Assembly (NCBI GenBank): GCA_963772515.1
Contig: CAVYXC010000004.1
Location: 361,131 to 425,130, forward strand
Length of the DNA: 64,000 bases
Direction of reading: 5' to 3'
Source: Vulcanimicrobiota bacterium
GTDB lineage: Bacteria; Vulcanimicrobiota; Vulcanimicrobiia; Eremiobacterales; Eremiobacteraceae
Below, in pieces: positions 1 through 64,000 of this stretch; the stretch's first letter is position 1; every line of letters begins with the position of its first letter. The position numbers were made by a program, and so were the translations under genes. The notes under the pieces were generated by a model. It was not told the origin of the DNA. It did not search any database and was given only the letters and a program-made list of their open reading frames with translations.

Positions 1-102
1 CGCGAGCGATGAAATGGGAGGCGGCCCACGCGAGCGGCACATATCCGAAAGACGCGCCGCATCTCCCGGTGGTGGACATCTATGCCGAGGACACGGCGCC
101 CG

Positions 103-666
103 ATGTCCCTTGAGCTGTGGAGCACGGTCTTCTCCGGCGCGACGTTCATCGTCATCGCCGCGACCGCCATCGCCGCCCTCATCCAGCTGCGGCACATGCG
201 CACGGGCAATCAGCTCAACGCGCTGCTCACGCTCATGCAGATGTGGGATACGCCCGACATGCAAACGCATATCCAGTATTCGCGCACCGCACTCCAGCCG
301 AAATTCAAAGATCCGACGTTCCTCGCGCAATATGCGGAAGGGGGCCTCTCACGAGCCGAGCACCCGGAAATGCTCGTCGCTGACTATTGGGAGCAGATCG
401 GGACGTTCATGAAGTATTCGCTGGTGGACGAGCGATCGTGGCTCGACATATCGGCCCCACAGGTGCTGCGCTCGTGGGATGACCTTTGGCCTGCGATCGC
501 CGCGCAGCGAGCTCAATTCGGAGACTCCGCGTTTGAGAATTTCGAATACGTCGCCGTGCGGGCCAAACTGTGGCTCGCGCGCTACCCGGACGGCGTCTAT
601 CCACCCAATCTGCCCCGCATGGCGCAGCTCAAAAGGGCGCAACCTCAGCCCCCCGCGAGCACATGA
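103..666 (+). CDS. Uncharacterised membrane-anchored protein, paralog A of a 3-member family (N-terminal TM helix; conserved QLRHMR...NQL and FENFEY...YPPG motifs)
   Basis: ORF 82..666; likely start at second Met (MSLEL) by alignment with paralog 2414..2983; clear sequence similarity to ORFs 2414..2983(-) and 50387..50911(-); stop overlaps pfk start (ATGA). Confidence 0.5.
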   Translation: MSLELWSTVFSGATFIVIAATAIAALIQLRHMRTGNQLNALLTLMQMWDTPDMQTHIQYSRTALQPKFKDPTFLAQYAEGGLSRAEHPEMLVADYWEQIGTFMKYSLVDERSWLDISAPQVLRSWDDLWPAIAAQRAQFGDSAFENFEYVAVRAKLWLARYPDGVYPPNLPRMAQLKRAQPQPPAST

Positions 667-1916
667 GCGACTCAGGCCGCACGCTCGGCGTCTTGGTCGG
701 GGGCGGCCCGGCGCCGGGCATCAATAGCGTCATCGCCGCGGCGACGATCGAGGCGATCAACGAGGGCTGTGCAGTCATCGGCATCTATGACGGTTTCCAA
801 TGGCTGGCGCGCGGCGACACGACGCACGTGACGCGACTGGAGATCGACGACGTCAGCCGCATCCATTGGATCGGCGGCTCGATCCTGCGCACCTCGCGCA
901 CGAATCCGGCCAGAAACGACACGACCCTGGCTAGCTGCGTGGCCGCGTTGCGCGCGCTCGGCATCACCGACCTGGTCTGCATCGGCGGCGACGACACGAC
1001 GTTCGGCGCGGCCAAGATCGCTGAAGCTGCCGGCGGCGCGATCCGCGTCGTCACCGTGCCCAAGACGATCGATAACGATCTGCCCTTGCCCGAGAACATG
1101 CCGACTTTCGGCTTCGAGACCGCGCGCGCAGTGGGCTCGGGCATCGTCGAAAGCCTCATGGAGGATGCCAAGACGACCACGCGTTGGTACGTGGCGGTCT
1201 GCATGGGCCGCAAGTCCGGCGCGCTCGCGCTCGCGATCTGCAAAGCCGCCGGCGGCACGCTGGCGGTCATCCCCGAGGAATTCGCCGGCTCAAGCGTATC
1301 GCTCGAGTTGGTGGCGGACATCATCATCGGCAGCATGATCAAACGCCGCTGGATGGGCCACGACCACGGTGTGGCGATCGTCGCCGAGGGCGTCGTCGAG
1401 CGTCTCGACGAGCATTCGCTGGCGGGTCTGAAGAACGTGCCGCGCGATCAATACGGACATATCCGCATCAGCGATCTCGATGTCGGGGATGCGGTGCGCG
1501 GTTTCGTGCGCCAGCGGCTCGAGGCGCTCCACTTCGAGGCGACGGTGATCAAGAAGGAGATCGGGTACGAGCTGCGCTGCGCCAAGCCGGTGGCGTTCGA
1601 CGTCGAATACACGCGCACGCTCGGCTACGGCGCCGTGCGCTATCTGATGCGTGGAGGTTCGGGAGCGATGATCGCATTACGCGGCGGACGAGTCGAGCCG
1701 GTGACGCTGGATGACATGCTCGACCCCGCCACAGGGCGCATCCGCATCCGGGTCGTCGACACGGCGACCGAAGCCTACGAGGTCGGTCGCAAGTACATGA
1801 TCCGCTTGGAGGCGGCCGATCTGGAAGAGCCGCGACTAGGGGAGCTTGCCAATACCGCGGGCATGTCCGCACCCGCTTTCAAAGCGCGCTTCGCCCCCAC
1901 CGTTCTCGCCCAATAA
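663..1916 (+). CDS. pfk: 6-phosphofructokinase (GGDD motif suggests PPi-dependent type)
   Basis: Internal Met of ORF 570..1916 (MSDSGRTLGVLVGGGPAPGINSVI...); motifs GGGPAPGIN, CIGGDDT, PKTIDNDL typical of PFK family; ATG at 663 overlaps upstream stop. Confidence 0.85.
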   Translation: MSDSGRTLGVLVGGGPAPGINSVIAAATIEAINEGCAVIGIYDGFQWLARGDTTHVTRLEIDDVSRIHWIGGSILRTSRTNPARNDTTLASCVAALRALGITDLVCIGGDDTTFGAAKIAEAAGGAIRVVTVPKTIDNDLPLPENMPTFGFETARAVGSGIVESLMEDAKTTTRWYVAVCMGRKSGALALAICKAAGGTLAVIPEEFAGSSVSLELVADIIIGSMIKRRWMGHDHGVAIVAEGVVERLDEHSLAGLKNVPRDQYGHIRISDLDVGDAVRGFVRQRLEALHFEATVIKKEIGYELRCAKPVAFDVEYTRTLGYGAVRYLMRGGSGAMIALRGGRVEPVTLDDMLDPATGRIRIRVVDTATEAYEVGRKYMIRLEAADLEEPRLGELANTAGMSAPAFKARFAPTVLAQ

Positions 1917-1919
1917 TTC

Positions 1920-1945
1920 ATGGAGCGGTCGAATTTATTCGACCG
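1920..1945 (+). repeat. Copy a of dispersed 26-bp palindromic element ATGGAGCGGTCGAATTTATTCGACCG, between convergent pfk and anti-sigma genes
   Basis: Exact consensus; 9-bp inverted arms CGGTCGAAT/ATTCGACCG with 2-nt spacer; recurs at 5 other loci in window. Confidence 0.8.
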
Positions 1946-2368
1946 TTAGCTGTGCGCCCGCCGGCGCTTGAGCAGGCGCACTGTCGTGCCTTTGCCCTCG
2001 CAGTTGTGCTCGACGCGATCCATCAGCGTGCGCATCAAGAAGATGCCCATCCCGCGATCCGGCATCCGGCGGCTCGAAGTTTCGGCCAACGTCTGAACGT
2101 CGAAACCAACGCCGTTGTCCGATACCTCGATGACCAGATCGATGCCGTCGAACGTGCAGCCGAGGCTGAAGTGCCCGCTGGGCACGTGGCCGTGCTCGGT
2201 GGCGTTGTTGCACGCCTCGCCGACGGCCAGCGCGATGTCGCACACGTCCGCGAAATCAAAGCCGCAGTCGATGGCGAAGTCGGCGACCGCATGACGTGCC
2301 TCCGCAACGGAAGTAAAAGCGCTCGGGTAGAGCGCGTTGAAGCCGTCTCGATCTCTTGATTCACGCAC
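1946..2368 (-). CDS. Anti-sigma regulatory factor, RsbW/SpoIIAB-like Ser/Thr kinase (HATPase_c)
   Basis: 140 aa; HATPase motifs (EACNNATEHG, SDNGVGF, GMGIFLMRTL) typical of RsbW-like anti-sigma kinases; no STAS partner seen nearby. Confidence 0.7.
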   Translation of the reverse strand: MRESRDRDGFNALYPSAFTSVAEARHAVADFAIDCGFDFADVCDIALAVGEACNNATEHGHVPSGHFSLGCTFDGIDLVIEVSDNGVGFDVQTLAETSSRRMPDRGMGIFLMRTLMDRVEHNCEGKGTTVRLLKRRRAHS

Positions 2369-2413
2369 GATCGATTGATCTATACCCGCAAGTCCGGGAC
2401 GTCAAACCGTCGT

Positions 2414-2983
2414 TCATAATTTCGTCTGTCGCGGCAAAAGTTGAGGCACGCCGGGCGGATATGAGCTCGGATGCTCGACCGCAAAGCGACGCGAAAGCGC
2501 GGCGAGGTACTCGAAATCCTCCCAGATCGCGTCGTCGCCATGCGCGAGCCGCTCGAGCTTCACATAGCCCTCCAAACGCCGCCACAGCCCGTCGATCGGC
2601 CCGCAGTACTGCTCGAAGAACAAGCGCTGGTCGACGACGCCGTTACGCACCAACGTGCCCATGACCTCGACAGCGTTGGCGATCATCAAAACGGCTTGGC
2701 GAAGCACTTCGTAGCGCTCGTTGCCGTGCGTCGCTCGCAGAGCCGCGTCGTCGGTGACGAACTTGCGGTACCCTTCGTCGTTCGAAAGATCGCCCTCGCG
2801 ATGGATCAGCGCCACAGCTTGCTGATGGGCGTCATCGTCGAGCATGGTGCGCAACGTGAGAAAGCCCGTGATCTGGTTGCTCGCCCGCAGGTGGCGCAGT
2901 TGCACGAGCGCCGCGATCGCTGACGCTCCGATGACGATCGCCGTCGCGATGGTCGCGATGGCGGTGATCAGTTCAAGCGACAT
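2414..2983 (-). CDS. Uncharacterised membrane-anchored protein, paralog B of the family, 45 bp upstream of the anti-sigma kinase gene
   Basis: 189 aa; N-terminal TM helix; VQLRHLRASNQ and WEDFEYLAALSRRFAVEHPSSYPPGVP motifs shared with paralog A. Confidence 0.55.
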   Translation of the reverse strand: MSLELITAIATIATAIVIGASAIAALVQLRHLRASNQITGFLTLRTMLDDDAHQQAVALIHREGDLSNDEGYRKFVTDDAALRATHGNERYEVLRQAVLMIANAVEVMGTLVRNGVVDQRLFFEQYCGPIDGLWRRLEGYVKLERLAHGDDAIWEDFEYLAALSRRFAVEHPSSYPPGVPQLLPRQTKL

Positions 2984-4226
2984 GTTCCCCCTTTGATCCT
3001 ACAGACGACCACGCCACCAGATTGACGCCGAAATAGTAGCCTAGCTCGCGATAATCGCTGATGTCCAGCTTCACCAGATCCGCAGGCCGGCCCGGCGCGA
3101 TGCAGCCGGCGACGCCGGCAGCATCAAGCGAGCGCGCCGCCATCACGGTGATACCGGCGATCACCTCAGGTGCGCTCATCCCTAGCCGGCGTCGAGCGAC
3201 GTGTGCGACCTCTTGCAGCGAGTAGCACGGACAGGTGCCCGGGTTGAAATCAGTTGCCAGCGCGACCGGAACGCCCTCGCCGATCAGCGCGCGCGCCGGC
3301 GCAAAGCGCGGCAAGCTGAGATACTGCGCCGTCGCCGGGCACAGCACCGCGATCGTGCCTGCGTCTCGCAGGTTAGCGATATCGGCATCATCGATGAAGT
3401 TGAGATGATCGGCCGTCATGCAGCGCAGCCGCGCCGCGAGTGCTGCACCGCCGCTTGCGCCAAGCTCGTCCGCGTGGATGCGCAGCTGCATACCGCGCGC
3501 CGCGCACGCTTCGAGAAAGCGTGCGCTTTGTCGCGGCGTGAAATACCCGCGCTCGCAGAACGCGTCGGCGAACCGGGCGATGCCCGTCTCGGCCGCTGCG
3601 GGAAGAATCGTCGCGATGAGCTCGTCGACGAACGCGTCGTAGGAGGTGAATTCGGGCGGCAGCGCGTGCGCGCCGCAAAACGTCGCGATGACGTGCGGTA
3701 TATCAGCGGCGCGATCCAACGAGGCCAACGCCTGGAGCGACCTGCGCTCGCCCGCGGGAGTGAGCGTGTAGCCCGTTTTGATCTCCGCCGTCGTCGTGCC
3801 ATGTTCGAGCATGGTGGCCAGCCGGCGTCGTCCGGCCTGGATCAATCCATCGAGATCGAGCGCGCGCGTCTGCTCGACCGTGTAGGCGATGCCCAGTCCG
3901 GGCGGCTCGCCGCGTGACAGCGCCTCGAAGTCGGCGACGCGGTCACCCGCGAAGAGCGCGTGGGTGTGCGCGTCGACGAACCCGGGCATGACGACGCACC
4001 CCTGCGCGTCGATCACCTCCACATCGGCATATGGAGCGGCCGAATCTATTCGACCGTGCATGACCTCCACGATCACGCCATCGCGCACGATAACGGTCGC
4101 GTCGCGCATGATGCCTAGATCGTCTTCGCCGACGCGGGCGTCGCCGTTGACGCGCGCCGCCAGCGGCGCCATGGTGAGCAGCGTCGCGTTGACGATCGCA
4201 TACGATGCCGCCGTCGGCGCTACCAC
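2973..4226 (-). CDS. hutI: Imidazolonepropionase
   Basis: ORF 2973..4319; amidohydrolase motifs (PGFVDAHTH, KTGYTL, IHADE); probable GTG start overlapping ftcD stop, alternative start at 4319. Confidence 0.8.
   Translation of the reverse strand: MVAPTAASYAIVNATLLTMAPLAARVNGDARVGEDDLGIMRDATVIVRDGVIVEVMHGRIDSAAPYADVEVIDAQGCVVMPGFVDAHTHALFAGDRVADFEALSRGEPPGLGIAYTVEQTRALDLDGLIQAGRRRLATMLEHGTTTAEIKTGYTLTPAGERRSLQALASLDRAADIPHVIATFCGAHALPPEFTSYDAFVDELIATILPAAAETGIARFADAFCERGYFTPRQSARFLEACAARGMQLRIHADELGASGGAALAARLRCMTADHLNFIDDADIANLRDAGTIAVLCPATAQYLSLPRFAPARALIGEGVPVALATDFNPGTCPCYSLQEVAHVARRRLGMSAPEVIAGITVMAARSLDAAGVAGCIAPGRPADLVKLDISDYRELGYYFGVNLVAWSSVGSKGEHVA
4031..4056 (+). repeat. Copy b of 26-bp palindromic element, antisense and in-frame inside hutI (encodes HGRIDSAAPY loop)
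   Basis: ATGGAGCGGCCGAATCTATTCGACCG, 2 mismatches to consensus. Confidence 0.7.
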
Positions 4227-5095
4227 GTCACCGCGCGCGGATCGATCGAGTCGAGATGGAGATAGTATGCGGCAGATTCGGCGATCGCTGAGAGCGGTGA
4301 CAGCCCGACCAATTCGCACCCGGCGACGGAGACGCCGGCGGCTGCCGCCTCGCGCCGGATCAGTTCGGTCACGCGATACAGCGGAATCGCATTGACGTCG
4401 ACGACGTTCATCGACACCTGGACCATCGAATCGGACAGCGCAAAGCCGAGTGCCTTGATGCCGACCAATCCGCCGCTGCGCCGGCGCACGGCAAGCGCGA
4501 TACGCTCGGCCAGTGCCAGATCCCCGCTGGCGAGGTTCACGTTGAAAGCGATGAGGAAGTTGCGCGCGCCGACCGCCACGATGCCCGCGCTTGGATGCAG
4601 CGCCGGTTCGCCCGTGTCGGGATGGCGCGCTCGATCTTTGACCGTCTCGATCAGCCCTTCGAACTGGCCCTTGCGCACGTTGCCCAAGTCGCGCCGTTCC
4701 GGCCGCGTCGCCGCGAACTCATAGAAGTAAGACGGCAGCTGGTATCGCTCCCACAGCTGCGCGGCGCACTGGCGCGCGAGCCCGACCGCGTCGTCCATCG
4801 TCGCGCCGCTCACGGGGATGAACGGGATGACGTCGACCGCCCCCATGCGCGGGTGCTCGCCGCTATGCGAGCGCAGATCGACGCGCTCGATCGCCGCGCC
4901 CGCGAGCCGCACGGCGGCGCCGAGCACGCCTTCGCCGCTGCCCACGAAGGTGTAGACAGAGCGGTTGTGGGCGCTGTCGCTTTGCGTGTCGAGCAACACG
5001 ACATCCGGACCGGCCGCCGCGGCGCCGATCGCCGCGATGACATCCGCGCGCCGGCCTTCCGAAACGTTAGGAACGCACTCGAAGACGCTTGCCAT
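4220..5095 (-). CDS. ftcD: Glutamate formimidoyltransferase (formiminotransferase domain only)
   Basis: Internal Met of ORF 4220..5995 ([16 protein letters not shown]...); FT-domain-like; N-terminal part of long ORF is antisense shadow of mccB; ATG verified at 5093-5095. Confidence 0.75.
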
Positions 5096-5164
5096 ATGCT
5101 TGGCGCTCCCGTTGGCCTCGTGCAGGCGCCGTCCCTTGCGAGACGTAAGTTGAGACGCACCACG

Positions 5165-6772
5165 ATGGCCGTCATAGAATCGCGCGTCGATCCCGCGTCG
5201 CCAGAGTTCGCCGCAAATCGCGAGCGCTTTGTGTCGCTGCTCGAAGAGCTTGCGGCGCGCCACGCGCTCGTCGCGCGCGGCGGCGTCGCTGAAGCGCTGG
5301 CAAAACACGTCGCGCGCGGCAAGCTGCCTGCGCGCGAACGCGTCGAGCTGCTCATCGACCCGAATTCCGCGTTTCTCGAGTTTTCCGCGCTCGCCGCATG
5401 GGATATGTACAAGGGCGACGCGCCGAGCGCCGGCATCGTCACCGGCATCGGGCACGTCGAAGGCGTCGAGTGCATCATCGTCGCCAACGACGCCACCGTC
5501 AAAGGCGGCACCTATTTCCCGCTGACGGTCAAAAAGCATCTGCGCGCGCAGGAGATCGCCGAGCAGAACCATCTGCCATGCATCTATCTGGTCGACTCGG
5601 GCGGCGCGTTCTTGCCGCTGCAGGACCAGGTCTTCCCGGACCGCGAGCACTTCGGGCGTATCTTCTATAACCAAGCGCAGATGTCGCGCAAACGCATCCC
5701 GCAGATCGCGTCGGTGATGGGGTCGTGCACCGCCGGCGGCGCGTACGTCCCCGCGATGTCGGATGAGACGATCATCGTCAAAGGCGAAGGCACCATCTTT
5801 CTCGGCGGCCCGCCCTTGGTCAAAGCGGCGACCGGCGAGATCGTCAGCGCCGAAGACCTTGGCGGCGCGGACGTGCACGCGCGCATCTCCGGCGTCAGCG
5901 ACCACTATGCGCTCAACGACCGTCACGCGCTCGCCATGTGCCGGGAGATCGTCGCCAACCTCAATCGCGCCAAGCGCACTCCCTGGCCGGTGCAAGAATC
6001 GCGTCCGCCCAAGTACGATTCACAAGAGCTCTACGGCATCGTGCAGCGCGATTGGCGCAAACCGTACGAAGTACGCGAAGTGATCGCGCGCATCGTCGAC
6101 GGCAGCGAGTTCCACGAATTCAAGACGCTCTACGGCGAGACGCTGGTGTGCGGCTTCGCCCACATCGAAGGCAACCCGGTGGGCATCTTGGCCAACAACG
6201 GCATCTTGTTCTCCGAAAGCGCGCTCAAGGGCACGCACTTCATCGAGCTGGCGTGCCAGCGCGGCGTGCCGCTCGTGTTCTTGCAGAACATCACCGGTTT
6301 TATGGTCGGTAAGAAATATGAAGAGGGCGGCATCGCCAAGGACGGCGCCAAGCTCGTGATGGCGGTGGCCAACGCGAACGTTCCCAAATTCACCGTCATC
6401 ATCGGCGGCTCGTTCGGCGCCGGCAACTACGGCATGTGCGGGCGCGCGTTTTCGCCGCGCCAGCTGTGGATGTGGCCCAACGCTCGCATCTCGGTCATGG
6501 GTGGCCCGCAAGCGGCCAACGTCCTGTTGACGGTCCGCCTCGAAGCGCTGGAGAAGAAGGGCGCGACGATGACCGAACAGGAGCGCGCCGAATTCATGCG
6601 TCCGACGCTTGAGAAATATGAGGCCGAAGGCAACCCCTACTATAGCACTGCGCGGCTGTGGGATGACGGCATCATCGATCCGGCCGACACGCGGCGCGTG
6701 TTGGGCATCGGCATCTCAGCTGCCGCCAATGCCCCGCTGGAACCCACGACCTTCGGCGTCTTTAGAATGTAG
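5165..6772 (+). CDS. mccB: Methylcrotonyl-CoA carboxylase carboxyltransferase (beta) subunit
   Basis: Internal Met of ORF 4595..6772 ([22 protein letters not shown]...); acyl-CoA carboxyltransferase family; final codons ATG TAG lie in palindromic element copy c1. Confidence 0.85.
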
Positions 6773-6782
6773 CGGTCGAATT
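6767..6782 (+). repeat. Half copy c1 of palindromic element (ATGTAGCGGTCGAATT), contains mccB stop codon
   Basis: Left half of consensus only; 9 nt upstream of full copy c2. Confidence 0.6.
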
Positions 6783-6791
6783 ACAGATAGG

Positions 6792-6814
6792 ATGTAGCGG
6801 TCGAATTTCGACCG
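6792..6814 (+). repeat. Copy c2 of palindromic element (ATGTAGCGGTCGAATTTCGACCG), in mccB-hydratase intergenic region
   Basis: Consensus arms with shortened spacer. Confidence 0.75.
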
Positions 6815-6830
6815 TTGAAGGAGTGAACCC

Positions 6831-7613
6831 ATGGCCGACAATGTGACGGTTGCTCGTGACGGCGGCGTCGCGCGCTTGACACTGAACAATCCGGAGAAGC
6901 GCAACGCATTCGACCCGACCATGATCCAAGCGATCAGAGGGATCTTCGATGGCTTCTCCCACGACGAAGCGCTGCGCGTGGTCGTTCTCGCCGGAGCAGG
7001 GCCCGTGTTCTGCGGCGGAGCCGACGTCAACTACATGCAGGCGAGTCTCGACATGACGGCCGACCAGAATCTCGAGGACTCCATGAAGCTCGCCGGCATG
7101 CTGCATGCCGTGAACGCGTGCCCCGTGCCGGTCCTCGCACGAGTTCACGGTGCGGCATTGGGTGGCGGAGCTGGCGTGCTCGCCGCGTGCGATCGCGTGA
7201 TCGCGGCCGACGACACGTCGTTCGGCTTCACCGAAGTGAAACTTGGCCTCGTGCCGGCCGTCATCTCACCGTTTGTGATCGCCAAGATCGGTGAGACGCA
7301 CGCCCGAGCGCTCTTCACCACCGGCGAACGATTCGACGGGCAACGCGCGCTGCGCATCGGGCTCGTCCATGACGTGGTCCCGGGGGCCAATCTCGATGCG
7401 GCCGTGCAGGCGGTCATCGGCGAAGTGCTCAGCGGCGGTCCAGCCGCCACGCGATTGGCAAAGGAGATCGCGCTTAACGTGCCGCGGCTCGCGCCGGAGC
7501 AAATCGGGCCGTGGACCGCGCGTCGCCTCGCTAACCAGCGCACCAGCGACGAAGGACAAGAAGGTCTGCGCGCGTTTCTTGAAAAGCGCGACCCCTCGTG
7601 GCGCCAAAAATAA
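6831..7613 (+). CDS. Enoyl-CoA hydratase (methylglutaconyl-CoA hydratase-like, crotonase family)
   Basis: 260 aa; crotonase fold motifs; position between MCC subunits; RBS GGAG upstream. Confidence 0.8.
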   Translation: MADNVTVARDGGVARLTLNNPEKRNAFDPTMIQAIRGIFDGFSHDEALRVVVLAGAGPVFCGGADVNYMQASLDMTADQNLEDSMKLAGMLHAVNACPVPVLARVHGAALGGGAGVLAACDRVIAADDTSFGFTEVKLGLVPAVISPFVIAKIGETHARALFTTGERFDGQRALRIGLVHDVVPGANLDAAVQAVIGEVLSGGPAATRLAKEIALNVPRLAPEQIGPWTARRLANQRTSDEGQEGLRAFLEKRDPSWRQK

Positions 7614-9565
7614 GACGTATCGAACGCCTCCTTATCGCCAATCGCGGTGAGATCGCGGTGCGCATCGCCCGCACGTGCCGCGCGATGGGCATCACGTCGA
7701 TCGCCGTCTATTCGGACGCCGACGCCGAAGCGCTGCACGTGCGCGAGTGCGACGAGGCGCTGCGCATCGGTCCGGCGCCCGCGCGTGAGTCGTACCTCGA
7801 TATCGGCAAGATCGTCGCCGCCGCTCGCGGCTCGCGCGCGCAGGCCGTTCATCCTGGCTACGGATTTCTCTCCGAGAATGCCGATTTCGCTCAGGCGTGC
7901 CTGGACGCGCAGCTGACCTTCGTCGGCCCGCCACCCGCGGCGATGGAGGCGGTCGGCGATAAGATCGCAGCCAAACGCACGGCGGCGACGGTCGGCGTCC
8001 CGACCGTGCCCGGTTATCTGGGCGAGCAACAAGACGTCGACGTGTTCGTCCGCGAGGCCAAGCGCATCGGCACGCCGCTTATCGTCAAGGCCGCAGCGGG
8101 CGGCGGCGGCAAGGGGATGCGGCTGGTGCGCGACGTGGCGCAACTGCGCGACGCCCTCGAAGGCGCGCAGCGCGAAGCGTGTTCGGCGTTCGGCGATGGC
8201 ACTGTTTTCCTCGAGAAATACTTGGAGTCGCCGCGCCACGTCGAAGTGCAGATCCTGGGCGATCGTCACGGCGCATACGTCCACCTCAACGAGCGCGATT
8301 GCTCTATCCAACGCCGCCATCAGAAGATCGTCGAAGAAACCCCTTCGCCGGCGGTCACGCCACAGCTGCGCGGCGAGCTCGGTGCAGCGGCGTTGCGCAT
8401 CGCTGCGGCGGTCGGTTATGAGAATGCCGGCACCGTCGAGTTCATGCTGACTCCGGACGGGTCGTTCTACTTCCTCGAAGTGAACGCCCGATTACAGGTC
8501 GAGCATCCGGTGACCGAGATGGTCACGGGCGTCGATCTGGTGCGCGAGCAGATCGAGATCGCAGCGGGCGGGAAGCTTCGACTTGCGCAAGGTGACGTCG
8601 CGCCACGCGGCCACGCGATCGAAGCGCGCATCTACGCCGAGGACCCCGACAATGGTTTCTTGCCCTCAAGCGGGCGCGTGCTCGACGTGCACTGGCCGTC
8701 TGGCCCGGGGATCAGAGTGGACGCGGGCATCGACGCTGGGTCGACGGTGACGACCGATTACGACCCGATGTTGGCCAAAGTCATCGCGCATGGTGCGTCG
8801 CGCGAAGAGGCGCTTGGCCGTCTGCAAACGGCGCTGCGCGAGTGTCACGTGGCGGGGATCTCCACCAACGTCGGATTCCTGCGCTGGCTTGTCCACGAGC
8901 CGGACTTCGCGGCCGGCAAGGCGGCCACCGATTTTCTCGACACGCATCGCTGGCCGGGTGCAAGCGTAGACCCCGACAACGAGGAGCTGTGGGCGTTGGC
9001 GGGAGCGGGCACGCTGCAAACGCTGGGTTCCTGGCGGCCGGCTCCGCAGCCTCGCACCATACGTTTCGTCGGGCCCGCCGCCCACACGATCGATGTGACC
9101 TTCGACTGGCGCACCGGCGGGTGGCGCTGCCGCGAAGGAGAGCGCGAGGCGATCGTGCGAGCGGCTGGCAAGCCCTCGCACTTCGACGTGCTTGAGTCAG
9201 CGCAGCCGCACCGAGCGCGCGCGTGGCGCACCCGCGACGGCGTGGAACTCGCCGTCGGCGAGCCGCCGCAGCGACGTACATACACGGTCGACGCCCTCGA
9301 AGACGTCGCGCACGCTGGCGCGCATGCCGCCGCGCGCGCGGGTTCCGGCTCCGCGACCGCGCCGATGAGCGGCACGGTGGTGAAGATCGAATGCGCGCCA
9401 GGTGCGCCCGTGAGTGCGCACCAAGTGCTTGCCGTGATCGAGGCGATGAAGATGGAACACGCGATCGCCGCGCCCTTCGATGGCCGCGTGCGTTCGGTCA
9501 ATGTCCGGACGGGCGATCGCGTCGATGCCGGCGCGGTGCTCGTCGAGATCGAGCCGGCGGCATGA
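7598..9565 (+). CDS. mccA: Methylcrotonyl-CoA carboxylase biotin carboxylase + BCCP (alpha) subunit
   Basis: 655 aa; LIANRGEIA N-terminus; C-terminal biotinyl motif EAMKMEH; GTG start overlapping hydratase end. Confidence 0.85.
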   Translation: MAPKIRRIERLLIANRGEIAVRIARTCRAMGITSIAVYSDADAEALHVRECDEALRIGPAPARESYLDIGKIVAAARGSRAQAVHPGYGFLSENADFAQACLDAQLTFVGPPPAAMEAVGDKIAAKRTAATVGVPTVPGYLGEQQDVDVFVREAKRIGTPLIVKAAAGGGGKGMRLVRDVAQLRDALEGAQREACSAFGDGTVFLEKYLESPRHVEVQILGDRHGAYVHLNERDCSIQRRHQKIVEETPSPAVTPQLRGELGAAALRIAAAVGYENAGTVEFMLTPDGSFYFLEVNARLQVEHPVTEMVTGVDLVREQIEIAAGGKLRLAQGDVAPRGHAIEARIYAEDPDNGFLPSSGRVLDVHWPSGPGIRVDAGIDAGSTVTTDYDPMLAKVIAHGASREEALGRLQTALRECHVAGISTNVGFLRWLVHEPDFAAGKAATDFLDTHRWPGASVDPDNEELWALAGAGTLQTLGSWRPAPQPRTIRFVGPAAHTIDVTFDWRTGGWRCREGEREAIVRAAGKPSHFDVLESAQPHRARAWRTRDGVELAVGEPPQRRTYTVDALEDVAHAGAHAAARAGSGSATAPMSGTVVKIECAPGAPVSAHQVLAVIEAMKMEHAIAAPFDGRVRSVNVRTGDRVDAGAVLVEIEPAA

Positions 9566-10464
9566 CGTATCCGGATCGGGTGACCGTCGTCGAGGTCGGG
9601 CCCCGCGATGGTCTGCAGAACGAACGCGTCGAAATCGCGACCGACGTCAAAGTGAGCTTTATCGACGCCCTCTCGGACGCCGGACTGCCGGTGATCGAAG
9701 CCACCTCGTTTGTGAGCCCGAAGGCGATTCCGCAGCTGGCTGACGCGGATCAGGTGATGCGCCGCATCGTGCGGCGCCCCGGCGTGCGATATCCGGTGCT
9801 AGTCCCCAACGAGCGCGGTCTGGAGCGCGCGCTCGCGGCGGGCGCGACCGAGATCGCGGTCTTCACGGCTGCCTCCGAAGAATTCAACCGGCGCAACATC
9901 AACGCGACGATCGACGAATCGATCGACCGCTTCGTACCCGTGCTGGCGCGTGCCAAGCGCGACTCGATACGCGTGCGCGGCTACATCTCGATGTGCTTCG
10001 GCTCGCCTTTCGATGAGACGATCGCACCGAAGCGCGTGCTCGAGGTAGCGCGGCGCTTGGATGCGCTTGGCGTCGACGAGATCAGTATCGGCGACACGAT
10101 CGGCGTAGCGACTCCGAACCAAGTCGCAGACCTCGTCGCGATGCTGACCAAAGACATCGACGTCGGCCGGCTCGCGATGCACTTCCATGACACACGCGGC
10201 ACCGCGTTGGCCAACGTGTTGGCCGCACTGCAAGCCGGCATTTCGATCTTCGATTCATCAGCCGCCGGCTTGGGCGGCTGCCCGTATGCGCCGGGTGCGA
10301 GCGGCAACCTCGCCACCGAGGACTTGGTCTACATGTTGCACGGCATGGGAATCAAGACCGGCGTGTCGCTCGAGGGGGTGGTCGCCGCGTCCACCTTGAT
10401 CGCGGCGGTGCTCGACCACCCGCCGACAAGCAAGTACTATCAGGCGGTAGCAGGCGCGCGATAA
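9562..10464 (+). CDS. hmgL: Hydroxymethylglutaryl-CoA lyase
   Basis: Internal Met of ORF 9223..10464 (MTYPDRVTVVEVGPRDGLQNE...); HMGL-like; ATGA overlap with mccA stop. Confidence 0.85.
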   Translation: MTYPDRVTVVEVGPRDGLQNERVEIATDVKVSFIDALSDAGLPVIEATSFVSPKAIPQLADADQVMRRIVRRPGVRYPVLVPNERGLERALAAGATEIAVFTAASEEFNRRNINATIDESIDRFVPVLARAKRDSIRVRGYISMCFGSPFDETIAPKRVLEVARRLDALGVDEISIGDTIGVATPNQVADLVAMLTKDIDVGRLAMHFHDTRGTALANVLAALQAGISIFDSSAAGLGGCPYAPGASGNLATEDLVYMLHGMGIKTGVSLEGVVAASTLIAAVLDHPPTSKYYQAVAGAR

Positions 10465-10465
10465 C

Positions 10466-11005
10466 GTGTGGAACACGTTAACAGACTATCTGAGGCGTTT
10501 GCCGCCCGTTCCACGAGCGGCGATGATCGGCTACTTCGCAATCGCAGGGTTGCTGCTCGCCAGCACGGTGTTCGCGCTGGTCACCCTACTCTGGCAGGTC
10601 GGCAGGATGCCGTCGGGCGGCCGCCTATTCGTTCTTGTGTTACCGCTCGCGCTATACGCCATCATGCGGTTATACAGCCATCTCGTCATGATCCCAGCGT
10701 CCATATACCTGCGCACGCAGGCGAGCGGAGGCGATGAGCCGATCGGCATGGACCGCGAGCCGGATCGAGATCGGGTGCAACAAAGGCTTGAGGCGGTCGA
10801 TGCTGTCGGCGGCGGCACGCTCGCATGGATCGACGACGGCGTCAGGGACTGGCTTGCGAAGCCGCCCGGCGCTGAAAAGGACCGCGCGCGCAACGCGCTC
10901 CTAGACCGGCTCTACGCATACTCTGCGTCCTCGACTGGCGATCACGTGCAGCGCAAAGCCGTCAACGACTTGCGACTCGCGATCAACCCTTGGGTGAACG
11001 ACTAG
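10466..11005 (+). CDS. Hypothetical membrane protein
   Basis: 179 aa, GTG start; two predicted TM helices; start sits in palindrome TAACGTGTggaACACGTTA. Confidence 0.4.
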   Translation: MWNTLTDYLRRLPPVPRAAMIGYFAIAGLLLASTVFALVTLLWQVGRMPSGGRLFVLVLPLALYAIMRLYSHLVMIPASIYLRTQASGGDEPIGMDREPDRDRVQQRLEAVDAVGGGTLAWIDDGVRDWLAKPPGAEKDRARNALLDRLYAYSASSTGDHVQRKAVNDLRLAINPWVND

Positions 11006-11009
11006 ACGT

Positions 11010-11759
11010 CTAGACCGGCACGTCGACGGTCGGCGGCACGTCCCACAACAACACTTCGCCCGAACCGCTCAACGCGACCGACGGCACGCCGCCGATCCGC
11101 ACCGCATCACCGCTGCTCAACTGCGCGCCGTTGGCCGCGACGTTTCCATCGGCTACGAACAAGAAGCCGAGGCGCGACTGCCCGAATGAATAATCGAGCA
11201 CGCCGTTGTCGAGCCGCGCGACGCGAAACGATGCGTTCTGCGTCAACGTCACCGGCGCTGTCTCGCCGGGGGCGCCGCTGGCGACGAGCAGCCACTTGTT
11301 GTGGCGATCGGCGGGTTTGAAATCGCACTGGCCGTACGACGGCTTCACGCCTTTGCGCCCCGGCAGTACCCACATCTGCACGAGGTGCAGCGGTTCAGAT
11401 GCGGACGGATTGGTCTCCGAATGCCGCACGCCCGTGCCCGCGCTCATGTACTGCACGCCGCCCGCTTTCACCGTGCCCTCGTTGCCGATGCTGTCCTTAT
11501 GCTCGAGCTGGCCGCTGAGCACGAAGGTCAGGATCTCCATATCCTTGTGCGGATGCGTCGGGAAACCCGACGCGGGCGCGATGTTGTCGTCGTTGAGCAC
11601 GCGGAGCGCACCCCAATTGAGGTTGCGCGGATCGTAGTACTCCGCGAAGCTGAACGAAAAGCACGACTTGAGCCAGCCGTGATCTGCGCAGAAGCGCTCG
11701 CCGGCTCGCTGAATGGCAAAGGTGCCTGATTTGCCTGCCATCGTCTCTATACTATCCAT
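11010..11759 (-). CDS. Pirin family protein (cupin)
   Basis: 249 aa; pirin-like motifs (GFPTHPHKDMEI..., MWVLP). Confidence 0.75.
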   Translation of the reverse strand: MDSIETMAGKSGTFAIQRAGERFCADHGWLKSCFSFSFAEYYDPRNLNWGALRVLNDDNIAPASGFPTHPHKDMEILTFVLSGQLEHKDSIGNEGTVKAGGVQYMSAGTGVRHSETNPSASEPLHLVQMWVLPGRKGVKPSYGQCDFKPADRHNKWLLVASGAPGETAPVTLTQNASFRVARLDNGVLDYSFGQSRLGFLFVADGNVAANGAQLSSGDAVRIGGVPSVALSGSGEVLLWDVPPTVDVPV

Positions 11760-11871
11760 ATGTTATCCATCGTCCGTTTGCTAGGCCGGGCGCGGGGTAT
11801 CGTCCTTCTTTCTCAGGCCAAACCCAGCGGAAAGCCCCCTGCCGTCAGAGAACGCGCGCGCTCGGAGGGCC

Positions 11872-14800
11872 ATGAAAATCGGTCACACGTCCGCGCGCGT
11901 ATTACTTGCAGCCGGCGCCATTCTCGTGTCCGGTCTATCCTCGCCCCCCGCCTCCGCGGACAGTGGCGTGCTGGGCGACCTGCATTGGCGCTCGATCGGC
12001 CCGGGCCAATCCGGCGGCCGAGTGGCCGCGGTCGCTGGGACGAACGCCGACCCCTACCTCTATTATATCGGCGCGGCCGACGGCGGGGTGTTCCGCACCG
12101 ACAACGGAGGCGTGACCTGGGACGACGTGTGGGCGCGTCAGCCGGTCGCAGCCATCGGCGCGCTTGCAATCGCGCCGTCGGACAAGCGCACCGTCTGGGT
12201 GGGCACGGGCGAGTCGAAGCCGCGCAACGACGCGTCCTACGGCGACGGCGTGTGGCGCACGACCGATGCCGGCGCGAGCTGGTCGCATCGCGGTCTCGAA
12301 CGCTCGTACATCGTCTCGCGGCTGCTCATCGATCCGAAGAACCCCGACGTCGTTATCGCGGGCGCGCTCGGGAATCCGTTTCGTGACAGCGCCGATCGCG
12401 GCGTCTACCGCACGACCGACGGCGGAGTGTCCTGGCGTCACACGCTCTACGTCGGTCCGCAAAGCGGCGCGTCCGACATGGCATGCGACGCGCATTGTCA
12501 CCTCGTGTTCGCCGGCATCTGGCAGTTCCGGCGCCAACCGTGGACGTTCACCAGCGGCGGACCCGATGACGGCATCTACCGTTCGACCGATGGTGGCGTT
12601 CACTGGAGCAAACTGACTGGCCATGGCTTACCGTCAGGCTTGATGGGGCGCATCGGGCTGGCCGTCGCGCCGAGCGATGCTCGTCGGGTGTACGCGCTGA
12701 TCGAATCTCAGCAGGGCGTGCTGTGGCGCTCAGATGACGCTGGCTCACACTGGCGTTTGATGAATCGCGACGATGCGCTCAACCAACGTCCGTTCTATAT
12801 GACCCGTCTTGAAGTTGATCCGCGCAATGCCGATCACGTGTATTTCATGTCAGAGGATCTGTTCGAGTCCAAGGACGGCGGCAAGACGTTCTCGCAGCTG
12901 AAGTCCGCGCTGCATCAAGACCATCACGCGATGTGGATCGCGGCCGATGGCACGCGCATGATCGAAGGTGATGACGGCGGTGCCCCGATCAGCGTCGACG
13001 GCGGCGTCACCTGGGAGTGGCGCTACAATATCGCGATCGGTCAGATCTACCATCTGGGCTACGACACGATGAATCCGTACCACGTTTGCGGCGGCTTCCA
13101 GGATAACGACTCGTTTTGCGGACCCGCCGATAGTCTTGATCCGCTCGGCATCCTGACCGCGAACTGGCGCGACGTCGGCAATGACAGCGACGGCATCGTC
13201 ACGATACCCGACGTGCTCGATCCCGATATTGTCTGGAACGTCGGCGTCAAGGATCTCAACGGCCAGCTCAACACGTTCTTGCTCAACGCGCGCCAGAGCT
13301 ACGACGTGTCGCCCTACGCACGCGACACCAACGGAATGGCGCTTGCGGGCTTGCCCTACCGCTTCAATTGGGAGGCGCCGCTGGCGATTTCGAGCCTCAA
13401 CCCAAAGACCGTGTACTTCGGCGGCAATGTGCTCTTCAAGACGATTGATTACGGCCGCACGTGGCAGGTGATCAGTCCAGATCTCACGCGCGACGAACCC
13501 GCGCATCAGCAGGCCGCCGGCGGCGCGGTGACGCTTGACGTCTCGGGCGCGGAGTTCTACGACACGCTGCTGAGCATCGCACCGTCGCCGCTCGACGCGA
13601 ACGTGATCTGGGTCGGAACTGACGACGGTCTGGTGCAAGTGACGCGAGACGGCGGCGCGCACTGGAGCCTCGTCGCGCCGCCTGCCCCTCCGTACGGCCG
13701 CATCGAGAACATCGAAGCCTCGCCCTTCGCAGCCGGAAGCGCGTTCGCGACCGTCGATCGCCACTTCATGGGCGACCGCACGCCCTACGTCTTCACGACG
13801 GACGACTACGGCGCGACGTGGCGTTCTATCGCAAGCGGTTTGCCCGCGGAACAGTACGCACACGTCGTGCGCCAAGACCCGCGAAACCCGGACGTCCTCT
13901 ACCTCGGTCTCGAGCAAGGCATTTGGATCTCGTTCGACCGTGGTGCGCACTGGCAAAGCTTGCAAGGCGACCTGCCGGTGACCGCGGTGCGCGACCTCCG
14001 CGTCCAGCCGACCGCCGACGATCTGCTCGTCGCCACGCATGGGCGCGGTTTTTACATCCTCGACGATTTGACGGCCCTGCAGGCATTGACCCAGGCGCGC
14101 GCAGCTGGTAACTATCTGTTCGCTCCGCGCACCACGTACGCGTGGTACCGCGGATGGTACACGATGTACGGCGTCGGGGAAGGCGAAGGCAGCGCGCCTG
14201 CGGGCCAGTTCGCGGGCGAGAATCCGTCCGATGGCGCGATCATCACGTACGAGCTCGCGGCAACCCCAGGGATGAAGCCGCAGATCAGCTTTCTCGACGC
14301 GAGCGCGCACCCGGTGCGATTGCTGGTCGGATCGGACCATCCGGGTCTCAATCGACTTGCCTGGAGCCTGACTGAAGAGCCGCCGATCAAGTGGAAGTCG
14401 GTCAAGGAATGGAACCAGGGACCTGACGACGGAGCGGCCGTTCCTCCTGGCCAGTATACGGTTCGGCTGTGCGTCAACGGCAAGGCGCTCGAGCAGCCGC
14501 TCACGATCCAGGCCGATCCGCGCGCGCCGTGGACGCAATCGGACTACGTGGCGCGCTACGTCTTCCTGCACGCGCTCAACGGCGAACTCTCGCAGATCGA
14601 CGCCGAGCTCAATACGCTCGACTACCTAACGGGAAAAGCGCCTCTCGACGCGAGGGGGCGATCGCTGTACGAGCAGCTGACCTCGAATCCGCTCAACGCC
14701 GAAGACGACCAGCACCGTCCGGATCGGCTGCGCGAACGCATCCAGATCCTACTGGATGATCCCGCGCTCTCGCAAGGGCCGCCCACGCAGGCACAACTCG

Positions 14801-14922
14801 CCGAAGCCGCGGCGATTAAATCGCAGTTCGATGTCCTGATGCCAGATGTTCAGCGCTACCTAAGCACACGCGGCGTCGCGACGCTGTACGTCACGACGGC
14901 CGACGTCTGCCCGCGCTCCTAG
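11872..14922 (+). CDS. Secreted BNR/Asp-box repeat protein (sortilin/VPS10-like or GH74-like beta-propeller)
   Basis: 1016 aa; signal peptide; at least 8 Asp-box motifs (S/TxDGGxTW). Confidence 0.7.
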   Translation: MKIGHTSARVLLAAGAILVSGLSSPPASADSGVLGDLHWRSIGPGQSGGRVAAVAGTNADPYLYYIGAADGGVFRTDNGGVTWDDVWARQPVAAIGALAIAPSDKRTVWVGTGESKPRNDASYGDGVWRTTDAGASWSHRGLERSYIVSRLLIDPKNPDVVIAGALGNPFRDSADRGVYRTTDGGVSWRHTLYVGPQSGASDMACDAHCHLVFAGIWQFRRQPWTFTSGGPDDGIYRSTDGGVHWSKLTGHGLPSGLMGRIGLAVAPSDARRVYALIESQQGVLWRSDDAGSHWRLMNRDDALNQRPFYMTRLEVDPRNADHVYFMSEDLFESKDGGKTFSQLKSALHQDHHAMWIAADGTRMIEGDDGGAPISVDGGVTWEWRYNIAIGQIYHLGYDTMNPYHVCGGFQDNDSFCGPADSLDPLGILTANWRDVGNDSDGIVTIPDVLDPDIVWNVGVKDLNGQLNTFLLNARQSYDVSPYARDTNGMALAGLPYRFNWEAPLAISSLNPKTVYFGGNVLFKTIDYGRTWQVISPDLTRDEPAHQQAAGGAVTLDVSGAEFYDTLLSIAPSPLDANVIWVGTDDGLVQVTRDGGAHWSLVAPPAPPYGRIENIEASPFAAGSAFATVDRHFMGDRTPYVFTTDDYGATWRSIASGLPAEQYAHVVRQDPRNPDVLYLGLEQGIWISFDRGAHWQSLQGDLPVTAVRDLRVQPTADDLLVATHGRGFYILDDLTALQALTQARAAGNYLFAPRTTYAWYRGWYTMYGVGEGEGSAPAGQFAGENPSDGAIITYELAATPGMKPQISFLDASAHPVRLLVGSDHPGLNRLAWSLTEEPPIKWKSVKEWNQGPDDGAAVPPGQYTVRLCVNGKALEQPLTIQADPRAPWTQSDYVARYVFLHALNGELSQIDAELNTLDYLTGKAPLDARGRSLYEQLTSNPLNAEDDQHRPDRLRERIQILLDDPALSQGPPTQAQLAEAAAIKSQFDVLMPDVQRYLSTRGVATLYVTTADVCPRS

Positions 14923-17900
14923 ATCTTCGTCGAGAGGCTGAACACCAATTGGTGGTACGGGTTGATCGAGCCCGGGCCATACGGGTAGTAGCTCTCGCCC
15001 ACGTAAGCCGGATTGAACTGGCCGAAAGGCGCGTTCGCGTAGAAGAAGTTGTCTTCGTATGAGACGACCTGTTTGCTCGCCGGGTATTCCCATGGATAGC
15101 CGCGGTTGCCGACGATCGTGAACACGTTGGTGTACAAGATGCTCGCCTTGATGTTCTTCGCGACATCATGCGAGACTGCCAGGTTCATCGTGAGCCACCA
15201 CGGGCCGTTGAACGAGCCCAAACCGTCGAATTGCTTCGTGTATGGGTCGGGCCCGTACGTCACCTTTCCTTGCGGATCGGGGAAGAGCAGCGGGTCGCCG
15301 TACGGGTTGCCAGACTGATAATTGAAAGTCGGAGAGACATCCCAGCCATGCGTTTGGTACGTCGCATTCAGGTTGATCACCCAGGCGACATCGTAGGAGG
15401 AACCGGTGTTGCCGGGCGATTCGAAGAGAGACGGCTTGTAATAGGCGTTCGGGTCGAAGAGCGGATAGTTCGTCCCGTAGGCCGAGTTGTAGTTGCTGAT
15501 CTGCGTGTTGATCGTGTCGATGAAATTAGTGCCGCCCAAAGGCGCCTCGAAGCGGATCTTGGAGTCGGTATAGGTGGCGGCAAACGTGCCGCTCCATCCG
15601 TCGCCTACGTGCGAGTCTCGTGCCAGGAATTCCACACCTGACACGCGCGCCGCGCCGAAGTTGTAACCGGTTTCGAAGGTGGGTTGCAGCGGGTTCACGG
15701 GCAGGTTGAGGATTTGGTTCCGCGTGACGCGGTAGTATGGCGACACCTTGATCGAGAAGCTGTTCGCGAAGTCGTGCTCGTACGAGGCGTCGTAGTTCGT
15801 GCTGTCCTGCGGAAGGACGTTGTGGACCGCCGTGAAGCCCAGTCCATCGTAGAAGTTGTTGAGCACCGCCACCGTCGCCGTCGCGCCCCATTGCGGCGCC
15901 GCGATGTATTCCTCGTAGGCCGTGGCCGGCGGCTGCACATATCGGCCCACGGAGAAACGAAAGACGTCGTTCGGACTCGCCGAATATGTCGCCCCGAAAC
16001 GCGGGCTGAAATAGTTGTAGGAGAGCGAGCCCGAGACGTTGGTCCAATTGCCGGCGCCGGGCAGCGCGGAAGCGCCGAACGTGCCGTCACCGGACGGACC
16101 GCTCGCGTTGAGGAAGACGGCGCAGATCTCGGTCGGTGCGTACGCATAGCCGTGCAAGCACGTGCCCGACTGGTTTTCCGCTTGCTCGGCGATCCCGTTA
16201 GGCCCCGTGATCTGCAAGGGCATGAGCGGTACGACGAAGAGGTCGTAGCGCGCGCCGATATCAAACGTCCAACGGTCGCTTGGCCGCCACGTGTCGGCGA
16301 TCGCGGCGTCCCATGACGTCGGGCTGATGTTGTTGTAGTACGCGAACGGCCCGTTGATCTGCGCGACCGCCTCGGGCGTCGCCGAGTTGTAGAAATTCGA
16401 GCAACCGTAGTCAAGGCTGCCGGCGCCGATCGAGTAGTCGACCGTTGTCGACGGGAAGCAGTTGACGAAGTCATCGGGGTAGGGGAAATTGTTGGCGTAG
16501 TTGTAGCGCAAACTGCGTTCCTGCAGATAATCGACGTCGGCGCGCAGCAGGTGCTGTTGGCTCAGCTGGTTTTGGTAGTTCGCGGTCAACCCGCCCTCAT
16601 TATCGTGCAAATCGTAGAACGAATCGCCGAGCCAAGCGTTGGTCGCTTGATCGAAGTTCCACAATGAGTAGATCGCATAGCCGTACAGGCGGAGGAACGA
16701 CGAGCTGGTCAGCGCGCGCGTGTAGCCGATCTTTTCGATCGCGGACTGCGTCCGCTGCGTGTCGAGGTAGTTCGGCGGCATGTCTCCCGTGCTGCCGCCG
16801 GCGGATGGCCAAGTAAGCGTATAAAGGTTGCCAGGGCTGGGATTGAAGAGCTGGCCGGGTCTCCCGGTGTACAGCACTCCGTATGGCCACACCATCGGCG
16901 CAGGGGGTGTCGGACATGGATTTGAGAGCGCCACCTCGTAGCCGCAGTTGGCAACGGTTGTCGGATCCACGAACGGTCCAGAGTAGAGAAACGGGTTCAC
17001 CGTCGCGCCGACCATGTAGAGCGCCTGTAAGTCGTCGGAGAGCCCGTTGTGGTCGATTGACCAATTGAGGTTGAAGACGGTGTTGGTCATCCTTGCTGAG
17101 GGATTGGGGAAGCTCGTCCAGGCGCCTTGCGAGATCGGTATGTTGAAACTCGTCGCCGTGTTCGGGCAGGTGATGTTGCCGGTCGTGAATGCGACGGCGG
17201 GGCAGCCGACGTCATTCGCGGGAATGTTGATCGTCGAGTTGTCGAGGTTGCTGCGGTTGCCGAAGTTGTATCCGCCATTGACCCACAGCGTCGAGATGTA
17301 ATAATTGAATTTTCTGTTCGAAGTGCCGCCGTACACATCGGCCTGTACGGCGTTTGTCAGTAGGGGGGTGCCGATGACCAGCGAGACGTCCGCGCCTCCC
17401 GGGTAGCTGCCACGGTGGATTATCTCATTGATATAACCCGACATCGAGCGGCCCGCGTCGGCGGGCTCGCCGCCGGTGTACACTTCAAGACTCGACAGGC
17501 CGTTGGTCAAGAAAGCCGTCGCGTTGGCCGAGTCGAACGCACGGTTGAGCGGAATCCCTTCAAGCTCGAAGCCTACCTGGTCGTTGGATCCTCCACGGAT
17601 GAAAAGCGACCCGTTGCCTGCATATCCGCCACCGGTTCCCACCGTGCGAGTGACGCCTGGGAGCGAACCTACGATGGCGTTCTGGCTGTAGAGCGTTTCC
17701 GCGCCGCCCACACTGCCTTGATACTGATTCATGGCCTGCGAGCTGACGGTGTACAAATCGCCGGTGACGCTCTTGCTCACCAAGCCGGCCGCCGCGGTCG
17801 TCGTTATCCGGCCCAGCGTCCTGATGGTCACCTGCATGACGATCTCGACACGCGCGTTCTGGTCGGCCAACACGGTGATGCCGGGAAGGGTTACGGGTGC

Positions 17901-18161
17901 ATAGCCTTCCTTCACCGCGGTCACGCGGTACGTGTCGGGCGCAAGGTTCAAGAACGAGAAGAAGCCGGTCGCGCTCGAGAGCGTCGAGGAGGCCTGTGAG
18001 GGCGATGTGACCGTCACTTTCGCTCCCGCGATGGGGGCGCCGTGATCGTTTTTCGTAGTGCCGGAGATGACGCCGGTCGTGCCGGCGTCGGCGGCGAGCG
18101 GTGCGATGGCCAATACGAAAGACAGGGCGAGCGTTAAGCCCCTAAAGCCACGAAAAAGCAT
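14919..18161 (-). CDS. TonB-dependent receptor-like outer-membrane protein with N-terminal carboxypeptidase regulatory-like domain
   Basis: 1080 aa; signal peptide; CarbopepD_reg-like N-domain; plug-like region (LFIRGGSNDQVGFELEGIPLN); very long beta-rich C-terminus; RBS GGAGGG. Confidence 0.65.
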   Translation of the reverse strand: MLFRGFRGLTLALSFVLAIAPLAADAGTTGVISGTTKNDHGAPIAGAKVTVTSPSQASSTLSSATGFFSFLNLAPDTYRVTAVKEGYAPVTLPGITVLADQNARVEIVMQVTIRTLGRITTTAAAGLVSKSVTGDLYTVSSQAMNQYQGSVGGAETLYSQNAIVGSLPGVTRTVGTGGGYAGNGSLFIRGGSNDQVGFELEGIPLNRAFDSANATAFLTNGLSSLEVYTGGEPADAGRSMSGYINEIIHRGSYPGGADVSLVIGTPLLTNAVQADVYGGTSNRKFNYYISTLWVNGGYNFGNRSNLDNSTINIPANDVGCPAVAFTTGNITCPNTATSFNIPISQGAWTSFPNPSARMTNTVFNLNWSIDHNGLSDDLQALYMVGATVNPFLYSGPFVDPTTVANCGYEVALSNPCPTPPAPMVWPYGVLYTGRPGQLFNPSPGNLYTLTWPSAGGSTGDMPPNYLDTQRTQSAIEKIGYTRALTSSSFLRLYGYAIYSLWNFDQATNAWLGDSFYDLHDNEGGLTANYQNQLSQQHLLRADVDYLQERSLRYNYANNFPYPDDFVNCFPSTTVDYSIGAGSLDYGCSNFYNSATPEAVAQINGPFAYYNNISPTSWDAAIADTWRPSDRWTFDIGARYDLFVVPLMPLQITGPNGIAEQAENQSGTCLHGYAYAPTEICAVFLNASGPSGDGTFGASALPGAGNWTNVSGSLSYNYFSPRFGATYSASPNDVFRFSVGRYVQPPATAYEEYIAAPQWGATATVAVLNNFYDGLGFTAVHNVLPQDSTNYDASYEHDFANSFSIKVSPYYRVTRNQILNLPVNPLQPTFETGYNFGAARVSGVEFLARDSHVGDGWSGTFAATYTDSKIRFEAPLGGTNFIDTINTQISNYNSAYGTNYPLFDPNAYYKPSLFESPGNTGSSYDVAWVINLNATYQTHGWDVSPTFNYQSGNPYGDPLLFPDPQGKVTYGPDPYTKQFDGLGSFNGPWWLTMNLAVSHDVAKNIKASILYTNVFTIVGNRGYPWEYPASKQVVSYEDNFFYANAPFGQFNPAYVGESYYPYGPGSINPYHQLVFSLSTKI

Positions 18162-18234
18162 GAGAACCCTCCGGCGACAATCGCAGTGCGAAGGATAATG
18201 AGCTCTTAAGGGTGCTGTACTGCCCGCGGGACGG

Positions 18235-18250
18235 TGTGACCTGCATCACA
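18235..18250. promoter_or_regulatory. CRP/FNR-type palindrome TGTGAcctgcaTCACA about 75 bp upstream of receptor-like gene start
   Basis: Perfect TGTGA-N6-TCACA match; no cognate regulator identified in window. Confidence 0.3.
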
Positions 18251-18328
18251 CCGCGGACGTACGACGCCGGAAATCCTTGCCGAAAATCTTTCGGGCAACG
18301 CTCTCAGCATCGCCCTTCGACGCGATGT

Positions 18329-18861
18329 TTATCCGAACGCGGCGCGCGCACCGATCTTGCTGCCGATCAACTCGAGCGCGTGCTCGTACTCGCTTCGGCT
18401 CGCGAAATTCCGCTTTGAGACGAAAAAATTCGTGCGGCCGATGTGCAAGAGCAAGCCCTCCGGCACCGTGCGCGCGCCTTTCACCGCCGTCCAATCGACG
18501 TGCGCCTCGCTATGCGGCGTCTTCGATTCGACGCCGTTCGTCGAGAACGTGAGGACCCGCTCGCCCGGCTCCGCGGCCAGCGTCTTCTCGATGCGCTTGA
18601 CCATCGCTGCGCGAAAGCGAAGCGGCCACATCACCGCGAGCGCGCAGGCGAAGACCGCAAAAAAGGCCCCGATGACGTATTGCTGCCGCGCGAAGATCAG
18701 CCAGAAACCAAGCGCTGCGATCGGCACACAGACGATGACCAGCAGCGCGACGAAGGCGATTCCCAATGGGCTGCGCAGGAACAAGCGGGTCTGGACGCGC
18801 GCGGCTTCAGAGGGATCGGGGTTGACGACCACCCGGATCGGCGCGGGGTCGTCTGGGGAGG

Positions 18862-18874
<13 letters not shown>
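18329..18874 (-). CDS. Membrane protein with YcxB/bacterial PH-like domain, last gene of hutH-hutU operon
   Basis: 181 aa; two TM helices then soluble domain; start overlaps hutU stop. Confidence 0.45.
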
Positions 18875-22049
<3,175 letters not shown>

Positions 22050-22080
22050 AATCCGTATCCCACCCTACACAAGGTCGTAA

Positions 22081-22099
22081 ATGGAGCGGTCGACTTTAG
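22081..22099 (+). repeat. Half copy d1 of palindromic element (ATGGAGCGGTCGACTTTAG)
   Basis: Matches left part of consensus; 11 nt upstream of full copy d2. Confidence 0.6.
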
Positions 22100-22110
22100 A
22101 GCGCCCGTTT

Positions 22111-22136
22111 ATGGAGCGGTCGAATTTATTCGACCG
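22111..22136 (+). repeat. Copy d2 of palindromic element (exact consensus) in divergent hutH/cmk promoter region
   Basis: ATGGAGCGGTCGAATTTATTCGACCG exact. Confidence 0.8.
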
Positions 22137-22144
22137 ACCGACAC

Positions 22145-22164
22145 GGCCGAACGACTTCGGCCGA
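22145..22164 (+). repeat. Variant hairpin CGGCCGAAcgacTTCGGCCG adjacent to element d2
   Basis: Perfect 8-bp inverted repeat, arms related to element arms (CGGTCGAAT). Confidence 0.5.
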
Positions 22165-22232
22165 TTCACGTTCGCGCACGAGGCGCGCGCATCCGCTCGA
22201 ACGCCGCAGAGGGATTGAAACGCCCCGATACC

Positions 22233-22928
22233 ATGAAGAAGATGGAGCCGCTCCAGATCGCCATCGATGGGCCCGTCGCGTCCGGCAAGAGCACCGTCGC
22301 CGCGCGTCTGGCGCAGCGGCTGCACTGCGCGTTCTTGGACACCGGCGCATTATATCGCGCGGTCGCGTGGCTCGCGCTCGAACGCGGCGTGGCGCCCGAT
22401 GATGAGGCGGGCATCCTCGCCCTGCTCGACCGCGAGACGCCATCGATCGTCGCCCCCGGCCCCGCGGGGCGAGCGGTCATCGTGGCCGGCGGCCGAGAGC
22501 TCGGCTCCGAACTGTTCACGACTGAGGTCTCGCGCGCGGTGTCGCCGCTCGCGGCCATGGCCGGCGTGCGCGAGCGGCTGGTGCCCGCGCAGCGTGCGTT
22601 CGCGCATAAACGCAGCGTGGTGATGGCCGGGCGCGACATCGGCACGGTGATTTTGCCCGACGCGACGGCGAAGTTCTTTCTCACCGCCGGGCTCGAGGCG
22701 CGCGTCGAGCGCCGCCTCCGCGAGCTGGAAGCGCGCGGCGTCCAGGTGGATCGCGATCGGCTGCGCGCGCAGATCGAGCGGCGCGATGCGCGCGATAGCG
22801 AGCGCGAGGCCTCGCCGCTCGCGAAAGCCCCGGACGCGATCGAGATCGATACGACCGCGATGACGCTTGACGAGGTCGTCGACGAGTTAGAACGGCTCGT
22901 GCGCGACACGCGCGCCGGCCAGGCCTGA
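22233..22928 (+). CDS. cmk: Cytidylate kinase
   Basis: Internal Met of ORF 21723..22928 (MKKMEPLQIAIDGPVASGKSTVA...); P-loop. Confidence 0.85.
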   Translation: MKKMEPLQIAIDGPVASGKSTVAARLAQRLHCAFLDTGALYRAVAWLALERGVAPDDEAGILALLDRETPSIVAPGPAGRAVIVAGGRELGSELFTTEVSRAVSPLAAMAGVRERLVPAQRAFAHKRSVVMAGRDIGTVILPDATAKFFLTAGLEARVERRLRELEARGVQVDRDRLRAQIERRDARDSEREASPLAKAPDAIEIDTTAMTLDEVVDELERLVRDTRAGQA

Positions 22929-22932
22929 CGCA

Positions 22933-23526
22933 GTGGGCCTGTACGAGATGGTCAAAACGGTGCTGCGGCCGTCGACGCGCCTCGCGTTCGACGTCAAAGT
23001 CAGCGGCGAAGAGAACGTGCCGATGAGCGGCCCGTTGGTCGTCGCGGCGAATCACCGATCGTTCCTTGACCCGCCGCTGCTCGGAACGTGGTTTCCGCGC
23101 ACGATCCACTTCATGGCGAAAGAAGAGCTGTTCAAGATCCCGGTGCTCGGCTATCTGATCGGCCAGGTGCACGCCTTTCCGGTGTCGCGCGACAGCGCCG
23201 ACATCGGCTCGTTCCGGCGCGCGCTGCGCATATTAAAGGAAGGCGGCGCCGTCGGGATATTCCCTGAGGGCACGCGCAACGTCACCGGCGAGGCCAAGGC
23301 CAAGGGAGGCGCCGTCTTGCTGGCCGCGACTGCGCACTGCCCGCTCGTACCCGTCGCTCTGGTGCGGACCACGCTTGCGACGAAGCGTTTGCGCGGCAGC
23401 CATGTCGAAGTGCGCATAGGCGTGCCGATGATGCTCCAGGGAAGCGCGCGAAAAGCCACGAAGGCCGAAATCGAAGCGTGGACTGGCCAATTGTCCGCCG
23501 CGATCGACGAGCTGAGCACAGCGTAG
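22933..23526 (+). CDS. plsC: 1-acyl-sn-glycerol-3-phosphate acyltransferase
   Basis: 197 aa; acyltransferase motifs (AANHRSFLDP, FPEGTR). Confidence 0.75.
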   Translation: MGLYEMVKTVLRPSTRLAFDVKVSGEENVPMSGPLVVAANHRSFLDPPLLGTWFPRTIHFMAKEELFKIPVLGYLIGQVHAFPVSRDSADIGSFRRALRILKEGGAVGIFPEGTRNVTGEAKAKGGAVLLAATAHCPLVPVALVRTTLATKRLRGSHVEVRIGVPMMLQGSARKATKAEIEAWTGQLSAAIDELSTA

Positions 23527-23531
23527 GAGCT

Positions 23532-24374
23532 ATGGAGATACTCAAGGCGCGCACCCAGGGGTTCTGCTTCGGAGTAGAGCTCACGTACAAGAAGGCGCTC
23601 GCCGAAACGGCGCAGCGCGACGACGTGCACACCATGGGCAACATCGTCCACAACCCGCTTATCGTCAAAGAGCTGGAGCAGCGCGGCCTCAAGAACGCGG
23701 AGTCGATCGACGACATCGAATCGGGCACGCTGTTCGTGCGCGCGCACGGCCTGCCGCCGCAGACCCTCGAGCAAGCAGAAGCCAAAGGCTTGCGCGTCGT
23801 GGATGCGACCTGTCCGATGGTGACGCGCACGCAGAAGCTGGCCAAGAAGCTGCAAGAAGAAGGCCGCAGCGTCATCATCTTGGGCGATCCCAACCATCCC
23901 GAAGTGCGCGGCATCGCCGGCCACGTGCCCGGCGCGGTCGTGCTCAATGAATGGCCGCAGGACGAGTCGCAGATCCGCAAGATGCGCCGCATCGCGATCG
24001 TCTCGCAGAGCACGCTCAACGAGGACAAATTCAAAGAGCTGGTGGCCAAGATCGCGGCCATCAACTACGAGACGCGCATCTATAACACGATCTGCCCGGA
24101 CACGCAAGGCCGGCAGTTCTCCGCGCGCGAGCTGGCTCGCGACGTCGACGTGATGATCGTCGTCGGCGGTTCGAAATCGGCTAATACGCGCCACCTCGCC
24201 GAGATCTCCGAGGCCGAAGGCGCCAAAGCGCACCTCGTCGAGAACGCGGGCGACGTGCGTCGCGAATGGTTCAACGGCGCCGAGCGCGTCGGCATCGCCA
24301 CCGGCGCATCAACGCCTGGATTCTTGGCGGACGAAGTCGAGCAAAAGCTGCGCGAGTGGTTTCCGGCGGCTTAG
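23532..24374 (+). CDS. ispH: 4-hydroxy-3-methylbut-2-enyl diphosphate reductase
   Basis: Internal Met of ORF 23478..24374 (MEILKARTQGFCFGV...); three conserved Cys regions; RBS GGAGC. Confidence 0.85.
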   Translation: MEILKARTQGFCFGVELTYKKALAETAQRDDVHTMGNIVHNPLIVKELEQRGLKNAESIDDIESGTLFVRAHGLPPQTLEQAEAKGLRVVDATCPMVTRTQKLAKKLQEEGRSVIILGDPNHPEVRGIAGHVPGAVVLNEWPQDESQIRKMRRIAIVSQSTLNEDKFKELVAKIAAINYETRIYNTICPDTQGRQFSARELARDVDVMIVVGGSKSANTRHLAEISEAEGAKAHLVENAGDVRREWFNGAERVGIATGASTPGFLADEVEQKLREWFPAA

Positions 24375-25354
24375 CCGACGAGCGCGCGCTCGAGGATTTC
24401 GAGCGCTATCTCGAACGTTTCTTGCACGGCCATGCCAGTGGTGGTCCGCTCGCGCAGCAGATCGCACATCACTTCGGCGCGGAAGTGCGCCGCGGCAAGC
24501 GCCTGCGGCCGCGCCTGGTGCTCGCCGCCGCCGCGTCGCTCGGCGCCGAGCTCGAGGACGCGCTGCCGGCATGCGCGGCGATCGAGCTGCTCCATAACTA
24601 TTCGCTCATCCACGACGACATCGAGGACGGCGACCGGCTGCGGCGCGGCCGCGAAACCCTGTGGGCGAAATTCGGCGTCGCGCACGGCATCAACGCCGGC
24701 GACGCGGTCGGGGCGCTCGCCTACGCGGCGCTGCAAGAGACGGGCCGGCTGGACGCAGCGGTCACGCAAGCGATGCTAGGCGATCTGGCTCGCGCGCACG
24801 TGCGCATGTGCGAAGGCCAGGCGTTGGACCTTGCGGCCGAGGGCGCCGCACAGGTGACGCCTGCCGAGTATCTAGAGATGATCGAAGGCAAGACCGCCGC
24901 GCTGTTCGCATGTGCCGCCTCGCTCGGCGCGCGCTGCGCGTCGCTCGCGCGCGCCCATGAAGCCGAGGTCGAGCGCTGCGCGGAGTTCGGCCGGCTGTTC
25001 GGACTCGGTTTTCAGATCCGCGACGACGTGCTCGGCATCTGGGGCCCGCGCGAATCGACCGGAAAGAATTCGAGCGGCGACATCGCCCGCCGCAAACACA
25101 CCTACCCGATCGTGTGGGCCGCATCGCACGACGCCGAGGGCGCTGGCAGAACCGTCGCACGCGTCTACGCGCAGGGCGGCGCGGCGATCACATCGGCCGA
25201 TATAGAAGAAGTACGCGCCGCGCTCGAACGCGGCGGCGCTCGCGCGGCGGCCGAAGCGGCCGCGTCCGACTATTTCGCGCGCGCATCTGCATACGCAGGT
25301 GCCAGCGAGGCGCTGCGGCGCTTCGTCGACGACTGGAGCGCGCCGGCCGCCTGA
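24356..25354 (+). CDS. Polyprenyl diphosphate synthase (GGPP synthase-like)
   Basis: ORF 24266..25354; DDxxD motifs (LIHDDIED, FQIRDDVLG); probable GTG start overlapping ispH end. Confidence 0.7.
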   Translation: MVSGGLADERALEDFERYLERFLHGHASGGPLAQQIAHHFGAEVRRGKRLRPRLVLAAAASLGAELEDALPACAAIELLHNYSLIHDDIEDGDRLRRGRETLWAKFGVAHGINAGDAVGALAYAALQETGRLDAAVTQAMLGDLARAHVRMCEGQALDLAAEGAAQVTPAEYLEMIEGKTAALFACAASLGARCASLARAHEAEVERCAEFGRLFGLGFQIRDDVLGIWGPRESTGKNSSGDIARRKHTYPIVWAASHDAEGAGRTVARVYAQGGAAITSADIEEVRAALERGGARAAAEAAASDYFARASAYAGASEALRRFVDDWSAPAA

Positions 25355-25411
25355 TCAGACGCACGAAAGGCGGCAGGTTCCAAACGTCCCATCAGGAGAA
25401 CGCAGGGAGTC

Positions 25412-28400
25412 GTGTCACAACGTAAGGCCGCAAGGCAGGTGCCCGCCTCCGGTCCGGACGGGCGCCCGAAGGTCGTGAGCACCGGGGGAAACACCGATTC
25501 GGGAGCCGCCGGCACCCCGCTGAGCCGCAACGAAATCGTGAACATCGCCGCCCTCTGCGTGGCGGCGTTCGTTTTGCGGCTCATCCCGATCGGGCTCATC
25601 GGCCACGCGACCGACATCGCCACCTTTGAAAACTGGCTGCTGGTGCTCGCCCAGTACGGGCCGAGCGGATTCTACACGCACGTCCAGTTCATCGACTATC
25701 CGCCGGGCTACATGCTGTTCCTGTGGGGCGCTGCGGGCCTGCACTCGCTGCTCGACTGGGCGGGCTTTGCCAAGCACGGCATCGACACGCTGTTGGTGGC
25801 GGTCAAGATGCCGGCGATCCTCGCCGACATCGGCTTGGTCTATCTCACGTATCTCATCATGCGGCGCAACTGGGATCAACGGACGGCGCTCGTCGGCGCA
25901 GCCATCATCGCGGCGCTCAATCCCGACATCGCGTTCCTCTCGGCGTACTGGGGCCAAGCAGATTCGGTGGCAGCGCTGTTCCTCGTGTGGGCGATCTATC
26001 TCGCGCTGACCAATCGGTTCGAGTTCGCCTGGGCGTCCCTCGCGTTCGCGATCCTCATCAAGCCGCATCCGATCGCGGTCGTGCCGCTGTTCTTGCTGTG
26101 GCAGATCCGCAGACACGGCCTCACCTGGCGATTGCTCGGCATCCCAGTCGTGAGCGGGCTAGTCACCTATCTCGGCACGGCGCCGTTCACGAGCGATCGT
26201 TCCCCGCTCGCGCTTTTCCAATGGTTGTACGGCACGTACGCGCGCGGCCGCGACGGCTATCCGTACAACTCGGTCAATGCGTTCAACCTGTACTCGATGA
26301 AGAACGATTTCTGGCAGTCGGATATGCAGCCGGTCCAGTTCAACCTCTTCGGCCTGCATGCGAACCTCGGACCGCTATGGATGTGGGGCGTCGGCATCTT
26401 CCTCGGTTTTCTCATCGCATTCGCGTTGCGCCAATGGCGCACGACCGGCCCCGACGTCTCGCGCGTGGACGCAGAGAACAGCTTCCTCTCGGCATGTTTC
26501 CTCACCATGCTCGGCTACTTCATGTTGCTGACGCGCATGCACGAGCGCTACATCTTCACGGCGATCGTGCTCATCGTGTTCGTGCGGCCGCTCGGCGCGG
26601 TCCAACGCATCGTCACGCTCGCGTTGGCGAGCACGTTCATCGTCGATCTCTTCTATGGGCTGTATTATCTCAAGACGCCGAGCTCCGACCTCAACCCGCT
26701 GCTCGTGCATTCGCTTTCGGTCGTCAACGTGCTGTGCTTCTTCGCGGTCGCGAGCATCTATCTGATCGAAGAATTCGACGTCAAGGTCAAAGAGTGGTTC
26801 CGCGGCGGTGCTGCAGCGCAACGCGCGCCGCCGCGCCGCAGCCCGCAGCTGCTCGAAGGCCTCATCGGGTTCACGCGCACGGACTGGCTGATCGTCGCGG
26901 GCTTGACGGCGGCCGCCGCAATTCTCTTGCTGTATCGCATCGGGCTGCCGAACGAGCGCATTTTTGACGAGATCTATTACGCGCGCTCGGCGCAGGAATA
27001 TCTGCACCACCAAGTGGTGTTCGAATCGACCCACCCGCCGCTGACCAAGCTGATCATGGCGGCCACGGCATGGTTCTTCCAGCTCGCGCTGCCGGCGTTC
27101 GGCGCGTGGTTAGCGCGCAGCGGGATGGGCTTCGGCAAATTCTTTGTCGACAACCAGATCGGCGATCCGGTCAGCTCGCGCATCGCGTGCGCACTAGCCG
27201 GCATCGCGACCGTGCCCGTGCTCTACGCGTTTGCGAAGCGCATGTTCGCCTCGACCGCTGCGGCAGTGGCGGCGGTGCTGCTGCTCATGGCCAGCGGATT
27301 CTGGTTCGTTCAAGCGCGCACCGCGCTGCCGGACATCTTCATCGGCCTGTTTTCGCTGTGCTCGCTGTATTGCGCCTATCGGTTCTTCACGGCCGGCCAG
27401 GTCGTGCGCCGCCGCAATGGCGGATATCCGGATCGAGCATCGGACATCGCACTGGTGGGCGTGTTCGTGGCGATCGTGGCGTTCGTCGCGTTCGAAGTCA
27501 AGCACTATGACATCAGCATATCGCCGCCCGGGCCGCCGTGGTATGCGTATCTCATTTTCGTCGCGCTGCTCGCGGCGTTCTGCGCCTTATGGAGCCGCAG
27601 GCTCGCGCTCGAACGGCAGGACGGCCAGGTGGTGGTCTACCCCGACGGCACGGTCGCGCAAGGCAGCACGCTGACGTTCCCATCAGGCGAACAGCGGCCG
27701 CTGAAGAACGCCACGTGGGATGACGGCGTGCAAAAAGTCGTGTGGGCGTCAGATGGTGCGACGGCGACTGAGGGCGGCACGACGGTGCGCTGGCAGGCGG
27801 ATGGCTCCATCCGCGGCGTCCACGACGGCGTCGAGTTCTTCGATCAGCAGCGCTGGGGTCCGTGGCTGCTGCTCACCGGCCTCTCGCTGGGTGCCGTGTG
27901 CTCGAGCAAGTGGTATGGCTTGTTCGACATCGCGACGATCATGCTCGCCGCGGTGCTCATCACCGGCCAGGCGTACTTGCCCGCATATTGGCGCTGGCGC
28001 GACGCCGGCGCGAAGCTGGATGTGCCACGGCGTTTGCTGTGGGGCAACCCCTTGAGCTGGCGCTTTCCCCTGTTCCTCGCCGCAGTGGTGCTCATCGGCA
28101 TCCTGCTATACGCGGCATGCTACATCCCCTACTTCACGCTGGGTCAGACGTTCCAGGACATCCTCAGCTCGCAGTACGGCATGTATCGCTATCACCACGA
28201 CCTGGTCGCGACCCACGTCTACGCCTCGCCATGGTGGGCGTGGCCGCTCGATATTCGACCCGTGTCATACGCCTATGACCACTTTTCGAAGCCTGGCGGT
28301 CCGATTCTATACGCTGAAGTGCTCGCTCTGCCGAACCCCTTCGTCTGGGTTGCCGGACTGATCACGATTCCGCTCGCAGGCTGGCTCGCCTGGCGCGAGC

Positions 28401-28765
28401 GCCACAAGGGGATGCTGATCGTCGTAGCGGCATGCTTCTTGCACTGGCTGCCGTGGGTCGGCTCGCCGCGCATCGACTTCCAATACAACATCTACAACAA
28501 CACGGCGCTGCTGTGCCTATGCACGGTCTACGTCGTCCTGCGCCTGTGGCGCTGGGCGCATGGCACCGCAGCCGAAGAGCCCAACCGGCCGTTCGCAGTG
28601 CGCCTAGCCGCCGCGGCGTATCTGGCGTTGTGCCTGGTCGGGTTTGCATATTTCTACCCGATCTTAGGCGCCGTGCCGATCACCTATCAGCAGTGGCTCG
28701 GCCATATGTGGCTGCCTTCAGGTTGCGCGACCGGGCAGAAAGAAGACTGCATCGGTTGGATCTGA
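25412..28765 (+). CDS. Integral-membrane glycosyltransferase with two GT-C-like domains; C-terminal half is PMT_2/ArnT-like (GT39/GT83)
   Basis: 1117 aa; more than 20 TM segments; motif IFDEIYYARSAQEY...THPPLTKL in second half; N-half has DYPPGY motif. Confidence 0.65.
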   Translation: MSQRKAARQVPASGPDGRPKVVSTGGNTDSGAAGTPLSRNEIVNIAALCVAAFVLRLIPIGLIGHATDIATFENWLLVLAQYGPSGFYTHVQFIDYPPGYMLFLWGAAGLHSLLDWAGFAKHGIDTLLVAVKMPAILADIGLVYLTYLIMRRNWDQRTALVGAAIIAALNPDIAFLSAYWGQADSVAALFLVWAIYLALTNRFEFAWASLAFAILIKPHPIAVVPLFLLWQIRRHGLTWRLLGIPVVSGLVTYLGTAPFTSDRSPLALFQWLYGTYARGRDGYPYNSVNAFNLYSMKNDFWQSDMQPVQFNLFGLHANLGPLWMWGVGIFLGFLIAFALRQWRTTGPDVSRVDAENSFLSACFLTMLGYFMLLTRMHERYIFTAIVLIVFVRPLGAVQRIVTLALASTFIVDLFYGLYYLKTPSSDLNPLLVHSLSVVNVLCFFAVASIYLIEEFDVKVKEWFRGGAAAQRAPPRRSPQLLEGLIGFTRTDWLIVAGLTAAAAILLLYRIGLPNERIFDEIYYARSAQEYLHHQVVFESTHPPLTKLIMAATAWFFQLALPAFGAWLARSGMGFGKFFVDNQIGDPVSSRIACALAGIATVPVLYAFAKRMFASTAAAVAAVLLLMASGFWFVQARTALPDIFIGLFSLCSLYCAYRFFTAGQVVRRRNGGYPDRASDIALVGVFVAIVAFVAFEVKHYDISISPPGPPWYAYLIFVALLAAFCALWSRRLALERQDGQVVVYPDGTVAQGSTLTFPSGEQRPLKNATWDDGVQKVVWASDGATATEGGTTVRWQADGSIRGVHDGVEFFDQQRWGPWLLLTGLSLGAVCSSKWYGLFDIATIMLAAVLITGQAYLPAYWRWRDAGAKLDVPRRLLWGNPLSWRFPLFLAAVVLIGILLYAACYIPYFTLGQTFQDILSSQYGMYRYHHDLVATHVYASPWWAWPLDIRPVSYAYDHFSKPGGPILYAEVLALPNPFVWVAGLITIPLAGWLAWRERHKGMLIVVAACFLHWLPWVGSPRIDFQYNIYNNTALLCLCTVYVVLRLWRWAHGTAAEEPNRPFAVRLAAAAYLALCLVGFAYFYPILGAVPITYQQWLGHMWLPSGCATGQKEDCIGWI

Positions 28766-28766
28766 C

Positions 28767-29498
28767 GTGAGCGAGCAACCCGCGGGGTCGTTGTCGATCT
28801 TCTTCCCTGCATTCAACGAAGAAGGGATCATCGAGCAAACCGTGCGCGATGCGGTCGCGGCGGCGCAGCGCAACGTGTCGGACTTCGAAGTCATCGTGGT
28901 GGATGACGGCAGCAAGGACACGACCGCCGCGATCGTCAGTGCGCTCGCCGGGCAAGACCCGCGCGTGCGCCTGGTGCGCCACGACGTCAATCGCGGCTAC
29001 GGCGCGGCACTGCGCACGGGGTTTGCCAGCGCGACCAAAGACCTCGTGTTCTTCTCAGACGCCGACGGCCAGTTCCATCTCGACGAGCTGCCGGCCACGC
29101 TGGAGCTTGCGCGCGGCACGCCGGTCGTCGCGGGGTACCGCATCAAGCGCAGCGATCCGTGGCACCGGCTATTCATCGCCAGAACATATCGGCTCGTCAT
29201 CTGGACCGTGTTCGGACTGCGCGTGCGCGACATCGACTGCGCATGGAAGCTGTTCCGGCGCGAGACCTTGCGCGCCGTCGAGCTTGAATCCAACGGCGCG
29301 TTCATCAGTTCCGAGCTGTTGATCAAATTGAAGCGTGCGGGCGTGCCGATCCGCGAGATCGGCGTGCAGCATTACCCTCGTACGACCGGTGTGTCCAAGG
29401 GCGCCACCCCCAAGGTCATCCTCAAGACGATCCGCGACATCGTGCGCCTGCGCTTGGGGATGCCGCTGACGCCGGCCGCGCAGCGGCAGCACGCGTAA
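28767..29498 (+). CDS. GT2 polyprenol-phosphate sugar synthase (Ppm/ArnC/CsbB-like)
   Basis: 243 aa; GT2 motifs (IVVDDGSKD, FSDADGQ); GTG start 2 nt after upstream stop. Confidence 0.8.
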   Translation: MSEQPAGSLSIFFPAFNEEGIIEQTVRDAVAAAQRNVSDFEVIVVDDGSKDTTAAIVSALAGQDPRVRLVRHDVNRGYGAALRTGFASATKDLVFFSDADGQFHLDELPATLELARGTPVVAGYRIKRSDPWHRLFIARTYRLVIWTVFGLRVRDIDCAWKLFRRETLRAVELESNGAFISSELLIKLKRAGVPIREIGVQHYPRTTGVSKGATPKVILKTIRDIVRLRLGMPLTPAAQRQHA

Positions 29499-29508
29499 GG
29501 AGAGCGCG

Positions 29509-30270
29509 ATGTCCGGGCATTCGAAATGGCACAATATCCGGCTCAAGAAGGGGAAGGTCGATGCGCAGCGCGGCCAGCTGTTCACCAAGCTGAGCAAAGA
29601 GATCATCGTCGCCGCCCGCTCGGGCGTGCCGGACCCCGAGGCGAATTTCAAGCTCAAGATCGCGGTGGCGAAGGCGCGCGACAGCAACATGCCGATGGAC
29701 AACATCAAGCGGGCGATCGCGCGCGCGAGCGGAACCGGCAAGGGCGAAACGTACGAAGAGATCCGCTACGAAGGGTTCGGCCCAGCCGGCGTCGCCGTGA
29801 TCGTCGACGTGGTGACCGACAACCGCAACCGCACGGCGTCCGAGATGCGCTACGTGTTCTCGCGTAACGGCGGCAATCTAGGCGAGACCGGCAGCGTCGG
29901 CTGGCTTTTCGAGGAACGCGGCGTCATCACGATTCCGGCGACCGGCATCTCGGAGGACGAGCTGCTCGAATGCGCGATCGTCGACGGCGTCGTCGACGTC
30001 GTGCTCGAGGGCGATAGCGCGGACATCATCACGCAGCCGCGCGCGCTCGGCCAGGTGCGCGCTGAAGTCGAGCGCACGCTGCTCGCACCGCGCGGCCGCA
30101 CGGTGACCTCCGCGTCGCCCGAACTCATAGCCAAGACCCACGTGGACGTCTCGCGCGAGAACGCGCCGGCGGTGCTCAAGCTGCTCGACGCGCTCGAAGA
30201 TCACGACGACGTCACGCACGTCTATTCCAACGCCGACATCCCTGTCGACGTGCTCGAAGCGCTCGCGTGA
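29509..30270 (+). CDS. yebC: YebC/PmpR family transcriptional regulator
   Basis: 253 aa; MSGHSKWHNI N-terminus characteristic. Confidence 0.85.
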   Translation: MSGHSKWHNIRLKKGKVDAQRGQLFTKLSKEIIVAARSGVPDPEANFKLKIAVAKARDSNMPMDNIKRAIARASGTGKGETYEEIRYEGFGPAGVAVIVDVVTDNRNRTASEMRYVFSRNGGNLGETGSVGWLFEERGVITIPATGISEDELLECAIVDGVVDVVLEGDSADIITQPRALGQVRAEVERTLLAPRGRTVTSASPELIAKTHVDVSRENAPAVLKLLDALEDHDDVTHVYSNADIPVDVLEALA

Positions 30271-31400
30271 GCGCACAAGAACCGCGCAGACGCCGGCGCA
30301 CCGTCGATTACGCGCCGCGCCCGCCACGCCCACCCCGTCCGCCGGCGAGCGGATCGCCCGCATTGGCCATCGCGCTGGGGCTGCTCGCCTTGCTCGTCGT
30401 GCTGGTCGCCGTCGGAGCGTACCGCCTGTTCGCGCCGGCCGGCAGCCCGATCATTCTGCCCGACTTCGGCGGGATGTCGATGGACGCTGCCCAAAGCGCG
30501 GCCTCCCACTTCGGCGTGAGCCTGCGCGTCGTCGCGCATCACAACGATGAGAAGATCGCCAAGGGCGACGTGCTCGGACAGTTCCCGGCGGCCGGAGAAC
30601 ACGTCCGTGAAGGACGCATCATCGACGTGATCGTCTCCGACGGTCCGACCCTATCCGACGTGCCCGATCTCGGCAATCTGTCGCTGCGCGATGCGCAGAT
30701 CGAGCTCGGCAACGCGCGCCTCGATCTCGGCACGGTGACGCGACAGAAGAGCGATCTCGTCTCGGAAGGCCGCATCCTCTCGCAGAATCCGGCGGCGCTC
30801 ACGCAGGCGCCGGCCGGCACGAAGGTGGACGTCACGGTGGCGCAAGGCAGGCCGGAGGCGTACGTGCCTAACTTCGTCGGCCTGAGCGTCGAGTTTTCGG
30901 CGAGCGCCGCCAAACAAGCCGGCGTTTCGCTCGGCCCGCCGCTGTGGCTGCCGATCGCCAAGAACGCCAAGCCACGCGGCATCGTGGTGGCCCAAGACCC
31001 GCTGCCCGGGCAGCCGATGGATGTGGGCGCAAAAGTCATCTTGCACGTCAGCGGTGGGCCGCCACCGACGCCGACGCCGTTGCCGACGCTGCCGCCGACG
31101 GAAGCCCCGATCATCACCACGCCGCTGCCGGTTTCGGCCTCGCCCAGCTCATCTCCGAATCCCCAGGCCAGCCCATCGGCCGAACCGGCAGCGCGCTCGA
31201 TGCGCATCCAAGTCGCGCTGCCGGCGTTGACGACCGCTAAACACGTGCGCGTCGCGCTCGTCGATGCCGCCGGTTCGCGCGATCTGTACGACCAGACCAC
31301 CAAGGGCGGCTTCACGCTGCAGTTCGACGTCACGGTCACCGGAGCCGGCACGGTTCAGACCTACATCGACGGCGTTCTGTCCACGACGAACGGGCTTTGA
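30267..31400 (+). CDS. Membrane-anchored PASTA-domain protein (three PASTA repeats, Pro/Ser-rich linker)
   Basis: 377 aa; TM anchor; repeated PASTA-like modules; GTGA overlap with yebC. Confidence 0.6.
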   Translation: MSAQEPRRRRRTVDYAPRPPRPPRPPASGSPALAIALGLLALLVVLVAVGAYRLFAPAGSPIILPDFGGMSMDAAQSAASHFGVSLRVVAHHNDEKIAKGDVLGQFPAAGEHVREGRIIDVIVSDGPTLSDVPDLGNLSLRDAQIELGNARLDLGTVTRQKSDLVSEGRILSQNPAALTQAPAGTKVDVTVAQGRPEAYVPNFVGLSVEFSASAAKQAGVSLGPPLWLPIAKNAKPRGIVVAQDPLPGQPMDVGAKVILHVSGGPPPTPTPLPTLPPTEAPIITTPLPVSASPSSSPNPQASPSAEPAARSMRIQVALPALTTAKHVRVALVDAAGSRDLYDQTTKGGFTLQFDVTVTGAGTVQTYIDGVLSTTNGL

Positions 31401-31434
31401 GGGAACTGGCGGACCGCCTGCGAACGCCAGCCTC

Positions 31435-32115
31435 ATGAAGATCGCGCCTTCGCTGTTGTCGGCGGATTTCGCCGATATCCGCGCGCAGATCGATCTCGTG
31501 GCGCACGCGGGCGCTGATTATCTCCATCTCGACGTCATGGACGGACGCTTCGTGCCCAATCTGACGTGGGGTCCGAAGATCATCCACGATCTACGCCCGC
31601 TCTCAAGACTGCCCTTCGACACGCATCTCATGATCGTCGAGCCCGAGCGCTATGTGGCCGACTTCGTGAAAGCCGGAGCGAACATCGTCACCGTGCATTG
31701 GGAGGCGACGGTGCACGCCAACCGCCTCATCCACCAGATCAAAGAGCTGGGCGTGCGGGCGGGCCTCGCGATCAACCCCGCCACGTCCTTGTCCGTGCTC
31801 GATGAGATCTTGCCCTACATCGACCTGCTGCTGATCATGAGCGTGAATCCAGGCTTTGGAGGCCAATCGTATATCCCGACGTCGACGGCGAAGATCGCCG
31901 CCGCTCGCAAGATCATACGCGAACGCACGTTGTCGATCGAGATCGAAGTCGACGGCGGCGTGACGCTCGACAACGTTGTCGAGGTGAGCCGCGCGGGCGC
32001 GGACACCGTCGTGATGGGTGCGGGGCTGTTCGGCACGCCCGACCCAGCCGCGACGCTGCAGAAAGCGCGTGACGTAGTAGCGCATTCGAACGCGCCCGAC
32101 GCGAGATCTCATTGA
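31435..32115 (+). CDS. rpe: Ribulose-phosphate 3-epimerase
   Basis: Internal Met of ORF 31264..32115 (MKIAPSLLSADFADI...); RPE family. Confidence 0.85.
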   Translation: MKIAPSLLSADFADIRAQIDLVAHAGADYLHLDVMDGRFVPNLTWGPKIIHDLRPLSRLPFDTHLMIVEPERYVADFVKAGANIVTVHWEATVHANRLIHQIKELGVRAGLAINPATSLSVLDEILPYIDLLLIMSVNPGFGGQSYIPTSTAKIAAARKIIRERTLSIEIEVDGGVTLDNVVEVSRAGADTVVMGAGLFGTPDPAATLQKARDVVAHSNAPDARSH

Positions 32116-33110
32116 CCGAAGACGAGCTCATCGCCGCGATGGTGGACGCGCTCGGCGCCCCGCCGCGCAAACTGCGCGTGGGCATCGGCGACGACGCCGC
32201 GGCATGGAAGGTCGACTCGCATCACCTGAGCCTTCTGACGACCGACATGCTGGTCGACGGCGTGCACTTCCGGCTGAGCGAGACGACGGCGTCAGCGCTC
32301 GGCCACAAAGCGCTCGCGCAGAATCTTTCCGACATCGCGGCCATGGGCGGCGCGCCGACCGTCGCCGTCATCGCGCTGGGGCTCACACCAGCGGTCGACG
32401 AGCGCTGGGTGCGCGAGTTCTACCGCGGCGTCGCTGCGCTGGCCCGTCGAGCGCGCTGCGCGATCGCCGGCGGTGACATCGTGCGCGCGCCGGCTCTTAT
32501 CATCGGCGTGACGGTTGCGGGCGAGGTGCGCCGGACGCAGATGCGCCTTCGCAGCGGCGCGAGTGCTGGCGACATCGCCGCCGTGACCGGGCCGCTTGGC
32601 CTTGCGGCCGCGGGTTTGAAGACGTTGTGCTCCGCGTTGACGGCCAAGATGGACGCTCGAGCGCTCGAGGCCGTTCGCGCGGCCTATTTCGAACCGCAGC
32701 CGCGCTTGAGCGAGGGGCGCTACTTAGGGTCGCAGCGCTCGGTGCGAGCGCTTATGGATATTTCCGATGGCTTGTCCACCGATTCGGCGCGGATGGCCAA
32801 AGCGTCCAAGCTGGATATCGTGCTTGACGGGGCGGCGCTCGTTCCTGATAAAGCGCTAGCTGACGCTGCGGCGGCATTGGGACTCGATCCGATGGATCTC
32901 ATGCTCAACGGCGGCGATGATTATGAATTGTTCGCTGCCATCGAGCCGCGCGCATTCAGCCACGTCGCGGACGGATTTCGAAAACGCTTCGGGCGTCCGC
33001 TCGTAGCGCTCGGCAGGTTCGCCCCCGGCGATGGACGTGTGTGGATCGAGCGCGCGGGAAAACGCGAAGCGGTCGCGCCAGCCGGCTACGACCACCTCAA
33101 GAAGCTGTAA
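32112..33110 (+). CDS. thiL: Thiamine-monophosphate kinase
   Basis: 332 aa; AIRS/PurM-like; TTG start overlapping rpe stop. Confidence 0.75.
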   Translation: MTEDELIAAMVDALGAPPRKLRVGIGDDAAAWKVDSHHLSLLTTDMLVDGVHFRLSETTASALGHKALAQNLSDIAAMGGAPTVAVIALGLTPAVDERWVREFYRGVAALARRARCAIAGGDIVRAPALIIGVTVAGEVRRTQMRLRSGASAGDIAAVTGPLGLAAAGLKTLCSALTAKMDARALEAVRAAYFEPQPRLSEGRYLGSQRSVRALMDISDGLSTDSARMAKASKLDIVLDGAALVPDKALADAAAALGLDPMDLMLNGGDDYELFAAIEPRAFSHVADGFRKRFGRPLVALGRFAPGDGRVWIERAGKREAVAPAGYDHLKKL

Positions 33111-33116
33111 GAACGA

Positions 33117-33308
33117 CTAGACGGCGCGGGTGACCCGCCGCGATTTCAGACACGTGGTGCACACGCGCGCGGTCTTCACCGTGCCGCGTTCTGTGATGCG
33201 CACCGATTGCAGGTTGGGCAGCCAGCGCCGGCGCGTCTTACGCATCGAGTGACTGACATTGTTGCCCGATGCGGGGCCTTTGCCGCAGACGTCGCAACGC
33301 TTTGCCAT
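33117..33308 (-). CDS. rpmB: 50S ribosomal protein L28
   Basis: 63 aa; [25 protein letters not shown]. Confidence 0.9.
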
Positions 33309-33389
33309 GAGGGGTTCCTCTCAAATGAACAAGAATGACCACGGTATAGTACCACACATCAGATAGCCGCTTCAAGAGGAAACGCCTGG

Positions 33390-35006
33390 GTGCAGATAAC
33401 CAGCTGCGACGGAAAGCTATTTGCCGATTTCCTCGTGGCCGGCACGTATTTCTTGCGCAAATACCGATCCGTGGTCAACGATCTCAACGTCTTCCCCGTG
33501 CCCGACGGCGATACCGGCACCAACATGTTCTTCACCGTCCGCTCGGCCATGGTCGAGGCCCATAAGGAGCGCTCCACGGCGCTCAAAGACGTCGCTGCCG
33601 CAGCCGCCCAGGGCTCGCTGATGGGGGCGCGCGGCAACTCGGGCGTCATCATCTCGCAGATGTTCCGTGGGTTCGCCTATGAGGTGCGCCATCGCGACGC
33701 CATCAACACGCTCGAATTCTCGAGCGCACTAGCCGAGGGCGTGAGCGCCGCGCGCAAAGCGCTGCTCAAGCCGGTCGAAGGCACGATCCTCTCGGTCGCA
33801 AGCGCCGCCGCGAACGCGTGCTTCAAAGCCGCAGCGGCCGAACCGGATTTTTACGCCGTCTTGCACGCGACCGTGGCGGCGGCAAACGAAGCGCTGGAGA
33901 AAACGCCGGAACAGCTGGCCATCCTCAAAGAAGCTAAAGTCGTCGACGCCGGCGGACAAGGGTTCGTGTACTTCATGGAGGGCATCTTGCGCATGTTGCC
34001 CGGCCGCGCGCCGTACACGACCGCATTTCCCCGCAATCCCGTCCGGCGCACGACGTTCACCGCCAAGCAGAAGGTCGAGACCCATCGCTTCTGCACCGAA
34101 TTCGTGCTCTCGAAGACGCAGACGGAGGCCGACTCGTTACGCGCGATGCTCACCCCGCATGGCGATTCGCTCATCGTCGCCGGCGGCGACGGCACGATCC
34201 GCGTCCACATCCACACCGATTATCCGGAGAAAGTCGCCGACGTGGCGCGCGAGCTCGGCGACGTCTCGCGCCTCAAGATCGATAACATGGAAGAGCAGCA
34301 CAACGTGCTGGTCGTCGATCGCGAATCCAAACCGCGCGGCATCGTCGCGGTGGCGCCGGGCGAAGGCTTCGCCAAGATCTTCAAGGAGCTGGGTGCCGAC
34401 GTCGTGGTGATCGGCGGGGCGACGATGAACCCGTCGGTCAAAGACCTGCTCGTGGCCGCCAACAAGGTGCTCGCGCCGGTCGTCTATCTCATGCCCAACG
34501 ACAAGAACATCGTGCTCGCCGCCAAAGAAGTCGACGCACTGACCGACAAGCGAGTCGTCGTCGTGCCCACGCGCACGGTGGCCGATGGCATCGCAGCGCT
34601 GTTCGGCCTGCTCAACCGGCCGGACGATCCAGCCGTCACGCCCGACGAGGCGCTCGCAGGTTCGGTCGTCGCAGGCAGCGGTTCGATCTTCCGCGCCGGC
34701 CGCGACGCCCAGATCGGCGGCGTGGCGGTCGAACGCAACCAGCTCGTCGGCGCATTGGAGGCGCGCGACGGCCAAACGGAACGCCTGGTTGAAGGAGCGG
34801 ATGCGGCAGCCATCGCAGTCGCGATGGTGCACGGCTCCGTCACCTCGGATCCGTCGCTGATCACGCTCTACTACGGGCACGCGCGCCGGCGCAAAGAGGC
34901 AGAAGCCATCGCGCACACGCTCAAAGAGACGTTCCCCGCATCGGCCGTCGAGGCGTACTACGGCGGCCAGCCGACATCGGATTACGTGGTTTCGATTGAA
35001 CGATAG
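33390..35006 (+). CDS. yloV: DAK2 domain fusion protein YloV
   Basis: 538 aa; Dak2 domain (DGDTGTNM) plus DegV-like C-terminal domain; Firmicutes-like rpmB-divergent position. Confidence 0.8.
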   Translation: MQITSCDGKLFADFLVAGTYFLRKYRSVVNDLNVFPVPDGDTGTNMFFTVRSAMVEAHKERSTALKDVAAAAAQGSLMGARGNSGVIISQMFRGFAYEVRHRDAINTLEFSSALAEGVSAARKALLKPVEGTILSVASAAANACFKAAAAEPDFYAVLHATVAAANEALEKTPEQLAILKEAKVVDAGGQGFVYFMEGILRMLPGRAPYTTAFPRNPVRRTTFTAKQKVETHRFCTEFVLSKTQTEADSLRAMLTPHGDSLIVAGGDGTIRVHIHTDYPEKVADVARELGDVSRLKIDNMEEQHNVLVVDRESKPRGIVAVAPGEGFAKIFKELGADVVVIGGATMNPSVKDLLVAANKVLAPVVYLMPNDKNIVLAAKEVDALTDKRVVVVPTRTVADGIAALFGLLNRPDDPAVTPDEALAGSVVAGSGSIFRAGRDAQIGGVAVERNQLVGALEARDGQTERLVEGADAAAIAVAMVHGSVTSDPSLITLYYGHARRRKEAEAIAHTLKETFPASAVEAYYGGQPTSDYVVSIER

Positions 35007-36012
35007 CGACGTCATCATCGCGATCGACGGCATGGGCGGCGACCTTGCGCCCGGCGCGATCGTCAATGGCGCCTGTCGCGCCGCGCGCGAATGGGGCTGC
35101 CGCATCTTGTTGGTGGGCGATCGCGCCGCGCTCGAAGCGCTGGTCAAACGCGACGGCGCGCCCGCGAACGTCACGATCGTCGCCACATCGGAAACGGTCG
35201 CGATGGACGAGGCGCCGGCGATCGCCGTGCGTCGCGGCGGCGTCACCTCGATGGGCAAGACGATCGATCTGGTGCGCGACGGCCAAGCGCACGCGGCGTT
35301 CTCAGCAGGCAACAGCGGCGCATTCCTCGCGCTCGCGACGATCCGTCTCTCGCGCTTGCCCGGCATCGCACGTCCTGGATTCGCCACCGCCTGGCCCGCG
35401 CACAAGGGGCCGATGTTGCTGGTGGATGCCGGTGCCAACGTCGATTGCAAAGCCGAGTGGCTCGTTCAATTCGCGATCATGGGCAGCGCGTACTCGCGCG
35501 CCGTGCTCGGCATTCCGAATCCAAAAGTGGGCTTGCTGTCGGTGGGTGAGGAGGAGAGCAAAGGCAACGCGCTGACCGCAGAGGCGTTTCCGCTGCTGTC
35601 AGCCGCGCCGATCAATTTCATCGGTAACGTCGAGGGCGGTGATCTGCTGCTCGGCGACGCAGACGTCGTGGTTGCAGACGGATTTGTCGGCAACGTCGCG
35701 CTCAAGACCGCTGAGGGCACGAGCGAGTACATCTTCAAATTGCTGCGCGAGGGCATCGACGAGGCGCCGATCCACGTGAAAGCCGGCGCGGCTTTATTGC
35801 GGCCGGTGTTCCGTGCCGTGCGCTCCCGCTTGGACCATCGTTATCACGGCGGCGCGCCGCTGCTCGGCGTGCGCGGCAATTGCATCATCGGCCACGGCCG
35901 CGCCGACGCGCTCACCGTCTATCACGCGTGCCAGATGGCATTGAGGGCTGCGCGCCAGGACCTCGTCGGTTCGATCGAGCGCATGCTCGCGCCCGCGGCA
36001 GCACAGGCATGA
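34996..36012 (+). CDS. plsX: Phosphate acyltransferase
   Basis: 338 aa; IAIDGMGGD motif; TTG start. Confidence 0.85.
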   Translation: MNDSDVIIAIDGMGGDLAPGAIVNGACRAAREWGCRILLVGDRAALEALVKRDGAPANVTIVATSETVAMDEAPAIAVRRGGVTSMGKTIDLVRDGQAHAAFSAGNSGAFLALATIRLSRLPGIARPGFATAWPAHKGPMLLVDAGANVDCKAEWLVQFAIMGSAYSRAVLGIPNPKVGLLSVGEEESKGNALTAEAFPLLSAAPINFIGNVEGGDLLLGDADVVVADGFVGNVALKTAEGTSEYIFKLLREGIDEAPIHVKAGAALLRPVFRAVRSRLDHRYHGGAPLLGVRGNCIIGHGRADALTVYHACQMALRAARQDLVGSIERMLAPAAAQA

Positions 36013-36848
36013 GCGCCAAAGTCGCGATCGTCACCGACTCGATCTGCGATCTCGGCGCCTTGGCGGTCGACATCACGGTCGTGCCGCTCACCATCACCTT
36101 CGGGGCCCAGCAGTTTCTCGACGGGGTCGATCTCACGCCCGAACAGTTCTACGACAAGCTCCAACACGATCCGAATCAGCCGACCACGTCACAGCCGACG
36201 CCGGCGTCGTTCGCCACCGAATACAAGCGCTTGTTGGACGCCGGCGCCGAGCACATCGTCTCGCTGCACGTGTCGGCAGCGCTGTCAGGCACGTTCAACT
36301 CTGCGTCGCTGGCCGCGCAGCAGGTGGCACCCGACCGCATCACGGTCATCGACACGCGCAACGCGTCCGCCGGCGAAGGACTGCTGGTGCTTGGCGCGCG
36401 CGACCAGGCCGCGCGCGGCGACTCGGCGCAGGCGATCGTCGAGCAGGCGCAGGCGGACATCCCTAACGATCAGCTGTACGCGGCGATCCCCAACCTGACG
36501 TATCTGGCGCGCGGCGGACGGATCGGGCCGCTGCAAAGCGTGCTTGGCAACGTGCTGCAGATCGTCCCCATCGTCACGCTCAAAGACGGCCTCGTCGCCG
36601 AACACACCAAGGTGCGCACGTTCGCACGCGCGGTGGACCAGATCATCGACATCGTCGCCTCCAAGGTTCCGCAGAAGAAGCATGCGCGTGCCGCAGTGAT
36701 GCACTCCGTCGCGCCAGAGCTCGCCGAGAAGGTGCGCAAACGCCTCGAGGAAGTCATCGAGCCGGCTTCGCTCATCACGACCTGCGCCGGACCGACGGTG
36801 GGCACGCACGCCGGCCCAGGCGCGGTGGGAGTGTTCTTCATACCCTGA
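36009..36848 (+). CDS. DegV family fatty-acid-binding protein
   Basis: Internal Met of ORF 35880..36848 (MSAKVAIVTDS...); ATGA overlap with plsX stop. Confidence 0.8.
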   Translation: MSAKVAIVTDSICDLGALAVDITVVPLTITFGAQQFLDGVDLTPEQFYDKLQHDPNQPTTSQPTPASFATEYKRLLDAGAEHIVSLHVSAALSGTFNSASLAAQQVAPDRITVIDTRNASAGEGLLVLGARDQAARGDSAQAIVEQAQADIPNDQLYAAIPNLTYLARGGRIGPLQSVLGNVLQIVPIVTLKDGLVAEHTKVRTFARAVDQIIDIVASKVPQKKHARAAVMHSVAPELAEKVRKRLEEVIEPASLITTCAGPTVGTHAGPGAVGVFFIP

Positions 36849-37327
36849 TGCGCAAGATCAACACGAAAGACATCACCGAGCTGACCTGGTCGTCGCCGAA
36901 GGGCAAGTTCGCCGGCGCAGGGCTGCAGATCTCAGAGGCCCTGGGGCGCAAGCCGCAATCGACCGATCTCAAGGAACGCCATCCGTTCGACGTCGAGATC
37001 ATGCGCATACCGGCCGGTAAGACCCCGTATCCGTATCACGCGCACAGCGCGCAATGGGAGTTCTATCACGTGATCTCCGGCAGCGGCAAGGTACGTCATA
37101 AGGATGGCACCGACGCGATCGAAACCGGTGATGCGTTCATCTTCGAGCCGGACCAGCCGCACCAGCTGATCAACGACGGCGCGGTCGACCTCGTCATGTA
37201 CGTGGTGGCGGACAACCCGATCGGCGAGTATGGATATTATCCCGACAGCGACAAACATATCGTGCGCACGCCTGCGCGCAAACTGCTGCGCTCCGAATCG
37301 CTCGACTACTTCGACGGAGAAGAGTGA
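36848..37327 (+). CDS. Cupin domain protein
   Basis: 159 aa; two-His cupin motif region (YPYHAHSAQWEFYHVISG). Confidence 0.55.
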   Translation: MRKINTKDITELTWSSPKGKFAGAGLQISEALGRKPQSTDLKERHPFDVEIMRIPAGKTPYPYHAHSAQWEFYHVISGSGKVRHKDGTDAIETGDAFIFEPDQPHQLINDGAVDLVMYVVADNPIGEYGYYPDSDKHIVRTPARKLLRSESLDYFDGEE

Positions 37328-38502
37328 GCCCGCGCGCGGCCGGCTGTTACGTCCACCTGCCGTTTTGCGATCGCATCTGCCCGTACTGCGACTTCGCGGT
37401 AGTCGAGTTCGCGCGTCCGCGCGTCGAACGCTACTTGAAGGCCGTCCACGCCGAGCTGGCGCGCACCCCGGCTGATCGCGAGCTTGCGTCGCTCTATCTC
37501 GGCGGCGGCACGCCTTCGGCGCTGAGCGCCGACGACATCGCAGCCCTGCTGTCCGCCATCTTCAAGCATTTCGACGTCGAGCCGGGCTCCATCGAGTGCA
37601 CGCTTGAGGCCAATCCGTCGCGCAACGCCGGCGATCTCGGCCGCTACCGCAACGCCGGAGTGAATCGGCTGTCGGTCGGTGTCCAGTCGTTTGACGACGC
37701 AGAGCTGCATCGGCTTGGACGCGATCACAGCGCCGCTCAGGCGCAGGCGTATATCGGCGCTGCGCGTGCAGCCGGTCACCGCAACATCGGCATCGATGTG
37801 ATCGCCGGAGCGCCCGGACAGACAATGGCGTCGTTTGAGCTGACACTGAAACGTACCATCGAATGCGCGCCCGAGCACGTCTCCGTGTACGGGTTGACGA
37901 TCGAGGCCGCAACGCCGTACGCGCGCTGGTTCGCGCGCGCGCCGCACGAATTTCCCGATGACGACGCCACCGCCGATCTGCTCGAACTCGCCGAAAGCGA
38001 GCTGACAGCTGCCGGTTTTTCGCGCTACGAGATCTCCAACTATGCCAAAGCTGGTTTTGAGAGCGAGCACAATCGCGGATATTGGGAGCAGCGCGCGTGC
38101 GTGGCGCTGGGCATGTCGGCGTCGGGCTACGAAGACGGCCGGCGCTTTCGGAATCTTCGCTCCTTTAATGCCTACTGCGCGGCTATCGAAGCCGGGATTT
38201 CAGCGCAGGAAGAAGAGGAACGGCTCGATTTTGAGGCGCGCCTGGGCGAGGCAGCCATGCTGAGCCTGCGCACGCGCGAAGGCATACGGGACGGGGAGTT
38301 CCGCGCCCGATTCGGGGCCGATCCACGCACGGCTTTCGCCGCCGCAATCGATAAATGTCGCCGGGCAGGCCTGCTCGAAGAGGACAGCCAGGGGGTACGG
38401 CTCTCGGCGCGGGGGAGGCTTCTGGCCAACACCGCGTGTTCTGAATTCTTACATCCTTCATTCATACCGGCCCCCGCCGGAATTGGGAAAACTACTTCTT
38501 AG
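37324..38502 (+). CDS. hemW: Radical SAM heme chaperone HemW
   Basis: 392 aa; CxxxCxxC (CDRICPYCDF); GTG start overlapping upstream stop. Confidence 0.8.
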   Translation: MSPRAAGCYVHLPFCDRICPYCDFAVVEFARPRVERYLKAVHAELARTPADRELASLYLGGGTPSALSADDIAALLSAIFKHFDVEPGSIECTLEANPSRNAGDLGRYRNAGVNRLSVGVQSFDDAELHRLGRDHSAAQAQAYIGAARAAGHRNIGIDVIAGAPGQTMASFELTLKRTIECAPEHVSVYGLTIEAATPYARWFARAPHEFPDDDATADLLELAESELTAAGFSRYEISNYAKAGFESEHNRGYWEQRACVALGMSASGYEDGRRFRNLRSFNAYCAAIEAGISAQEEEERLDFEARLGEAAMLSLRTREGIRDGEFRARFGADPRTAFAAAIDKCRRAGLLEEDSQGVRLSARGRLLANTACSEFLHPSFIPAPAGIGKTTS

Positions 38503-39538
38503 AATAATTTTCGCGCTGTTGTGCGGGCTGCTCGGCTTGGCTGCCGGGATCGAGCTCGGGCGCATTCCTGCGCTCGCAAGCCAGACCGGCACGCTGGCGC
38601 ATCTGCGCGACATCGGCATTCCGACGCTCATCGCGCTCATCGGCGTGGCGATCTCGCCGTATCTGGCCACCGGCTTCGAACGAGTGTCGAGCGCGTTCGA
38701 AGATTCGATCGTGAGCATGGCCCCCGCCGAGGCGCTCTCAGGCGCGATCGGTCTGGTCATCGGGTTGATCGTCGCGTTCTTGGTGCGCGATGTTTTCCAA
38801 CCCATCAATCAGATGCCGCGCTTCGGCCCGATCATCTCGATCGTCGTCTACATCCTTATCACGCTGTTCTTCGCGTACACAGGGCTGCGCATCGGCGTGC
38901 GCCAGCGCTTGTCGAGCTGGGTGCGCACCGGTCCGCGCGACGGTGCAGCGCCGCCCAAACTGCTCGACACCTCGGTCATCGTCGACGGCCGCGTGCTCGA
39001 AGTCGTGCAGGCGGGCTTCATCGAGGGCCGGCTGCTCGTGCCGAAATTCGTGCTCAAAGAACTGCAGTCGATCGCGGACTCGTCCGACTCCATGCGCCGC
39101 GCGCGCGGCCGGCGCGGGCTGGAGATCCTCAATCGCCTGCGCGAGATATCGGGCAGGCTGGAGATCATCGACAAGGATGCGCCCGAGCGCGACGTCGACA
39201 GCAAGCTGGTGACGCTGGCGCGCGAGCTCGAAGCGCCGATCCTGACCAACGATTACAATCTCAACCGCGTCGCGCGCCTGCAAGGCGTGACGATCCTCAA
39301 CGTCAACGAGCTCGCCAACGCCATCAAGCCGGTGGTGCTGCCCGGCGAAGAGATGTCGGTCAACATCGTCAAGGACGGCAAGGAGCAGAACCAAGGCGTC
39401 GGCTACCTCGAGGACGGCACGATGATCGTCGTCGAGAACGGCAAGCGGCTCATCGGCGAGACCGTCGGCGTGCAGGTGACGTCTGTGCTGCAGACCGCAG
39501 CGGGCCGCATGATCTTCGCCAAGCCCAAAAAAGCGTGA
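38483..39538 (+). CDS. yacL: PIN/TRAM domain membrane protein (YacL-like)
   Basis: 351 aa; N-terminal TM region, PIN-like and C-terminal TRAM-like domain; precedes ispD as in Bacillus. Confidence 0.7.
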   Translation: MGKLLLRIIFALLCGLLGLAAGIELGRIPALASQTGTLAHLRDIGIPTLIALIGVAISPYLATGFERVSSAFEDSIVSMAPAEALSGAIGLVIGLIVAFLVRDVFQPINQMPRFGPIISIVVYILITLFFAYTGLRIGVRQRLSSWVRTGPRDGAAPPKLLDTSVIVDGRVLEVVQAGFIEGRLLVPKFVLKELQSIADSSDSMRRARGRRGLEILNRLREISGRLEIIDKDAPERDVDSKLVTLARELEAPILTNDYNLNRVARLQGVTILNVNELANAIKPVVLPGEEMSVNIVKDGKEQNQGVGYLEDGTMIVVENGKRLIGETVGVQVTSVLQTAAGRMIFAKPKKA

Positions 39539-40224
39539 ACGCCGCCGCGATTCTGGCCGCCGCGGGTCGCGGCGACCGGCTCGGCAGGCCCAAGCAGTTG
39601 CTCGACCTCGCGGGCAAGCCGATGGCGGCGTGGTCGCTGGAGCTGTTCGAGCGCACCCCGGCGATCGAGGCCGTCTACATCGCGTGCGAGGCGGACGAGC
39701 GCGAGCGCTTCGAGGCGCTCGCGAAAGAATACGCACCGTCAAAAACGGTCATCGTCGTCGCCGGGGGCGCGACGCGTCAAGCCTCCGTGCACGCGGCGCT
39801 ATCGGTCGTGCCGCCCACCTCGCACCTCGTGCTGGTGCACGACGGCGCGCGCCCCTTCGTCACGCTCGACATCGTGGAGCGGACGATAGCAGCCGCGCAT
39901 CACGGCGTCAGCGCCATCGCCGCCGTGCCGGTGAAAGACACGATCAAACAGGCGCGTGAAACCGCGGTGGTCCGCACGATCCCGCGCTCGACGTTGTGGG
40001 CCGCCCAGACGCCACAAGTCTTCCCCTACGACGTTCTCGTCGCCGCGCATGACCGTGCGATCGCGGACCGGGTGGTGGACACCGACGACGCTGCGCTCGT
40101 CGAGCGCCTCGGCGCCCCCGTGAACCTGGTCATGGGCTCGTACGCCAACATCAAGATAACGACGCCTGAGGATTTCGAGATCGCGCTGTGGATCGCGCAG
40201 CGCATGGAGGCCGCCCGCCGATGA
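39535..40224 (+). CDS. ispD: 2-C-methyl-D-erythritol 4-phosphate cytidylyltransferase
   Basis: C-terminal part of ORF 38521..40224 (VNAAAILAAAGRGDRLG...); GTG start in GTGA overlap with yacL stop. Confidence 0.85.
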   Translation: MNAAAILAAAGRGDRLGRPKQLLDLAGKPMAAWSLELFERTPAIEAVYIACEADERERFEALAKEYAPSKTVIVVAGGATRQASVHAALSVVPPTSHLVLVHDGARPFVTLDIVERTIAAAHHGVSAIAAVPVKDTIKQARETAVVRTIPRSTLWAAQTPQVFPYDVLVAAHDRAIADRVVDTDDAALVERLGAPVNLVMGSYANIKITTPEDFEIALWIAQRMEAARR

Positions 40225-40700
40225 GAGTCGGCTTCGGATTCGACGCGCACCGGCTGGTCGCCGATCGCCCGCTGGTCCTAGGCGGCGTGCGCATCGCTTT
40301 CGATAAAGGCCTCGAGGGTTTTTCGGATGCCGACGTGTTGACGCATGCGGTCATCGACGCGGTGCTCGGCGCCGCAGCCCTGGGCGATTGCGGTTCGCGC
40401 TTTCCGGCGGGCGACCCGAAGTACGCCAACGCGAACAGCATCAAACTGCTGGAGCAAGCATTCACCTTGCTGCGCCATGCGAATCTGCGCGTGGGCAATC
40501 TGGATTGCACGATCGTCGCCGAACGCCCGGCTTTAGCCGGCCATCTGAACGCCATGCGCGCAATGCTCGCCAACGCGCTTGAGATCGCCGAAGCCGACTG
40601 CAGCGTCAAGGCCAAGCATACCGAGGGGCTCGGATTTACGGGTACAGGCGAAGGTATGGCGGCATACGCGGTGGCGACCGTCGAGGCATCAACCCCTTGA
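40221..40700 (+). CDS. ispF: 2-C-methyl-D-erythritol 2,4-cyclodiphosphate synthase
   Basis: Internal Met of ORF 40188..40700 (MRVGFGFDAHRL...); ATGA overlap with ispD stop. Confidence 0.9.
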   Translation: MRVGFGFDAHRLVADRPLVLGGVRIAFDKGLEGFSDADVLTHAVIDAVLGAAALGDCGSRFPAGDPKYANANSIKLLEQAFTLLRHANLRVGNLDCTIVAERPALAGHLNAMRAMLANALEIAEADCSVKAKHTEGLGFTGTGEGMAAYAVATVEASTP

Positions 40701-40720
40701 CCCCCGGGCCCCGACCAGAT

Positions 40721-40746
40721 ATGGAGCGGTCGAATAAATTCGACCG
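40721..40746 (+). repeat. Copy e of palindromic element (ATGGAGCGGTCGAATAAATTCGACCG) at 5' end of gltX
   Basis: Consensus with AA spacer; encodes MERSNKFDR in gltX frame. Confidence 0.75.
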
Positions 40747-42253
40747 CGCCGAAGAGATCGCCGACGATCGTCGCTCGGGTTCCGTGCGCGTGCGCTTCGC
40801 ACCGGCGCCGACCGGCTCGCTGCACGTCGGGGGCGCCCGCACCGCGCTCTTCAATTATCTCTATGCGCGCAAGAACAACGGCGCGCTGGTGCTTCGCTCC
40901 GAGGACACCGACGTCGGCCGCTCGACGCTCGAGTCCGAGCGCGCGATCCAGGATGATCTGCGCTGGCTCGGGCTGAGCTGGGACGAAGGCACGGATGTCG
41001 GCGGCCCGTATGGACCATATCGCCAGACCGATCGCACCGACCGATACGGCCTCGCGGCCGCGCGGCTGCTCGAGATCGGCAACGCGTACTTGTGCTATTG
41101 CACGCCGCAAGAACTCGAAGCGGAGCGCAAAGAGGCCGAGCGACACGGCCAAGCGCCTAAGTATTCAGGCAAGTGCCGCGAGCTCACGCGCGAACAGCGC
41201 GCGGCGCTGGAAGCGGAAGGCCGCAAGCCGGCGGTCCGCTTCATCATGCCGCAGCGCGACATCTACGTCGAAGATCTCGTGCGCGGGTCGGTGCATTTCC
41301 CGGCCGGCTCGATCGGCGATTTCGTCATCATGAAATCGGATGGCAATCCTGCGTATAATTTCGCCGCCGTCGTCGACGACGCCGAGATGGCGATCACCCA
41401 CGTGATCCGGGCAGATGAACATCTTCCCAACACGCCGCGCCAAGCGGTGCTCTACGAGGCGCTCGACTTGCCGCTGCCGCTCTTCGCCCACGTCTCGATG
41501 ATCCTCGCGCCGGATCACCAGAAGCTGTCCAAGCGCCACGGCGCGACGTCGGTTGCCGAGTACCGCGAACAGGGCTACCTGCCCGCCGCGCTTATCAACT
41601 ATCTGGCGCTGCTCGGGTGGTCGCCGGGCGACGATAGCGAATTCTTCACTCTCGACGAACTCGTGGGACGATTCTCGCTTGAGCGCGTGACCAAGAGCCC
41701 GGCGGTGTTTGATCATGGCAAGCTGCGTTGGTTCAACGCGCATTACTTGCGCGCGCTGCCCCGCGACGACCGGGCGGAACTGTTCGCGGCGTGGGCACAG
41801 CGCGATCCCGAAGTGACGTCGTCAGTCGATATCAACGATCCGTTGTGGCGCGGCTTGTTCGCCGACGCGATGAGCGATCACGTCGAAACGCTGGACCAGG
41901 TCCCGGCGCTGGCCAAGCAGGTTCTCACGGACGAAATCCGCATCGCACCAGAATCTCGCGACGCGCTGTCGGACAGCGGGTCGCGAGCGCTCGTCGAGGA
42001 CCTCGCGGGCATCGCGGCAGGCTGCAGAGATCGCGTCGCGTTCAGCGCAGCGACCTCAAAGGAAGCACTGGCTGCGCTTGGAGCCAAACACGGCGTGAAG
42101 GGTCGAGCGTTGTTCAGGCCGATTCGCATCGCTGCGACCGGCGACGAACACGGCGTCGAGCTCCCAATTCTCTTGCCGCTTCTCGGTCCCGCCCGACTGG
42201 CCTCGCGCCTGCGCTCGTCGTTGAATCAGACGGGCGCTTCCGCCAGCTCGTAG
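40721..42253 (+). CDS. gltX: Glutamate--tRNA ligase
   Basis: ORF 40697..42253; VRVRFAPAPTGSLHVGGARTALFNY motif; start either ATG 40721 (inside palindromic element) or TTG 40697. Confidence 0.85.
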   Translation: MERSNKFDRAEEIADDRRSGSVRVRFAPAPTGSLHVGGARTALFNYLYARKNNGALVLRSEDTDVGRSTLESERAIQDDLRWLGLSWDEGTDVGGPYGPYRQTDRTDRYGLAAARLLEIGNAYLCYCTPQELEAERKEAERHGQAPKYSGKCRELTREQRAALEAEGRKPAVRFIMPQRDIYVEDLVRGSVHFPAGSIGDFVIMKSDGNPAYNFAAVVDDAEMAITHVIRADEHLPNTPRQAVLYEALDLPLPLFAHVSMILAPDHQKLSKRHGATSVAEYREQGYLPAALINYLALLGWSPGDDSEFFTLDELVGRFSLERVTKSPAVFDHGKLRWFNAHYLRALPRDDRAELFAAWAQRDPEVTSSVDINDPLWRGLFADAMSDHVETLDQVPALAKQVLTDEIRIAPESRDALSDSGSRALVEDLAGIAAGCRDRVAFSAATSKEALAALGAKHGVKGRALFRPIRIAATGDEHGVELPILLPLLGPARLASRLRSSLNQTGASASS

Positions 42254-42260
42254 GAGCGCC

Positions 42261-42806
42261 ATGGCGGAGCTGACGCGCGCGCGCTTTCTGGGGTTTGTAG
42301 CCGCGACATTCGGCATCGCTGAGATGTCGGAGCGGGCGAGTGCGGCAGTGAAGATTGAGGACCCCACTGGTTTCACCTTTGGTCCGATGGTGAAGGACCT
42401 CGCGCTCGGCGTGAAACTCGAAAACCAGGCCGTTGACGTCGGTGCGCCAATCGCGTGCACGTTGGCCATAAAGAATTTCGGGCCGCCGCGACACATCTTC
42501 CGGGTCGGCGCGATGGAAGAATACGCGCTCACGGGCACCGGTCCGCGTGGTGCTTCGATCGAGCACGCTGGTCCCGGTGACCCCTTCGCCGGGAGCATCT
42601 CCGCCGATGGACCCTACCTCGAGACTGGGCAGGCATACGAGAAGAGTACAGCCGATCTCCGTAAGAGCTACGATTTCAGCGCGCCAGGCGAGTACACGTT
42701 TTCATTTGCAACCGTGATCACCCAAGGCCTGGGAGGTCCCTGGTATGCGGCCTTGACGTCGAACACCGTGACGTTGGACGTGCGCAATGCGGCGACACAA
42801 CCTTGA
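42261..42806 (+). CDS. Hypothetical secreted protein
   Basis: 181 aa; hydrophobic N-terminus with RxR motif; no recognised domain. Confidence 0.4.
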   Translation: MAELTRARFLGFVAATFGIAEMSERASAAVKIEDPTGFTFGPMVKDLALGVKLENQAVDVGAPIACTLAIKNFGPPRHIFRVGAMEEYALTGTGPRGASIEHAGPGDPFAGSISADGPYLETGQAYEKSTADLRKSYDFSAPGEYTFSFATVITQGLGGPWYAALTSNTVTLDVRNAATQP

Positions 42807-43023
42807 CGGCGACTCGCTTCCAGCAGGCCGGAGGGCGGCCACGCCTAGCGCGCGAACCCATTGTCATCATGGCCACCGCAGACAACCCTGCCCTCCCCCG
42901 CCCGGCCATCGCCCCGTCCTGTCGTTGTTGACCGGCGCTTACGCCACGCCCGGTCGCGCGCCCGCCGCGCGCATGTGAAAGAAGAAGCCCGCGCGACGCG
43001 CGGGATGCGAGCAGGACGAAACC

Positions 43024-43701
43024 ATGCAACGAGACTCCATCTTCCGGCAGATACGCCTCGACTGGCGCGCGTGCTTTGAGCGCGACCCCGCGGCGCGCAA
43101 CTGGCTCGAAGTGCTGCTGGCCTATCCGGGTTTTCATGCCCTCTTCTGGCACCGGCTGATCATCCATCCGCTGCACCGCGCCGGCATACCCGTCATTCCG
43201 CGCGTGCTGTCCAACATGTCGCGGTTTTTCACCGGCATCGAGATCCACCCGGGCGCGGAGATCGGCTCGGGTCTGTTCATCGATCATGGCATGGGCGTCG
43301 TGATCGGCGAGACGACCGAGATCGGGCGCAACTGCACGCTCTATCAAGGCGTGACCTTGGGCGGCACGTCGCTGCAGCGCGGCAAGCGCCACCCGACGCT
43401 TGAAGACAACGTCATCGTCGGCGCCGGCGCCGGCATCATCGGCGCGGTGGTCATCGGCGCCGGTTCGAAGATCGCGGCGGGGGCGGTCGTCGTCAAATCG
43501 GTCCCGCCGAACTGCACGGTTGTCGGTGTGCCTGGCCGCGTGATCTATCAGGACGGCAAGCCGGCCGAACCGGTGTTGCCGCGTGTGGACATGCCCGACC
43601 CCGAAGCGGACGCGATCGCCGCGCTGCAGCAACGGGTCGAGGCGCTCGAGATGGGCTTCCGAAAGCTCGAAGAGCCGGATGGCAGTAAGACTCTACAATA
43701 G
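43024..43701 (+). CDS. cysE: Serine O-acetyltransferase
   Basis: 225 aa; hexapeptide repeats; SAT N-terminal domain. Confidence 0.85.
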
Positions 43702-45152
43702 CCGCACCCGGTCCCTCGAAGAGCTCCAGCCGCTCGAACCCGGGCGGCTGACGATGTACGTGTGCGGCATGACGCCCAGTTTTCACCCGCATCTGGGTCA
43801 CGCGCGCACGTTCTTGACGTTCGACGTCTTGCGCCGTCACCTCGCCGCGCGCGGCTACAAGGTCGACTACGTCCAAAACGTCACCGATATCGACGACCGC
43901 ATCATCGAGCGCGCCGCCACCGAAGGCGTGCCCTGGGACGACGTTGCCACTCGTTATCTGGCGGAGTACGAGGCGTGCGCCACAGCGGCTCGGGCTTATA
44001 CCGCCCGATGACGAACCGCGCGCGACTCAGGAAATCTCTTCCATTATAGAGCTCATCTCGGGGCTCGTCGCCAAGGGCGCGGCGTACGAGTCGGGAGACG
44101 GCGTCTATTTCGCGGTGGACGAGGGCGTATTTCCGCATTACGGTGAGCTCAGCCACCAGAGCATCGAAGAACTGCGCGCCGGCGTGCGCGTCGCCGTGCG
44201 CGAGGATAAGCGCGGGCGGTTGGACTTCGCGTTGTGGAAGAAGGCCAAGCCCGGCGAGCCGAGCTGGCCGAGCCCCTGGGGCCCCGGCCGGCCGGGCTGG
44301 CACATCGAGTGCTCGGCAATGGCGCGCAAGTATCTCGGGGATCAGATCGACATCCATGGCGGCGCCGCCGACTTGATCTTTCCGCACCACGAGAACGAAG
44401 TCGCGCAGACCGAGACGTTCACCGGCAAGCATCCGATGGCGAATTTCTGGGTGCATGCGGGATTGCTCAACGTCGACGGTCAGAAGATGAGCAAGTCGCT
44501 TGGCAACTTCACGCCGCTCACCCAGATGCTCGACCGCTATCCGGCGGCCGTGATCCGCTACCTGTTCCTGCAGACCGGCTATCGCAAACCGAGCAACTTC
44601 ACGGCTGACTCGATCGAAGCGGCGGGCAAGGGATTGCGCGGGCTGTACGCCGACCTCGACAAACTCCGCGCCCGCGCGCGCCTAAACCCCATGGAGCGGT
44701 CGGATTCATCCGACCGGCAACGTGAGAGCGCGATCGAAGAATTCAACGCATTTCTCGATGACGACCTGAACACCGCGGGCGCCATCGGCTGGCTGCAGAC
44801 CTATGTGAAGCCTTCGATTAAAGATCGTACAGGGGCCGATGTTGTTGCCGTCGTCGAGCAGGCGCTCGAACGGCTTGGCCTGCCGGTGGACGCCGAGAAC
44901 GCCGGCGTCGCTGCGACGTCATCGCAGCTCAAGTTGAGCAAAGCGGCGCGCATGGAGTTCTCGATCATCACCGGCGATCGCGACGCACCCGACGACGACT
45001 TGGTCTCAAAGGTCGTCGCGATCCGCGAAAAGGCGCGCAAGTCCAAAGATTGGGCGCAGTCGGATCGTCTGCGCGACGCGCTCGCGCGCGCGGGCATCGC
45101 GGTCAAAGACACCGCGACGGGTTCGCAGTGGAGCGTCGATGGCGGCAGATGA
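43679..45152 (+). CDS. cysS: Cysteine--tRNA ligase, interrupted by apparent +1 frameshift near 43980-43990
   Basis: N-part in ORF 43583..44011 (MAVRLYNSR...HLGHART), remainder in ORF 43944..45152 (PPDDEPRAT..., KMSKS); removing one nt around 43984 restores a continuous class-I motif alignment; contains in-frame element copy f. Confidence 0.75.
44691..44716 (+). repeat. Copy f of palindromic element (ATGGAGCGGTCGGATTCATCCGACCG) in-frame inside cysS
   Basis: Arms carry compensatory A>G/T>C changes preserving perfect 9-bp inverted repeat; encodes [10 protein letters not shown]. Confidence 0.75.
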
Positions 45153-45888
45153 CGAGACGATCTCCGGCATCCACTCGGTGACGGAGGCGCTCGCGGCCGG
45201 TGAAGCGGTCAAGAGCGTCATCATCGCGCAGCACCGCCGCAGCGACGCCGCCCTGCAAGAGCTCATCGCAGCGGCGAAGCATCGCGGCGTGCCGGTCCAC
45301 ACCGAGCCCGAATCTTGGTTCAAACGCTTTGGGGACGCGCGCCATCAACATGTCGCCGCACGCGTCGCTCCATTCGCGTACGCGGACTGGGCGGACACGC
45401 GACGCACGTTGGCGGAAAAACCCGACGCGCTGATCGCGGTGGTCGATCACGTCGAAGATCCGCAGAACCTCGGCGCCATCATGCGTGCGGCCGAAAGCGC
45501 CGGCGCCGACGCGCTGGTGATCCCCGACCGCCGCAGCGCCGGCGTGACCGCCGCGACCAGGCGGGCGGCCGCCGGGGCTGCCTCGCATCTGCCGATCGCC
45601 GCTGTCCCGAATTTGGTCAGAGTGCTTGAAGACCTCAAAGCCGACGGCCATTGGGTGTACGGCCTCGCCGGCACCCCAAACGCACGCCTATACACCGACG
45701 TCGATTTCCGTGGAAAATGCACGCTCGTCGTCGGGAGCGAGGGCAAAGGCTTGGCCCACCTGGTTTCGCAGCGCTGCGACGAGCTGGTCAAGATCCCCAT
45801 GCGCGGCAAGGTCGCTTCACTGAATGCGGCGGCAGCGAGCGCCGTGGTCCTGTACGAGGTGGTGAGACAACGCGCCAAAGGCTTGTGA
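45139..45888 (+). CDS. rlmB: 23S rRNA (guanosine-2'-O)-methyltransferase RlmB (YacO-like SpoU)
   Basis: 249 aa; SpoU motifs; position after cysS as in Bacillus. Confidence 0.8.
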   Translation: MAADDETISGIHSVTEALAAGEAVKSVIIAQHRRSDAALQELIAAAKHRGVPVHTEPESWFKRFGDARHQHVAARVAPFAYADWADTRRTLAEKPDALIAVVDHVEDPQNLGAIMRAAESAGADALVIPDRRSAGVTAATRRAAAGAASHLPIAAVPNLVRVLEDLKADGHWVYGLAGTPNARLYTDVDFRGKCTLVVGSEGKGLAHLVSQRCDELVKIPMRGKVASLNAAAASAVVLYEVVRQRAKGL

Positions 45889-45917
45889 TTAGCGGCACGA
45901 GCCCGTCCCGTAAATCC

Positions 45918-45946
45918 TTGACGAAAGAGGAGCCTCCCCCTATAAT
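45918..45946 (+). promoter_or_regulatory. Sigma-A/sigma-70 consensus promoter for sigH: -35 TTGACG (45918-45923), 17-nt spacer, -10 TATAAT (45941-45946)
   Basis: Perfect hexamers with optimal spacing, 64 nt upstream of sigH start; RBS GGAGG at about 45994. Confidence 0.6.
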
Positions 45947-46009
45947 CGGTAGGGCACATAACACAGGCATAATCATGCCGAGAAGCAGGGCCGGAGGTTC
46001 ATCAACAAC

Positions 46010-46657
46010 TTGGGGGCACTTCACCAAACGGAAGAAACCCTGGACTACAGCGAGCGAGCGGACGAAGAACTCGTCAATGCGGCCAAGTGCGGCGACAATC
46101 TGGCCATGGAGTTTCTGCTCAACAAGTACAAGAACTTCGTCCGTATCAAAGCCAAGAGCTACTTCCTCATCGGCGCAGACCGCGAAGACATCATCCAGGA
46201 AGGCATGATCGGCCTCTACAAGGCCGTGCGCGACTTCCGGGCCGATAAGCTGTCGTCGTTCCGCGCCTTCGCGGAGCTGTGCATCACGCGTCAGATCATC
46301 ACGGCCATCAAGACGGCCACGCGGCAGAAGCACATCCCGCTCAACCAGTACATCTCGCTCAACAAGCCGATCTACGACGAGGACAGCGAGCGCACGCTGC
46401 TCGACGTCATGGCGAGCGCGAAGATGTCGGATCCGGAAGAGCTGGTCATCAATCAGGAAGTCTCAGAAGACATCAAGGAGCGGATCCAGGAGAACCTGAG
46501 CGACCTCGAGTCGCAGGTGCTGCTGAGCTATCTCGAGGGCAAATCGTACCAAGAGATGGCGCGCGATCTCAACCGGCATGTCAAGTCGATCGACAACGCG
46601 CTCCAGCGCGTCAAGCGCAAGATCGAGAAGAACCTGAGCGAGGTCGAGCTCTACTAA
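46010..46657 (+). CDS. sigH: RNA polymerase sigma factor SigH (Spo0H-type)
   Basis: 215 aa; very high similarity to Firmicutes SigH (FLIGADREDIIQEGMIGLYKAVRDF, ELCITRQIITAIKTATRQKHIPLN, NRHVKSIDNALQRVKRK); position after rlmB as in Bacillus. Confidence 0.85.
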   Translation: MGALHQTEETLDYSERADEELVNAAKCGDNLAMEFLLNKYKNFVRIKAKSYFLIGADREDIIQEGMIGLYKAVRDFRADKLSSFRAFAELCITRQIITAIKTATRQKHIPLNQYISLNKPIYDEDSERTLLDVMASAKMSDPEELVINQEVSEDIKERIQENLSDLESQVLLSYLEGKSYQEMARDLNRHVKSIDNALQRVKRKIEKNLSEVELY

Positions 46658-46681
46658 GGCACGCGACAATCCAGCCACGTA

Positions 46682-46713
46682 GGACCCGAGCCACGCTCGG
46701 GTCCTTTCATTTC
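46682..46713 (+). terminator. Rho-independent terminator after sigH
   Basis: GGACCCGAGC-cac-GCTCGGGTCC stem followed by TTTCATTTC. Confidence 0.65.
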
Positions 46714-46789
46714 GGCTCCGCGCCGAAGAGGACCGCAGTGGAGCCTAGCGCAAAAGGACGGTCCCGTTTCTCACAAGGGGCGAATCAAC

Positions 46790-48790
46790 ATGTTCACCGG
46801 GTTTGTACTGGCCGACTGGGCATGGGTAGCATGGCTTGCGATCGGTCTATTCGTTTTGCACTTTCTGTTGTCGGTGCGGCGCATCGGGCCGACCGAGGTC
46901 GGTTTGGTCCTCAAGCGGTTCTCGTTGAGCAAGCTCGACGAGGATAACCCGATCGCGTTCCGTGGTGAGGCAGGCTACCAGGCCGACCTGCTCATGCCCG
47001 GACTACGCTTTAAGCCATGGCTGCTGTATAGCGTTGAGAAGTTCCCATGGGTGCAGGTTCCGGCCGGTGAGATCGGCGTCGTCATCGCGCAGGCCGGCTC
47101 ACCGCTGCCGATCGGCGCGAAGTCGGCTGTGTATCGCAAGGAGTTCGATAACTTCGGCGACTTGCGCGCGTTCATCGAGCGCGGCGGCCAGAAAGGCGTG
47201 CAGCGCCCCGTGCTGCCGCCGGGGTCGCTCGTGCCCATCCATCCCGTCGGATTTCTCGTGATCACAAAACGGCAGGTCTACGGCTTGCCGGTCTCGCCCG
47301 AATTGCGCGGCAAGATCAGCCATCGCGAGGCGCTCGCGCCCGAAGACTTCGGACTGCGGCCCGATCAGCTCAGCTTGGTCCGCATCGTTCCTCAAGCCAC
47401 CGGCAAAGACGCCGCGACGATGGACATCGTCGGCATCATCACCGCGTATGAGGGCGACCCTTTGCCGTCAGGCGACATCTCGTCCAGGCTTGGTGGCTTT
47501 ACCGACGTGCAGGAGATGGAGAAGGCGTCGGCCGGCGACACCGAGATCATCGAGCTGCTGCTGGGCAGCAAGAACCGCCTGCACAATAACTATCAGGATT
47601 TCCAGGCGTTCCTCGACAACGGCGGCCGCATCGGGCTGCAACACGATCCGCTACTCTACGGCGCGTACGCGCTCAACCCGTTCCTCGTCGGCGTCGAACT
47701 CGTGCCGATGCTGGTCGTGCAGCAAGGCCAAGTCGCGGTTATCAAAGCCTATGTCGGCCTGCCCACACAAGACACCTCAGGCGTCGAGTTCAAGTTCGGC
47801 TCGCTCGTGCGAGCCGGGCACCGCGGTATCTGGCAAGAGCCGCTGCGCACCGGCAAGTACCCGCTCAACCCGCGCTGCTATCAAGCGGAGATCGTGCCGA
47901 CGTCGATTCTGACGTTGAACTGGGCCGATGCCGTCTCGGCGGCGCACAACCTCGACGCCCAATTGCAGCAGATCGTCGCCAAGAGCAGCGAAGGCTTCGT
48001 GTTCCACATCGACTTGCAAGTGCAGATCCACGTGCCGGATACCAACGCGCCGCGCGTCATCTCGATGGTCGGCACGATGATGAACCTCGTGAACGAAGTG
48101 CTGCAGGCCGCCGTGGGCAATCATTTCCGCGACAAGCTGCAGAGCATGCCGGCGGTGAAGTTCATCGAGACGCGCCAACTGGTGCAAGAAGAAGCGTTTC
48201 GCCACATCAAGGAGCAGCTGGAGCAGTATCGGGTCGAGACGCGCGGCGTTTATATCCAAGACGTCATCTTGCCGCAAGAGCTCGTGCAAGTGCTCACGCA
48301 GCGCGAGATCGCAAATCAGGAGATTGCGACTTTCCAAAAACAGCGCGCCGCTCAAGACGAGCGCATCGCGATGGAGAACGCGAAGGGCACCGCTGAGATG
48401 CAAGCGGAGCTCGCCAAGTCGAAAGTCGGCGTGGACATCAAGACCAACAACGCGAACGGGCGCGTCGAAGAGGGGCGCGGCGACGCGCAATATATCCGCC
48501 AAACCGGCACCGCGCGCGGCGCGGAAGTGGAAGCGGTGGGTCTTGCGCGCGCACTTGGTTATGAAGCGCAGGTCAGAGCGCTGGGTTCGAACGCGACCGC
48601 GCTTGTGAATGTCGTCGGTGCGCTGGCCGAGGGCAAAGCGCGCTTCGTGCCTGAGATCCTAGTCGCCGGAGGCACCAATGGCGCCTTCGAGGGACTTGCC
48701 GCCACCGCGATGCGCTACTTCGGCACGGTTGAACCGGTCAAGAAGACCGACGCGGACAAACCCACGCGCGCGAAGACCGAGAACGGATAG
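46790..48790 (+). CDS. SPFH/band-7 (flotillin-like, YqiK-type) membrane protein
   Basis: 666 aa; N-terminal TM, SPFH domain, long coiled-coil (EA-repeat) region. Confidence 0.7.
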   Translation: MFTGFVLADWAWVAWLAIGLFVLHFLLSVRRIGPTEVGLVLKRFSLSKLDEDNPIAFRGEAGYQADLLMPGLRFKPWLLYSVEKFPWVQVPAGEIGVVIAQAGSPLPIGAKSAVYRKEFDNFGDLRAFIERGGQKGVQRPVLPPGSLVPIHPVGFLVITKRQVYGLPVSPELRGKISHREALAPEDFGLRPDQLSLVRIVPQATGKDAATMDIVGIITAYEGDPLPSGDISSRLGGFTDVQEMEKASAGDTEIIELLLGSKNRLHNNYQDFQAFLDNGGRIGLQHDPLLYGAYALNPFLVGVELVPMLVVQQGQVAVIKAYVGLPTQDTSGVEFKFGSLVRAGHRGIWQEPLRTGKYPLNPRCYQAEIVPTSILTLNWADAVSAAHNLDAQLQQIVAKSSEGFVFHIDLQVQIHVPDTNAPRVISMVGTMMNLVNEVLQAAVGNHFRDKLQSMPAVKFIETRQLVQEEAFRHIKEQLEQYRVETRGVYIQDVILPQELVQVLTQREIANQEIATFQKQRAAQDERIAMENAKGTAEMQAELAKSKVGVDIKTNNANGRVEEGRGDAQYIRQTGTARGAEVEAVGLARALGYEAQVRALGSNATALVNVVGALAEGKARFVPEILVAGGTNGAFEGLAATAMRYFGTVEPVKKTDADKPTRAKTENG

Positions 48791-48794
48791 CGGA

Positions 48795-50375
48795 CTAGAG
48801 CGCGTCGATCGTCAGTGTCGTGTCTGCGTATTGCCACGCCGTCTTGAATTGCTGCTGCACGAGCGCAGCCTCGCCCGTCCGGCCCTGAGCCTCGAGCGCC
48901 GCCGCAAGACCGAACAAGGATCGGGGATTGCGCGGGTTGCGTTGCAGATCGGCGCGGAAGACCGCCTCGGCTTCAGTGTATCGGTGGAGCTGCAGCAGTA
49001 AGCCGCCCAGCGATTCGCGCACCGGATGGTACCAATCCGGCGGTTCGATGTAGATCAGACCGTCCTGCGCCTTGACCGCGCTCTGAAGCAGTGAAACTGC
49101 GGTCGCTGAATCGCCGCTGCCCTGAGCGATTTTCGCGCCGAGCTCGTCTTGCGCGATGCCGAGCAGATCCGATGAGCTGTTGGTGAACCCATTGATCGTC
49201 GGCACTTTGAGCTCGCCGTCGGCTGCTTTGACAGCGGCAAGCTCGACCTGGGCTTTTGCCGCGTCGCCGGTGGATGAGAAGGCCATACCGCGGCAGAAGT
49301 GCCAAAACGCGACTCGCATCGGCTCGTCGGGCGACGCAGCCGGCTGCGTCATCGCCGAGATCTCCGCCCAACGAGCGAAGCGCAAAGGCACGTACATTGC
49401 GGGTACCATGGCGCCCTCTGACGCGAGCCGATGTTGCGCCGCCGCGGCGCCCTGATAATTCCCCTGCACGCTGTACCCGTCCGCGAGCATCGTCAAGTTG
49501 TGGCCGTAGTAGCCGGATGCTTCGCGGTCCTCGTGCATCGCCAGATATGCCCGGTCGTGCTGCGTCGCGTGCTCGTTGCTCATCACGGCCGATTCGAACG
49601 CGCCGGTCCGCATGTACGTATGCGCGGGCATATGCACGAGGTGGGCCGCAGCCGGTTCGAAATTCATCGCGCCCAGACGCGACGCCGAGATCAACGCTCG
49701 CTCGGGAGACGTCGACGCCTCGGTCGCGTGGATATAGAAGTGGTTCGCGCCGATATGATCCGGCTCGCGCCGCAGCACCGATTCCAATGTCGCGACGATC
49801 GTCTGCGTGTCCGTGACGGGCACGCCCGCCGGCGTATACAGCGCCCAAGGGCGCAGATCCATTAAGCTCTCCGCGTAGAGCGTGGCCGCGTCGAGGTCGT
49901 CTGGGTACTGGGCCACCAATTGCTTCATCCCGGACGCATATGCAGCGTCGAGCTTTGCGAAATCGGGTTTCGCTGCGTTGGTATAGCGCGCAGCGAGGGC
50001 GCTGATCCACGCACGATCGAGATCGTCGGCACCCGCGGCGAGCTGCTGCGCTTTGCCCAATGCGGCAAACGCTGCGCGCTCGCCCGGCTCGTCGATCGGC
50101 ACGTTGATGTTCGAGCCGTAGGTCATCGCGATGCCCCACTGCGCCATCGCCAGATGCGGATCCGCAGCGGCGGCTTGCTCGAATGCCCGGCGCGACGCGC
50201 CGCGATTGAATGCGTACAGTAAGGTGAGACCCTGATCGAAATACGCTTGCGCTATCGGACTGGTGGTCGACACCGGATGGTGCTGGCGCGCCGGCGACGT
50301 CGCGGCGGGCATGTCCATGGCGGCCGCCAGCCCGCTTGTGGTGAGGATGAGCGACAGCACGGTGGCAAACAACAT
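48795..50375 (-). CDS. Secreted tetratricopeptide-repeat protein
   Basis: Internal Met of ORF 48795..50624 (MLFATVLSLILTTSGLAAAMDMPA signal peptide); RBS GGGAG; TPR-like helical repeats; upstream 83 aa of ORF likely spurious. Confidence 0.6.
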   Translation of the reverse strand: MLFATVLSLILTTSGLAAAMDMPAATSPARQHHPVSTTSPIAQAYFDQGLTLLYAFNRGASRRAFEQAAAADPHLAMAQWGIAMTYGSNINVPIDEPGERAAFAALGKAQQLAAGADDLDRAWISALAARYTNAAKPDFAKLDAAYASGMKQLVAQYPDDLDAATLYAESLMDLRPWALYTPAGVPVTDTQTIVATLESVLRREPDHIGANHFYIHATEASTSPERALISASRLGAMNFEPAAAHLVHMPAHTYMRTGAFESAVMSNEHATQHDRAYLAMHEDREASGYYGHNLTMLADGYSVQGNYQGAAAAQHRLASEGAMVPAMYVPLRFARWAEISAMTQPAASPDEPMRVAFWHFCRGMAFSSTGDAAKAQVELAAVKAADGELKVPTINGFTNSSSDLLGIAQDELGAKIAQGSGDSATAVSLLQSAVKAQDGLIYIEPPDWYHPVRESLGGLLLQLHRYTEAEAVFRADLQRNPRNPRSLFGLAAALEAQGRTGEAALVQQQFKTAWQYADTTLTIDAL

Positions 50376-50386
50376 CCTATCTCCCG

Positions 50387-50911
50387 TCAGCGGCGAGCAG
50401 CGAATTGGTTCGGATCGTAATTGGGAACTTTCGGGCGCGGGATGTCTCTCCACCATGCGCTGTAGTTGGCGAGCCATTCGAAGTTCTCGAACAAGTACTC
50501 GTTCTGGTTGTAGCGGCGCCAGTGGACGACGAAATCTTTGATCGTCGCCCACCGGTCGCGCAGCATGAAGCCGACCGCGTCGCAGATCAGCGTTACGTCG
50601 AGCACTTCGCGGCGCGCGAGACACGCGATGGTCTCGACGAATTGTCCGACCATGGAGAGCGCGCGCTCGTCGTCGGAGCCGAAGAATCTCTCCGCGATGT
50701 CTTTGTCCGTCGGATAGCGCCCGGCGACCCCGCGCAATTGCGTGAAGACGTGGACCACTTCGGTAGAGGTGAGCCGGTCGATAGCCTCCAGGATGGCCAC
50801 CGCGTTGCGCTCGTGCTCCATCTGACGCACTTGCCGCGAAAGCATGTACGTGGTGAAGACGACCGTCGCAAAAGCGATGACCAGCGACGCGATCGGGACG
50901 ATTTGCTGCAA
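50387..50911 (-). CDS. Uncharacterised membrane-anchored protein, paralog C of the family, 11 bp upstream of TPR gene
   Basis: 174 aa; TM helix; QVRQMEHERNAVAILEAI and FENFEWLANYSAWW motifs homologous to paralogs A and B. Confidence 0.5.
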   Translation of the reverse strand: MQQIVPIASLVIAFATVVFTTYMLSRQVRQMEHERNAVAILEAIDRLTSTEVVHVFTQLRGVAGRYPTDKDIAERFFGSDDERALSMVGQFVETIACLARREVLDVTLICDAVGFMLRDRWATIKDFVVHWRRYNQNEYLFENFEWLANYSAWWRDIPRPKVPNYDPNQFAARR

Positions 50912-51020
50912 GGCTAGAAACCCCCCGTCCAGGTTGCCACCTCAGCGTGCGAGAACCTCTCGCCGCAAGACTCGGAACTTCCGCACGGACGCTCGCGTTC
51001 TAGGGCTGACGGAGGTCGTT

Positions 51021-52244
51021 ATGTCGCAGTTTCGATCGATTCTTGCGTTGTGCGCAGCGGCGTTGTTGGCTCTCGCCGCGACCGGTCAGGCGTCGGCCGG
51101 TTACCTGGTCGCCAATGTTCAGGGCGGCAACACCGGGCCGGTGCGCGCGATGTCACCACCGCCGCGGCCGACACCCAAGCCGACGCCAACGCCGAAGCCG
51201 ATCCCGGCGCCATCGGATGTCCGCCCGGTGCAAAGCGTGCACGACTGCGCAGCGGCGCTCGCCCTGCTCGCGACCATCTGCGATAATGGCGTCAAGTCCG
51301 GCGACTTGCAGCTGCTCTGGAAAGACGGCGCGTCCAAGCTTGACGGTTATAAGGTCTACCGGGTCGATGGCAGCCATCACAACATCGTCGTGACGACCTC
51401 GAACGGCACATCGCCGAAGTACGCGCTGATCACCAAGCCTGGCGGAGGTTACAAAGGGGCGTGCTACGCGGTGACCGGGTATCTCGGAAACCGCGAATCG
51501 GCACGTAGCGAGAAATACTGTGTCGAGTCCGGATCGACGGCATCGACCGAAACCTTTTCACCGGCTCACGTGCGCTCGTATCTCACGTACATCGATCCCA
51601 CGATAACGGATCCGAACAATTACGCCAATACGCTTTCGTTGGCCGCGCTCATCTCCAAGCTGCAAGGGAGCAACTTTGGCGCGGAGCTGCCCTCACAGCT
51701 GCTCGCCGCGAATCGTTCGGTCTCGGTCGGCGGGAGCGCATATGTCGGCTATCAAGACGCCTACTATGCGGAGTCGATCGACACGAGTCAGTTCCGGACC
51801 GGCTACCCCAACGGCTACGCCAGGATCAAGTCGCGCGCCGGCTACGATTTCAATCTCGGCAAACTGTCGAACCGCAAGATCTATTCGGCGATCCTTACGC
51901 TCGACGTCGCGCAGACGGTGCAGGATACGGCCGGCCATACCCGCTTTCGAACCGACGACTACTCGTGCGCGGACACGTATTTGCTGGGCAAGGACTTTTG
52001 GTGGAGCTATAGCGGCGCACTGAACAACACGTCGAGTGGCGGTCACATCGGCCTCAAGTCGGGCCCAGTCGTCACGGTCGACGTCACAGGGACCGTTGAG
52101 AACTGGGCCGCTGACGGCAACCAGCGCTACTACGGCTTTATTTTGAGCAACGCCATCGCCGACACCAATGCGAAGCCGGCCTATCCCGATCTCGCCTGCT
52201 TCACGAAGTATTACAACGCGACGCTCAAGGTGATCTACTTCTGA
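51021..52244 (+). CDS. Hypothetical secreted protein with Pro/Thr-rich linker
   Basis: Internal Met of ORF 50844..52244 (MSQFRSILALCAAALLALAATGQASA); RBS GGAGG. Confidence 0.5.
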   Translation: MSQFRSILALCAAALLALAATGQASAGYLVANVQGGNTGPVRAMSPPPRPTPKPTPTPKPIPAPSDVRPVQSVHDCAAALALLATICDNGVKSGDLQLLWKDGASKLDGYKVYRVDGSHHNIVVTTSNGTSPKYALITKPGGGYKGACYAVTGYLGNRESARSEKYCVESGSTASTETFSPAHVRSYLTYIDPTITDPNNYANTLSLAALISKLQGSNFGAELPSQLLAANRSVSVGGSAYVGYQDAYYAESIDTSQFRTGYPNGYARIKSRAGYDFNLGKLSNRKIYSAILTLDVAQTVQDTAGHTRFRTDDYSCADTYLLGKDFWWSYSGALNNTSSGGHIGLKSGPVVTVDVTGTVENWAADGNQRYYGFILSNAIADTNAKPAYPDLACFTKYYNATLKVIYF

Positions 52245-52389
52245 GGGCTGCGCCGATCCGGGTCGCGATGAGTGGATAGCGGCCACCAGGTGCCGGAGTA
52301 CGACAACCTCGACGATTGGAATCTGTCCGCCATGGAGATGATCTACTACTACCGGGCGCATCTGCCCAACGGCCAATACGGAGTGGGGC

Positions 52390-52953
52390 ATGAATCGAAT
52401 TTCTGTCGCCGCATGTGCATGCGCGCTCGCGATGTGTGCAGGGGGTCGTGCAGCCGAGGCACATGTCTCGTCAACGCCACCCGTTCAAGGTTGCATGAAC
52501 CAATGGCTGTCCAATGGAGTCTGGGGCGTCCGCGTCACCGCGGTCCAGGTGTTGAGCGACAAGGTCGATGTCTCCGTCGTCTTGCGCAACGATACGACAA
52601 AGGCATGGCAGCCGAACACGGATGCGAAACCGTTTGGCTCTCCAAACCTTGCTGGGTTATCGCTCTCGTATAGCGGCGGCAACGCATTTACCATCGTCGA
52701 CTATACGGCAAGCATGGACTACGACCCAGCGCATCCGCGCAACACGCACGATGACGATCCTATGATGCACCGTCTCGCGCCGGGGGCGACGTACAAGACC
52801 GTCCTCTATTTCTACTTTCCGCAGTCTTCCGGGTTCCCGGCTGCCTTGGAAAAGCAGAGGCCGACCGAGTTTTGGGTCTACGACGACGAAGTTTTTCGCC
52901 ATATGGAATGGGGTGGGAACGCGATTCAAGTCAAGCTGGGATGCACGAAATAG
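52390..52953 (+). CDS. Hypothetical secreted protein
   Basis: 187 aa; signal peptide MNRISVAACACALAMCAGGRAAEA; RBS GGAGTGGGG. Confidence 0.45.
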   Translation: MNRISVAACACALAMCAGGRAAEAHVSSTPPVQGCMNQWLSNGVWGVRVTAVQVLSDKVDVSVVLRNDTTKAWQPNTDAKPFGSPNLAGLSLSYSGGNAFTIVDYTASMDYDPAHPRNTHDDDPMMHRLAPGATYKTVLYFYFPQSSGFPAALEKQRPTEFWVYDDEVFRHMEWGGNAIQVKLGCTK

Positions 52954-53017
52954 AGCGTCCTGCCTCCGGGTCCACCGTCTGATTGTGTCGTAAATCGTCC
53001 GAACGTGTGAATGTCCC

Positions 53018-53953
53018 GTGGCGACGATAGTAGAAACGGACGGTCACACGGCGCCTCTCGAGTCCCAAAGCGATGTTATCGACATGCAAGAACGCGCCTG
53101 GATGCATTTCAACGACGGGAAAATGCAGTTTTCCCTTCGGGGATCAAGCCACGACCGGTTCTGGACCGGATTCGAGGCGGCCCTCATCGAGACGTCGGGC
53201 GGCGTCAGCCAAGCCCGATATAACAATGCACACGGTATATCCGTGCAAGTGGGAGCGCCAACTCGCACGACGGCCCGTTGCGACGGGGCCGTGTCTCGAC
53301 GTTTGCAGGTCCCCGGCACCATTGATCTGATGCCGCTAGGCTTTTCGGGTGAGTGGCAGGACGAGGGCCCGACGGCTTTCCTCTGCATCCACCTGAGCCC
53401 ATCGCTCGTGCAAACGACGGCCGAGGAAATGGGCGTGAATCCCGATCGCGTCTCGATCTTACCGTTGCTTCAGTTCATGGATCCGCAGATCGAGCACATC
53501 GGCTGGGCCCTCAAAGCCGAATTGGAGACGCCCGAGCCGTCTGGTCGTCTCTACGCGGATGGTTTAGGACTGGCGCTGGCCGCGCACTTGCTCCGGCAGC
53601 ACGCGCCGCTTGTGCCCCGTATCACCAAAGGCTTACCGAAACGCCGGCTGCAACGCGTCACGGATTACATCCACGACCATCTGGCGCAGGACCTCCGACT
53701 CGCGCAGCTCGCGGAAATCGCAAGCGTCAGCCCATCGCATTTCAAGTCGCTGTTCAAACAATCCGTCGGCGTGCCCGTTCATCAATATGTCATCCGAAGC
53801 CGTGTGGAATATGCGGTCGACCTGCTGGTAAAAAGCACGATTCCTTTGAGCGATGTGGCGCTGCAGGCCGGTTTTGCAAACCAGAGCCACATGGCCCGCT
53901 GCGTGCGGCGCGTCACGGGGCTCACGCCAAGCAGTCTGCGCAATTTGACCTAA
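53018..53953 (+). CDS. AraC family transcriptional regulator
   Basis: 311 aa; C-terminal AraC HTH (SPSHFKSLFKQSVGVPVHQY, FANQSHMARCVRRVTG). Confidence 0.8.
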   Translation: MATIVETDGHTAPLESQSDVIDMQERAWMHFNDGKMQFSLRGSSHDRFWTGFEAALIETSGGVSQARYNNAHGISVQVGAPTRTTARCDGAVSRRLQVPGTIDLMPLGFSGEWQDEGPTAFLCIHLSPSLVQTTAEEMGVNPDRVSILPLLQFMDPQIEHIGWALKAELETPEPSGRLYADGLGLALAAHLLRQHAPLVPRITKGLPKRRLQRVTDYIHDHLAQDLRLAQLAEIASVSPSHFKSLFKQSVGVPVHQYVIRSRVEYAVDLLVKSTIPLSDVALQAGFANQSHMARCVRRVTGLTPSSLRNLT

Positions 53954-54224
53954 GGCCCGCCAGCCTTAGCGCCTAGCGCGATTTCCGTCCGTTCGTATTA
54001 AGGACCGCCCAAACGTGAGCGACGGCGGCGTCGTATACTGTTACTTTTGAGGGTCGACGCATCTCGTCTGCGTGACCGGCGCTGTCGCGCCGTCTGACGA
54101 TCGAGAATTGAGAGAAGAAAGTCGGTTCTCGTCGGGCTCCTGATCCAGGTAACATGGGCTCTGGCAGGCATCACGGGAACGCTCAATCGCTCGGTCGTCG
54201 CTTCAAGAAGGAACAAGGTAGACC

Positions 54225-57200
54225 ATGAAAGGTTTGCTGAAATTCGCCTTTTTGACGATCGTGGTGCTGCTTGTCCAGGGAACATGGGCACTGGCAGGCG
54301 TCACTGGATCGTTGAATGGCACAGTTCTGCAGGAGCAAACGCACGCGCCCGTCGCGCAAGCGAAGGTCACGGCGTCCTCTGCGAGTCAGACCTCAAGCAC
54401 AACGACCGACAATGGTGGTCACTTCGGTTTCGTCTCGTTAGTCCCCGACACGTACAGCGTGACGGTGGCCAAGGAAGGCACGATCGAGACGTTCGTGCAG
54501 CGCGGTGTGACCGTGCTCGCGGACCAAGTCCAACAACTCACGCTCGTGGTGAGGCCGTCGATCAAGACGCTGGCGACGGTCACGACGCGCGGGTCGACCG
54601 ATCTCGTCAAACCCGGCACGACTGCTAACGTCTACTCGGTCAACGCGGCCGCGCAGGCGCGCAGCGCAGTGCTCGGCGGCGGCGGCGGCGCCAACCAAGG
54701 CTACTCCGCCATCGCAGCGCTCCCTGGGGCCTACGTTCCGCCGGGTCAATCGGGCTGGTTCCAAGTCGTCAACATCCGCGGCGGCGACTACGACCAGGTC
54801 GGCTACGAGTTCGACGGCGTGCCGGTGAACCGGTCGTTCGACAACTACGCGTCGAGCAATCTGTCCGCCATCGGCCAGCAGGAGCTGCAGCTGTACACGG
54901 GCGCGGCGCCTGCCACAGCCGAGGGTCAGGGCTTGGCGGGCTACATCAACCAGGTCATCAAGAGCGGCACCTATCCGGGCTACGCCAATGTCGACCTTGG
55001 GATCGGCGGCCCGAACCTGTACAACAAAGCGAGCTTCGAAGTCGGCGGTGCGACCCCGAACCGCAACTTCTCCTACTACGTCGGCGTGGGCATCGCCAAC
55101 CAAAGCCCGCGCTACTATGACGAGAACAACGGCGCTAGCCAGAACTCGACCTACGGGTTGGTGTATGACATGGCACCGTCGGCGACCGTCGGCGGCACCT
55201 GCGGCACCGACGCCGTGCCTTCGAACTATGTGAAGTGCTACGCAAACACCGCGAACTCGATTCTCGGCCAGCCGGTCGGGCCAGGCGGCTACTACCTTGG
55301 ATCGATGAACATCCTCACGCCGAAGAATGAGCAAGACCATGAAAACGTCTTCAACTTCCACTTCGGCATTCCGCACAAGAACGACTCCGGTAAAGACGAC
55401 ATCCAACTGCTGTACGACACGTTCCAGCTGTACACGAATTTCTACAACAACCCCAACGATTGGGGCGGCGGCCCGAGCTTCTTCTCGCACAACCCTGGAA
55501 CGGTCGAAGGCCCGGGTCAGCCGTTGTACTTCTCAGGCGCACAATACATGACGCCTGTCGGCACGCTATTCACGTCGGCTGCGCCTGGACAGGTCAACAA
55601 CGTCGTGCCCTACGCTTACCCGAACGAAGGCAACGCCTTCCTGAACAACTCGTTTACCGGCACGAATATCCCGGGCAACAGTTATGAAGGGTATAGCAAC
55701 GGACTGTCCATCTACAAGCTCCAGTATCAGCACAACATCGGCACGTCGTCGTACCTGCGCGTGTACGGATACATCGACTACTCGTGGTGGTTCATTCAGG
55801 ACCCGATGGGGGCTTATAATCTGGACTTCGCCCTCGCCCCCGACTACGAGCTGTCGACGCATACGCGCGGCGCATCGGCAAACTACGTCAATCAGCTCTC
55901 GCCCAAGAACCTGCTCAACATCGAAGGCACGTATTCGACGGCGAGCACCGTGCGCGACAACAACACGCAGATGTTCGACACGCTGTCGGGCGCGCGCGGC
56001 GACGTGGCACAGCTCGTCAGCGCCACTAACCCGACCAGCGGCATCTGCTACAACGTGGCGAATCCGGGCGTGCCGGCATCGTGCCTCAAAGCCAGCGCCA
56101 ACGCAGGGCCGCTGGACGCTAACTACCTCACGCTTGGCAACCTCACGTGCGGCGCCAACTGCCTGGGATCGATCGGCAACTTCTTCGGTCCCGGTGTGGG
56201 CATACCGGCCCCAAGCGCTACAGCGTGTGGCGGACCCTGCGCGTGGTACGTGTCCGAGAACGGCCCATATGCCACGTACAATACGGTGACACCCCGCTTC
56301 TGGGGCGTGTCAGCGCAAGACACCTGGAAGCCGAACGATCGCCTGAACTTCAACATCGGCGTGCGCGATGACATCTACACGTTCGTCTACACGCCGACGG
56401 GGACAGGCACGCGACCGTACTGGTTCAACGCCTGGAACGCGGTGTCGTGCGTCAATCCGCTCTTCAACGGTGGAAATCCGATCGACGAGACGTCGCCTGG
56501 CGGAGGCCTAACGCCTCAGGTGGCCGGCACGCCGTGTTCTGCGCTCGGAGCTGGGTTCACGCAGGCGACGCTGACCGATACGACGGCCAACGGCGGCCAG
56601 ATCACCTACAACGAACTCGAACCGCGGTTCGGCGGAACGTACTCGTTCAGCACCAACGACGTGCTGCGCTTCTCGGCGGGCCGCTACTCGGAGCCGGCCA
56701 ACGCGGCGTTCCAACAGTACGACAGCTTGGACCAAGACCTGCCTGAGCATCTGCTCGGGTCGCTGTTCTACAAGTACGGGTTCACGTCGCCTAACCACGT
56801 GGTCAGCCCGTCGATCTCGTATAACTACGACCTGTCGTGGGAGCACCAGTTCGCCAACACGCAGACGTCGCTCGTGCTGACGCCGTTCTTGCGCAAGACG
56901 AACAACCAGGTCCAGCAGATCTACATCAGCCCGCAGACGGCGTTCGTTTCCGGCCTGAATGTCGGTAACGAGACGAACCTCGGGCTCGAGTTCTTGGCGA
57001 ACATGGGCAACTTCAACAACAACGGCTTCGCCGGCCAGCTGGCGTACACGTATACGCACAGCTACGTCACATACAACCCGCTACCGACCGGACAGTCCGT
57101 GTTGGGGCAGGACAACATCGATATCCAGCACTACAACTCGTTCACCTCGGCCTGCGTCGGTGCGGTAGCCTCCTCTAGCCCCACAAGCATGTGCGGCACG

Positions 57201-57953
57201 GACGGCGGCAACAACGCGCTGCCGACCGAAGTGGGCGGCGTCGCCAACCCGTACTACAACGCACCAGCACAAGGGCTGCTTAGCTCGACCGCACAGTACG
57301 CGCCGTACTCCATCGTTCCCGTCGGCGTACAGCTGTCGTCGCTGAGCTACGTGGTGCCGCACGTCGTGACGCTCATCGTCCAGTACAAGAAGGACAAGTG
57401 GGCGTTCGTTCCGTCGTTCCAGTTCCACGGCGGACAGAAGTACGGCGCCCCCGAGACGACGTACGGCTTCGATCCGAGCAGCTGCACGGCGGCGTTGGCG
57501 AACCCGGTCACGGGCGACCCGCGCTATCCGTACGGCGGCAGCGGCACAGCGGCCGACGCGACGAGCTGCACGGGTTCGCTGGTCGTCCCCGATCCGTACA
57601 CCGGCAAATTCGATCAACCCGGTGCATTCACTGAGCCGAACCAGTACAGCTTGCACATGGGCATCTCATATGCCGCGACGCCTCGGGTCTCGTATCAGCT
57701 CAACCTGGCGAACATCGTCAACTACTGCAGTGGCGGATCTAAGGAGCCCTGGATCTTGAACGACAACCACTGGTGCCTGTATAGCAATAGCGCCGGGTTC
57801 TTCCCGCCGGTGGGCAACTTCTACAATCCCGGGGATACGATCCAACCGCAGTTCAAGTATCCCTACTTCGTCAACGCGACAGGCGACAACGGCACGACCT
57901 ATGGCGTGGTCGTTCCGTTCAACGCCACCTTCAACATCCAGATCAAGATGTAA
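54225..57953 (+). CDS. TonB-dependent receptor-like outer-membrane protein with carboxypeptidase regulatory-like N-domain (paralog of 14919..18161)
   Basis: 1242 aa; signal peptide; CarbopepD_reg-like domain; plug-like region (VNIRGGDYDQVGYEFDGVPVN). Confidence 0.65.
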   Translation: MKGLLKFAFLTIVVLLVQGTWALAGVTGSLNGTVLQEQTHAPVAQAKVTASSASQTSSTTTDNGGHFGFVSLVPDTYSVTVAKEGTIETFVQRGVTVLADQVQQLTLVVRPSIKTLATVTTRGSTDLVKPGTTANVYSVNAAAQARSAVLGGGGGANQGYSAIAALPGAYVPPGQSGWFQVVNIRGGDYDQVGYEFDGVPVNRSFDNYASSNLSAIGQQELQLYTGAAPATAEGQGLAGYINQVIKSGTYPGYANVDLGIGGPNLYNKASFEVGGATPNRNFSYYVGVGIANQSPRYYDENNGASQNSTYGLVYDMAPSATVGGTCGTDAVPSNYVKCYANTANSILGQPVGPGGYYLGSMNILTPKNEQDHENVFNFHFGIPHKNDSGKDDIQLLYDTFQLYTNFYNNPNDWGGGPSFFSHNPGTVEGPGQPLYFSGAQYMTPVGTLFTSAAPGQVNNVVPYAYPNEGNAFLNNSFTGTNIPGNSYEGYSNGLSIYKLQYQHNIGTSSYLRVYGYIDYSWWFIQDPMGAYNLDFALAPDYELSTHTRGASANYVNQLSPKNLLNIEGTYSTASTVRDNNTQMFDTLSGARGDVAQLVSATNPTSGICYNVANPGVPASCLKASANAGPLDANYLTLGNLTCGANCLGSIGNFFGPGVGIPAPSATACGGPCAWYVSENGPYATYNTVTPRFWGVSAQDTWKPNDRLNFNIGVRDDIYTFVYTPTGTGTRPYWFNAWNAVSCVNPLFNGGNPIDETSPGGGLTPQVAGTPCSALGAGFTQATLTDTTANGGQITYNELEPRFGGTYSFSTNDVLRFSAGRYSEPANAAFQQYDSLDQDLPEHLLGSLFYKYGFTSPNHVVSPSISYNYDLSWEHQFANTQTSLVLTPFLRKTNNQVQQIYISPQTAFVSGLNVGNETNLGLEFLANMGNFNNNGFAGQLAYTYTHSYVTYNPLPTGQSVLGQDNIDIQHYNSFTSACVGAVASSSPTSMCGTDGGNNALPTEVGGVANPYYNAPAQGLLSSTAQYAPYSIVPVGVQLSSLSYVVPHVVTLIVQYKKDKWAFVPSFQFHGGQKYGAPETTYGFDPSSCTAALANPVTGDPRYPYGGSGTAADATSCTGSLVVPDPYTGKFDQPGAFTEPNQYSLHMGISYAATPRVSYQLNLANIVNYCSGGSKEPWILNDNHWCLYSNSAGFFPPVGNFYNPGDTIQPQFKYPYFVNATGDNGTTYGVVVPFNATFNIQIKM

Positions 57954-57976
57954 CGCTCCGGTCTGGAAATCAATGA

Positions 57977-58016
57977 GGCCGGCGGCTCTGCGTGCCGCCG
58001 GTCTCTCTTTTTTCGC
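57977..58016 (+). terminator. Rho-independent terminator after receptor-like gene
   Basis: GGCCGGCGGC-tctgcgt-GCCGCCGGTC stem followed by TCTCTCTTTTTT. Confidence 0.7.
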
Positions 58017-58027
58017 CCGGCTGTGCT

Positions 58028-58093
58028 CGGAGAGGAAGGAACGGACACGCGTCAGAACGCGTGAAACCCTGTTCACGCGATAGCAGTCGCGAC
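58028..58093 (+). repeat. Copy 1 of about 55-65 bp repeat containing inverted repeat CGCGTGAA-N4-6-TTCACGCG, upstream of small gene 58117
   Basis: Near-identical to 59228..59336 copy. Confidence 0.6.
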
Positions 58094-58116
58094 ACCGGAA
58101 ATAGGAAGTTTGTAGG

Positions 58117-58308
58117 ATGATCCGCGTTGGTGATCATGTCGTCGTGCGCGGCGAAGATGAGGAAGCAATCGTGACCGCAGTGCATCCCGACTCACAAGTA
58201 GAGATCGAGTACCTTCACGCATCGGCTAGCGGCGCGCGGCGCAAACGCTACGCCGCGGAGGCGCTTGAGGTCATCGAGGGCGGTCGCGGCGAGCGGTCAC
58301 AGGGTTGA
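58117..58308 (+). CDS. Hypothetical small protein
   Basis: 63 aa; AGGAAG RBS-like 13 nt upstream. Confidence 0.35.
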   Translation: MIRVGDHVVVRGEDEEAIVTAVHPDSQVEIEYLHASASGARRKRYAAEALEVIEGGRGERSQG

Positions 58309-58329
58309 TTCCGTAGTTCAAGGGACTTC

Positions 58330-58734
58330 TTGGATAATTTCGGGTTCATGGATTCGTGGCCGGCGCGGGTGCGGTGGCTGCTTGTTCTTCCTGTCGCCGC
58401 GGCGTGTTACGGTCTGTCAATGGGGCTCTTTCTCGTCATGTTTAACATCGTCTGGCACCTCCGCGGTAGTTTCAATGGGCTCTTCGATGTGGTAGTGGCG
58501 ATCTGCAGCGCTGCGTTTGTATGGCTTAGCCTCGCGACCGCCCCGCGTTTCAAATTGCTGGTAGCACTGGTTCTCGCCCTTGTTCCTCTCGCCTATGCCC
58601 GTTCAGAGTACGCGGCTTATCCAGCTGGCGGGGTCGCTATAGCTGTCGGCGTCTTCCTCGCGTGGGGGCTAGCGCTCTGGGGCTATCTCCGGCGGCGTCG
58701 AGTCGCTTTGCCATCCCGAGCTTCAGATGCCTGA
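58330..58734 (+). CDS. Hypothetical membrane protein
   Basis: 134 aa; 3-4 predicted TM helices. Confidence 0.4.
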   Translation: MDNFGFMDSWPARVRWLLVLPVAAACYGLSMGLFLVMFNIVWHLRGSFNGLFDVVVAICSAAFVWLSLATAPRFKLLVALVLALVPLAYARSEYAAYPAGGVAIAVGVFLAWGLALWGYLRRRRVALPSRASDA

Positions 58735-58957
58735 CAAGATCGGGATGCGCTGGCTCATCATCTTGACCGCGTGCGGACTCATACTGCTTGCGTTTGCTAC
58801 GGCTGCAGGGACACGCATCGGCAACTGGGAGATATGCGGATTTCATAATTACCCACTATGCACGGAGTGGAGGGTCGTTGCGTTCCTTGAGAGCTGTGCG
58901 GTTGTACTCATTGCCACCGGGGCTCTTATCGCCAACGAGCACCGTCCTGCGTCGTGA
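58727..58957 (+). CDS. Hypothetical small membrane protein
   Basis: 76 aa; two TM helices. Confidence 0.35.
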   Translation: MPDKIGMRWLIILTACGLILLAFATAAGTRIGNWEICGFHNYPLCTEWRVVAFLESCAVVLIATGALIANEHRPAS

Positions 58958-59058
58958 AGATGCCTTCACCGCGTTGGCTCGCCGTCGCTTCTCAGGCCTC
59001 GCAGGCGCGTCCTAGGGTGCCTAAGAAAACAGCACTTAGGGTCGCTCAGGAAAATAGT

Positions 59059-59088
59059 GCCGGCGTAGCTCAGGGGTAGAGCAGCGGT
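59059..59088 (+). other. tRNA-like 5' fragment (acceptor 5' strand plus D-arm: GCCGGCGTAGCTCAGGGGTAGAGCAGCGG), no complete cloverleaf
   Basis: Strong match to canonical tRNA 5' half; no matching 3' acceptor strand or T-arm downstream. Confidence 0.5.
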
Positions 59089-59102
59089 TTTGTAATTCTC
59101 GC

Positions 59103-59139
59103 AGGACGTGTCGTCGAGGGATGGCACGTCCTTTTTTCC
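59103..59139 (+). terminator. Rho-independent terminator immediately after tRNA-like fragment
   Basis: GGACGTG-(14 nt loop)-CACGTCC followed by TTTTTTCC. Confidence 0.65.
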
Positions 59140-59227
59140 TCGTGAGGATGCTGTAGAAGGTTGCTCAGGTCCGCGCGCTGACGCATCGTCCGTGACCACG
59201 GCGTGACCACGAAAGTCTCACGTTTCA

Positions 59228-59336
59228 GCGGAGAGGAAGGAACGAACATGCGACAGAACGCGTGAAACTGTTCACGCGACCCCTCATTTCGAGCACCATC
59301 CGCAGTCCAAGATAAGCAGTCGCGACGCTCAGCGAG
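59228..59336 (+). repeat. Copy 2 of repeat (extended form), upstream of small gene 59361
   Basis: CGGAGAGGAAGGAACGAACATGCGACAGAACGCGTGAAACTGTTCACGCGA...AGCAGTCGCGAC. Confidence 0.6.
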
Positions 59337-59360
59337 TTTGACTCACCCGCACAGCTCCGC

Positions 59361-59645
59361 GTGGTGCGCCCGAGGAACCTCATGGGAAAATCGCGGTTTA
59401 AGAAAAGCGGAATGCCTCTCCCGATGCTGCTAGACTTGCGGAGCATCCTGGCTCGTAGACGCCCCGACTTGCTTCCAGCCATGGACAAAGAGCTCGATCC
59501 TAAAACCGGCGATGCGATCTGTGGCGCCATAACCGAGGAACTAGCGAATGTCGGGATTGGCGATGACGGGGAAATCAACAAGCGTGGTCTTGTGTTAGAT
59601 GACCTGATCGACCGCGTCGGCCGACTCTCCAACGAGCGAAAATAG
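59361..59645 (+). CDS. Hypothetical protein
   Basis: 94 aa ORF following repeat copy 2. Confidence 0.4.
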   Translation: MVRPRNLMGKSRFKKSGMPLPMLLDLRSILARRRPDLLPAMDKELDPKTGDAICGAITEELANVGIGDDGEINKRGLVLDDLIDRVGRLSNERK

Positions 59646-59691
59646 CCCGTCGGCCCCCTGGGCCGACCCGAATTTGGAACTTTGACACACC
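59645..59691 (+). repeat. Direct repeat DR1 (about 47 bp) with internal hairpin GTCGGCC-ccctg-GGCCGAC, immediately after 59361 gene
   Basis: About 80% identical to DR2 at 59916..59963. Confidence 0.55.
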
Positions 59692-59700
59692 CGTGCGATC

Positions 59701-59871
59701 ATGAACAAAACCTGGACCCTCTTGGTCGTCGCTCTTATTTCATTGGGCGTCGCAATAACGGCTATTGGATTTCCTCGCACTTTAAAGAGGCTCACTGGTC
59801 GGACTGGCCTCAATGAGAAAATGGCACCCGACCTTTTCGTTCGCGCGTGGGGGTGGTTCTGGCGGTTATGA
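59701..59871 (+). CDS. Hypothetical small membrane protein (56 aa), not in ORF track
   Basis: ATG..TGA verified in frame; MNKTWTLLVVALISLGVAITAIGF TM helix; flanked by DR1 and DR2; weak RBS. Confidence 0.3.
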   Translation: MNKTWTLLVVALISLGVAITAIGFPRTLKRLTGRTGLNEKMAPDLFVRAWGWFWRL

Positions 59872-59915
59872 CTGGCTTTATCGTCTGGGCGGCATTGTAC
59901 GGTTAATCCGAGAAA

Positions 59916-59963
59916 CCCCGGTCGGCCCCTAGGCCAGCCCGAATTCTGGACTTTGACCACCGC
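59916..59963 (+). repeat. Direct repeat DR2
   Basis: CCCCGGTCGGCCCCTAGGCCAGCCCGAATTCTGGACTTTGACCACCGC. Confidence 0.55.
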
Positions 59964-60207
59964 ACGCGTCAGAGAAATTTTTCCCGATTCTTGCGAGCTT
60001 CTTGAGCCAATGGTCTTGAAACTTTGTTCGTCGGGTGTCGGATTGTCCGAGCACCAACCGAGAAAGCACTTCCTCCAGGCATTTGCGCTTCTGGCGGTCC
60101 CTATCACGTTTCCGCGTCGTGAAATCAGATATCGACCAAGGAGGAGGTGGGCCGCCCGAGAATCCCGACACCGGGGGATCGAGCACATGCAAAGTTAGGG
60201 GGTTCTT

Positions 60208-60489
60208 ATGTCCCTTTCTAAACGCATAGCTACGATTTTGACTCTAGCAACAATCATTACAGCATCGTCGATCAGCGTAGTAAAGGCCGGCCCGCCTCCT
60301 AAAGGTGCAAACACAGGGAGCGACTGCCAGGTCACCATTTACGGGGTCGGCAACAGCTCTGGGGTAGTCTGCGACTATGTAACGATTACGGTCTGCACAA
60401 ACGGGGGGTCGTCCGTAAGTGGAAGATGGTCAACGATATGCCCCGGTGCTCCTTGTGGAGCTACCACTAATCCTCTTGAGTGTCCCTAG
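60208..60489 (+). CDS. Small secreted cysteine-rich protein (6 Cys in about 67-aa mature part)
   Basis: 93 aa; signal peptide; strong RBS AGGGGGT; lower-GC region. Confidence 0.5.
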   Translation: MSLSKRIATILTLATIITASSISVVKAGPPPKGANTGSDCQVTIYGVGNSSGVVCDYVTITVCTNGGSSVSGRWSTICPGAPCGATTNPLECP

Positions 60490-61229
60490 TGCTCTCGCGT
60501 CTTTTCTTCGCGGGGCTTCTGGCATGCACGCTTTTAGCGAGTAGTCGGAGCGTCGTCGCGTCAGACCAGGTAGCTGTCCCGTCAAGCCTGATCTTCCTTT
60601 CGCCATCGCTCAGTGCGGCCCAACAATATACTTGGGAGTTTGTCCACACGCGCGAAGGTCAGATCATCCGGGCGAAAATAGCGTGTACTGTTCAGCAGGA
60701 ATCGGCCACCGGGTACAGGTTGCAACCGGAGCTTACTGTCGGGAAGAGTGCCCCCGAAAAGAGACCGCTCTACGACTACAAGAACGGAGTCGCTTTTGGC
60801 GCCGGGGACGAGGCGCTTCGTCATACGGCAGTCTGCCCATTCTACTATACTGCGGACTTTGGCGTTCCGCCGGATAACGTGAGTGTCGGAACGACGTGGC
60901 AGTATGACACGCCGGCGTCATATCAAAGCGATCTGATAGCAAATGCCCACGTGACCGCGACCATCACCAGCCTTGACCCAATCACGAAAGAGGCAAAGAT
61001 TCATGTCGTCTTCTCTGGGAGTGGGCCGTTCACCGACCCAGAGAATACCGGTCATCCGGTTACTCAGAATGGGAAAGGAACTGTAGACCTCGACATCATC
61101 AACGGAGGCGTAATCAAGGAGCGGCTCTTCAAAGTTCACGATAACGTTGGTCTCGCCGGGACGACAATGGACGAGGATATCACGGTTCATATTACCTTCA
61201 CTGGCGTTAGTGAGGTAAACAACCAGTAA
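60480..61229 (+). CDS. Hypothetical secreted protein
   Basis: 249 aa; signal peptide; GTG start overlapping upstream gene. Confidence 0.45.
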   Translation: MSLVLSRLFFAGLLACTLLASSRSVVASDQVAVPSSLIFLSPSLSAAQQYTWEFVHTREGQIIRAKIACTVQQESATGYRLQPELTVGKSAPEKRPLYDYKNGVAFGAGDEALRHTAVCPFYYTADFGVPPDNVSVGTTWQYDTPASYQSDLIANAHVTATITSLDPITKEAKIHVVFSGSGPFTDPENTGHPVTQNGKGTVDLDIINGGVIKERLFKVHDNVGLAGTTMDEDITVHITFTGVSEVNNQ

Positions 61230-61248
61230 GTCCGCCAGGCGGCACAAC

Positions 61249-63613
61249 TTGAGGATTAGTAAGCGTTTCGGACTTGTTCTTCTACAGCTCATGGGGGGGG
61301 TGGTTTCTTCCTTCCTTCTGTGTCACTCCGCCTTCGCGGATTCAGCGGGCGCGCTAGACGTTATTGTGACGTCGACAGAAAATCACTCGCCCATCGCGGA
61401 AGCACACGTGTTTCTCCTGGGTTGGAGCAGCTCCACGACCAAAGGGTTGGTGACCGACCGATATGGTCGCATCCAGATAGGCGATGTTGAACCTGGCACA
61501 TATCGACTAATTGTAAGATCTTCAGGATATGCCGACGCCCGACAAGACATATCTGTGCGTGACAGCGCAGTTACCTCAGTCAATGTTCAGCTCGCGCGAA
61601 TGCTAAAGACGCTCGCCGTGGTTCGAGCTAACAGCACCATGACCGAGGCCTCGACGGTCACCCTTACTGATCGCTCGGCCGAGCGAAAGCTATCGAGCAA
61701 CCTAATCAGTGCGATTAACCTTTTGGCCGGCGCAAATGTTAGCCTAAGCGCGGACGGACAGTTTAATGCAGTCTCGATTCGTGGCCACGATCCGACTGCC
61801 ACGGGATACAATGTCGGCGGCCTAAGAGTCGGCGGATCGGTCGCGCAATATGCCTTCGATCCGGATATGCTCAACAGTGCGCAAATCGACTTGCAACACG
61901 AGCAAGTAGCGTTGCTCTTGAAGGGGCCATCAAGTGACCCTACTTATAGTGTCGATCAACTAGCCGGTGGCTTCGAATCTTCTCGGCTCAGCATGATGGT
62001 TCAGGACACCAGCGGAGCAACCGGCTTTGTATTAGCCCACGTGAATCGAGATGGGGTGAGCGCACTTAACGGAGCGAGCTATCTAGACGAAAGCGGTTTG
62101 AGCTATGCGCATTTAGGTACATACCACGCGCAGAGCTCCATGGCCAGAGTGGTGGCGCCACTCTCGCCCGATTGGCGAGCTTCTTTTGAGTATTTAAGCT
62201 CTTACGGGACGACGGCCCAGCTTCCTGACATTTGGTCCGGGCCAGTTCCCGAAGGGTTTGGCCCTGGGAACTTTCTCTATCGCGACAACCACACATTTGG
62301 CTTTTCAATTAACGGTACGGTGGGCCCATGGCTAGTCAGCGCGGACCTGGGAACGATTCGATGGAAGAATACGACCGATGATCAATCGCGCATCGTCGCG
62401 CTTGCGCCGCTTCCAAGCGTCTCGGTGTTCTACGGTTACGCCAATCCATTCTCGATGGTCCTAACGCGCTCGATCACCGCGGATCATGGATATACTATCC
62501 TGCTCAACGACTACGTATACCATTCGCAAACGGCATCGAACTCTTCGCAAAGTTTCGGGGGCGACCTATTTGGGACAACGCAAAGAGATGCTTCGCTGGA
62601 GATGCGGGATGAGCGTCAATATCCTCCGCGCCGCCTATCTTTAACCTCGGATATCAGCCTTTTAACCACATGGACGACAACTTGGCGACCGCAGGTAGAC
62701 GAAACACTTCACGCGCGTCGGGGCGCCACGACCTGGACCGTCGAAGGGGCATACGGCGCAGTTCAATCTTATGGGATTGCTCAGCAGCCATTTGATGACC
62801 CCGCCTCGGCGACGTTTGACTGCAACCATGATTACATCATCGCCCACGCCCCGGGAGACACGAATTCAGATCTTAATGCGGCATCGCTTAGTCTGGGGTT
62901 CTCGCAGACCTTGCGGCACGCGTCGATTTCTGCTACGGCCTACAGCGAGGTCGATACAAACGCTCTTATCTCGACGGCGCTGGTTCCGGCAGGTTACCAA
63001 TGAGCCGACAGGATTCATCCCTCCGGGATACCTTCAGGCTCTGGCTGCCGGCTACGCGAGTTACGGGGGCTGCCAGGCGAGCGAGTCAGCGCCTTCCATC
63101 CTGTTACAGCAGTCGGTCGGTGGCCTAGAAATAGGCTATCAGGGTATTGATATGAGGTCGCGTTGGGACGTCGCTCCGGGGATTGTATTAACCGGCTCGC
63201 TGGCACTGACGCGTGCCGTGCTCCAGGCGTATGACCAAAGACTCAAATCTTCGGTCTCGCCGTACATTGGCGGTCAACAACTACCAAATGTTCCTGCGCA
63301 AGAACTGTCTCTTACCGAGGACTGGGGATGGAGAGACGGCAGAACTGAGCTCCTCGCGAATCAGCTAGCCTTATCTGGGAATAACGAACAGAATCTCCCA
63401 CCCTACATTCTGCTCACTGCCGGCGTAGAGCGCCGATTGTCCGATGCGGCCATGATCACGATCGTCGCGACAAATGTCACGCACGAGTACACGGGCCTCT
63501 TTATTTCCTCTGCCAATGCGATACCATTGGCGACTCGGGGAGGCAATCTTCCGACCCTTGCAGTTCCTTTGCCTCAGGCCCGCTTAACGGCCGACCTTAG
63601 ATTTCACTGGTGA
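61249..63613 (+). pseudogene. TonB-dependent receptor-like gene (third paralog) with apparent frameshift near 63000; G8 homopolymer at 61294-61303
   Basis: ORF 61249..63003 (CarbopepD_reg-like plus plug-like N-part) continues in +1 frame as ORF 62771..63613 ending in receptor-typical C-terminal aromatic (RFHW). Confidence 0.45.
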
Positions 63614-64000
63614 GCCGAGACGGAGGGAGGCGCCAAGGGATGCGTTGCGTGGCTTACGCTGATAAAAACCAAGGCATCAAAGGCGTCCGTCAAGCGGATG
63701 CGAGCCTCGCTAGGATCGCCGACGTAATAGAGACCGCCGATCATCCGAATAGGCCGCGGCGAGTCGAGCCAGCGGCCAAGCGTTGAATCAGCGGCGATAT
63801 CACGGAGGGTCAACGCGAGCGCTGACGGACCAGCCAATCGCAGAACCGATTCGCTTGTGCCCGGACTAGCGGATTCAACGTTGAGGGCCTCGACCGACAA
63901 ACCAAGCCGATTATCCCGGACAGGGACAGCTAGAATCTGGCCGCGATCGAAGGTGGAGGCGATTACAAATAGCGATCTGCCGTACCACTGGCGAAGATAC

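Follow-up and report, generated by a model that had tools for sequence, protein, structure and literature searches.

Within the reading frame of cysS, the gene for cysteine--tRNA ligase (CysS), lies a short palindrome, and the question that this locus raises is whether an element has been tolerated there as an in-frame insertion in an essential gene, as a sequence-only reading of this DNA had proposed. In the following, the window denotes the whole 64-kb stretch of DNA that was analyzed. Its CysS homologues place this DNA in Candidatus Eremiobacterota (formerly WPS-2), and a 100%-identical CysS fragment is encoded on a 2.65-Mb ENA/NCBI contig. The gene is found there in the order ispDF-gltX-cysE-cysS-rlmB-sigH, and the two features concerned are as follows.

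43679..45152, + strand: cysS (cysteine--tRNA ligase), in two frames owing to one extra base at 43984
44691..44716, + strand: copy in cysS, ATGGAG head plus palindrome, encoding MERSDSSDR

The cysS palindrome and its place in the protein

Positions 44691-44716 read ATGGAGCGGTCGGATTCATCCGACCG, i.e., a head ATGGAG followed by CGGTCGGAT-tc-ATCCGACCG. The two arms, located at 44697-44705 (CGGTCGGAT) and 44708-44716 (ATCCGACCG), are fully complementary over 9 nt with a gap of 2 nt, forming in effect an 8-bp stem with a 4-nt loop, for which an RNA dG of -14.3 kcal/mol was obtained (z = -3.3 versus shuffles). The copy is positioned in sense orientation and in frame within the open reading frame 43944..45152, where CCC ATG GAG CGG TCG GAT TCA TCC GAC CGG is translated to (P)MERSDSSDR; direct reading of letters and frame thus confirmed the in-frame palindrome at 44691-44716. 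With the preceding Pro counted, the peptide corresponds to residues 337-346 of the repaired CysS of 490 aa. The element is present in the independent assemblies of JGI, ENA, Logan, and NCBI, which comprise short-read and long-read data.

The repair refers to the extra base at 43984 (CCAC[A]GCGG), whose removal gives the intact 490-aa CysS. A sister assembly at 98% identity (L001) shares this base, orthologues at 81-92% identity lack it, and the nearest CysS proteins (98-99% identical) read straight through the site; the frameshift may be an error of long-read assembly or may be genuine. Indel errors or frameshifts are a feature of this assembly, hutI being called truncated in the ENA version. 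The frameshift is irrelevant to the question of the element, because intact orthologues of 465-491 aa at 90-99% identity (P0001 to P0005; L002, L004) keep it, and for the same reason the element can be regarded as tolerated in a working enzyme.

Pfam matches bore out the location originally suggested, a variable stretch that separates the catalytic core from the anticodon-binding domain: the catalytic-domain match ends 20 residues upstream of the peptide, and the match to the anticodon-binding domain CysS_C starts approximately 100 residues downstream. An alignment with Coxiella CysRS (PDB 3tqo, 462 aa), which is about as long as E. coli CysRS (461 aa), contains an 8-residue gap exactly at the element peptide. 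The earlier estimate that this CysS is about 10 residues longer than that of E. coli was therefore close, the excess measured against the Coxiella enzyme being 8 residues. When linker lengths were compared across 120 Eremiobacterota CysS sequences, with the linker start defined by ...LYxDLDxLR, the linker proved to be hypervariable, spanning 23 aa in the clade of the window as opposed to 15-17 aa in most lineages. Conservation of the segment in every CysS orthologue, which would speak against an insertion, was not found, as the linker is not conserved among these 120 homologues. The expectation that the extra loop occurs only in element-bearing genomes held in part: the 23 aa versus 15-17 aa agree with it, whereas several distant lineages are occupied as well, in either orientation or by other hairpins. 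Moreover, some element-bearing loops are no longer than element-free ones (CysS cluster 18, HutI), and the events therefore were not always simple additions of nine codons.

An AlphaFold model of the CysS fragment was built from 64 homologues. In it, two long helices (203-229 and 236-254, fragment numbering) are joined by a turn that holds the element peptide, with pLDDT values of ~80 at the peptide versus 93-95 for its surroundings. In the model, the cysS copy thus forms the tip of a helical hairpin, with the catalytic core on one side and the anticodon-binding domain on the other. A recurrent CysS-linker peptide, VHCAIEA, was considered as a second palindrome on the basis of back-translation and discarded, its DNA (GTGCATTGCGCGATCGAG) being neither palindromic nor repeated.

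The linker DNA of relatives shows how variable the occupancy of this site is. The same forward copy is found in L004 (CysS 92% identical), and a forward copy of a subfamily with an AGT/ACT stem in L002 (90%). At greater distance, L003 (81%) possesses a reversed copy whose tag is GTAG and whose 3' arm has decayed, L005 (79%) an unrelated hairpin, and L006 (75%) a deletion derivative, ATGGAGCGG followed by CCGACCG. Related linker copies with 10-bp arms (CGGTCGAGAT) recur in L089 and L090, whose CysS proteins are only 57-59% identical, the copy of L090 being symmetric with the tag paired on both sides. A clean empty cysS site was not found in the close relatives compared. A stem of exactly CGGTCGGAT/ATCCGACCG occurs at no locus other than cysS (window and L004) and differs from the family consensus described below by a compensatory A:T to G:C pair (GGAT/ATCC), while the residues encoded by the linker element vary among orthologues (DSS, DVS, DLS, SLL). 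The stem difference AAT/ATT to AGT/ACT was rejected as a case of compensatory evolution in place, AGT/ACT being a subfamily of 16 copies; GGAT/ATCC at cysS alone counts. With a compensatory change in the stem and differing encoded residues, it is therefore the nucleic acid of this element, and not the protein, that is subject to constraint or to the kind of self-correction usual for palindromes.

A dispersed family of tagged hairpins

The hairpin pattern, with at most 3 mismatches allowed, occurs five times in the 64-kb window versus 0.08 times expected, and none of 100 shuffles reached five. The cysS palindrome is for this reason no chance occurrence; it is a member of a dispersed repeat family. 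It matches the family consensus at 23 of 26 nt, and all three differences leave the hairpin intact. All five full copies share the asymmetric 5' extension ATGGAG. Three further partial or variant copies were found in the window (at 6767, 6792, and 22081), and all eight are located on the + strand. Besides the cysS copy, the window contains the following features.

1920..1945, + strand: consensus copy ATGGAGCGGTCGAATTTATTCGACCG in the 29-nt gap between a convergent pfk-like gene (570..1916, +) and an HATPase gene (1946..2368, -)
4031..4056, + strand: copy in the imidazolonepropionase-like hutI (2973..4319, -), antisense and in frame, encoding GRIDSAAP
6767..6814, + strand: head-to-tail doublet at the end of a carboxyltransferase gene, truncated ATGTAGCGGTCGAAT, then ATGTAG+CGGTCGA-att-TCGACCG at 6792-6814
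22081..22136, + strand: head-to-tail doublet in the divergent hutH/cmk spacer, truncated ATGGAGCGGTCGAC at 22081 and a full consensus copy at 22111-22136
40721..40746, + strand: copy at the 5' end of gltX, its ATG being the annotated gltX start (MERSNKFDR...), with flipped palindrome core and loop AA
46679..46703, + strand: family B member after sigH, GTAG + GACCCGAGC-cac-GCTCGGGTC, then a T-rich run

Several of these sites could be followed in relatives. The hutI copy is positioned in a hypervariable loop just upstream of the HxH metal site and is retained in the 88%-identical orthologue of L087. L087 also has a syntenic copy of the doublet site at the carboxyltransferase end, where TAG at 6770-6772 in the truncated copy is the stop codon of the carboxyltransferase gene. 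The copy at the gltX site is present in the window, L002, L004, and L006 and absent in L003, L005, and L090.

A metagenome scan with GKAGCGGTCGAATNNATTCGACCG returned at least 120 stretches (735 kb) with at least 147 exact-pattern copies, of which at least 141 were unique. The unit consists of (A)T, an unpaired tag G[G/T]AG, and a perfect 9-bp stem (CGGTCGAAT/ATTCGACCG) with a TY loop, ~26-27 nt in total. Among the matches listed, the 141 unique copies showed conservation upstream of the tag only as far as positions -2/-1 (A in 58%, T in 91%), and T at position +1 downstream of the stem in 52%. The tag of these 141 unique copies among the matches listed was GGAG in 76 and GTAG in 65, tag positions 1, 3, and 4 being invariant, and the loop was TT in 81 (57%), TC in 46 (33%), and AA in none. 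The copy density was roughly one per 8-13 kb, which by extrapolation would amount to ~200-330 copies per genome of 2.65 Mb.

Gene context was taken from a self-trained codon-usage gene caller, which reproduces the known annotation of the window. Among the matches listed, 79 of the 130 unique copies (61%) were intergenic where 9% of the DNA is non-coding, 20 overlapped gene ends (16 of them 3' ends), and 31 (~24%) were located inside genes, where they leave the frame intact and occupy loops and interdomain linkers, 16 in sense and 15 in antisense orientation; 19 copies lay deep inside genes. Most copies among the matches listed were found 0-20 nt from a stop codon or supplied it themselves: in 9 cases the upstream gene terminates at the TAG of the tag, and in 8 a convergent gene does so at the TAA of the loop, read on the opposite strand. 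Divergent spacers were not avoided; they held 13 of 76 copies among the matches listed, in proportion to spacer length.

Intragenic hosts are real proteins according to Pfam, with the element between domains or at their edge. The in-frame hosts comprise DnaE, PurL, MutS2 (two copies), FabH, LarC, a YegS-like kinase, and others, as well as hutI in the window. Frame preferences were strong: among the matches listed, 14 of the 15 antisense copies occupied the frame that yields xGRINSTAP, and 8 of the 16 sense copies the one that yields (M/L)ERSN(L/S)FDR. The element peptides are stereotyped and span 8-9 residues (MERSNxFDR, GRINSTAP, WSGRIYST, and GAVEFIRP).

Pairs of filled and empty sites define the unit directly. 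A clean pair, L006 versus L003 with flanks 80% identical, differs by a 27-nt unit composed of C+ATGTAG+palindrome, and a second pair, L191 versus L133, by ~26 nt. The proposal that the element has been tolerated as an in-frame insertion in an essential gene is supported by its family membership, by the extra length of the linker, and by these filled/empty pairs at other loci. In genomes at 88-92% protein identity, all compared copies were syntenic, and there is therefore no evidence of recent movement.

The family described so far (family A) is accompanied by at least two further GTAG-tagged families, B (GTAG+GACCCGAGC...) and D (GTAG+GA+CTCGAGC...). At the 5' end of gltX, L003 has family B in place of family A; the hutI loop is occupied by family A in reversed orientation in the window and L087 and by family D in forward orientation in L088; and an intergenic site carries copies in opposite orientation in L120 versus L096. 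Close pairs are arranged head-to-tail (direct) at distances of 24-43 nt, and doublets of a truncated plus a full copy recur. Copies share a strand on 17 of 21 multi-copy contigs among the matches listed, as do all eight in the window. Their orientation is independent of neighbouring genes (23:18 in co-directional spacers), of host genes (16:15), and of the majority gene strand of the contig (21:21), and the GC skew is flat across the window. Gene strand thus does not account for the co-orientation on contigs.

Class of the repeat and comparison with known systems

GTAG-tagged REPs (repetitive extragenic palindromes) have been described as units of 20-40 nt with a stem of 6-13 bp, loops that are often TY, and a tag whose middle positions are degenerate (PMC3733652), the degenerate tags given being GYAG, GYRG, GTRG, GTMG, and GTGG (PMC3733652). 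Their subfamilies differ by complementary stem changes, and they are numerous and mostly intergenic, no more than ~20 nt away from gene 3' ends (PMC3733652). The family studied here has the same size, the same layout of tag and stem, TY loops, a bias toward 3' ends, and an in-frame minority. With a 9-bp stem and a 2-nt loop, it falls within the stem range of 6-13 bp with a short loop. An unpaired tetranucleotide tag abuts the stem, with a new variant at tag position 2 (GGAG), and the copies are dispersed, numerous, and mostly extragenic near gene 3' ends. By these features of its sequence, the family matches the GTAG-tagged REP superfamily and would represent that superfamily in Candidatus Eremiobacterota.

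It differs from published REPs in several respects. GGAG is found in 54% of copies among the matches listed, a variant absent from the tags given in PMC3733652; doublets are head-to-tail, whereas published dimers are usually HH/TT; the intragenic share is high, ~24% by gene calls among the matches listed; divergent spacers are not avoided, unlike in the published pattern; and Eremiobacterota are not among the phyla of the 2013 survey. In-frame intragenic REPs were reported in that year for DnaE and for tRNA synthetases of three species (Di Nocera, De Gregorio and Rocco, PMC3733652). In-frame intragenic REPs, tRNA synthetases included, have thus been known since 2013, and the cysS case is one instance of a general property of the family.

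The defining partner in a REP-RAYT system (REPtron) is a RAYT gene flanked by its cognate REPs and encoding a Y1/HUH tyrosine transposase (PF01797-like). A RAYT binds one strand only, with loop polarity and the last two bases of the tag being critical (PMC8266576), and group 3 REPs are short perfect palindromes, e.g., the 23-nt SMAG/REPSm of Stenotrophomonas maltophilia (PMC8266576). The present family agrees with these recognition determinants in its short perfect stem, in a loop whose polarity is fixed, and in a tag that invariably ends in AG. A search for a RAYT/Y1-transposase gene with two HUH...Y..N[PQ] regular expressions found none in ~1 Mb of element-bearing DNA (the window and contigs of ~0.9 Mb), and tblastn with an E. 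coli RayT sequence gave a best E value of 0.97 in ~1 Mb of element-bearing DNA. Rfam contained no matching family for the window.

Other classes were considered and set aside. The unit is no REPIN (inverted REP pair), its close pairs being direct instead, with L090 alone showing a symmetric form, and no MITE (70-300 bp, with IS terminal inverted repeats and target-site duplication): it measures 26-27 nt, and its conservation ends at the tag and the 3' base of the stem without repeated flanks. It is no intrinsic terminator either; family A is not followed by a T run, and the cysS, hutI, and gltX copies reside inside coding sequence. REPIN-RAYT repeats of Pseudomonas and E. coli studied by Bertels and Rainey are inherited vertically and persist for long periods at orthologous sites (bioRxiv 10.1101/2021.07.10.451892, 10.1101/2022.05.22.493013). 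The gltX, cysS, hutI, and carboxyltransferase copies resemble them in persisting at orthologous sites, and the family differs from them in that REPINs are inverted REP doublets, whereas singletons and direct doublets dominate here.

Rickettsia palindromic elements provide a parallel in behaviour only. RPE-4 and RPE-6 have been equated with CGTC-type REPs (PMC3733652). RPE-1, RPE-4, and RPE-6 are likewise found in frame in functional genes, DnaE included, where they add surface or loop peptides; a Rickettsia palindromic element was nevertheless rejected as the identity of the present unit, as tag (GKAG here, CGTC in RPE-4/6) and stem differ, the sequences are unrelated, and the hosts of RPEs are obligate intracellular alphaproteobacteria. 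RPE-1 is, in addition, far longer, at ~100-150 bp. Small dispersed repeats of ~21-27 nt that look mobile and in part lie inside genes were reportedly described for heterocystous cyanobacteria by Elhai et al. in 2008. They have other sequences and belong to another phylum, are not known to carry a GTAG-type tag, and are mentioned here as a lead only.

Origin of the cysS copy and its meaning

Overall, the cysS element is very probably a copy of a REP family that was inserted at a permissive linker, has been vertically inherited, and is tolerated. On this reading, the copy entered the tip of the helical hairpin before the divergence of lineages that are at least 90% identical. Inherited vertically since then, it has added ~6-9 loop residues tolerated by the enzyme, with the stem kept paired by compensatory change while the encoded amino acids drift. 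Its spread may have been brought about by a RAYT/HUH-type tyrosine transposase acting on a folded single strand, and such an enzyme would account for the conservation of AG in the tag, for the constant polarity of the loop, and for co-orientation at the local scale. Selection would then purge copies outside spacers, gene ends, permissive loops, and tolerated frames.

The idea of a mere chance resemblance to the repeat, in native CysS sequence or through an assembly artefact, draws on the indel errors or frameshifts that the assembly does hold (cysS at 43984; hutI truncated in the ENA version), but it is scarcely credible in view of the match to the consensus at 23 of 26 nt with the hairpin preserved, the occurrence in independent short-read and long-read assemblies, and an expectation of 0.08 per window. 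The palindrome might also be a pair of inverted half-sites, of the DNA-uptake type or for recognition by a protein, and not a mobile repeat; its layout is like that of inverted uptake-sequence pairs near gene ends, and a perfect 20-bp palindrome fits a dimeric binding site. This, too, is highly improbable, as the 9-mer never stands alone in the window and always forms part of a tagged element, tag and loop polarity are strand-asymmetric, and in the filled/empty pairs the unit is present or absent as a whole. An uptake-sequence-like motif was ruled out on the same ground, the window containing no isolated half-sites. Somewhat more deserves to be said for a selected cis-acting element, e.g., a binding site for a protein or for ssDNA, or an mRNA structure with an effect on translation or decay, instead of a passenger. 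Family hairpins occur in the same linker of CysS lineages only 57-59% identical (L089, L090), the cysS stem has its compensatory pair despite free amino-acid change, the hairpin is stable (about -14 kcal/mol), and copies persist at syntenic sites. We nonetheless consider a cis-acting role unlikely, given that identical units appear in every context and in random orientation (23:18 in co-directional spacers, 16 sense and 15 antisense in genes), that the cysS linker is reversed in L003, filled by an unrelated hairpin in L005, reduced to a deletion derivative in L006, and without any element in most of the phylum, and that Rfam offers no matching family. The compensatory change, moreover, needs no selection, as palindromes can self-correct by template switching.

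A further possibility concerns the manner of arrival. REPs could be targeted to, or could replace, pre-existing hairpins or REP remnants in a homing, gene-conversion-like process, the same codons then serving as a recurrent landing pad. One and the same site indeed holds different families or orientations depending on the lineage (gltX 5' end, hutI loop, cysS linker, L120/L096), the cysS linker alone having forward, reversed, and symmetric copies in different lineages. Truncated-plus-full head-to-tail doublets recur, and occupancy does not always make a loop longer than its empty counterparts. On the other hand, strong purifying selection alone would also gather survivors in a few tolerant places, the loops are indel-rich, which weakens length comparisons, and no conserved target motif was found in the flanks of the copies among the matches listed beyond AT at -2/-1 and T at +1. 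Homing to earlier hairpins therefore appears conceivable but rather doubtful. Similarly, it is only tentatively, and with more doubt than belief, that we would read the repeated occupancy of identical short stretches of codons in the CysS linker, the HutI loop, and the GltX N-terminus by several unrelated families, in both orientations and in Eremiobacterota that are deeply diverged, as site-directed, frame-compatible turnover, with a clean 27-nt unit observed in one case, and not as random insertion followed by selection.

The basic phenomenon of a REP copy tolerated in frame was known already, and the cysS case opens no new question on its own. With this family, the range of GTAG-tagged REPs comes to include Candidatus Eremiobacterota, a soil phylum that is for the most part uncultured, along with a GGAG variant of the tag and an unusually large proportion of copies in frame inside genes. 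The 26-nt units also matter for annotation in that they create apparent starts (gltX), stops (carboxyltransferase and at least 17 metagenomic cases), and stereotyped peptides in essential proteins. Once they are recognised, wrongly called gene ends and spurious "conserved motifs" can be avoided. The copies also mark insertion-tolerant loops of CysRS, DnaE, PurL, MutS2, and FabH. If homing or turnover at such sites were to hold true, REPs would steadily generate variation in the loops of essential proteins.

Element copies in hutI and at the annotated gltX start

Besides the copy within cysS, copies of the GTAG-tagged element (family A) lie in a hutI-like gene and at the annotated start of gltX.

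4031-4056: intragenic, in-frame element copy, antisense to a hutI-like gene (2973..4319, minus strand) and encoding GRIDSAAP
40721-40746: element copy whose ATG is annotated as the gltX start codon; resulting N-terminus MERSNKFDR

In the hutI-like protein, the GRIDSAAP peptide lies in a hypervariable loop immediately ahead of the HxH metal-binding motif. The element copy is retained in an 88% orthologue, and the same loop of hutI in the related stretch L088 holds another, different GTAG-tagged palindrome. As for gltX, the true start may be a GTG approximately 60 nt downstream of the annotated ATG, ahead of VRVRFAP. The palindrome core of the copy is flipped here, resulting in the loop AA, while the tag is unaltered; this loop was found in none of the 141 metagenomic copies among the matches listed.

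Arrangement of copies and other palindromes

A head-to-tail doublet, consisting of a partial copy (only the tag and left arm) followed by a full copy 24 to 30 nt downstream, recurs at 6767-6814 and 22081-22136 of the window and at 6938-6987 of the related stretch L004. Direct doublets of two full copies, 36 to 43 nt apart, are common in the metagenome loci among the matches listed; according to the literature, head-to-tail REP dimers are rare. Copies are strongly co-oriented locally, i.e., 8/8 in the window and, among the matches listed for the metagenome stretches (L091 to L210), in 17 of the 21 multi-copy contigs. Orientation did not correlate with gene strand, and the GC skew is flat.

The following further hairpins are located in the window.

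46679-46703: palindrome of a second GTAG-tagged family (family B), GTAG+GACCCGAGC-cac-GCTCGGGTC, immediately 3' of sigH
22144-22163: untagged GC-rich palindrome, CGGCCGAA-cgac-TTCGGCCG, 7 nt past the element copy at 22111
7989-8006: untagged GC-rich palindrome, CGGTCGG-cgtc-CCGACCG, within a biotin carboxylase gene
15560-15600, minus strand: ATGGAG ahead of a weak hairpin with a 5-bp stem, CGGCA-cgtt-TGCCG, within a large gene (14919..18161, minus strand)

The family B palindrome, followed by CTTTCATTT, is syntenic in the related stretches L002 and L115, and possibly also serves as the sigH terminator; in L003, a palindrome of this family lies in frame at the 5' end of gltX. The two untagged palindromes may be decayed or unrelated hairpins, and the match at 15560-15600, the sole tag-like match on the minus strand of the window, represents either a chance occurrence or a decayed element copy.

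Reading frame of cysS

One additional base at 43984 (CCAC[A]GCGG) shifts the frame of cysS (43679-45152), and its deletion regains a CysS protein of 490 amino acids. A sister assembly with 98% identity, L001, has this base as well; the cysS orthologues and the closest proteins (98 to 99% identical) are intact, without the frameshift. The shift is either a long-read assembly error common to both assemblies or a true lesion in an essential gene. Caution is advised by hutI, which is called at just 248 amino acids in the ENA assembly (L001; protein P0147) and has an intact ORF in the window, suggesting that assembly versions of this genome differ by further indels beyond cysS.

Other features of the window

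At 58000-64000, the GC content falls from about 65% to 56 to 60%, and the codon-usage gene caller found few confident genes. The ORFs of this region, which adjoins a 1,242-residue CarboxypepD_reg-type protein (54225-57953), resemble secreted or outer-membrane proteins; the region may be foreign or fast evolving. Three DUF4760 paralogues are encoded in the 64-kb window (82-666, 2414-2983, and 50387-50911) and at least four in relatives (L088), and this family of small membrane proteins seems to have expanded in the lineage.

Follow-up and report, generated by a model that had tools for sequence, protein, structure and literature searches.

Genes and repeats at the locus

We analyzed a window of 64,000 nucleotides, the whole stretch of DNA considered here. 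A preliminary description had singled out positions 57954–61248 as a low-GC accessory islet that might be horizontally acquired or cassette-like. All of the features that it listed are present. The features of this region are:

57975–58011, + strand: intrinsic terminator of the gene for a 1242-aa CarboxypepD_reg/Plug receptor (12-bp hairpin and T-run)
58028–58114, + strand: repeat D1a, short form, which holds GGAAGGAAC, the hairpin CGCGTGAA/TTCACGCG, and AGCAGTCGCGAC
58117–58308, + strand: o63, small soluble hypothetical protein, conserved in L092 (90.6% nt identity)
58330–58734, + strand: o134, polytopic membrane protein, conserved in L088/L092 (87% nt identity)
58727–58957, + strand: o76, candidate ORF with two hydrophobic spans
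58989–59015, + strand: relic of an integrase gene's final codons (ending in GLAGAS and a stop), with homology to L088/L092, L084, and L098/L099
59059–59095, + strand: orphan 5' half of tRNA-Thr(UGU), with the acceptor strand, D arm, 5' strand of the anticodon stem, and loop TTTGTAA; core of the predicted attL junction
59096–64000, + strand: probable left 4.9 kb of a ~18-kb low-GC integrative element, which runs past the end of the window
59103–59138, + strand: 13-bp hairpin and T6 directly after the junction, intrinsic-terminator-like
59192–59209, + strand: tandem repeat GTGACCACGGCGTGACCA, 97–114 nt right of the junction; predicted arm-type integrase-binding motif (P' arm)
59229–59344, + strand: repeat D1b, long form
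59361–59645, + strand: o94, hypothetical, the first ORF of the element
59641–59691, + strand: repeat D2a, a GC-rich hairpin and then CGAATTTGGAACTTTGAC
59701–59871, + strand: o56, small ORF with an N-terminal hydrophobic segment
59913–59962, + strand: repeat D2b
60208–60489, + strand: o93, signal-peptide-like protein with 6 Cys
60480–61229, + strand: o249, secreted orphan protein with an N-terminal hydrophobic stretch
61249–63613, + strand: third receptor gene (CarboxypepD_reg/Plug/TonB-barrel), broken by a 4-bp insertion (GTTA, 62993–62996)
63604–64000, – strand: 3' end of an erythromycin-esterase-like gene of the element, which runs off the window

The receptor terminator is as first described, with a 12-bp hairpin plus T-run at 57975–58005, and homology to the genome of the nearest species (L001) stops within the terminator, at 58010. 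The small ORFs of 57954–61248 had been called hypothetical, and a homology search found no Pfam, NCBIfam, or PHROG match for any of them. Several were said to encode membrane or signal-peptide proteins, which agrees with Kyte-Doolittle hydropathy: o134 has 4–5 hydrophobic spans, o76 has two, and o56, o93, and o249 have an N-terminal hydrophobic stretch. The cysteine-rich secreted protein of 93 aa is o93. Substitutions relative to related sequences are in excess at the third codon position in o63 (3/3/12 across the three positions), o134 (8/8/36), o93 (19/17/41), and o249 (47/31/114), which supports real coding for these four. A search of 1.84 billion representatives yielded just 18 relatives of o249, all distant. 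The start of o94 is probably the ATG at 59383, behind GAGGAA. The third receptor gene is intact in the related contig L081 (772 aa).

Composition and extent of the low-GC DNA

The reported drop in GC content is real. GC is 0.569 across 57954–61248, versus 0.644 ± 0.019 (minimum 0.594) in same-size windows from 1–57953, and it is 0.54–0.56 across 59600–60200. Composition changes at 59095/59096, where GC goes from 0.59 to 0.56; the DNA right of 59095 has a GC content of 0.558, versus 0.644 ± 0.017 elsewhere in the window. The correlation of the tetranucleotide signature to that of 1–50000 falls from 0.88–0.95 to 0.65 for 59096–64000. These GC and k-mer comparisons, which the preliminary description had proposed, also show that low GC is not bounded by 61248: it extends to the end of the window and for another ~12 kb in the related contigs L082 and L097 (GC 0.56). 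The low-GC stretch is probably the left edge of a ~18-kb mobile element inserted in a tRNA-Thr gene.

The boundaries proposed at first were therefore wrong, as 57954–61248 is not one unit. Instead, it straddles four different things: the tail of a separate 5.8-kb segment (52275–58112, including the receptor and D1a) that is missing from the relative L092; ~1 kb that is common to relatives (o63 and o134) and looks like an older decayed element; the predicted attL junction (59095/59096); and only the first 2.1 kb of the ~18-kb element. For annotation, the "islet" is an att junction and the edge of a larger element, and not a self-contained unit.

Half of a tRNA-Thr gene

The truncated tRNA-like sequence turned out to be an exact 5' half of tRNA-Thr(UGU) (37 nt, 59059–59095). 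It is cut directly after the anticodon loop, at tRNA position 38/39, and the sequence after 59095 is not tRNA. The identical 37-mer is found in 14 metagenome contigs, from bacteria with GC contents of 0.50 to 0.70, and in every case an intact tRNA-Thr(UGU) begins with it. The displaced fragment corresponds to tRNA positions 1–38, and its 5' flank is syntenic with L088/L092. We did not find the matching 3' half in the window or in L081 or L082, and there is no T-arm or 3' acceptor strand nearby. We rejected 59059–59095 as a functional tRNA gene, as neither tool recognized a complete cloverleaf: ARAGORN called no tRNA in the window, and Rfam gave no match at E ≤ 10 and did not call the fragment.

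Related contigs and the empty site

The window has o63 and/or o134 and the region upstream of the tRNA in common with L092 and L088 (77–90% nt identity). In these contigs, the tRNA-Thr is intact, and after it come a terminator and an Lrp/AsnC-like gene that bear no relation to the window from 59096 onwards. The alignments thus reveal an uninterrupted ("empty") site in these relatives, and the comparison with related genomes that had been suggested shows that relatives with the same left flank lack the segment.

Left of the tRNA half, 58028–59058 (D1a, o63, o134, o76, and the integrase stub) has the look of a decayed element, older than the present one but of the same family and at the same tRNA. 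The stub at 58989–59015 is homologous to remnants in L088/L092 (DDSAARALQEALAGAS and a stop) and L084; the intact integrase genes of L098/L099 have a homologous 3' end as well. This reading leans on a very short stub in the window (~7 codons), which is better preserved in L088, L092, and L084. The stretch of ~250 nt that carries o76 is absent from L088/L092.

To the right of the junction, L082 and L097 match 59091–64000 and continue for 17.6 kb at GC 0.56. Beyond the end of the window, they encode HipA_2-like, DUF3631 (primase-associated), and HTH_17 proteins, and then a tyrosine integrase on the + strand. Of the tRNA half, L082 includes just the final 5 nt, so the join between the half and the element rests on the assembly of this window. 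From 59340 on, L081 and the window are 99.9% identical, and in place of 59059–59228, L081 has the 5' half of a tRNA-Tyr and a different arm of ~137 nt. This left end of L081 is not explained by a single simple integration event. Among the contigs compared, no single one spans a member of the family from end to end.

Could the window be an assembly chimera, with two genomes or replicons fused at the 37-nt tRNA sequence, so that the islet is foreign DNA or a free circular element? The 37-mer is shared across bacteria of very different GC content, L082 and L081 each have an end at or close to a tRNA half, and both GC and tetranucleotide usage shift at the join. However, o134 lies to the left of the join and has a paralog inside the young element (L082 9224–9889). 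Also, D1 is on both sides of the join, copies similar to D2 adjoin o134/o63 in L088/L092, and the integrase and HipA_2-like genes of the element are on a MAG contig of 702,924 nt. A path of the attL type is also what is expected for the integrated state. We consider a chimera to be highly improbable.

The integrase and its target tRNAs

We identified the element's integrase at 15419–16312 of L097, with Phage_int_SAM_3 and Phage_integrase domains and an Arm-DNA-bind_4 domain (22.2 bits versus a cut-off of 22.3). L097 ends inside this gene, and its position and direction in this element are read from there; the MAG contig of 702,924 nt has a full-length copy (386 aa). Homologs of the integrase (49–87% identity) each have a co-directional intact tRNA 100–135 nt downstream, and host housekeeping genes come after the tRNA. 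The downstream tRNAs are:

L098: Thr-CGU
L099: Lys-CUU
L100/L101 and L102: Ser-UGA
L104/L105: Sec
L084: Thr-UGU (the C-terminus of the integrase alone survives)

These seven homologous loci represent five or six independent sites. Across 1.79 Mb of loci, the motif GT[GA]ACCA-N1-4-GTGACCA is confined to the gaps between integrase and tRNA and to position 59192 of the window (102 of L082). The gaps with this tandem GTGACCA motif are those of L084, L098, L099, L100/101, and L104/105. Because the integrase is followed by a co-directional intact tRNA in all seven loci and the GTGACCA repeat is shared, we infer that the element integrates from the 5' side of the tRNA.

The same observations bear on a simpler history, in which an ordinary deletion or rearrangement that was not site-specific removed the 3' half of tRNA-Thr and brought in low-GC DNA. 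Only a single junction is visible in the window, the neighborhood is rich in indels relative to the related contigs (52275–58112 and o76 are absent from L092), and identity to L082 is mosaic, all of which would fit. But the gene is broken exactly at the end of the anticodon loop, and the tRNA-Tyr in L081 is broken at the same position. Furthermore, the arm-type repeats ~100 nt from the break match those beside the homologous integrases, and an integrase of the same family lies at the far end of the low-GC block. This makes a nonspecific event very unlikely. Horizontal acquisition, as originally suggested, is supported by the atypical composition, the absence of the segment from relatives with the same left flank, the tRNA junction with its arm-type repeats, and the tyrosine integrase at the far end.

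Direct repeats D1 and D2

Both pairs of direct repeats that had been reported are present. The D1 pair (58028–58080 and 59229–59279) is 53 nt long with 90.6% identity, and by profile it extends to 58028–58114 and 59229–59344. D1a lies between a terminator and the start of o63, and therefore looks like a promoter or a 5'-UTR. More generally, D1 copies come after terminators and before ribosome-binding sites, so from its placement D1 is most likely a promoter/5'-UTR module that heads strings of genes. D1 is also a place of recombination between related elements: in the zone of D1b, L081 changes from unrelated sequence to 99.9% identity. D2 (59641–59691 and 59913–59962) has five co-oriented copies in ~7 kb, and it flanks minus-strand genes as well. 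We found D1 and D2 only with this element family.

The term "cassette-like" raises the possibility of an integron-like or other cassette array, in which small promoterless ORFs between recombination sites (D1 and D2) are shuffled by a dedicated recombinase. Small ORFs do alternate with repeats in the same orientation, and contigs do diverge exactly at D1. Nevertheless, this is extremely improbable. D1 and D2 are two unlike families with irregular spacing, and their alignments show neither the R''-L''/L'-R' architecture of attC sites nor a GTTRRRY core. An IntI-type integrase is absent from the window and the related contigs; the sole recombinase, which adjoins a tRNA, is an integrase of the phage type that has arm-binding and SAM-like domains. 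The position of D1 is that of a promoter module. In the integron sense, "cassette-like" is not supported: attC-like sites, IntI, and a uniform array are all missing.

A model for integration from the 5' side

We are fairly confident that the locus reflects integration into tRNA-Thr(UGU) from its 5' side, at a tandem site that retains the remains of an earlier element. In our model, a tyrosine integrase with an arm-binding N-terminal domain would insert the ~18-kb low-GC element, by recombination, at the anticodon loop of tRNA-Thr(UGU) on the chromosome. The orientation would be opposite to the usual one, with the element on the 5' side of the tRNA. The element would bring its own 5' half of the tRNA, and probably a promoter too, beside the 3' end of the integrase gene. 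At the right end of the element, beyond the window, this 5' half would be joined to the chromosomal 3' half, and the original half (59059–59095) would be orphaned at the left end, as attL. The P' arm would begin at 59096 and include the tandem sites GTGACCA..GTGACCA (59192–59209). The ~1 kb to the left, from D1a to the integrase stub, would be left over from a previous insertion at this tRNA, by an element of the same family.

What we observed directly is the orphan half, the uninterrupted site in relatives, the arm repeats, the integrase with its accessory genes in related contigs, and the orientation of the homologs. The right end of the element, with the rest of the integrase, the P arm, the intact tRNA-Thr, and the Lrp/AsnC flank, should lie ~13 kb past the window. 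A feature that counts against the model is that the TTCTC right of the crossover does not form a clear dyad with the anticodon stem.

The hairpin at 59103–59138 looks like an intrinsic terminator, and its stem is kept in L082 despite 4 substitutions. It probably halts transcription from the promoter of the orphaned tRNA. The half and the terminator might also be maintained as a small-RNA gene, a mimic of a tRNA half that uses the old tRNA promoter and acts as a decoy or regulator, for example. The half is identical to the functional consensus at 37/37 positions, despite 18% divergence from L082 over the 100 nt that follow; a strong terminator lies within 7 nt; and the region upstream, with the tRNA promoter, is retained. 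Then again, the identity of the half may simply mean a recent event or gene conversion, the tRNA-Tyr half in L081 has no terminator after it, and the fold z-score of –2.6 is due to the terminator alone. Based on sequence features, we view a maintained small RNA as very improbable. Such an RNA would supplement the integration model and would not replace it.

More speculatively, a clade of integrases in Eremiobacterota might be dedicated to replacing the 5' half, and hence the promoter, of many tRNAs, including tRNA-Sec. The orphan halves, with a tRNA promoter and the element's terminator, might then be expressed as functional stable tRNA-half RNAs (decoys or regulators), or they might be landing pads for att swaps, given the tRNA-Thr and tRNA-Tyr left ends with the same cargo. 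We think that this is unlikely.

Comparison with known systems

To our knowledge, Eremiobacterota is a phylum known only from metagenomes. This locus provides a sequence-level example of mobile DNA in the phylum, with the integrase, arm sites, core, and target tRNAs described. Integration of elements at a tRNA would explain the strain variability of this neighborhood, including its TonB-type receptor genes. Software for finding islands looks for 3' fragments of tRNAs, so it would miss elements on the 5' side or misplace their boundaries.

Canonical elements at tRNAs carry the 3' part of the tRNA: the intact gene is at the integrase-proximal (left) end, and the 3' fragment is the distal direct repeat. 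The anticodon loop reportedly defines one class of integration sites, which Williams is said to have described in 2002. Like canonical tRNA islands and P4-like or lambda-like prophages, the element has a crossover in the anticodon loop and arm-type sites on both arms of attP. It also shares with such islands an integrase with HTH_17/AlpA-type and primase-type modules, atypical GC content, and presence/absence polymorphism. Unlike in those islands, the distal fragment is the 5' half.

The short ORFs, co-oriented repeats, and variable region resemble the cassette arrays of integrons. Unlike those arrays, the locus has no IntI, attI, or attC structure, and its repeats are heterogeneous, with one of them resembling a promoter module.

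Arrays of integrative genetic elements, in tandem at a single att site, have been described (Mageeney et al., bioRxiv 10.1101/2020.01.24.918748). As in those arrays, what is left of an older element adjoins a younger one at a shared tRNA, and there are signs of recombination between neighbors or relatives (the breakpoints at D1 and the mosaic identity). Here, the older unit is just ~1 kb and an integrase stub, so the array is inferred and two complete units were not seen.

Integration at the 5'-distal part of a tRNA is known but rare, so genomic islands of this kind are uncommon but have been described before. "Reversed target gene orientation," in which an element recombines with the 5'-distal part of a tRNA, was described by Zhao and Williams (2002, J Bacteriol 184:859, as cited in PMC6563490), and PMC6563490 lists further archaeal cases. 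As far as those cases are described there, they share with ours a tyrosine integrase, a crossover inside the tRNA, an element upstream of the tRNA, and a 5' part left at the far end. Ours differs in its host, represented by an Eremiobacterota MAG, and in that a whole clade of integrases (49–87% identity) is oriented this way, at Thr-UGU, Thr-CGU, Lys-CUU, Ser-UGA, and Sec tRNAs. Integration from the 5' side of a tRNA, although rare, can be the rule for an entire clade of integrases.

The half tRNA gene and its surroundings in relatives

The truncated tRNA-like sequence of the preliminary description turned out to be an exact 37-nt half gene of tRNA-Thr(UGU). Its setting is as follows.

Features around the half tRNA gene (window coordinates; o63 and similar names give the length of an ORF in amino acids)
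54225-57953: CarboxypepD_reg/Plug receptor, 1242 aa
57975-58005: strong terminator
58028-58114 and 59229-59344: repeat pair D1, with conserved blocks GGAAGGAAC, CGCGTGAA-loop-TTCACGCG, and AGCAGTCGCGAC
58117-58308, 58330-58734, and 58727-58957: o63, o134, and o76
59059-59095: 5' half of tRNA-Thr(UGU)
59103-59138: second terminator
59641-59691 and 59913-59962: repeat pair D2, a GC-rich hairpin and then CGAATTYGGAACTTTGAC
59361-59645, 59701-59871, 60208-60489, and 60480-61229: o94, o56, o93, and o249

We scanned the 37-mer against metagenome contigs and found 14 loci, and in each of them an intact tRNA-Thr(UGU) begins with it. These intact genes continue as ACCGC..GGTTCGAATCC..CGCCGGC (14/14 loci). 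In the window, the gene breaks exactly past the anticodon loop (TTTGTAA/TTCTCGC), and neither ARAGORN nor Rfam makes a call at 59059-59095. No 3' half, T-arm, or 3' acceptor strand is present in the window or in L081 and L082, two contigs that extend it, and a split or intron-containing tRNA was rejected on this basis.

Among the 14 loci, L088 and L092 are close relatives of this region. L092 has, in this order, the end of a 466-aa gene (window 51412-52274, 90%), o63 (90.6%), o134 (86.6%), the region upstream of the tRNA, and the intact tRNA-Thr, followed by a terminator and an Lrp/AsnC-like gene. L088 matches L092 in the intact tRNA and the DNA that follows it, and also carries o134 (87.4%) and a D2-like repeat. 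This gene order indicates that the left flank of the half tRNA is chromosomal context that is common to relatives. So, of the proposed accessory islet, the DNA to the right of 59095 is indeed absent from L088 and L092, but, to the left of the junction, o134 is shared with both relatives and o63 with L092.

L092 also lacks 52275-58112 (5.8 kb: o187, an AraC-type regulator, the 1242-aa receptor, its terminator, and the first D1 copy); there, o63 starts 39 nt after the 466-aa gene. We saw neither a target duplication nor a recombinase at the ends of 52275-58112.

The closest relatives of the receptor are all from MAGs of Eremiobacterota (Vulcanimicrobiota/Baltobacteraceae), and the nearest species genome, L001, has 93% amino acid identity. 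When we compared the 80 nearest receptor loci, those of the closest species (L001 and L003) had nucleotide homology to the window over 53009-58010 only, which contains the AraC-type regulator, the receptor, and the receptor's terminator. Because both flanks differ, synteny with species representatives alone cannot separate an island from a general lack of synteny.

Composition and extent of the low-GC stretch

The drop in GC content after the second receptor gene is real: 57954-61248 has a GC content of 0.569, while equal-sized windows from the preceding 58 kb have a mean of 0.644 ± 0.019, and the lowest of them reaches 0.594. The dip singled out earlier, at 59640-60210, is also there (0.54-0.56 at 59600-60200). 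The proposed boundaries of 57954-61248 do not hold. Low GC runs past 61248 to the end of the window and further, as seen in the contigs that extend the element, and the tRNA junction at 59095 splits the segment. GC content is 0.60-0.63 across 45000-58000, between that of the first 45 kb (0.65) and that of the element (0.56). The TonB-type receptor genes are especially GC-poor relative to their surroundings, and this is also the case at 14-19 kb.

The element to the right of the junction

We reached L081 and L082 through homologs of o249. L081 is 99.9% identical to window 59340-64000. L082 and a related contig, L097, match 59091-64000 and run for 17.6 kb at a GC content of 0.56. L082 reaches just 5 nt into the tRNA half, and the join between the half tRNA and the element is thus taken from the window's assembly.

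The cargo includes o94, o56, o93, o249, a third TonB-type receptor, and an erythromycin-esterase-like gene, and, in L082/L097, several small membrane or secreted proteins, a paralog of o134, and a HipA_2-like gene. Rightmost in the L082/L097 block are fragmented DUF3631 genes, an HTH_17 (AlpA/excisionase-type) gene, and a tyrosine integrase (+ strand), which is cut by the contig end in L097. A full-length version of the integrase (386 aa) is found on a 702,924-nt MAG contig that also encodes the HipA_2-like protein.

The third receptor (61249-63613) has a GTTA insertion at 62993-62996 relative to L081, which leaves frames of 584 and 280 aa. It is intact in L081 (772 aa), which otherwise differs by just 6 SNPs over 4.6 kb. 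Also, 60191-63290 (o93, o249, and the third receptor) is ~73% identical to L082 1100-4200, while identity to L082 is ~100% on either side (59191-60190 and 63491-64000). This mosaic is the pattern left when recombination replaces alleles within a module of surface proteins.

The integrase family and a proposed route of integration

Homologs of the integrase (49-87% identity) all have an intact, co-directional tRNA 100-135 nt downstream, and ordinary host genes come after the tRNA.

tRNA genes 3' of the integrase in homologous loci
L098: Thr-CGU
L099: Lys-CUU
L100/L101 and L102: Ser-UGA
L104/L105: Sec
L084: Thr-UGU itself; only the last ~65 integrase codons survive, plus the arm repeat

In L104, the tRNA coincides with a rise in GC content (~0.54 to 0.63). 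The stretch between integrase and tRNA contains a tandem repeat, GT[GA]ACCA-N1-4-GTGACCA (L084, L098, L099, L100/L101, and L104/L105). Elsewhere in the 1.79 Mb of fetched loci it occurs at a single site, L082 102, which corresponds to window 59192; in the window, this arm-type repeat is 97-114 nt right of the point where the tRNA breaks off. For an arm-binding integrase, sites of this kind would be expected on both attP arms, and our integrase scores at the threshold for Arm-DNA-bind_4. An insertion of the IS200/IS605 type (3' of TGTAA, subterminal hairpin) was rejected, since the inserted block is ~18 kb and has a tyrosine integrase and arm sites.

We propose that the element would lie 5' of its target tRNA and would carry a copy of the tRNA 5' half beside the integrase. 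Recombination at the anticodon loop would join the element's 5' half to the chromosomal 3' half and would displace the original 5' half to the element's far end. The far end that is visible in the window would be attL, with the orphan half, the terminator at 59103-59138, and the P' arm sites. At the predicted attP junction, integrase, arm, and tRNA 5' half would be joined to TTCTCGCAGGACG. The stem of the terminator is maintained in L082 despite four substitutions, and the terminator probably ends transcripts that come from the orphaned tRNA promoter.

We found no orphan 5' halves in the available flanks of L098, L100, L102, and L104, which are shorter than the elements, and no relatives of the integrase among viral contigs. 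The loci of this family have an HTH_17 gene and a primase/AAA_25 gene divergently upstream. A conserved 270-280-aa protein without a Pfam match is always directly upstream of the integrase gene and overlaps it (L098 6732-7571, L100 9153-9998, L102 4332-5171, and L104 4394-5203); it may be an accessory recombination factor.

Genes and repeats of the islet

The small genes are much as first described: o134, o76, and o56 encode hydrophobic proteins, the N-termini of o93 (6 Cys) and o249 are signal-like segments, and none of the small ORFs matched a family in Pfam, NCBIfam, or PHROGs. They have no relatives in the 80 nearest receptor loci, and a search of the whole library with o249 gave just 18 weak relatives without informative domains. 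Judging from their substitutions relative to relatives, which concentrate at third codon positions, at least four of these ORFs are real genes (o63, 3/3/12 by codon position; o134, 8/8/36; o93, 19/17/41; o249, 47/31/114). A 197-aa ORF on the minus strand (59595-60188), which is called as a gene in L081, covers both D2 copies and o56 and is probably spurious.

Both direct-repeat pairs were located. Each copy of D1 comes after a terminator and before the first ORF of a string of genes, and we infer that D1 is a promoter/5'-UTR module. Among the fetched loci, D1 is confined to the window and L081/L082; a metagenome scan with a D1 pattern, which does recover the copies in the window and loci, gave no matches. 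A LexA/Cheo-type operator was rejected, as the loop of the palindrome is 4 nt in one copy and 6 nt in the other, which makes any fixed-spacing operator unlikely. For D2, L081/L082 contain five co-oriented copies, and L088, L084, and L092 have weaker ones; no copy is present in the remaining 62 kb of the window or in the 80 Eremiobacterota loci. The islet had been described as horizontally acquired or cassette-like. Acquisition is right in substance; the cassette reading is not, and neither D1 nor D2 has the attC architecture of integrons.

A probable older layer to the left of the tRNA

Just upstream of the tRNA, L088 and L092 keep DDSAARALQEALAGAS and a stop codon. This is 75-81% identical, over 16 residues, to the C-termini of the L098 and L099 integrases, which is a weak match taken alone (E 0.03-0.3). 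The window has a stub at 58989-59015 that ends in GLAGAS and a stop codon. Together with the remnant in L084, these stubs suggest that the tRNA 5' half and the DNA upstream of it came from an earlier element of the same family, which appears to have eroded, with o63, o134, and o76 in its place. The paralog of o134 inside the young element and the D2-like repeats beside o63/o134 in L088/L092 are consistent with this older element. The locus thus appears to be a tandem site of integrative elements, and such sites are known (bioRxiv 10.1101/2020.01.24.918748).

The gene 3' of tRNA-Thr in L084, an unrelated contig, belongs to a multi-copy family: L084 5901-6512 resembles two ORFs near the start of the window, at 82-666 and 2414-2983 (39% amino acid identity).

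A possible alternative left end in L081

Instead of window 59059-59228, L081 (JGI 3300055389 Ga0566199_00065712) has, at 1-234, a 5' half of tRNA-Tyr(GUA) (59-97) that is likewise cut past the anticodon loop. Next comes another arm of 137 nt, which has two tandem copies of GTGTGGGCAA, and behind it a diverged D1. The contig may start with the end of an integrase gene (its first 15 nt). The same cargo thus lies behind two attL-type junctions, which points to an exchange of modules at D1 or to a second specificity of the integrase. The tRNA-Tyr end could also be the product of a misjoin.

Relation to known integrative elements

Cases of recombination at the 5'-distal part of tRNA genes are known but uncommon (PMC6563490, which cites Zhao & Williams 2002). 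The feature belongs to this known but rarely reported kind of integrative element, here in a phylum without cultured representatives.
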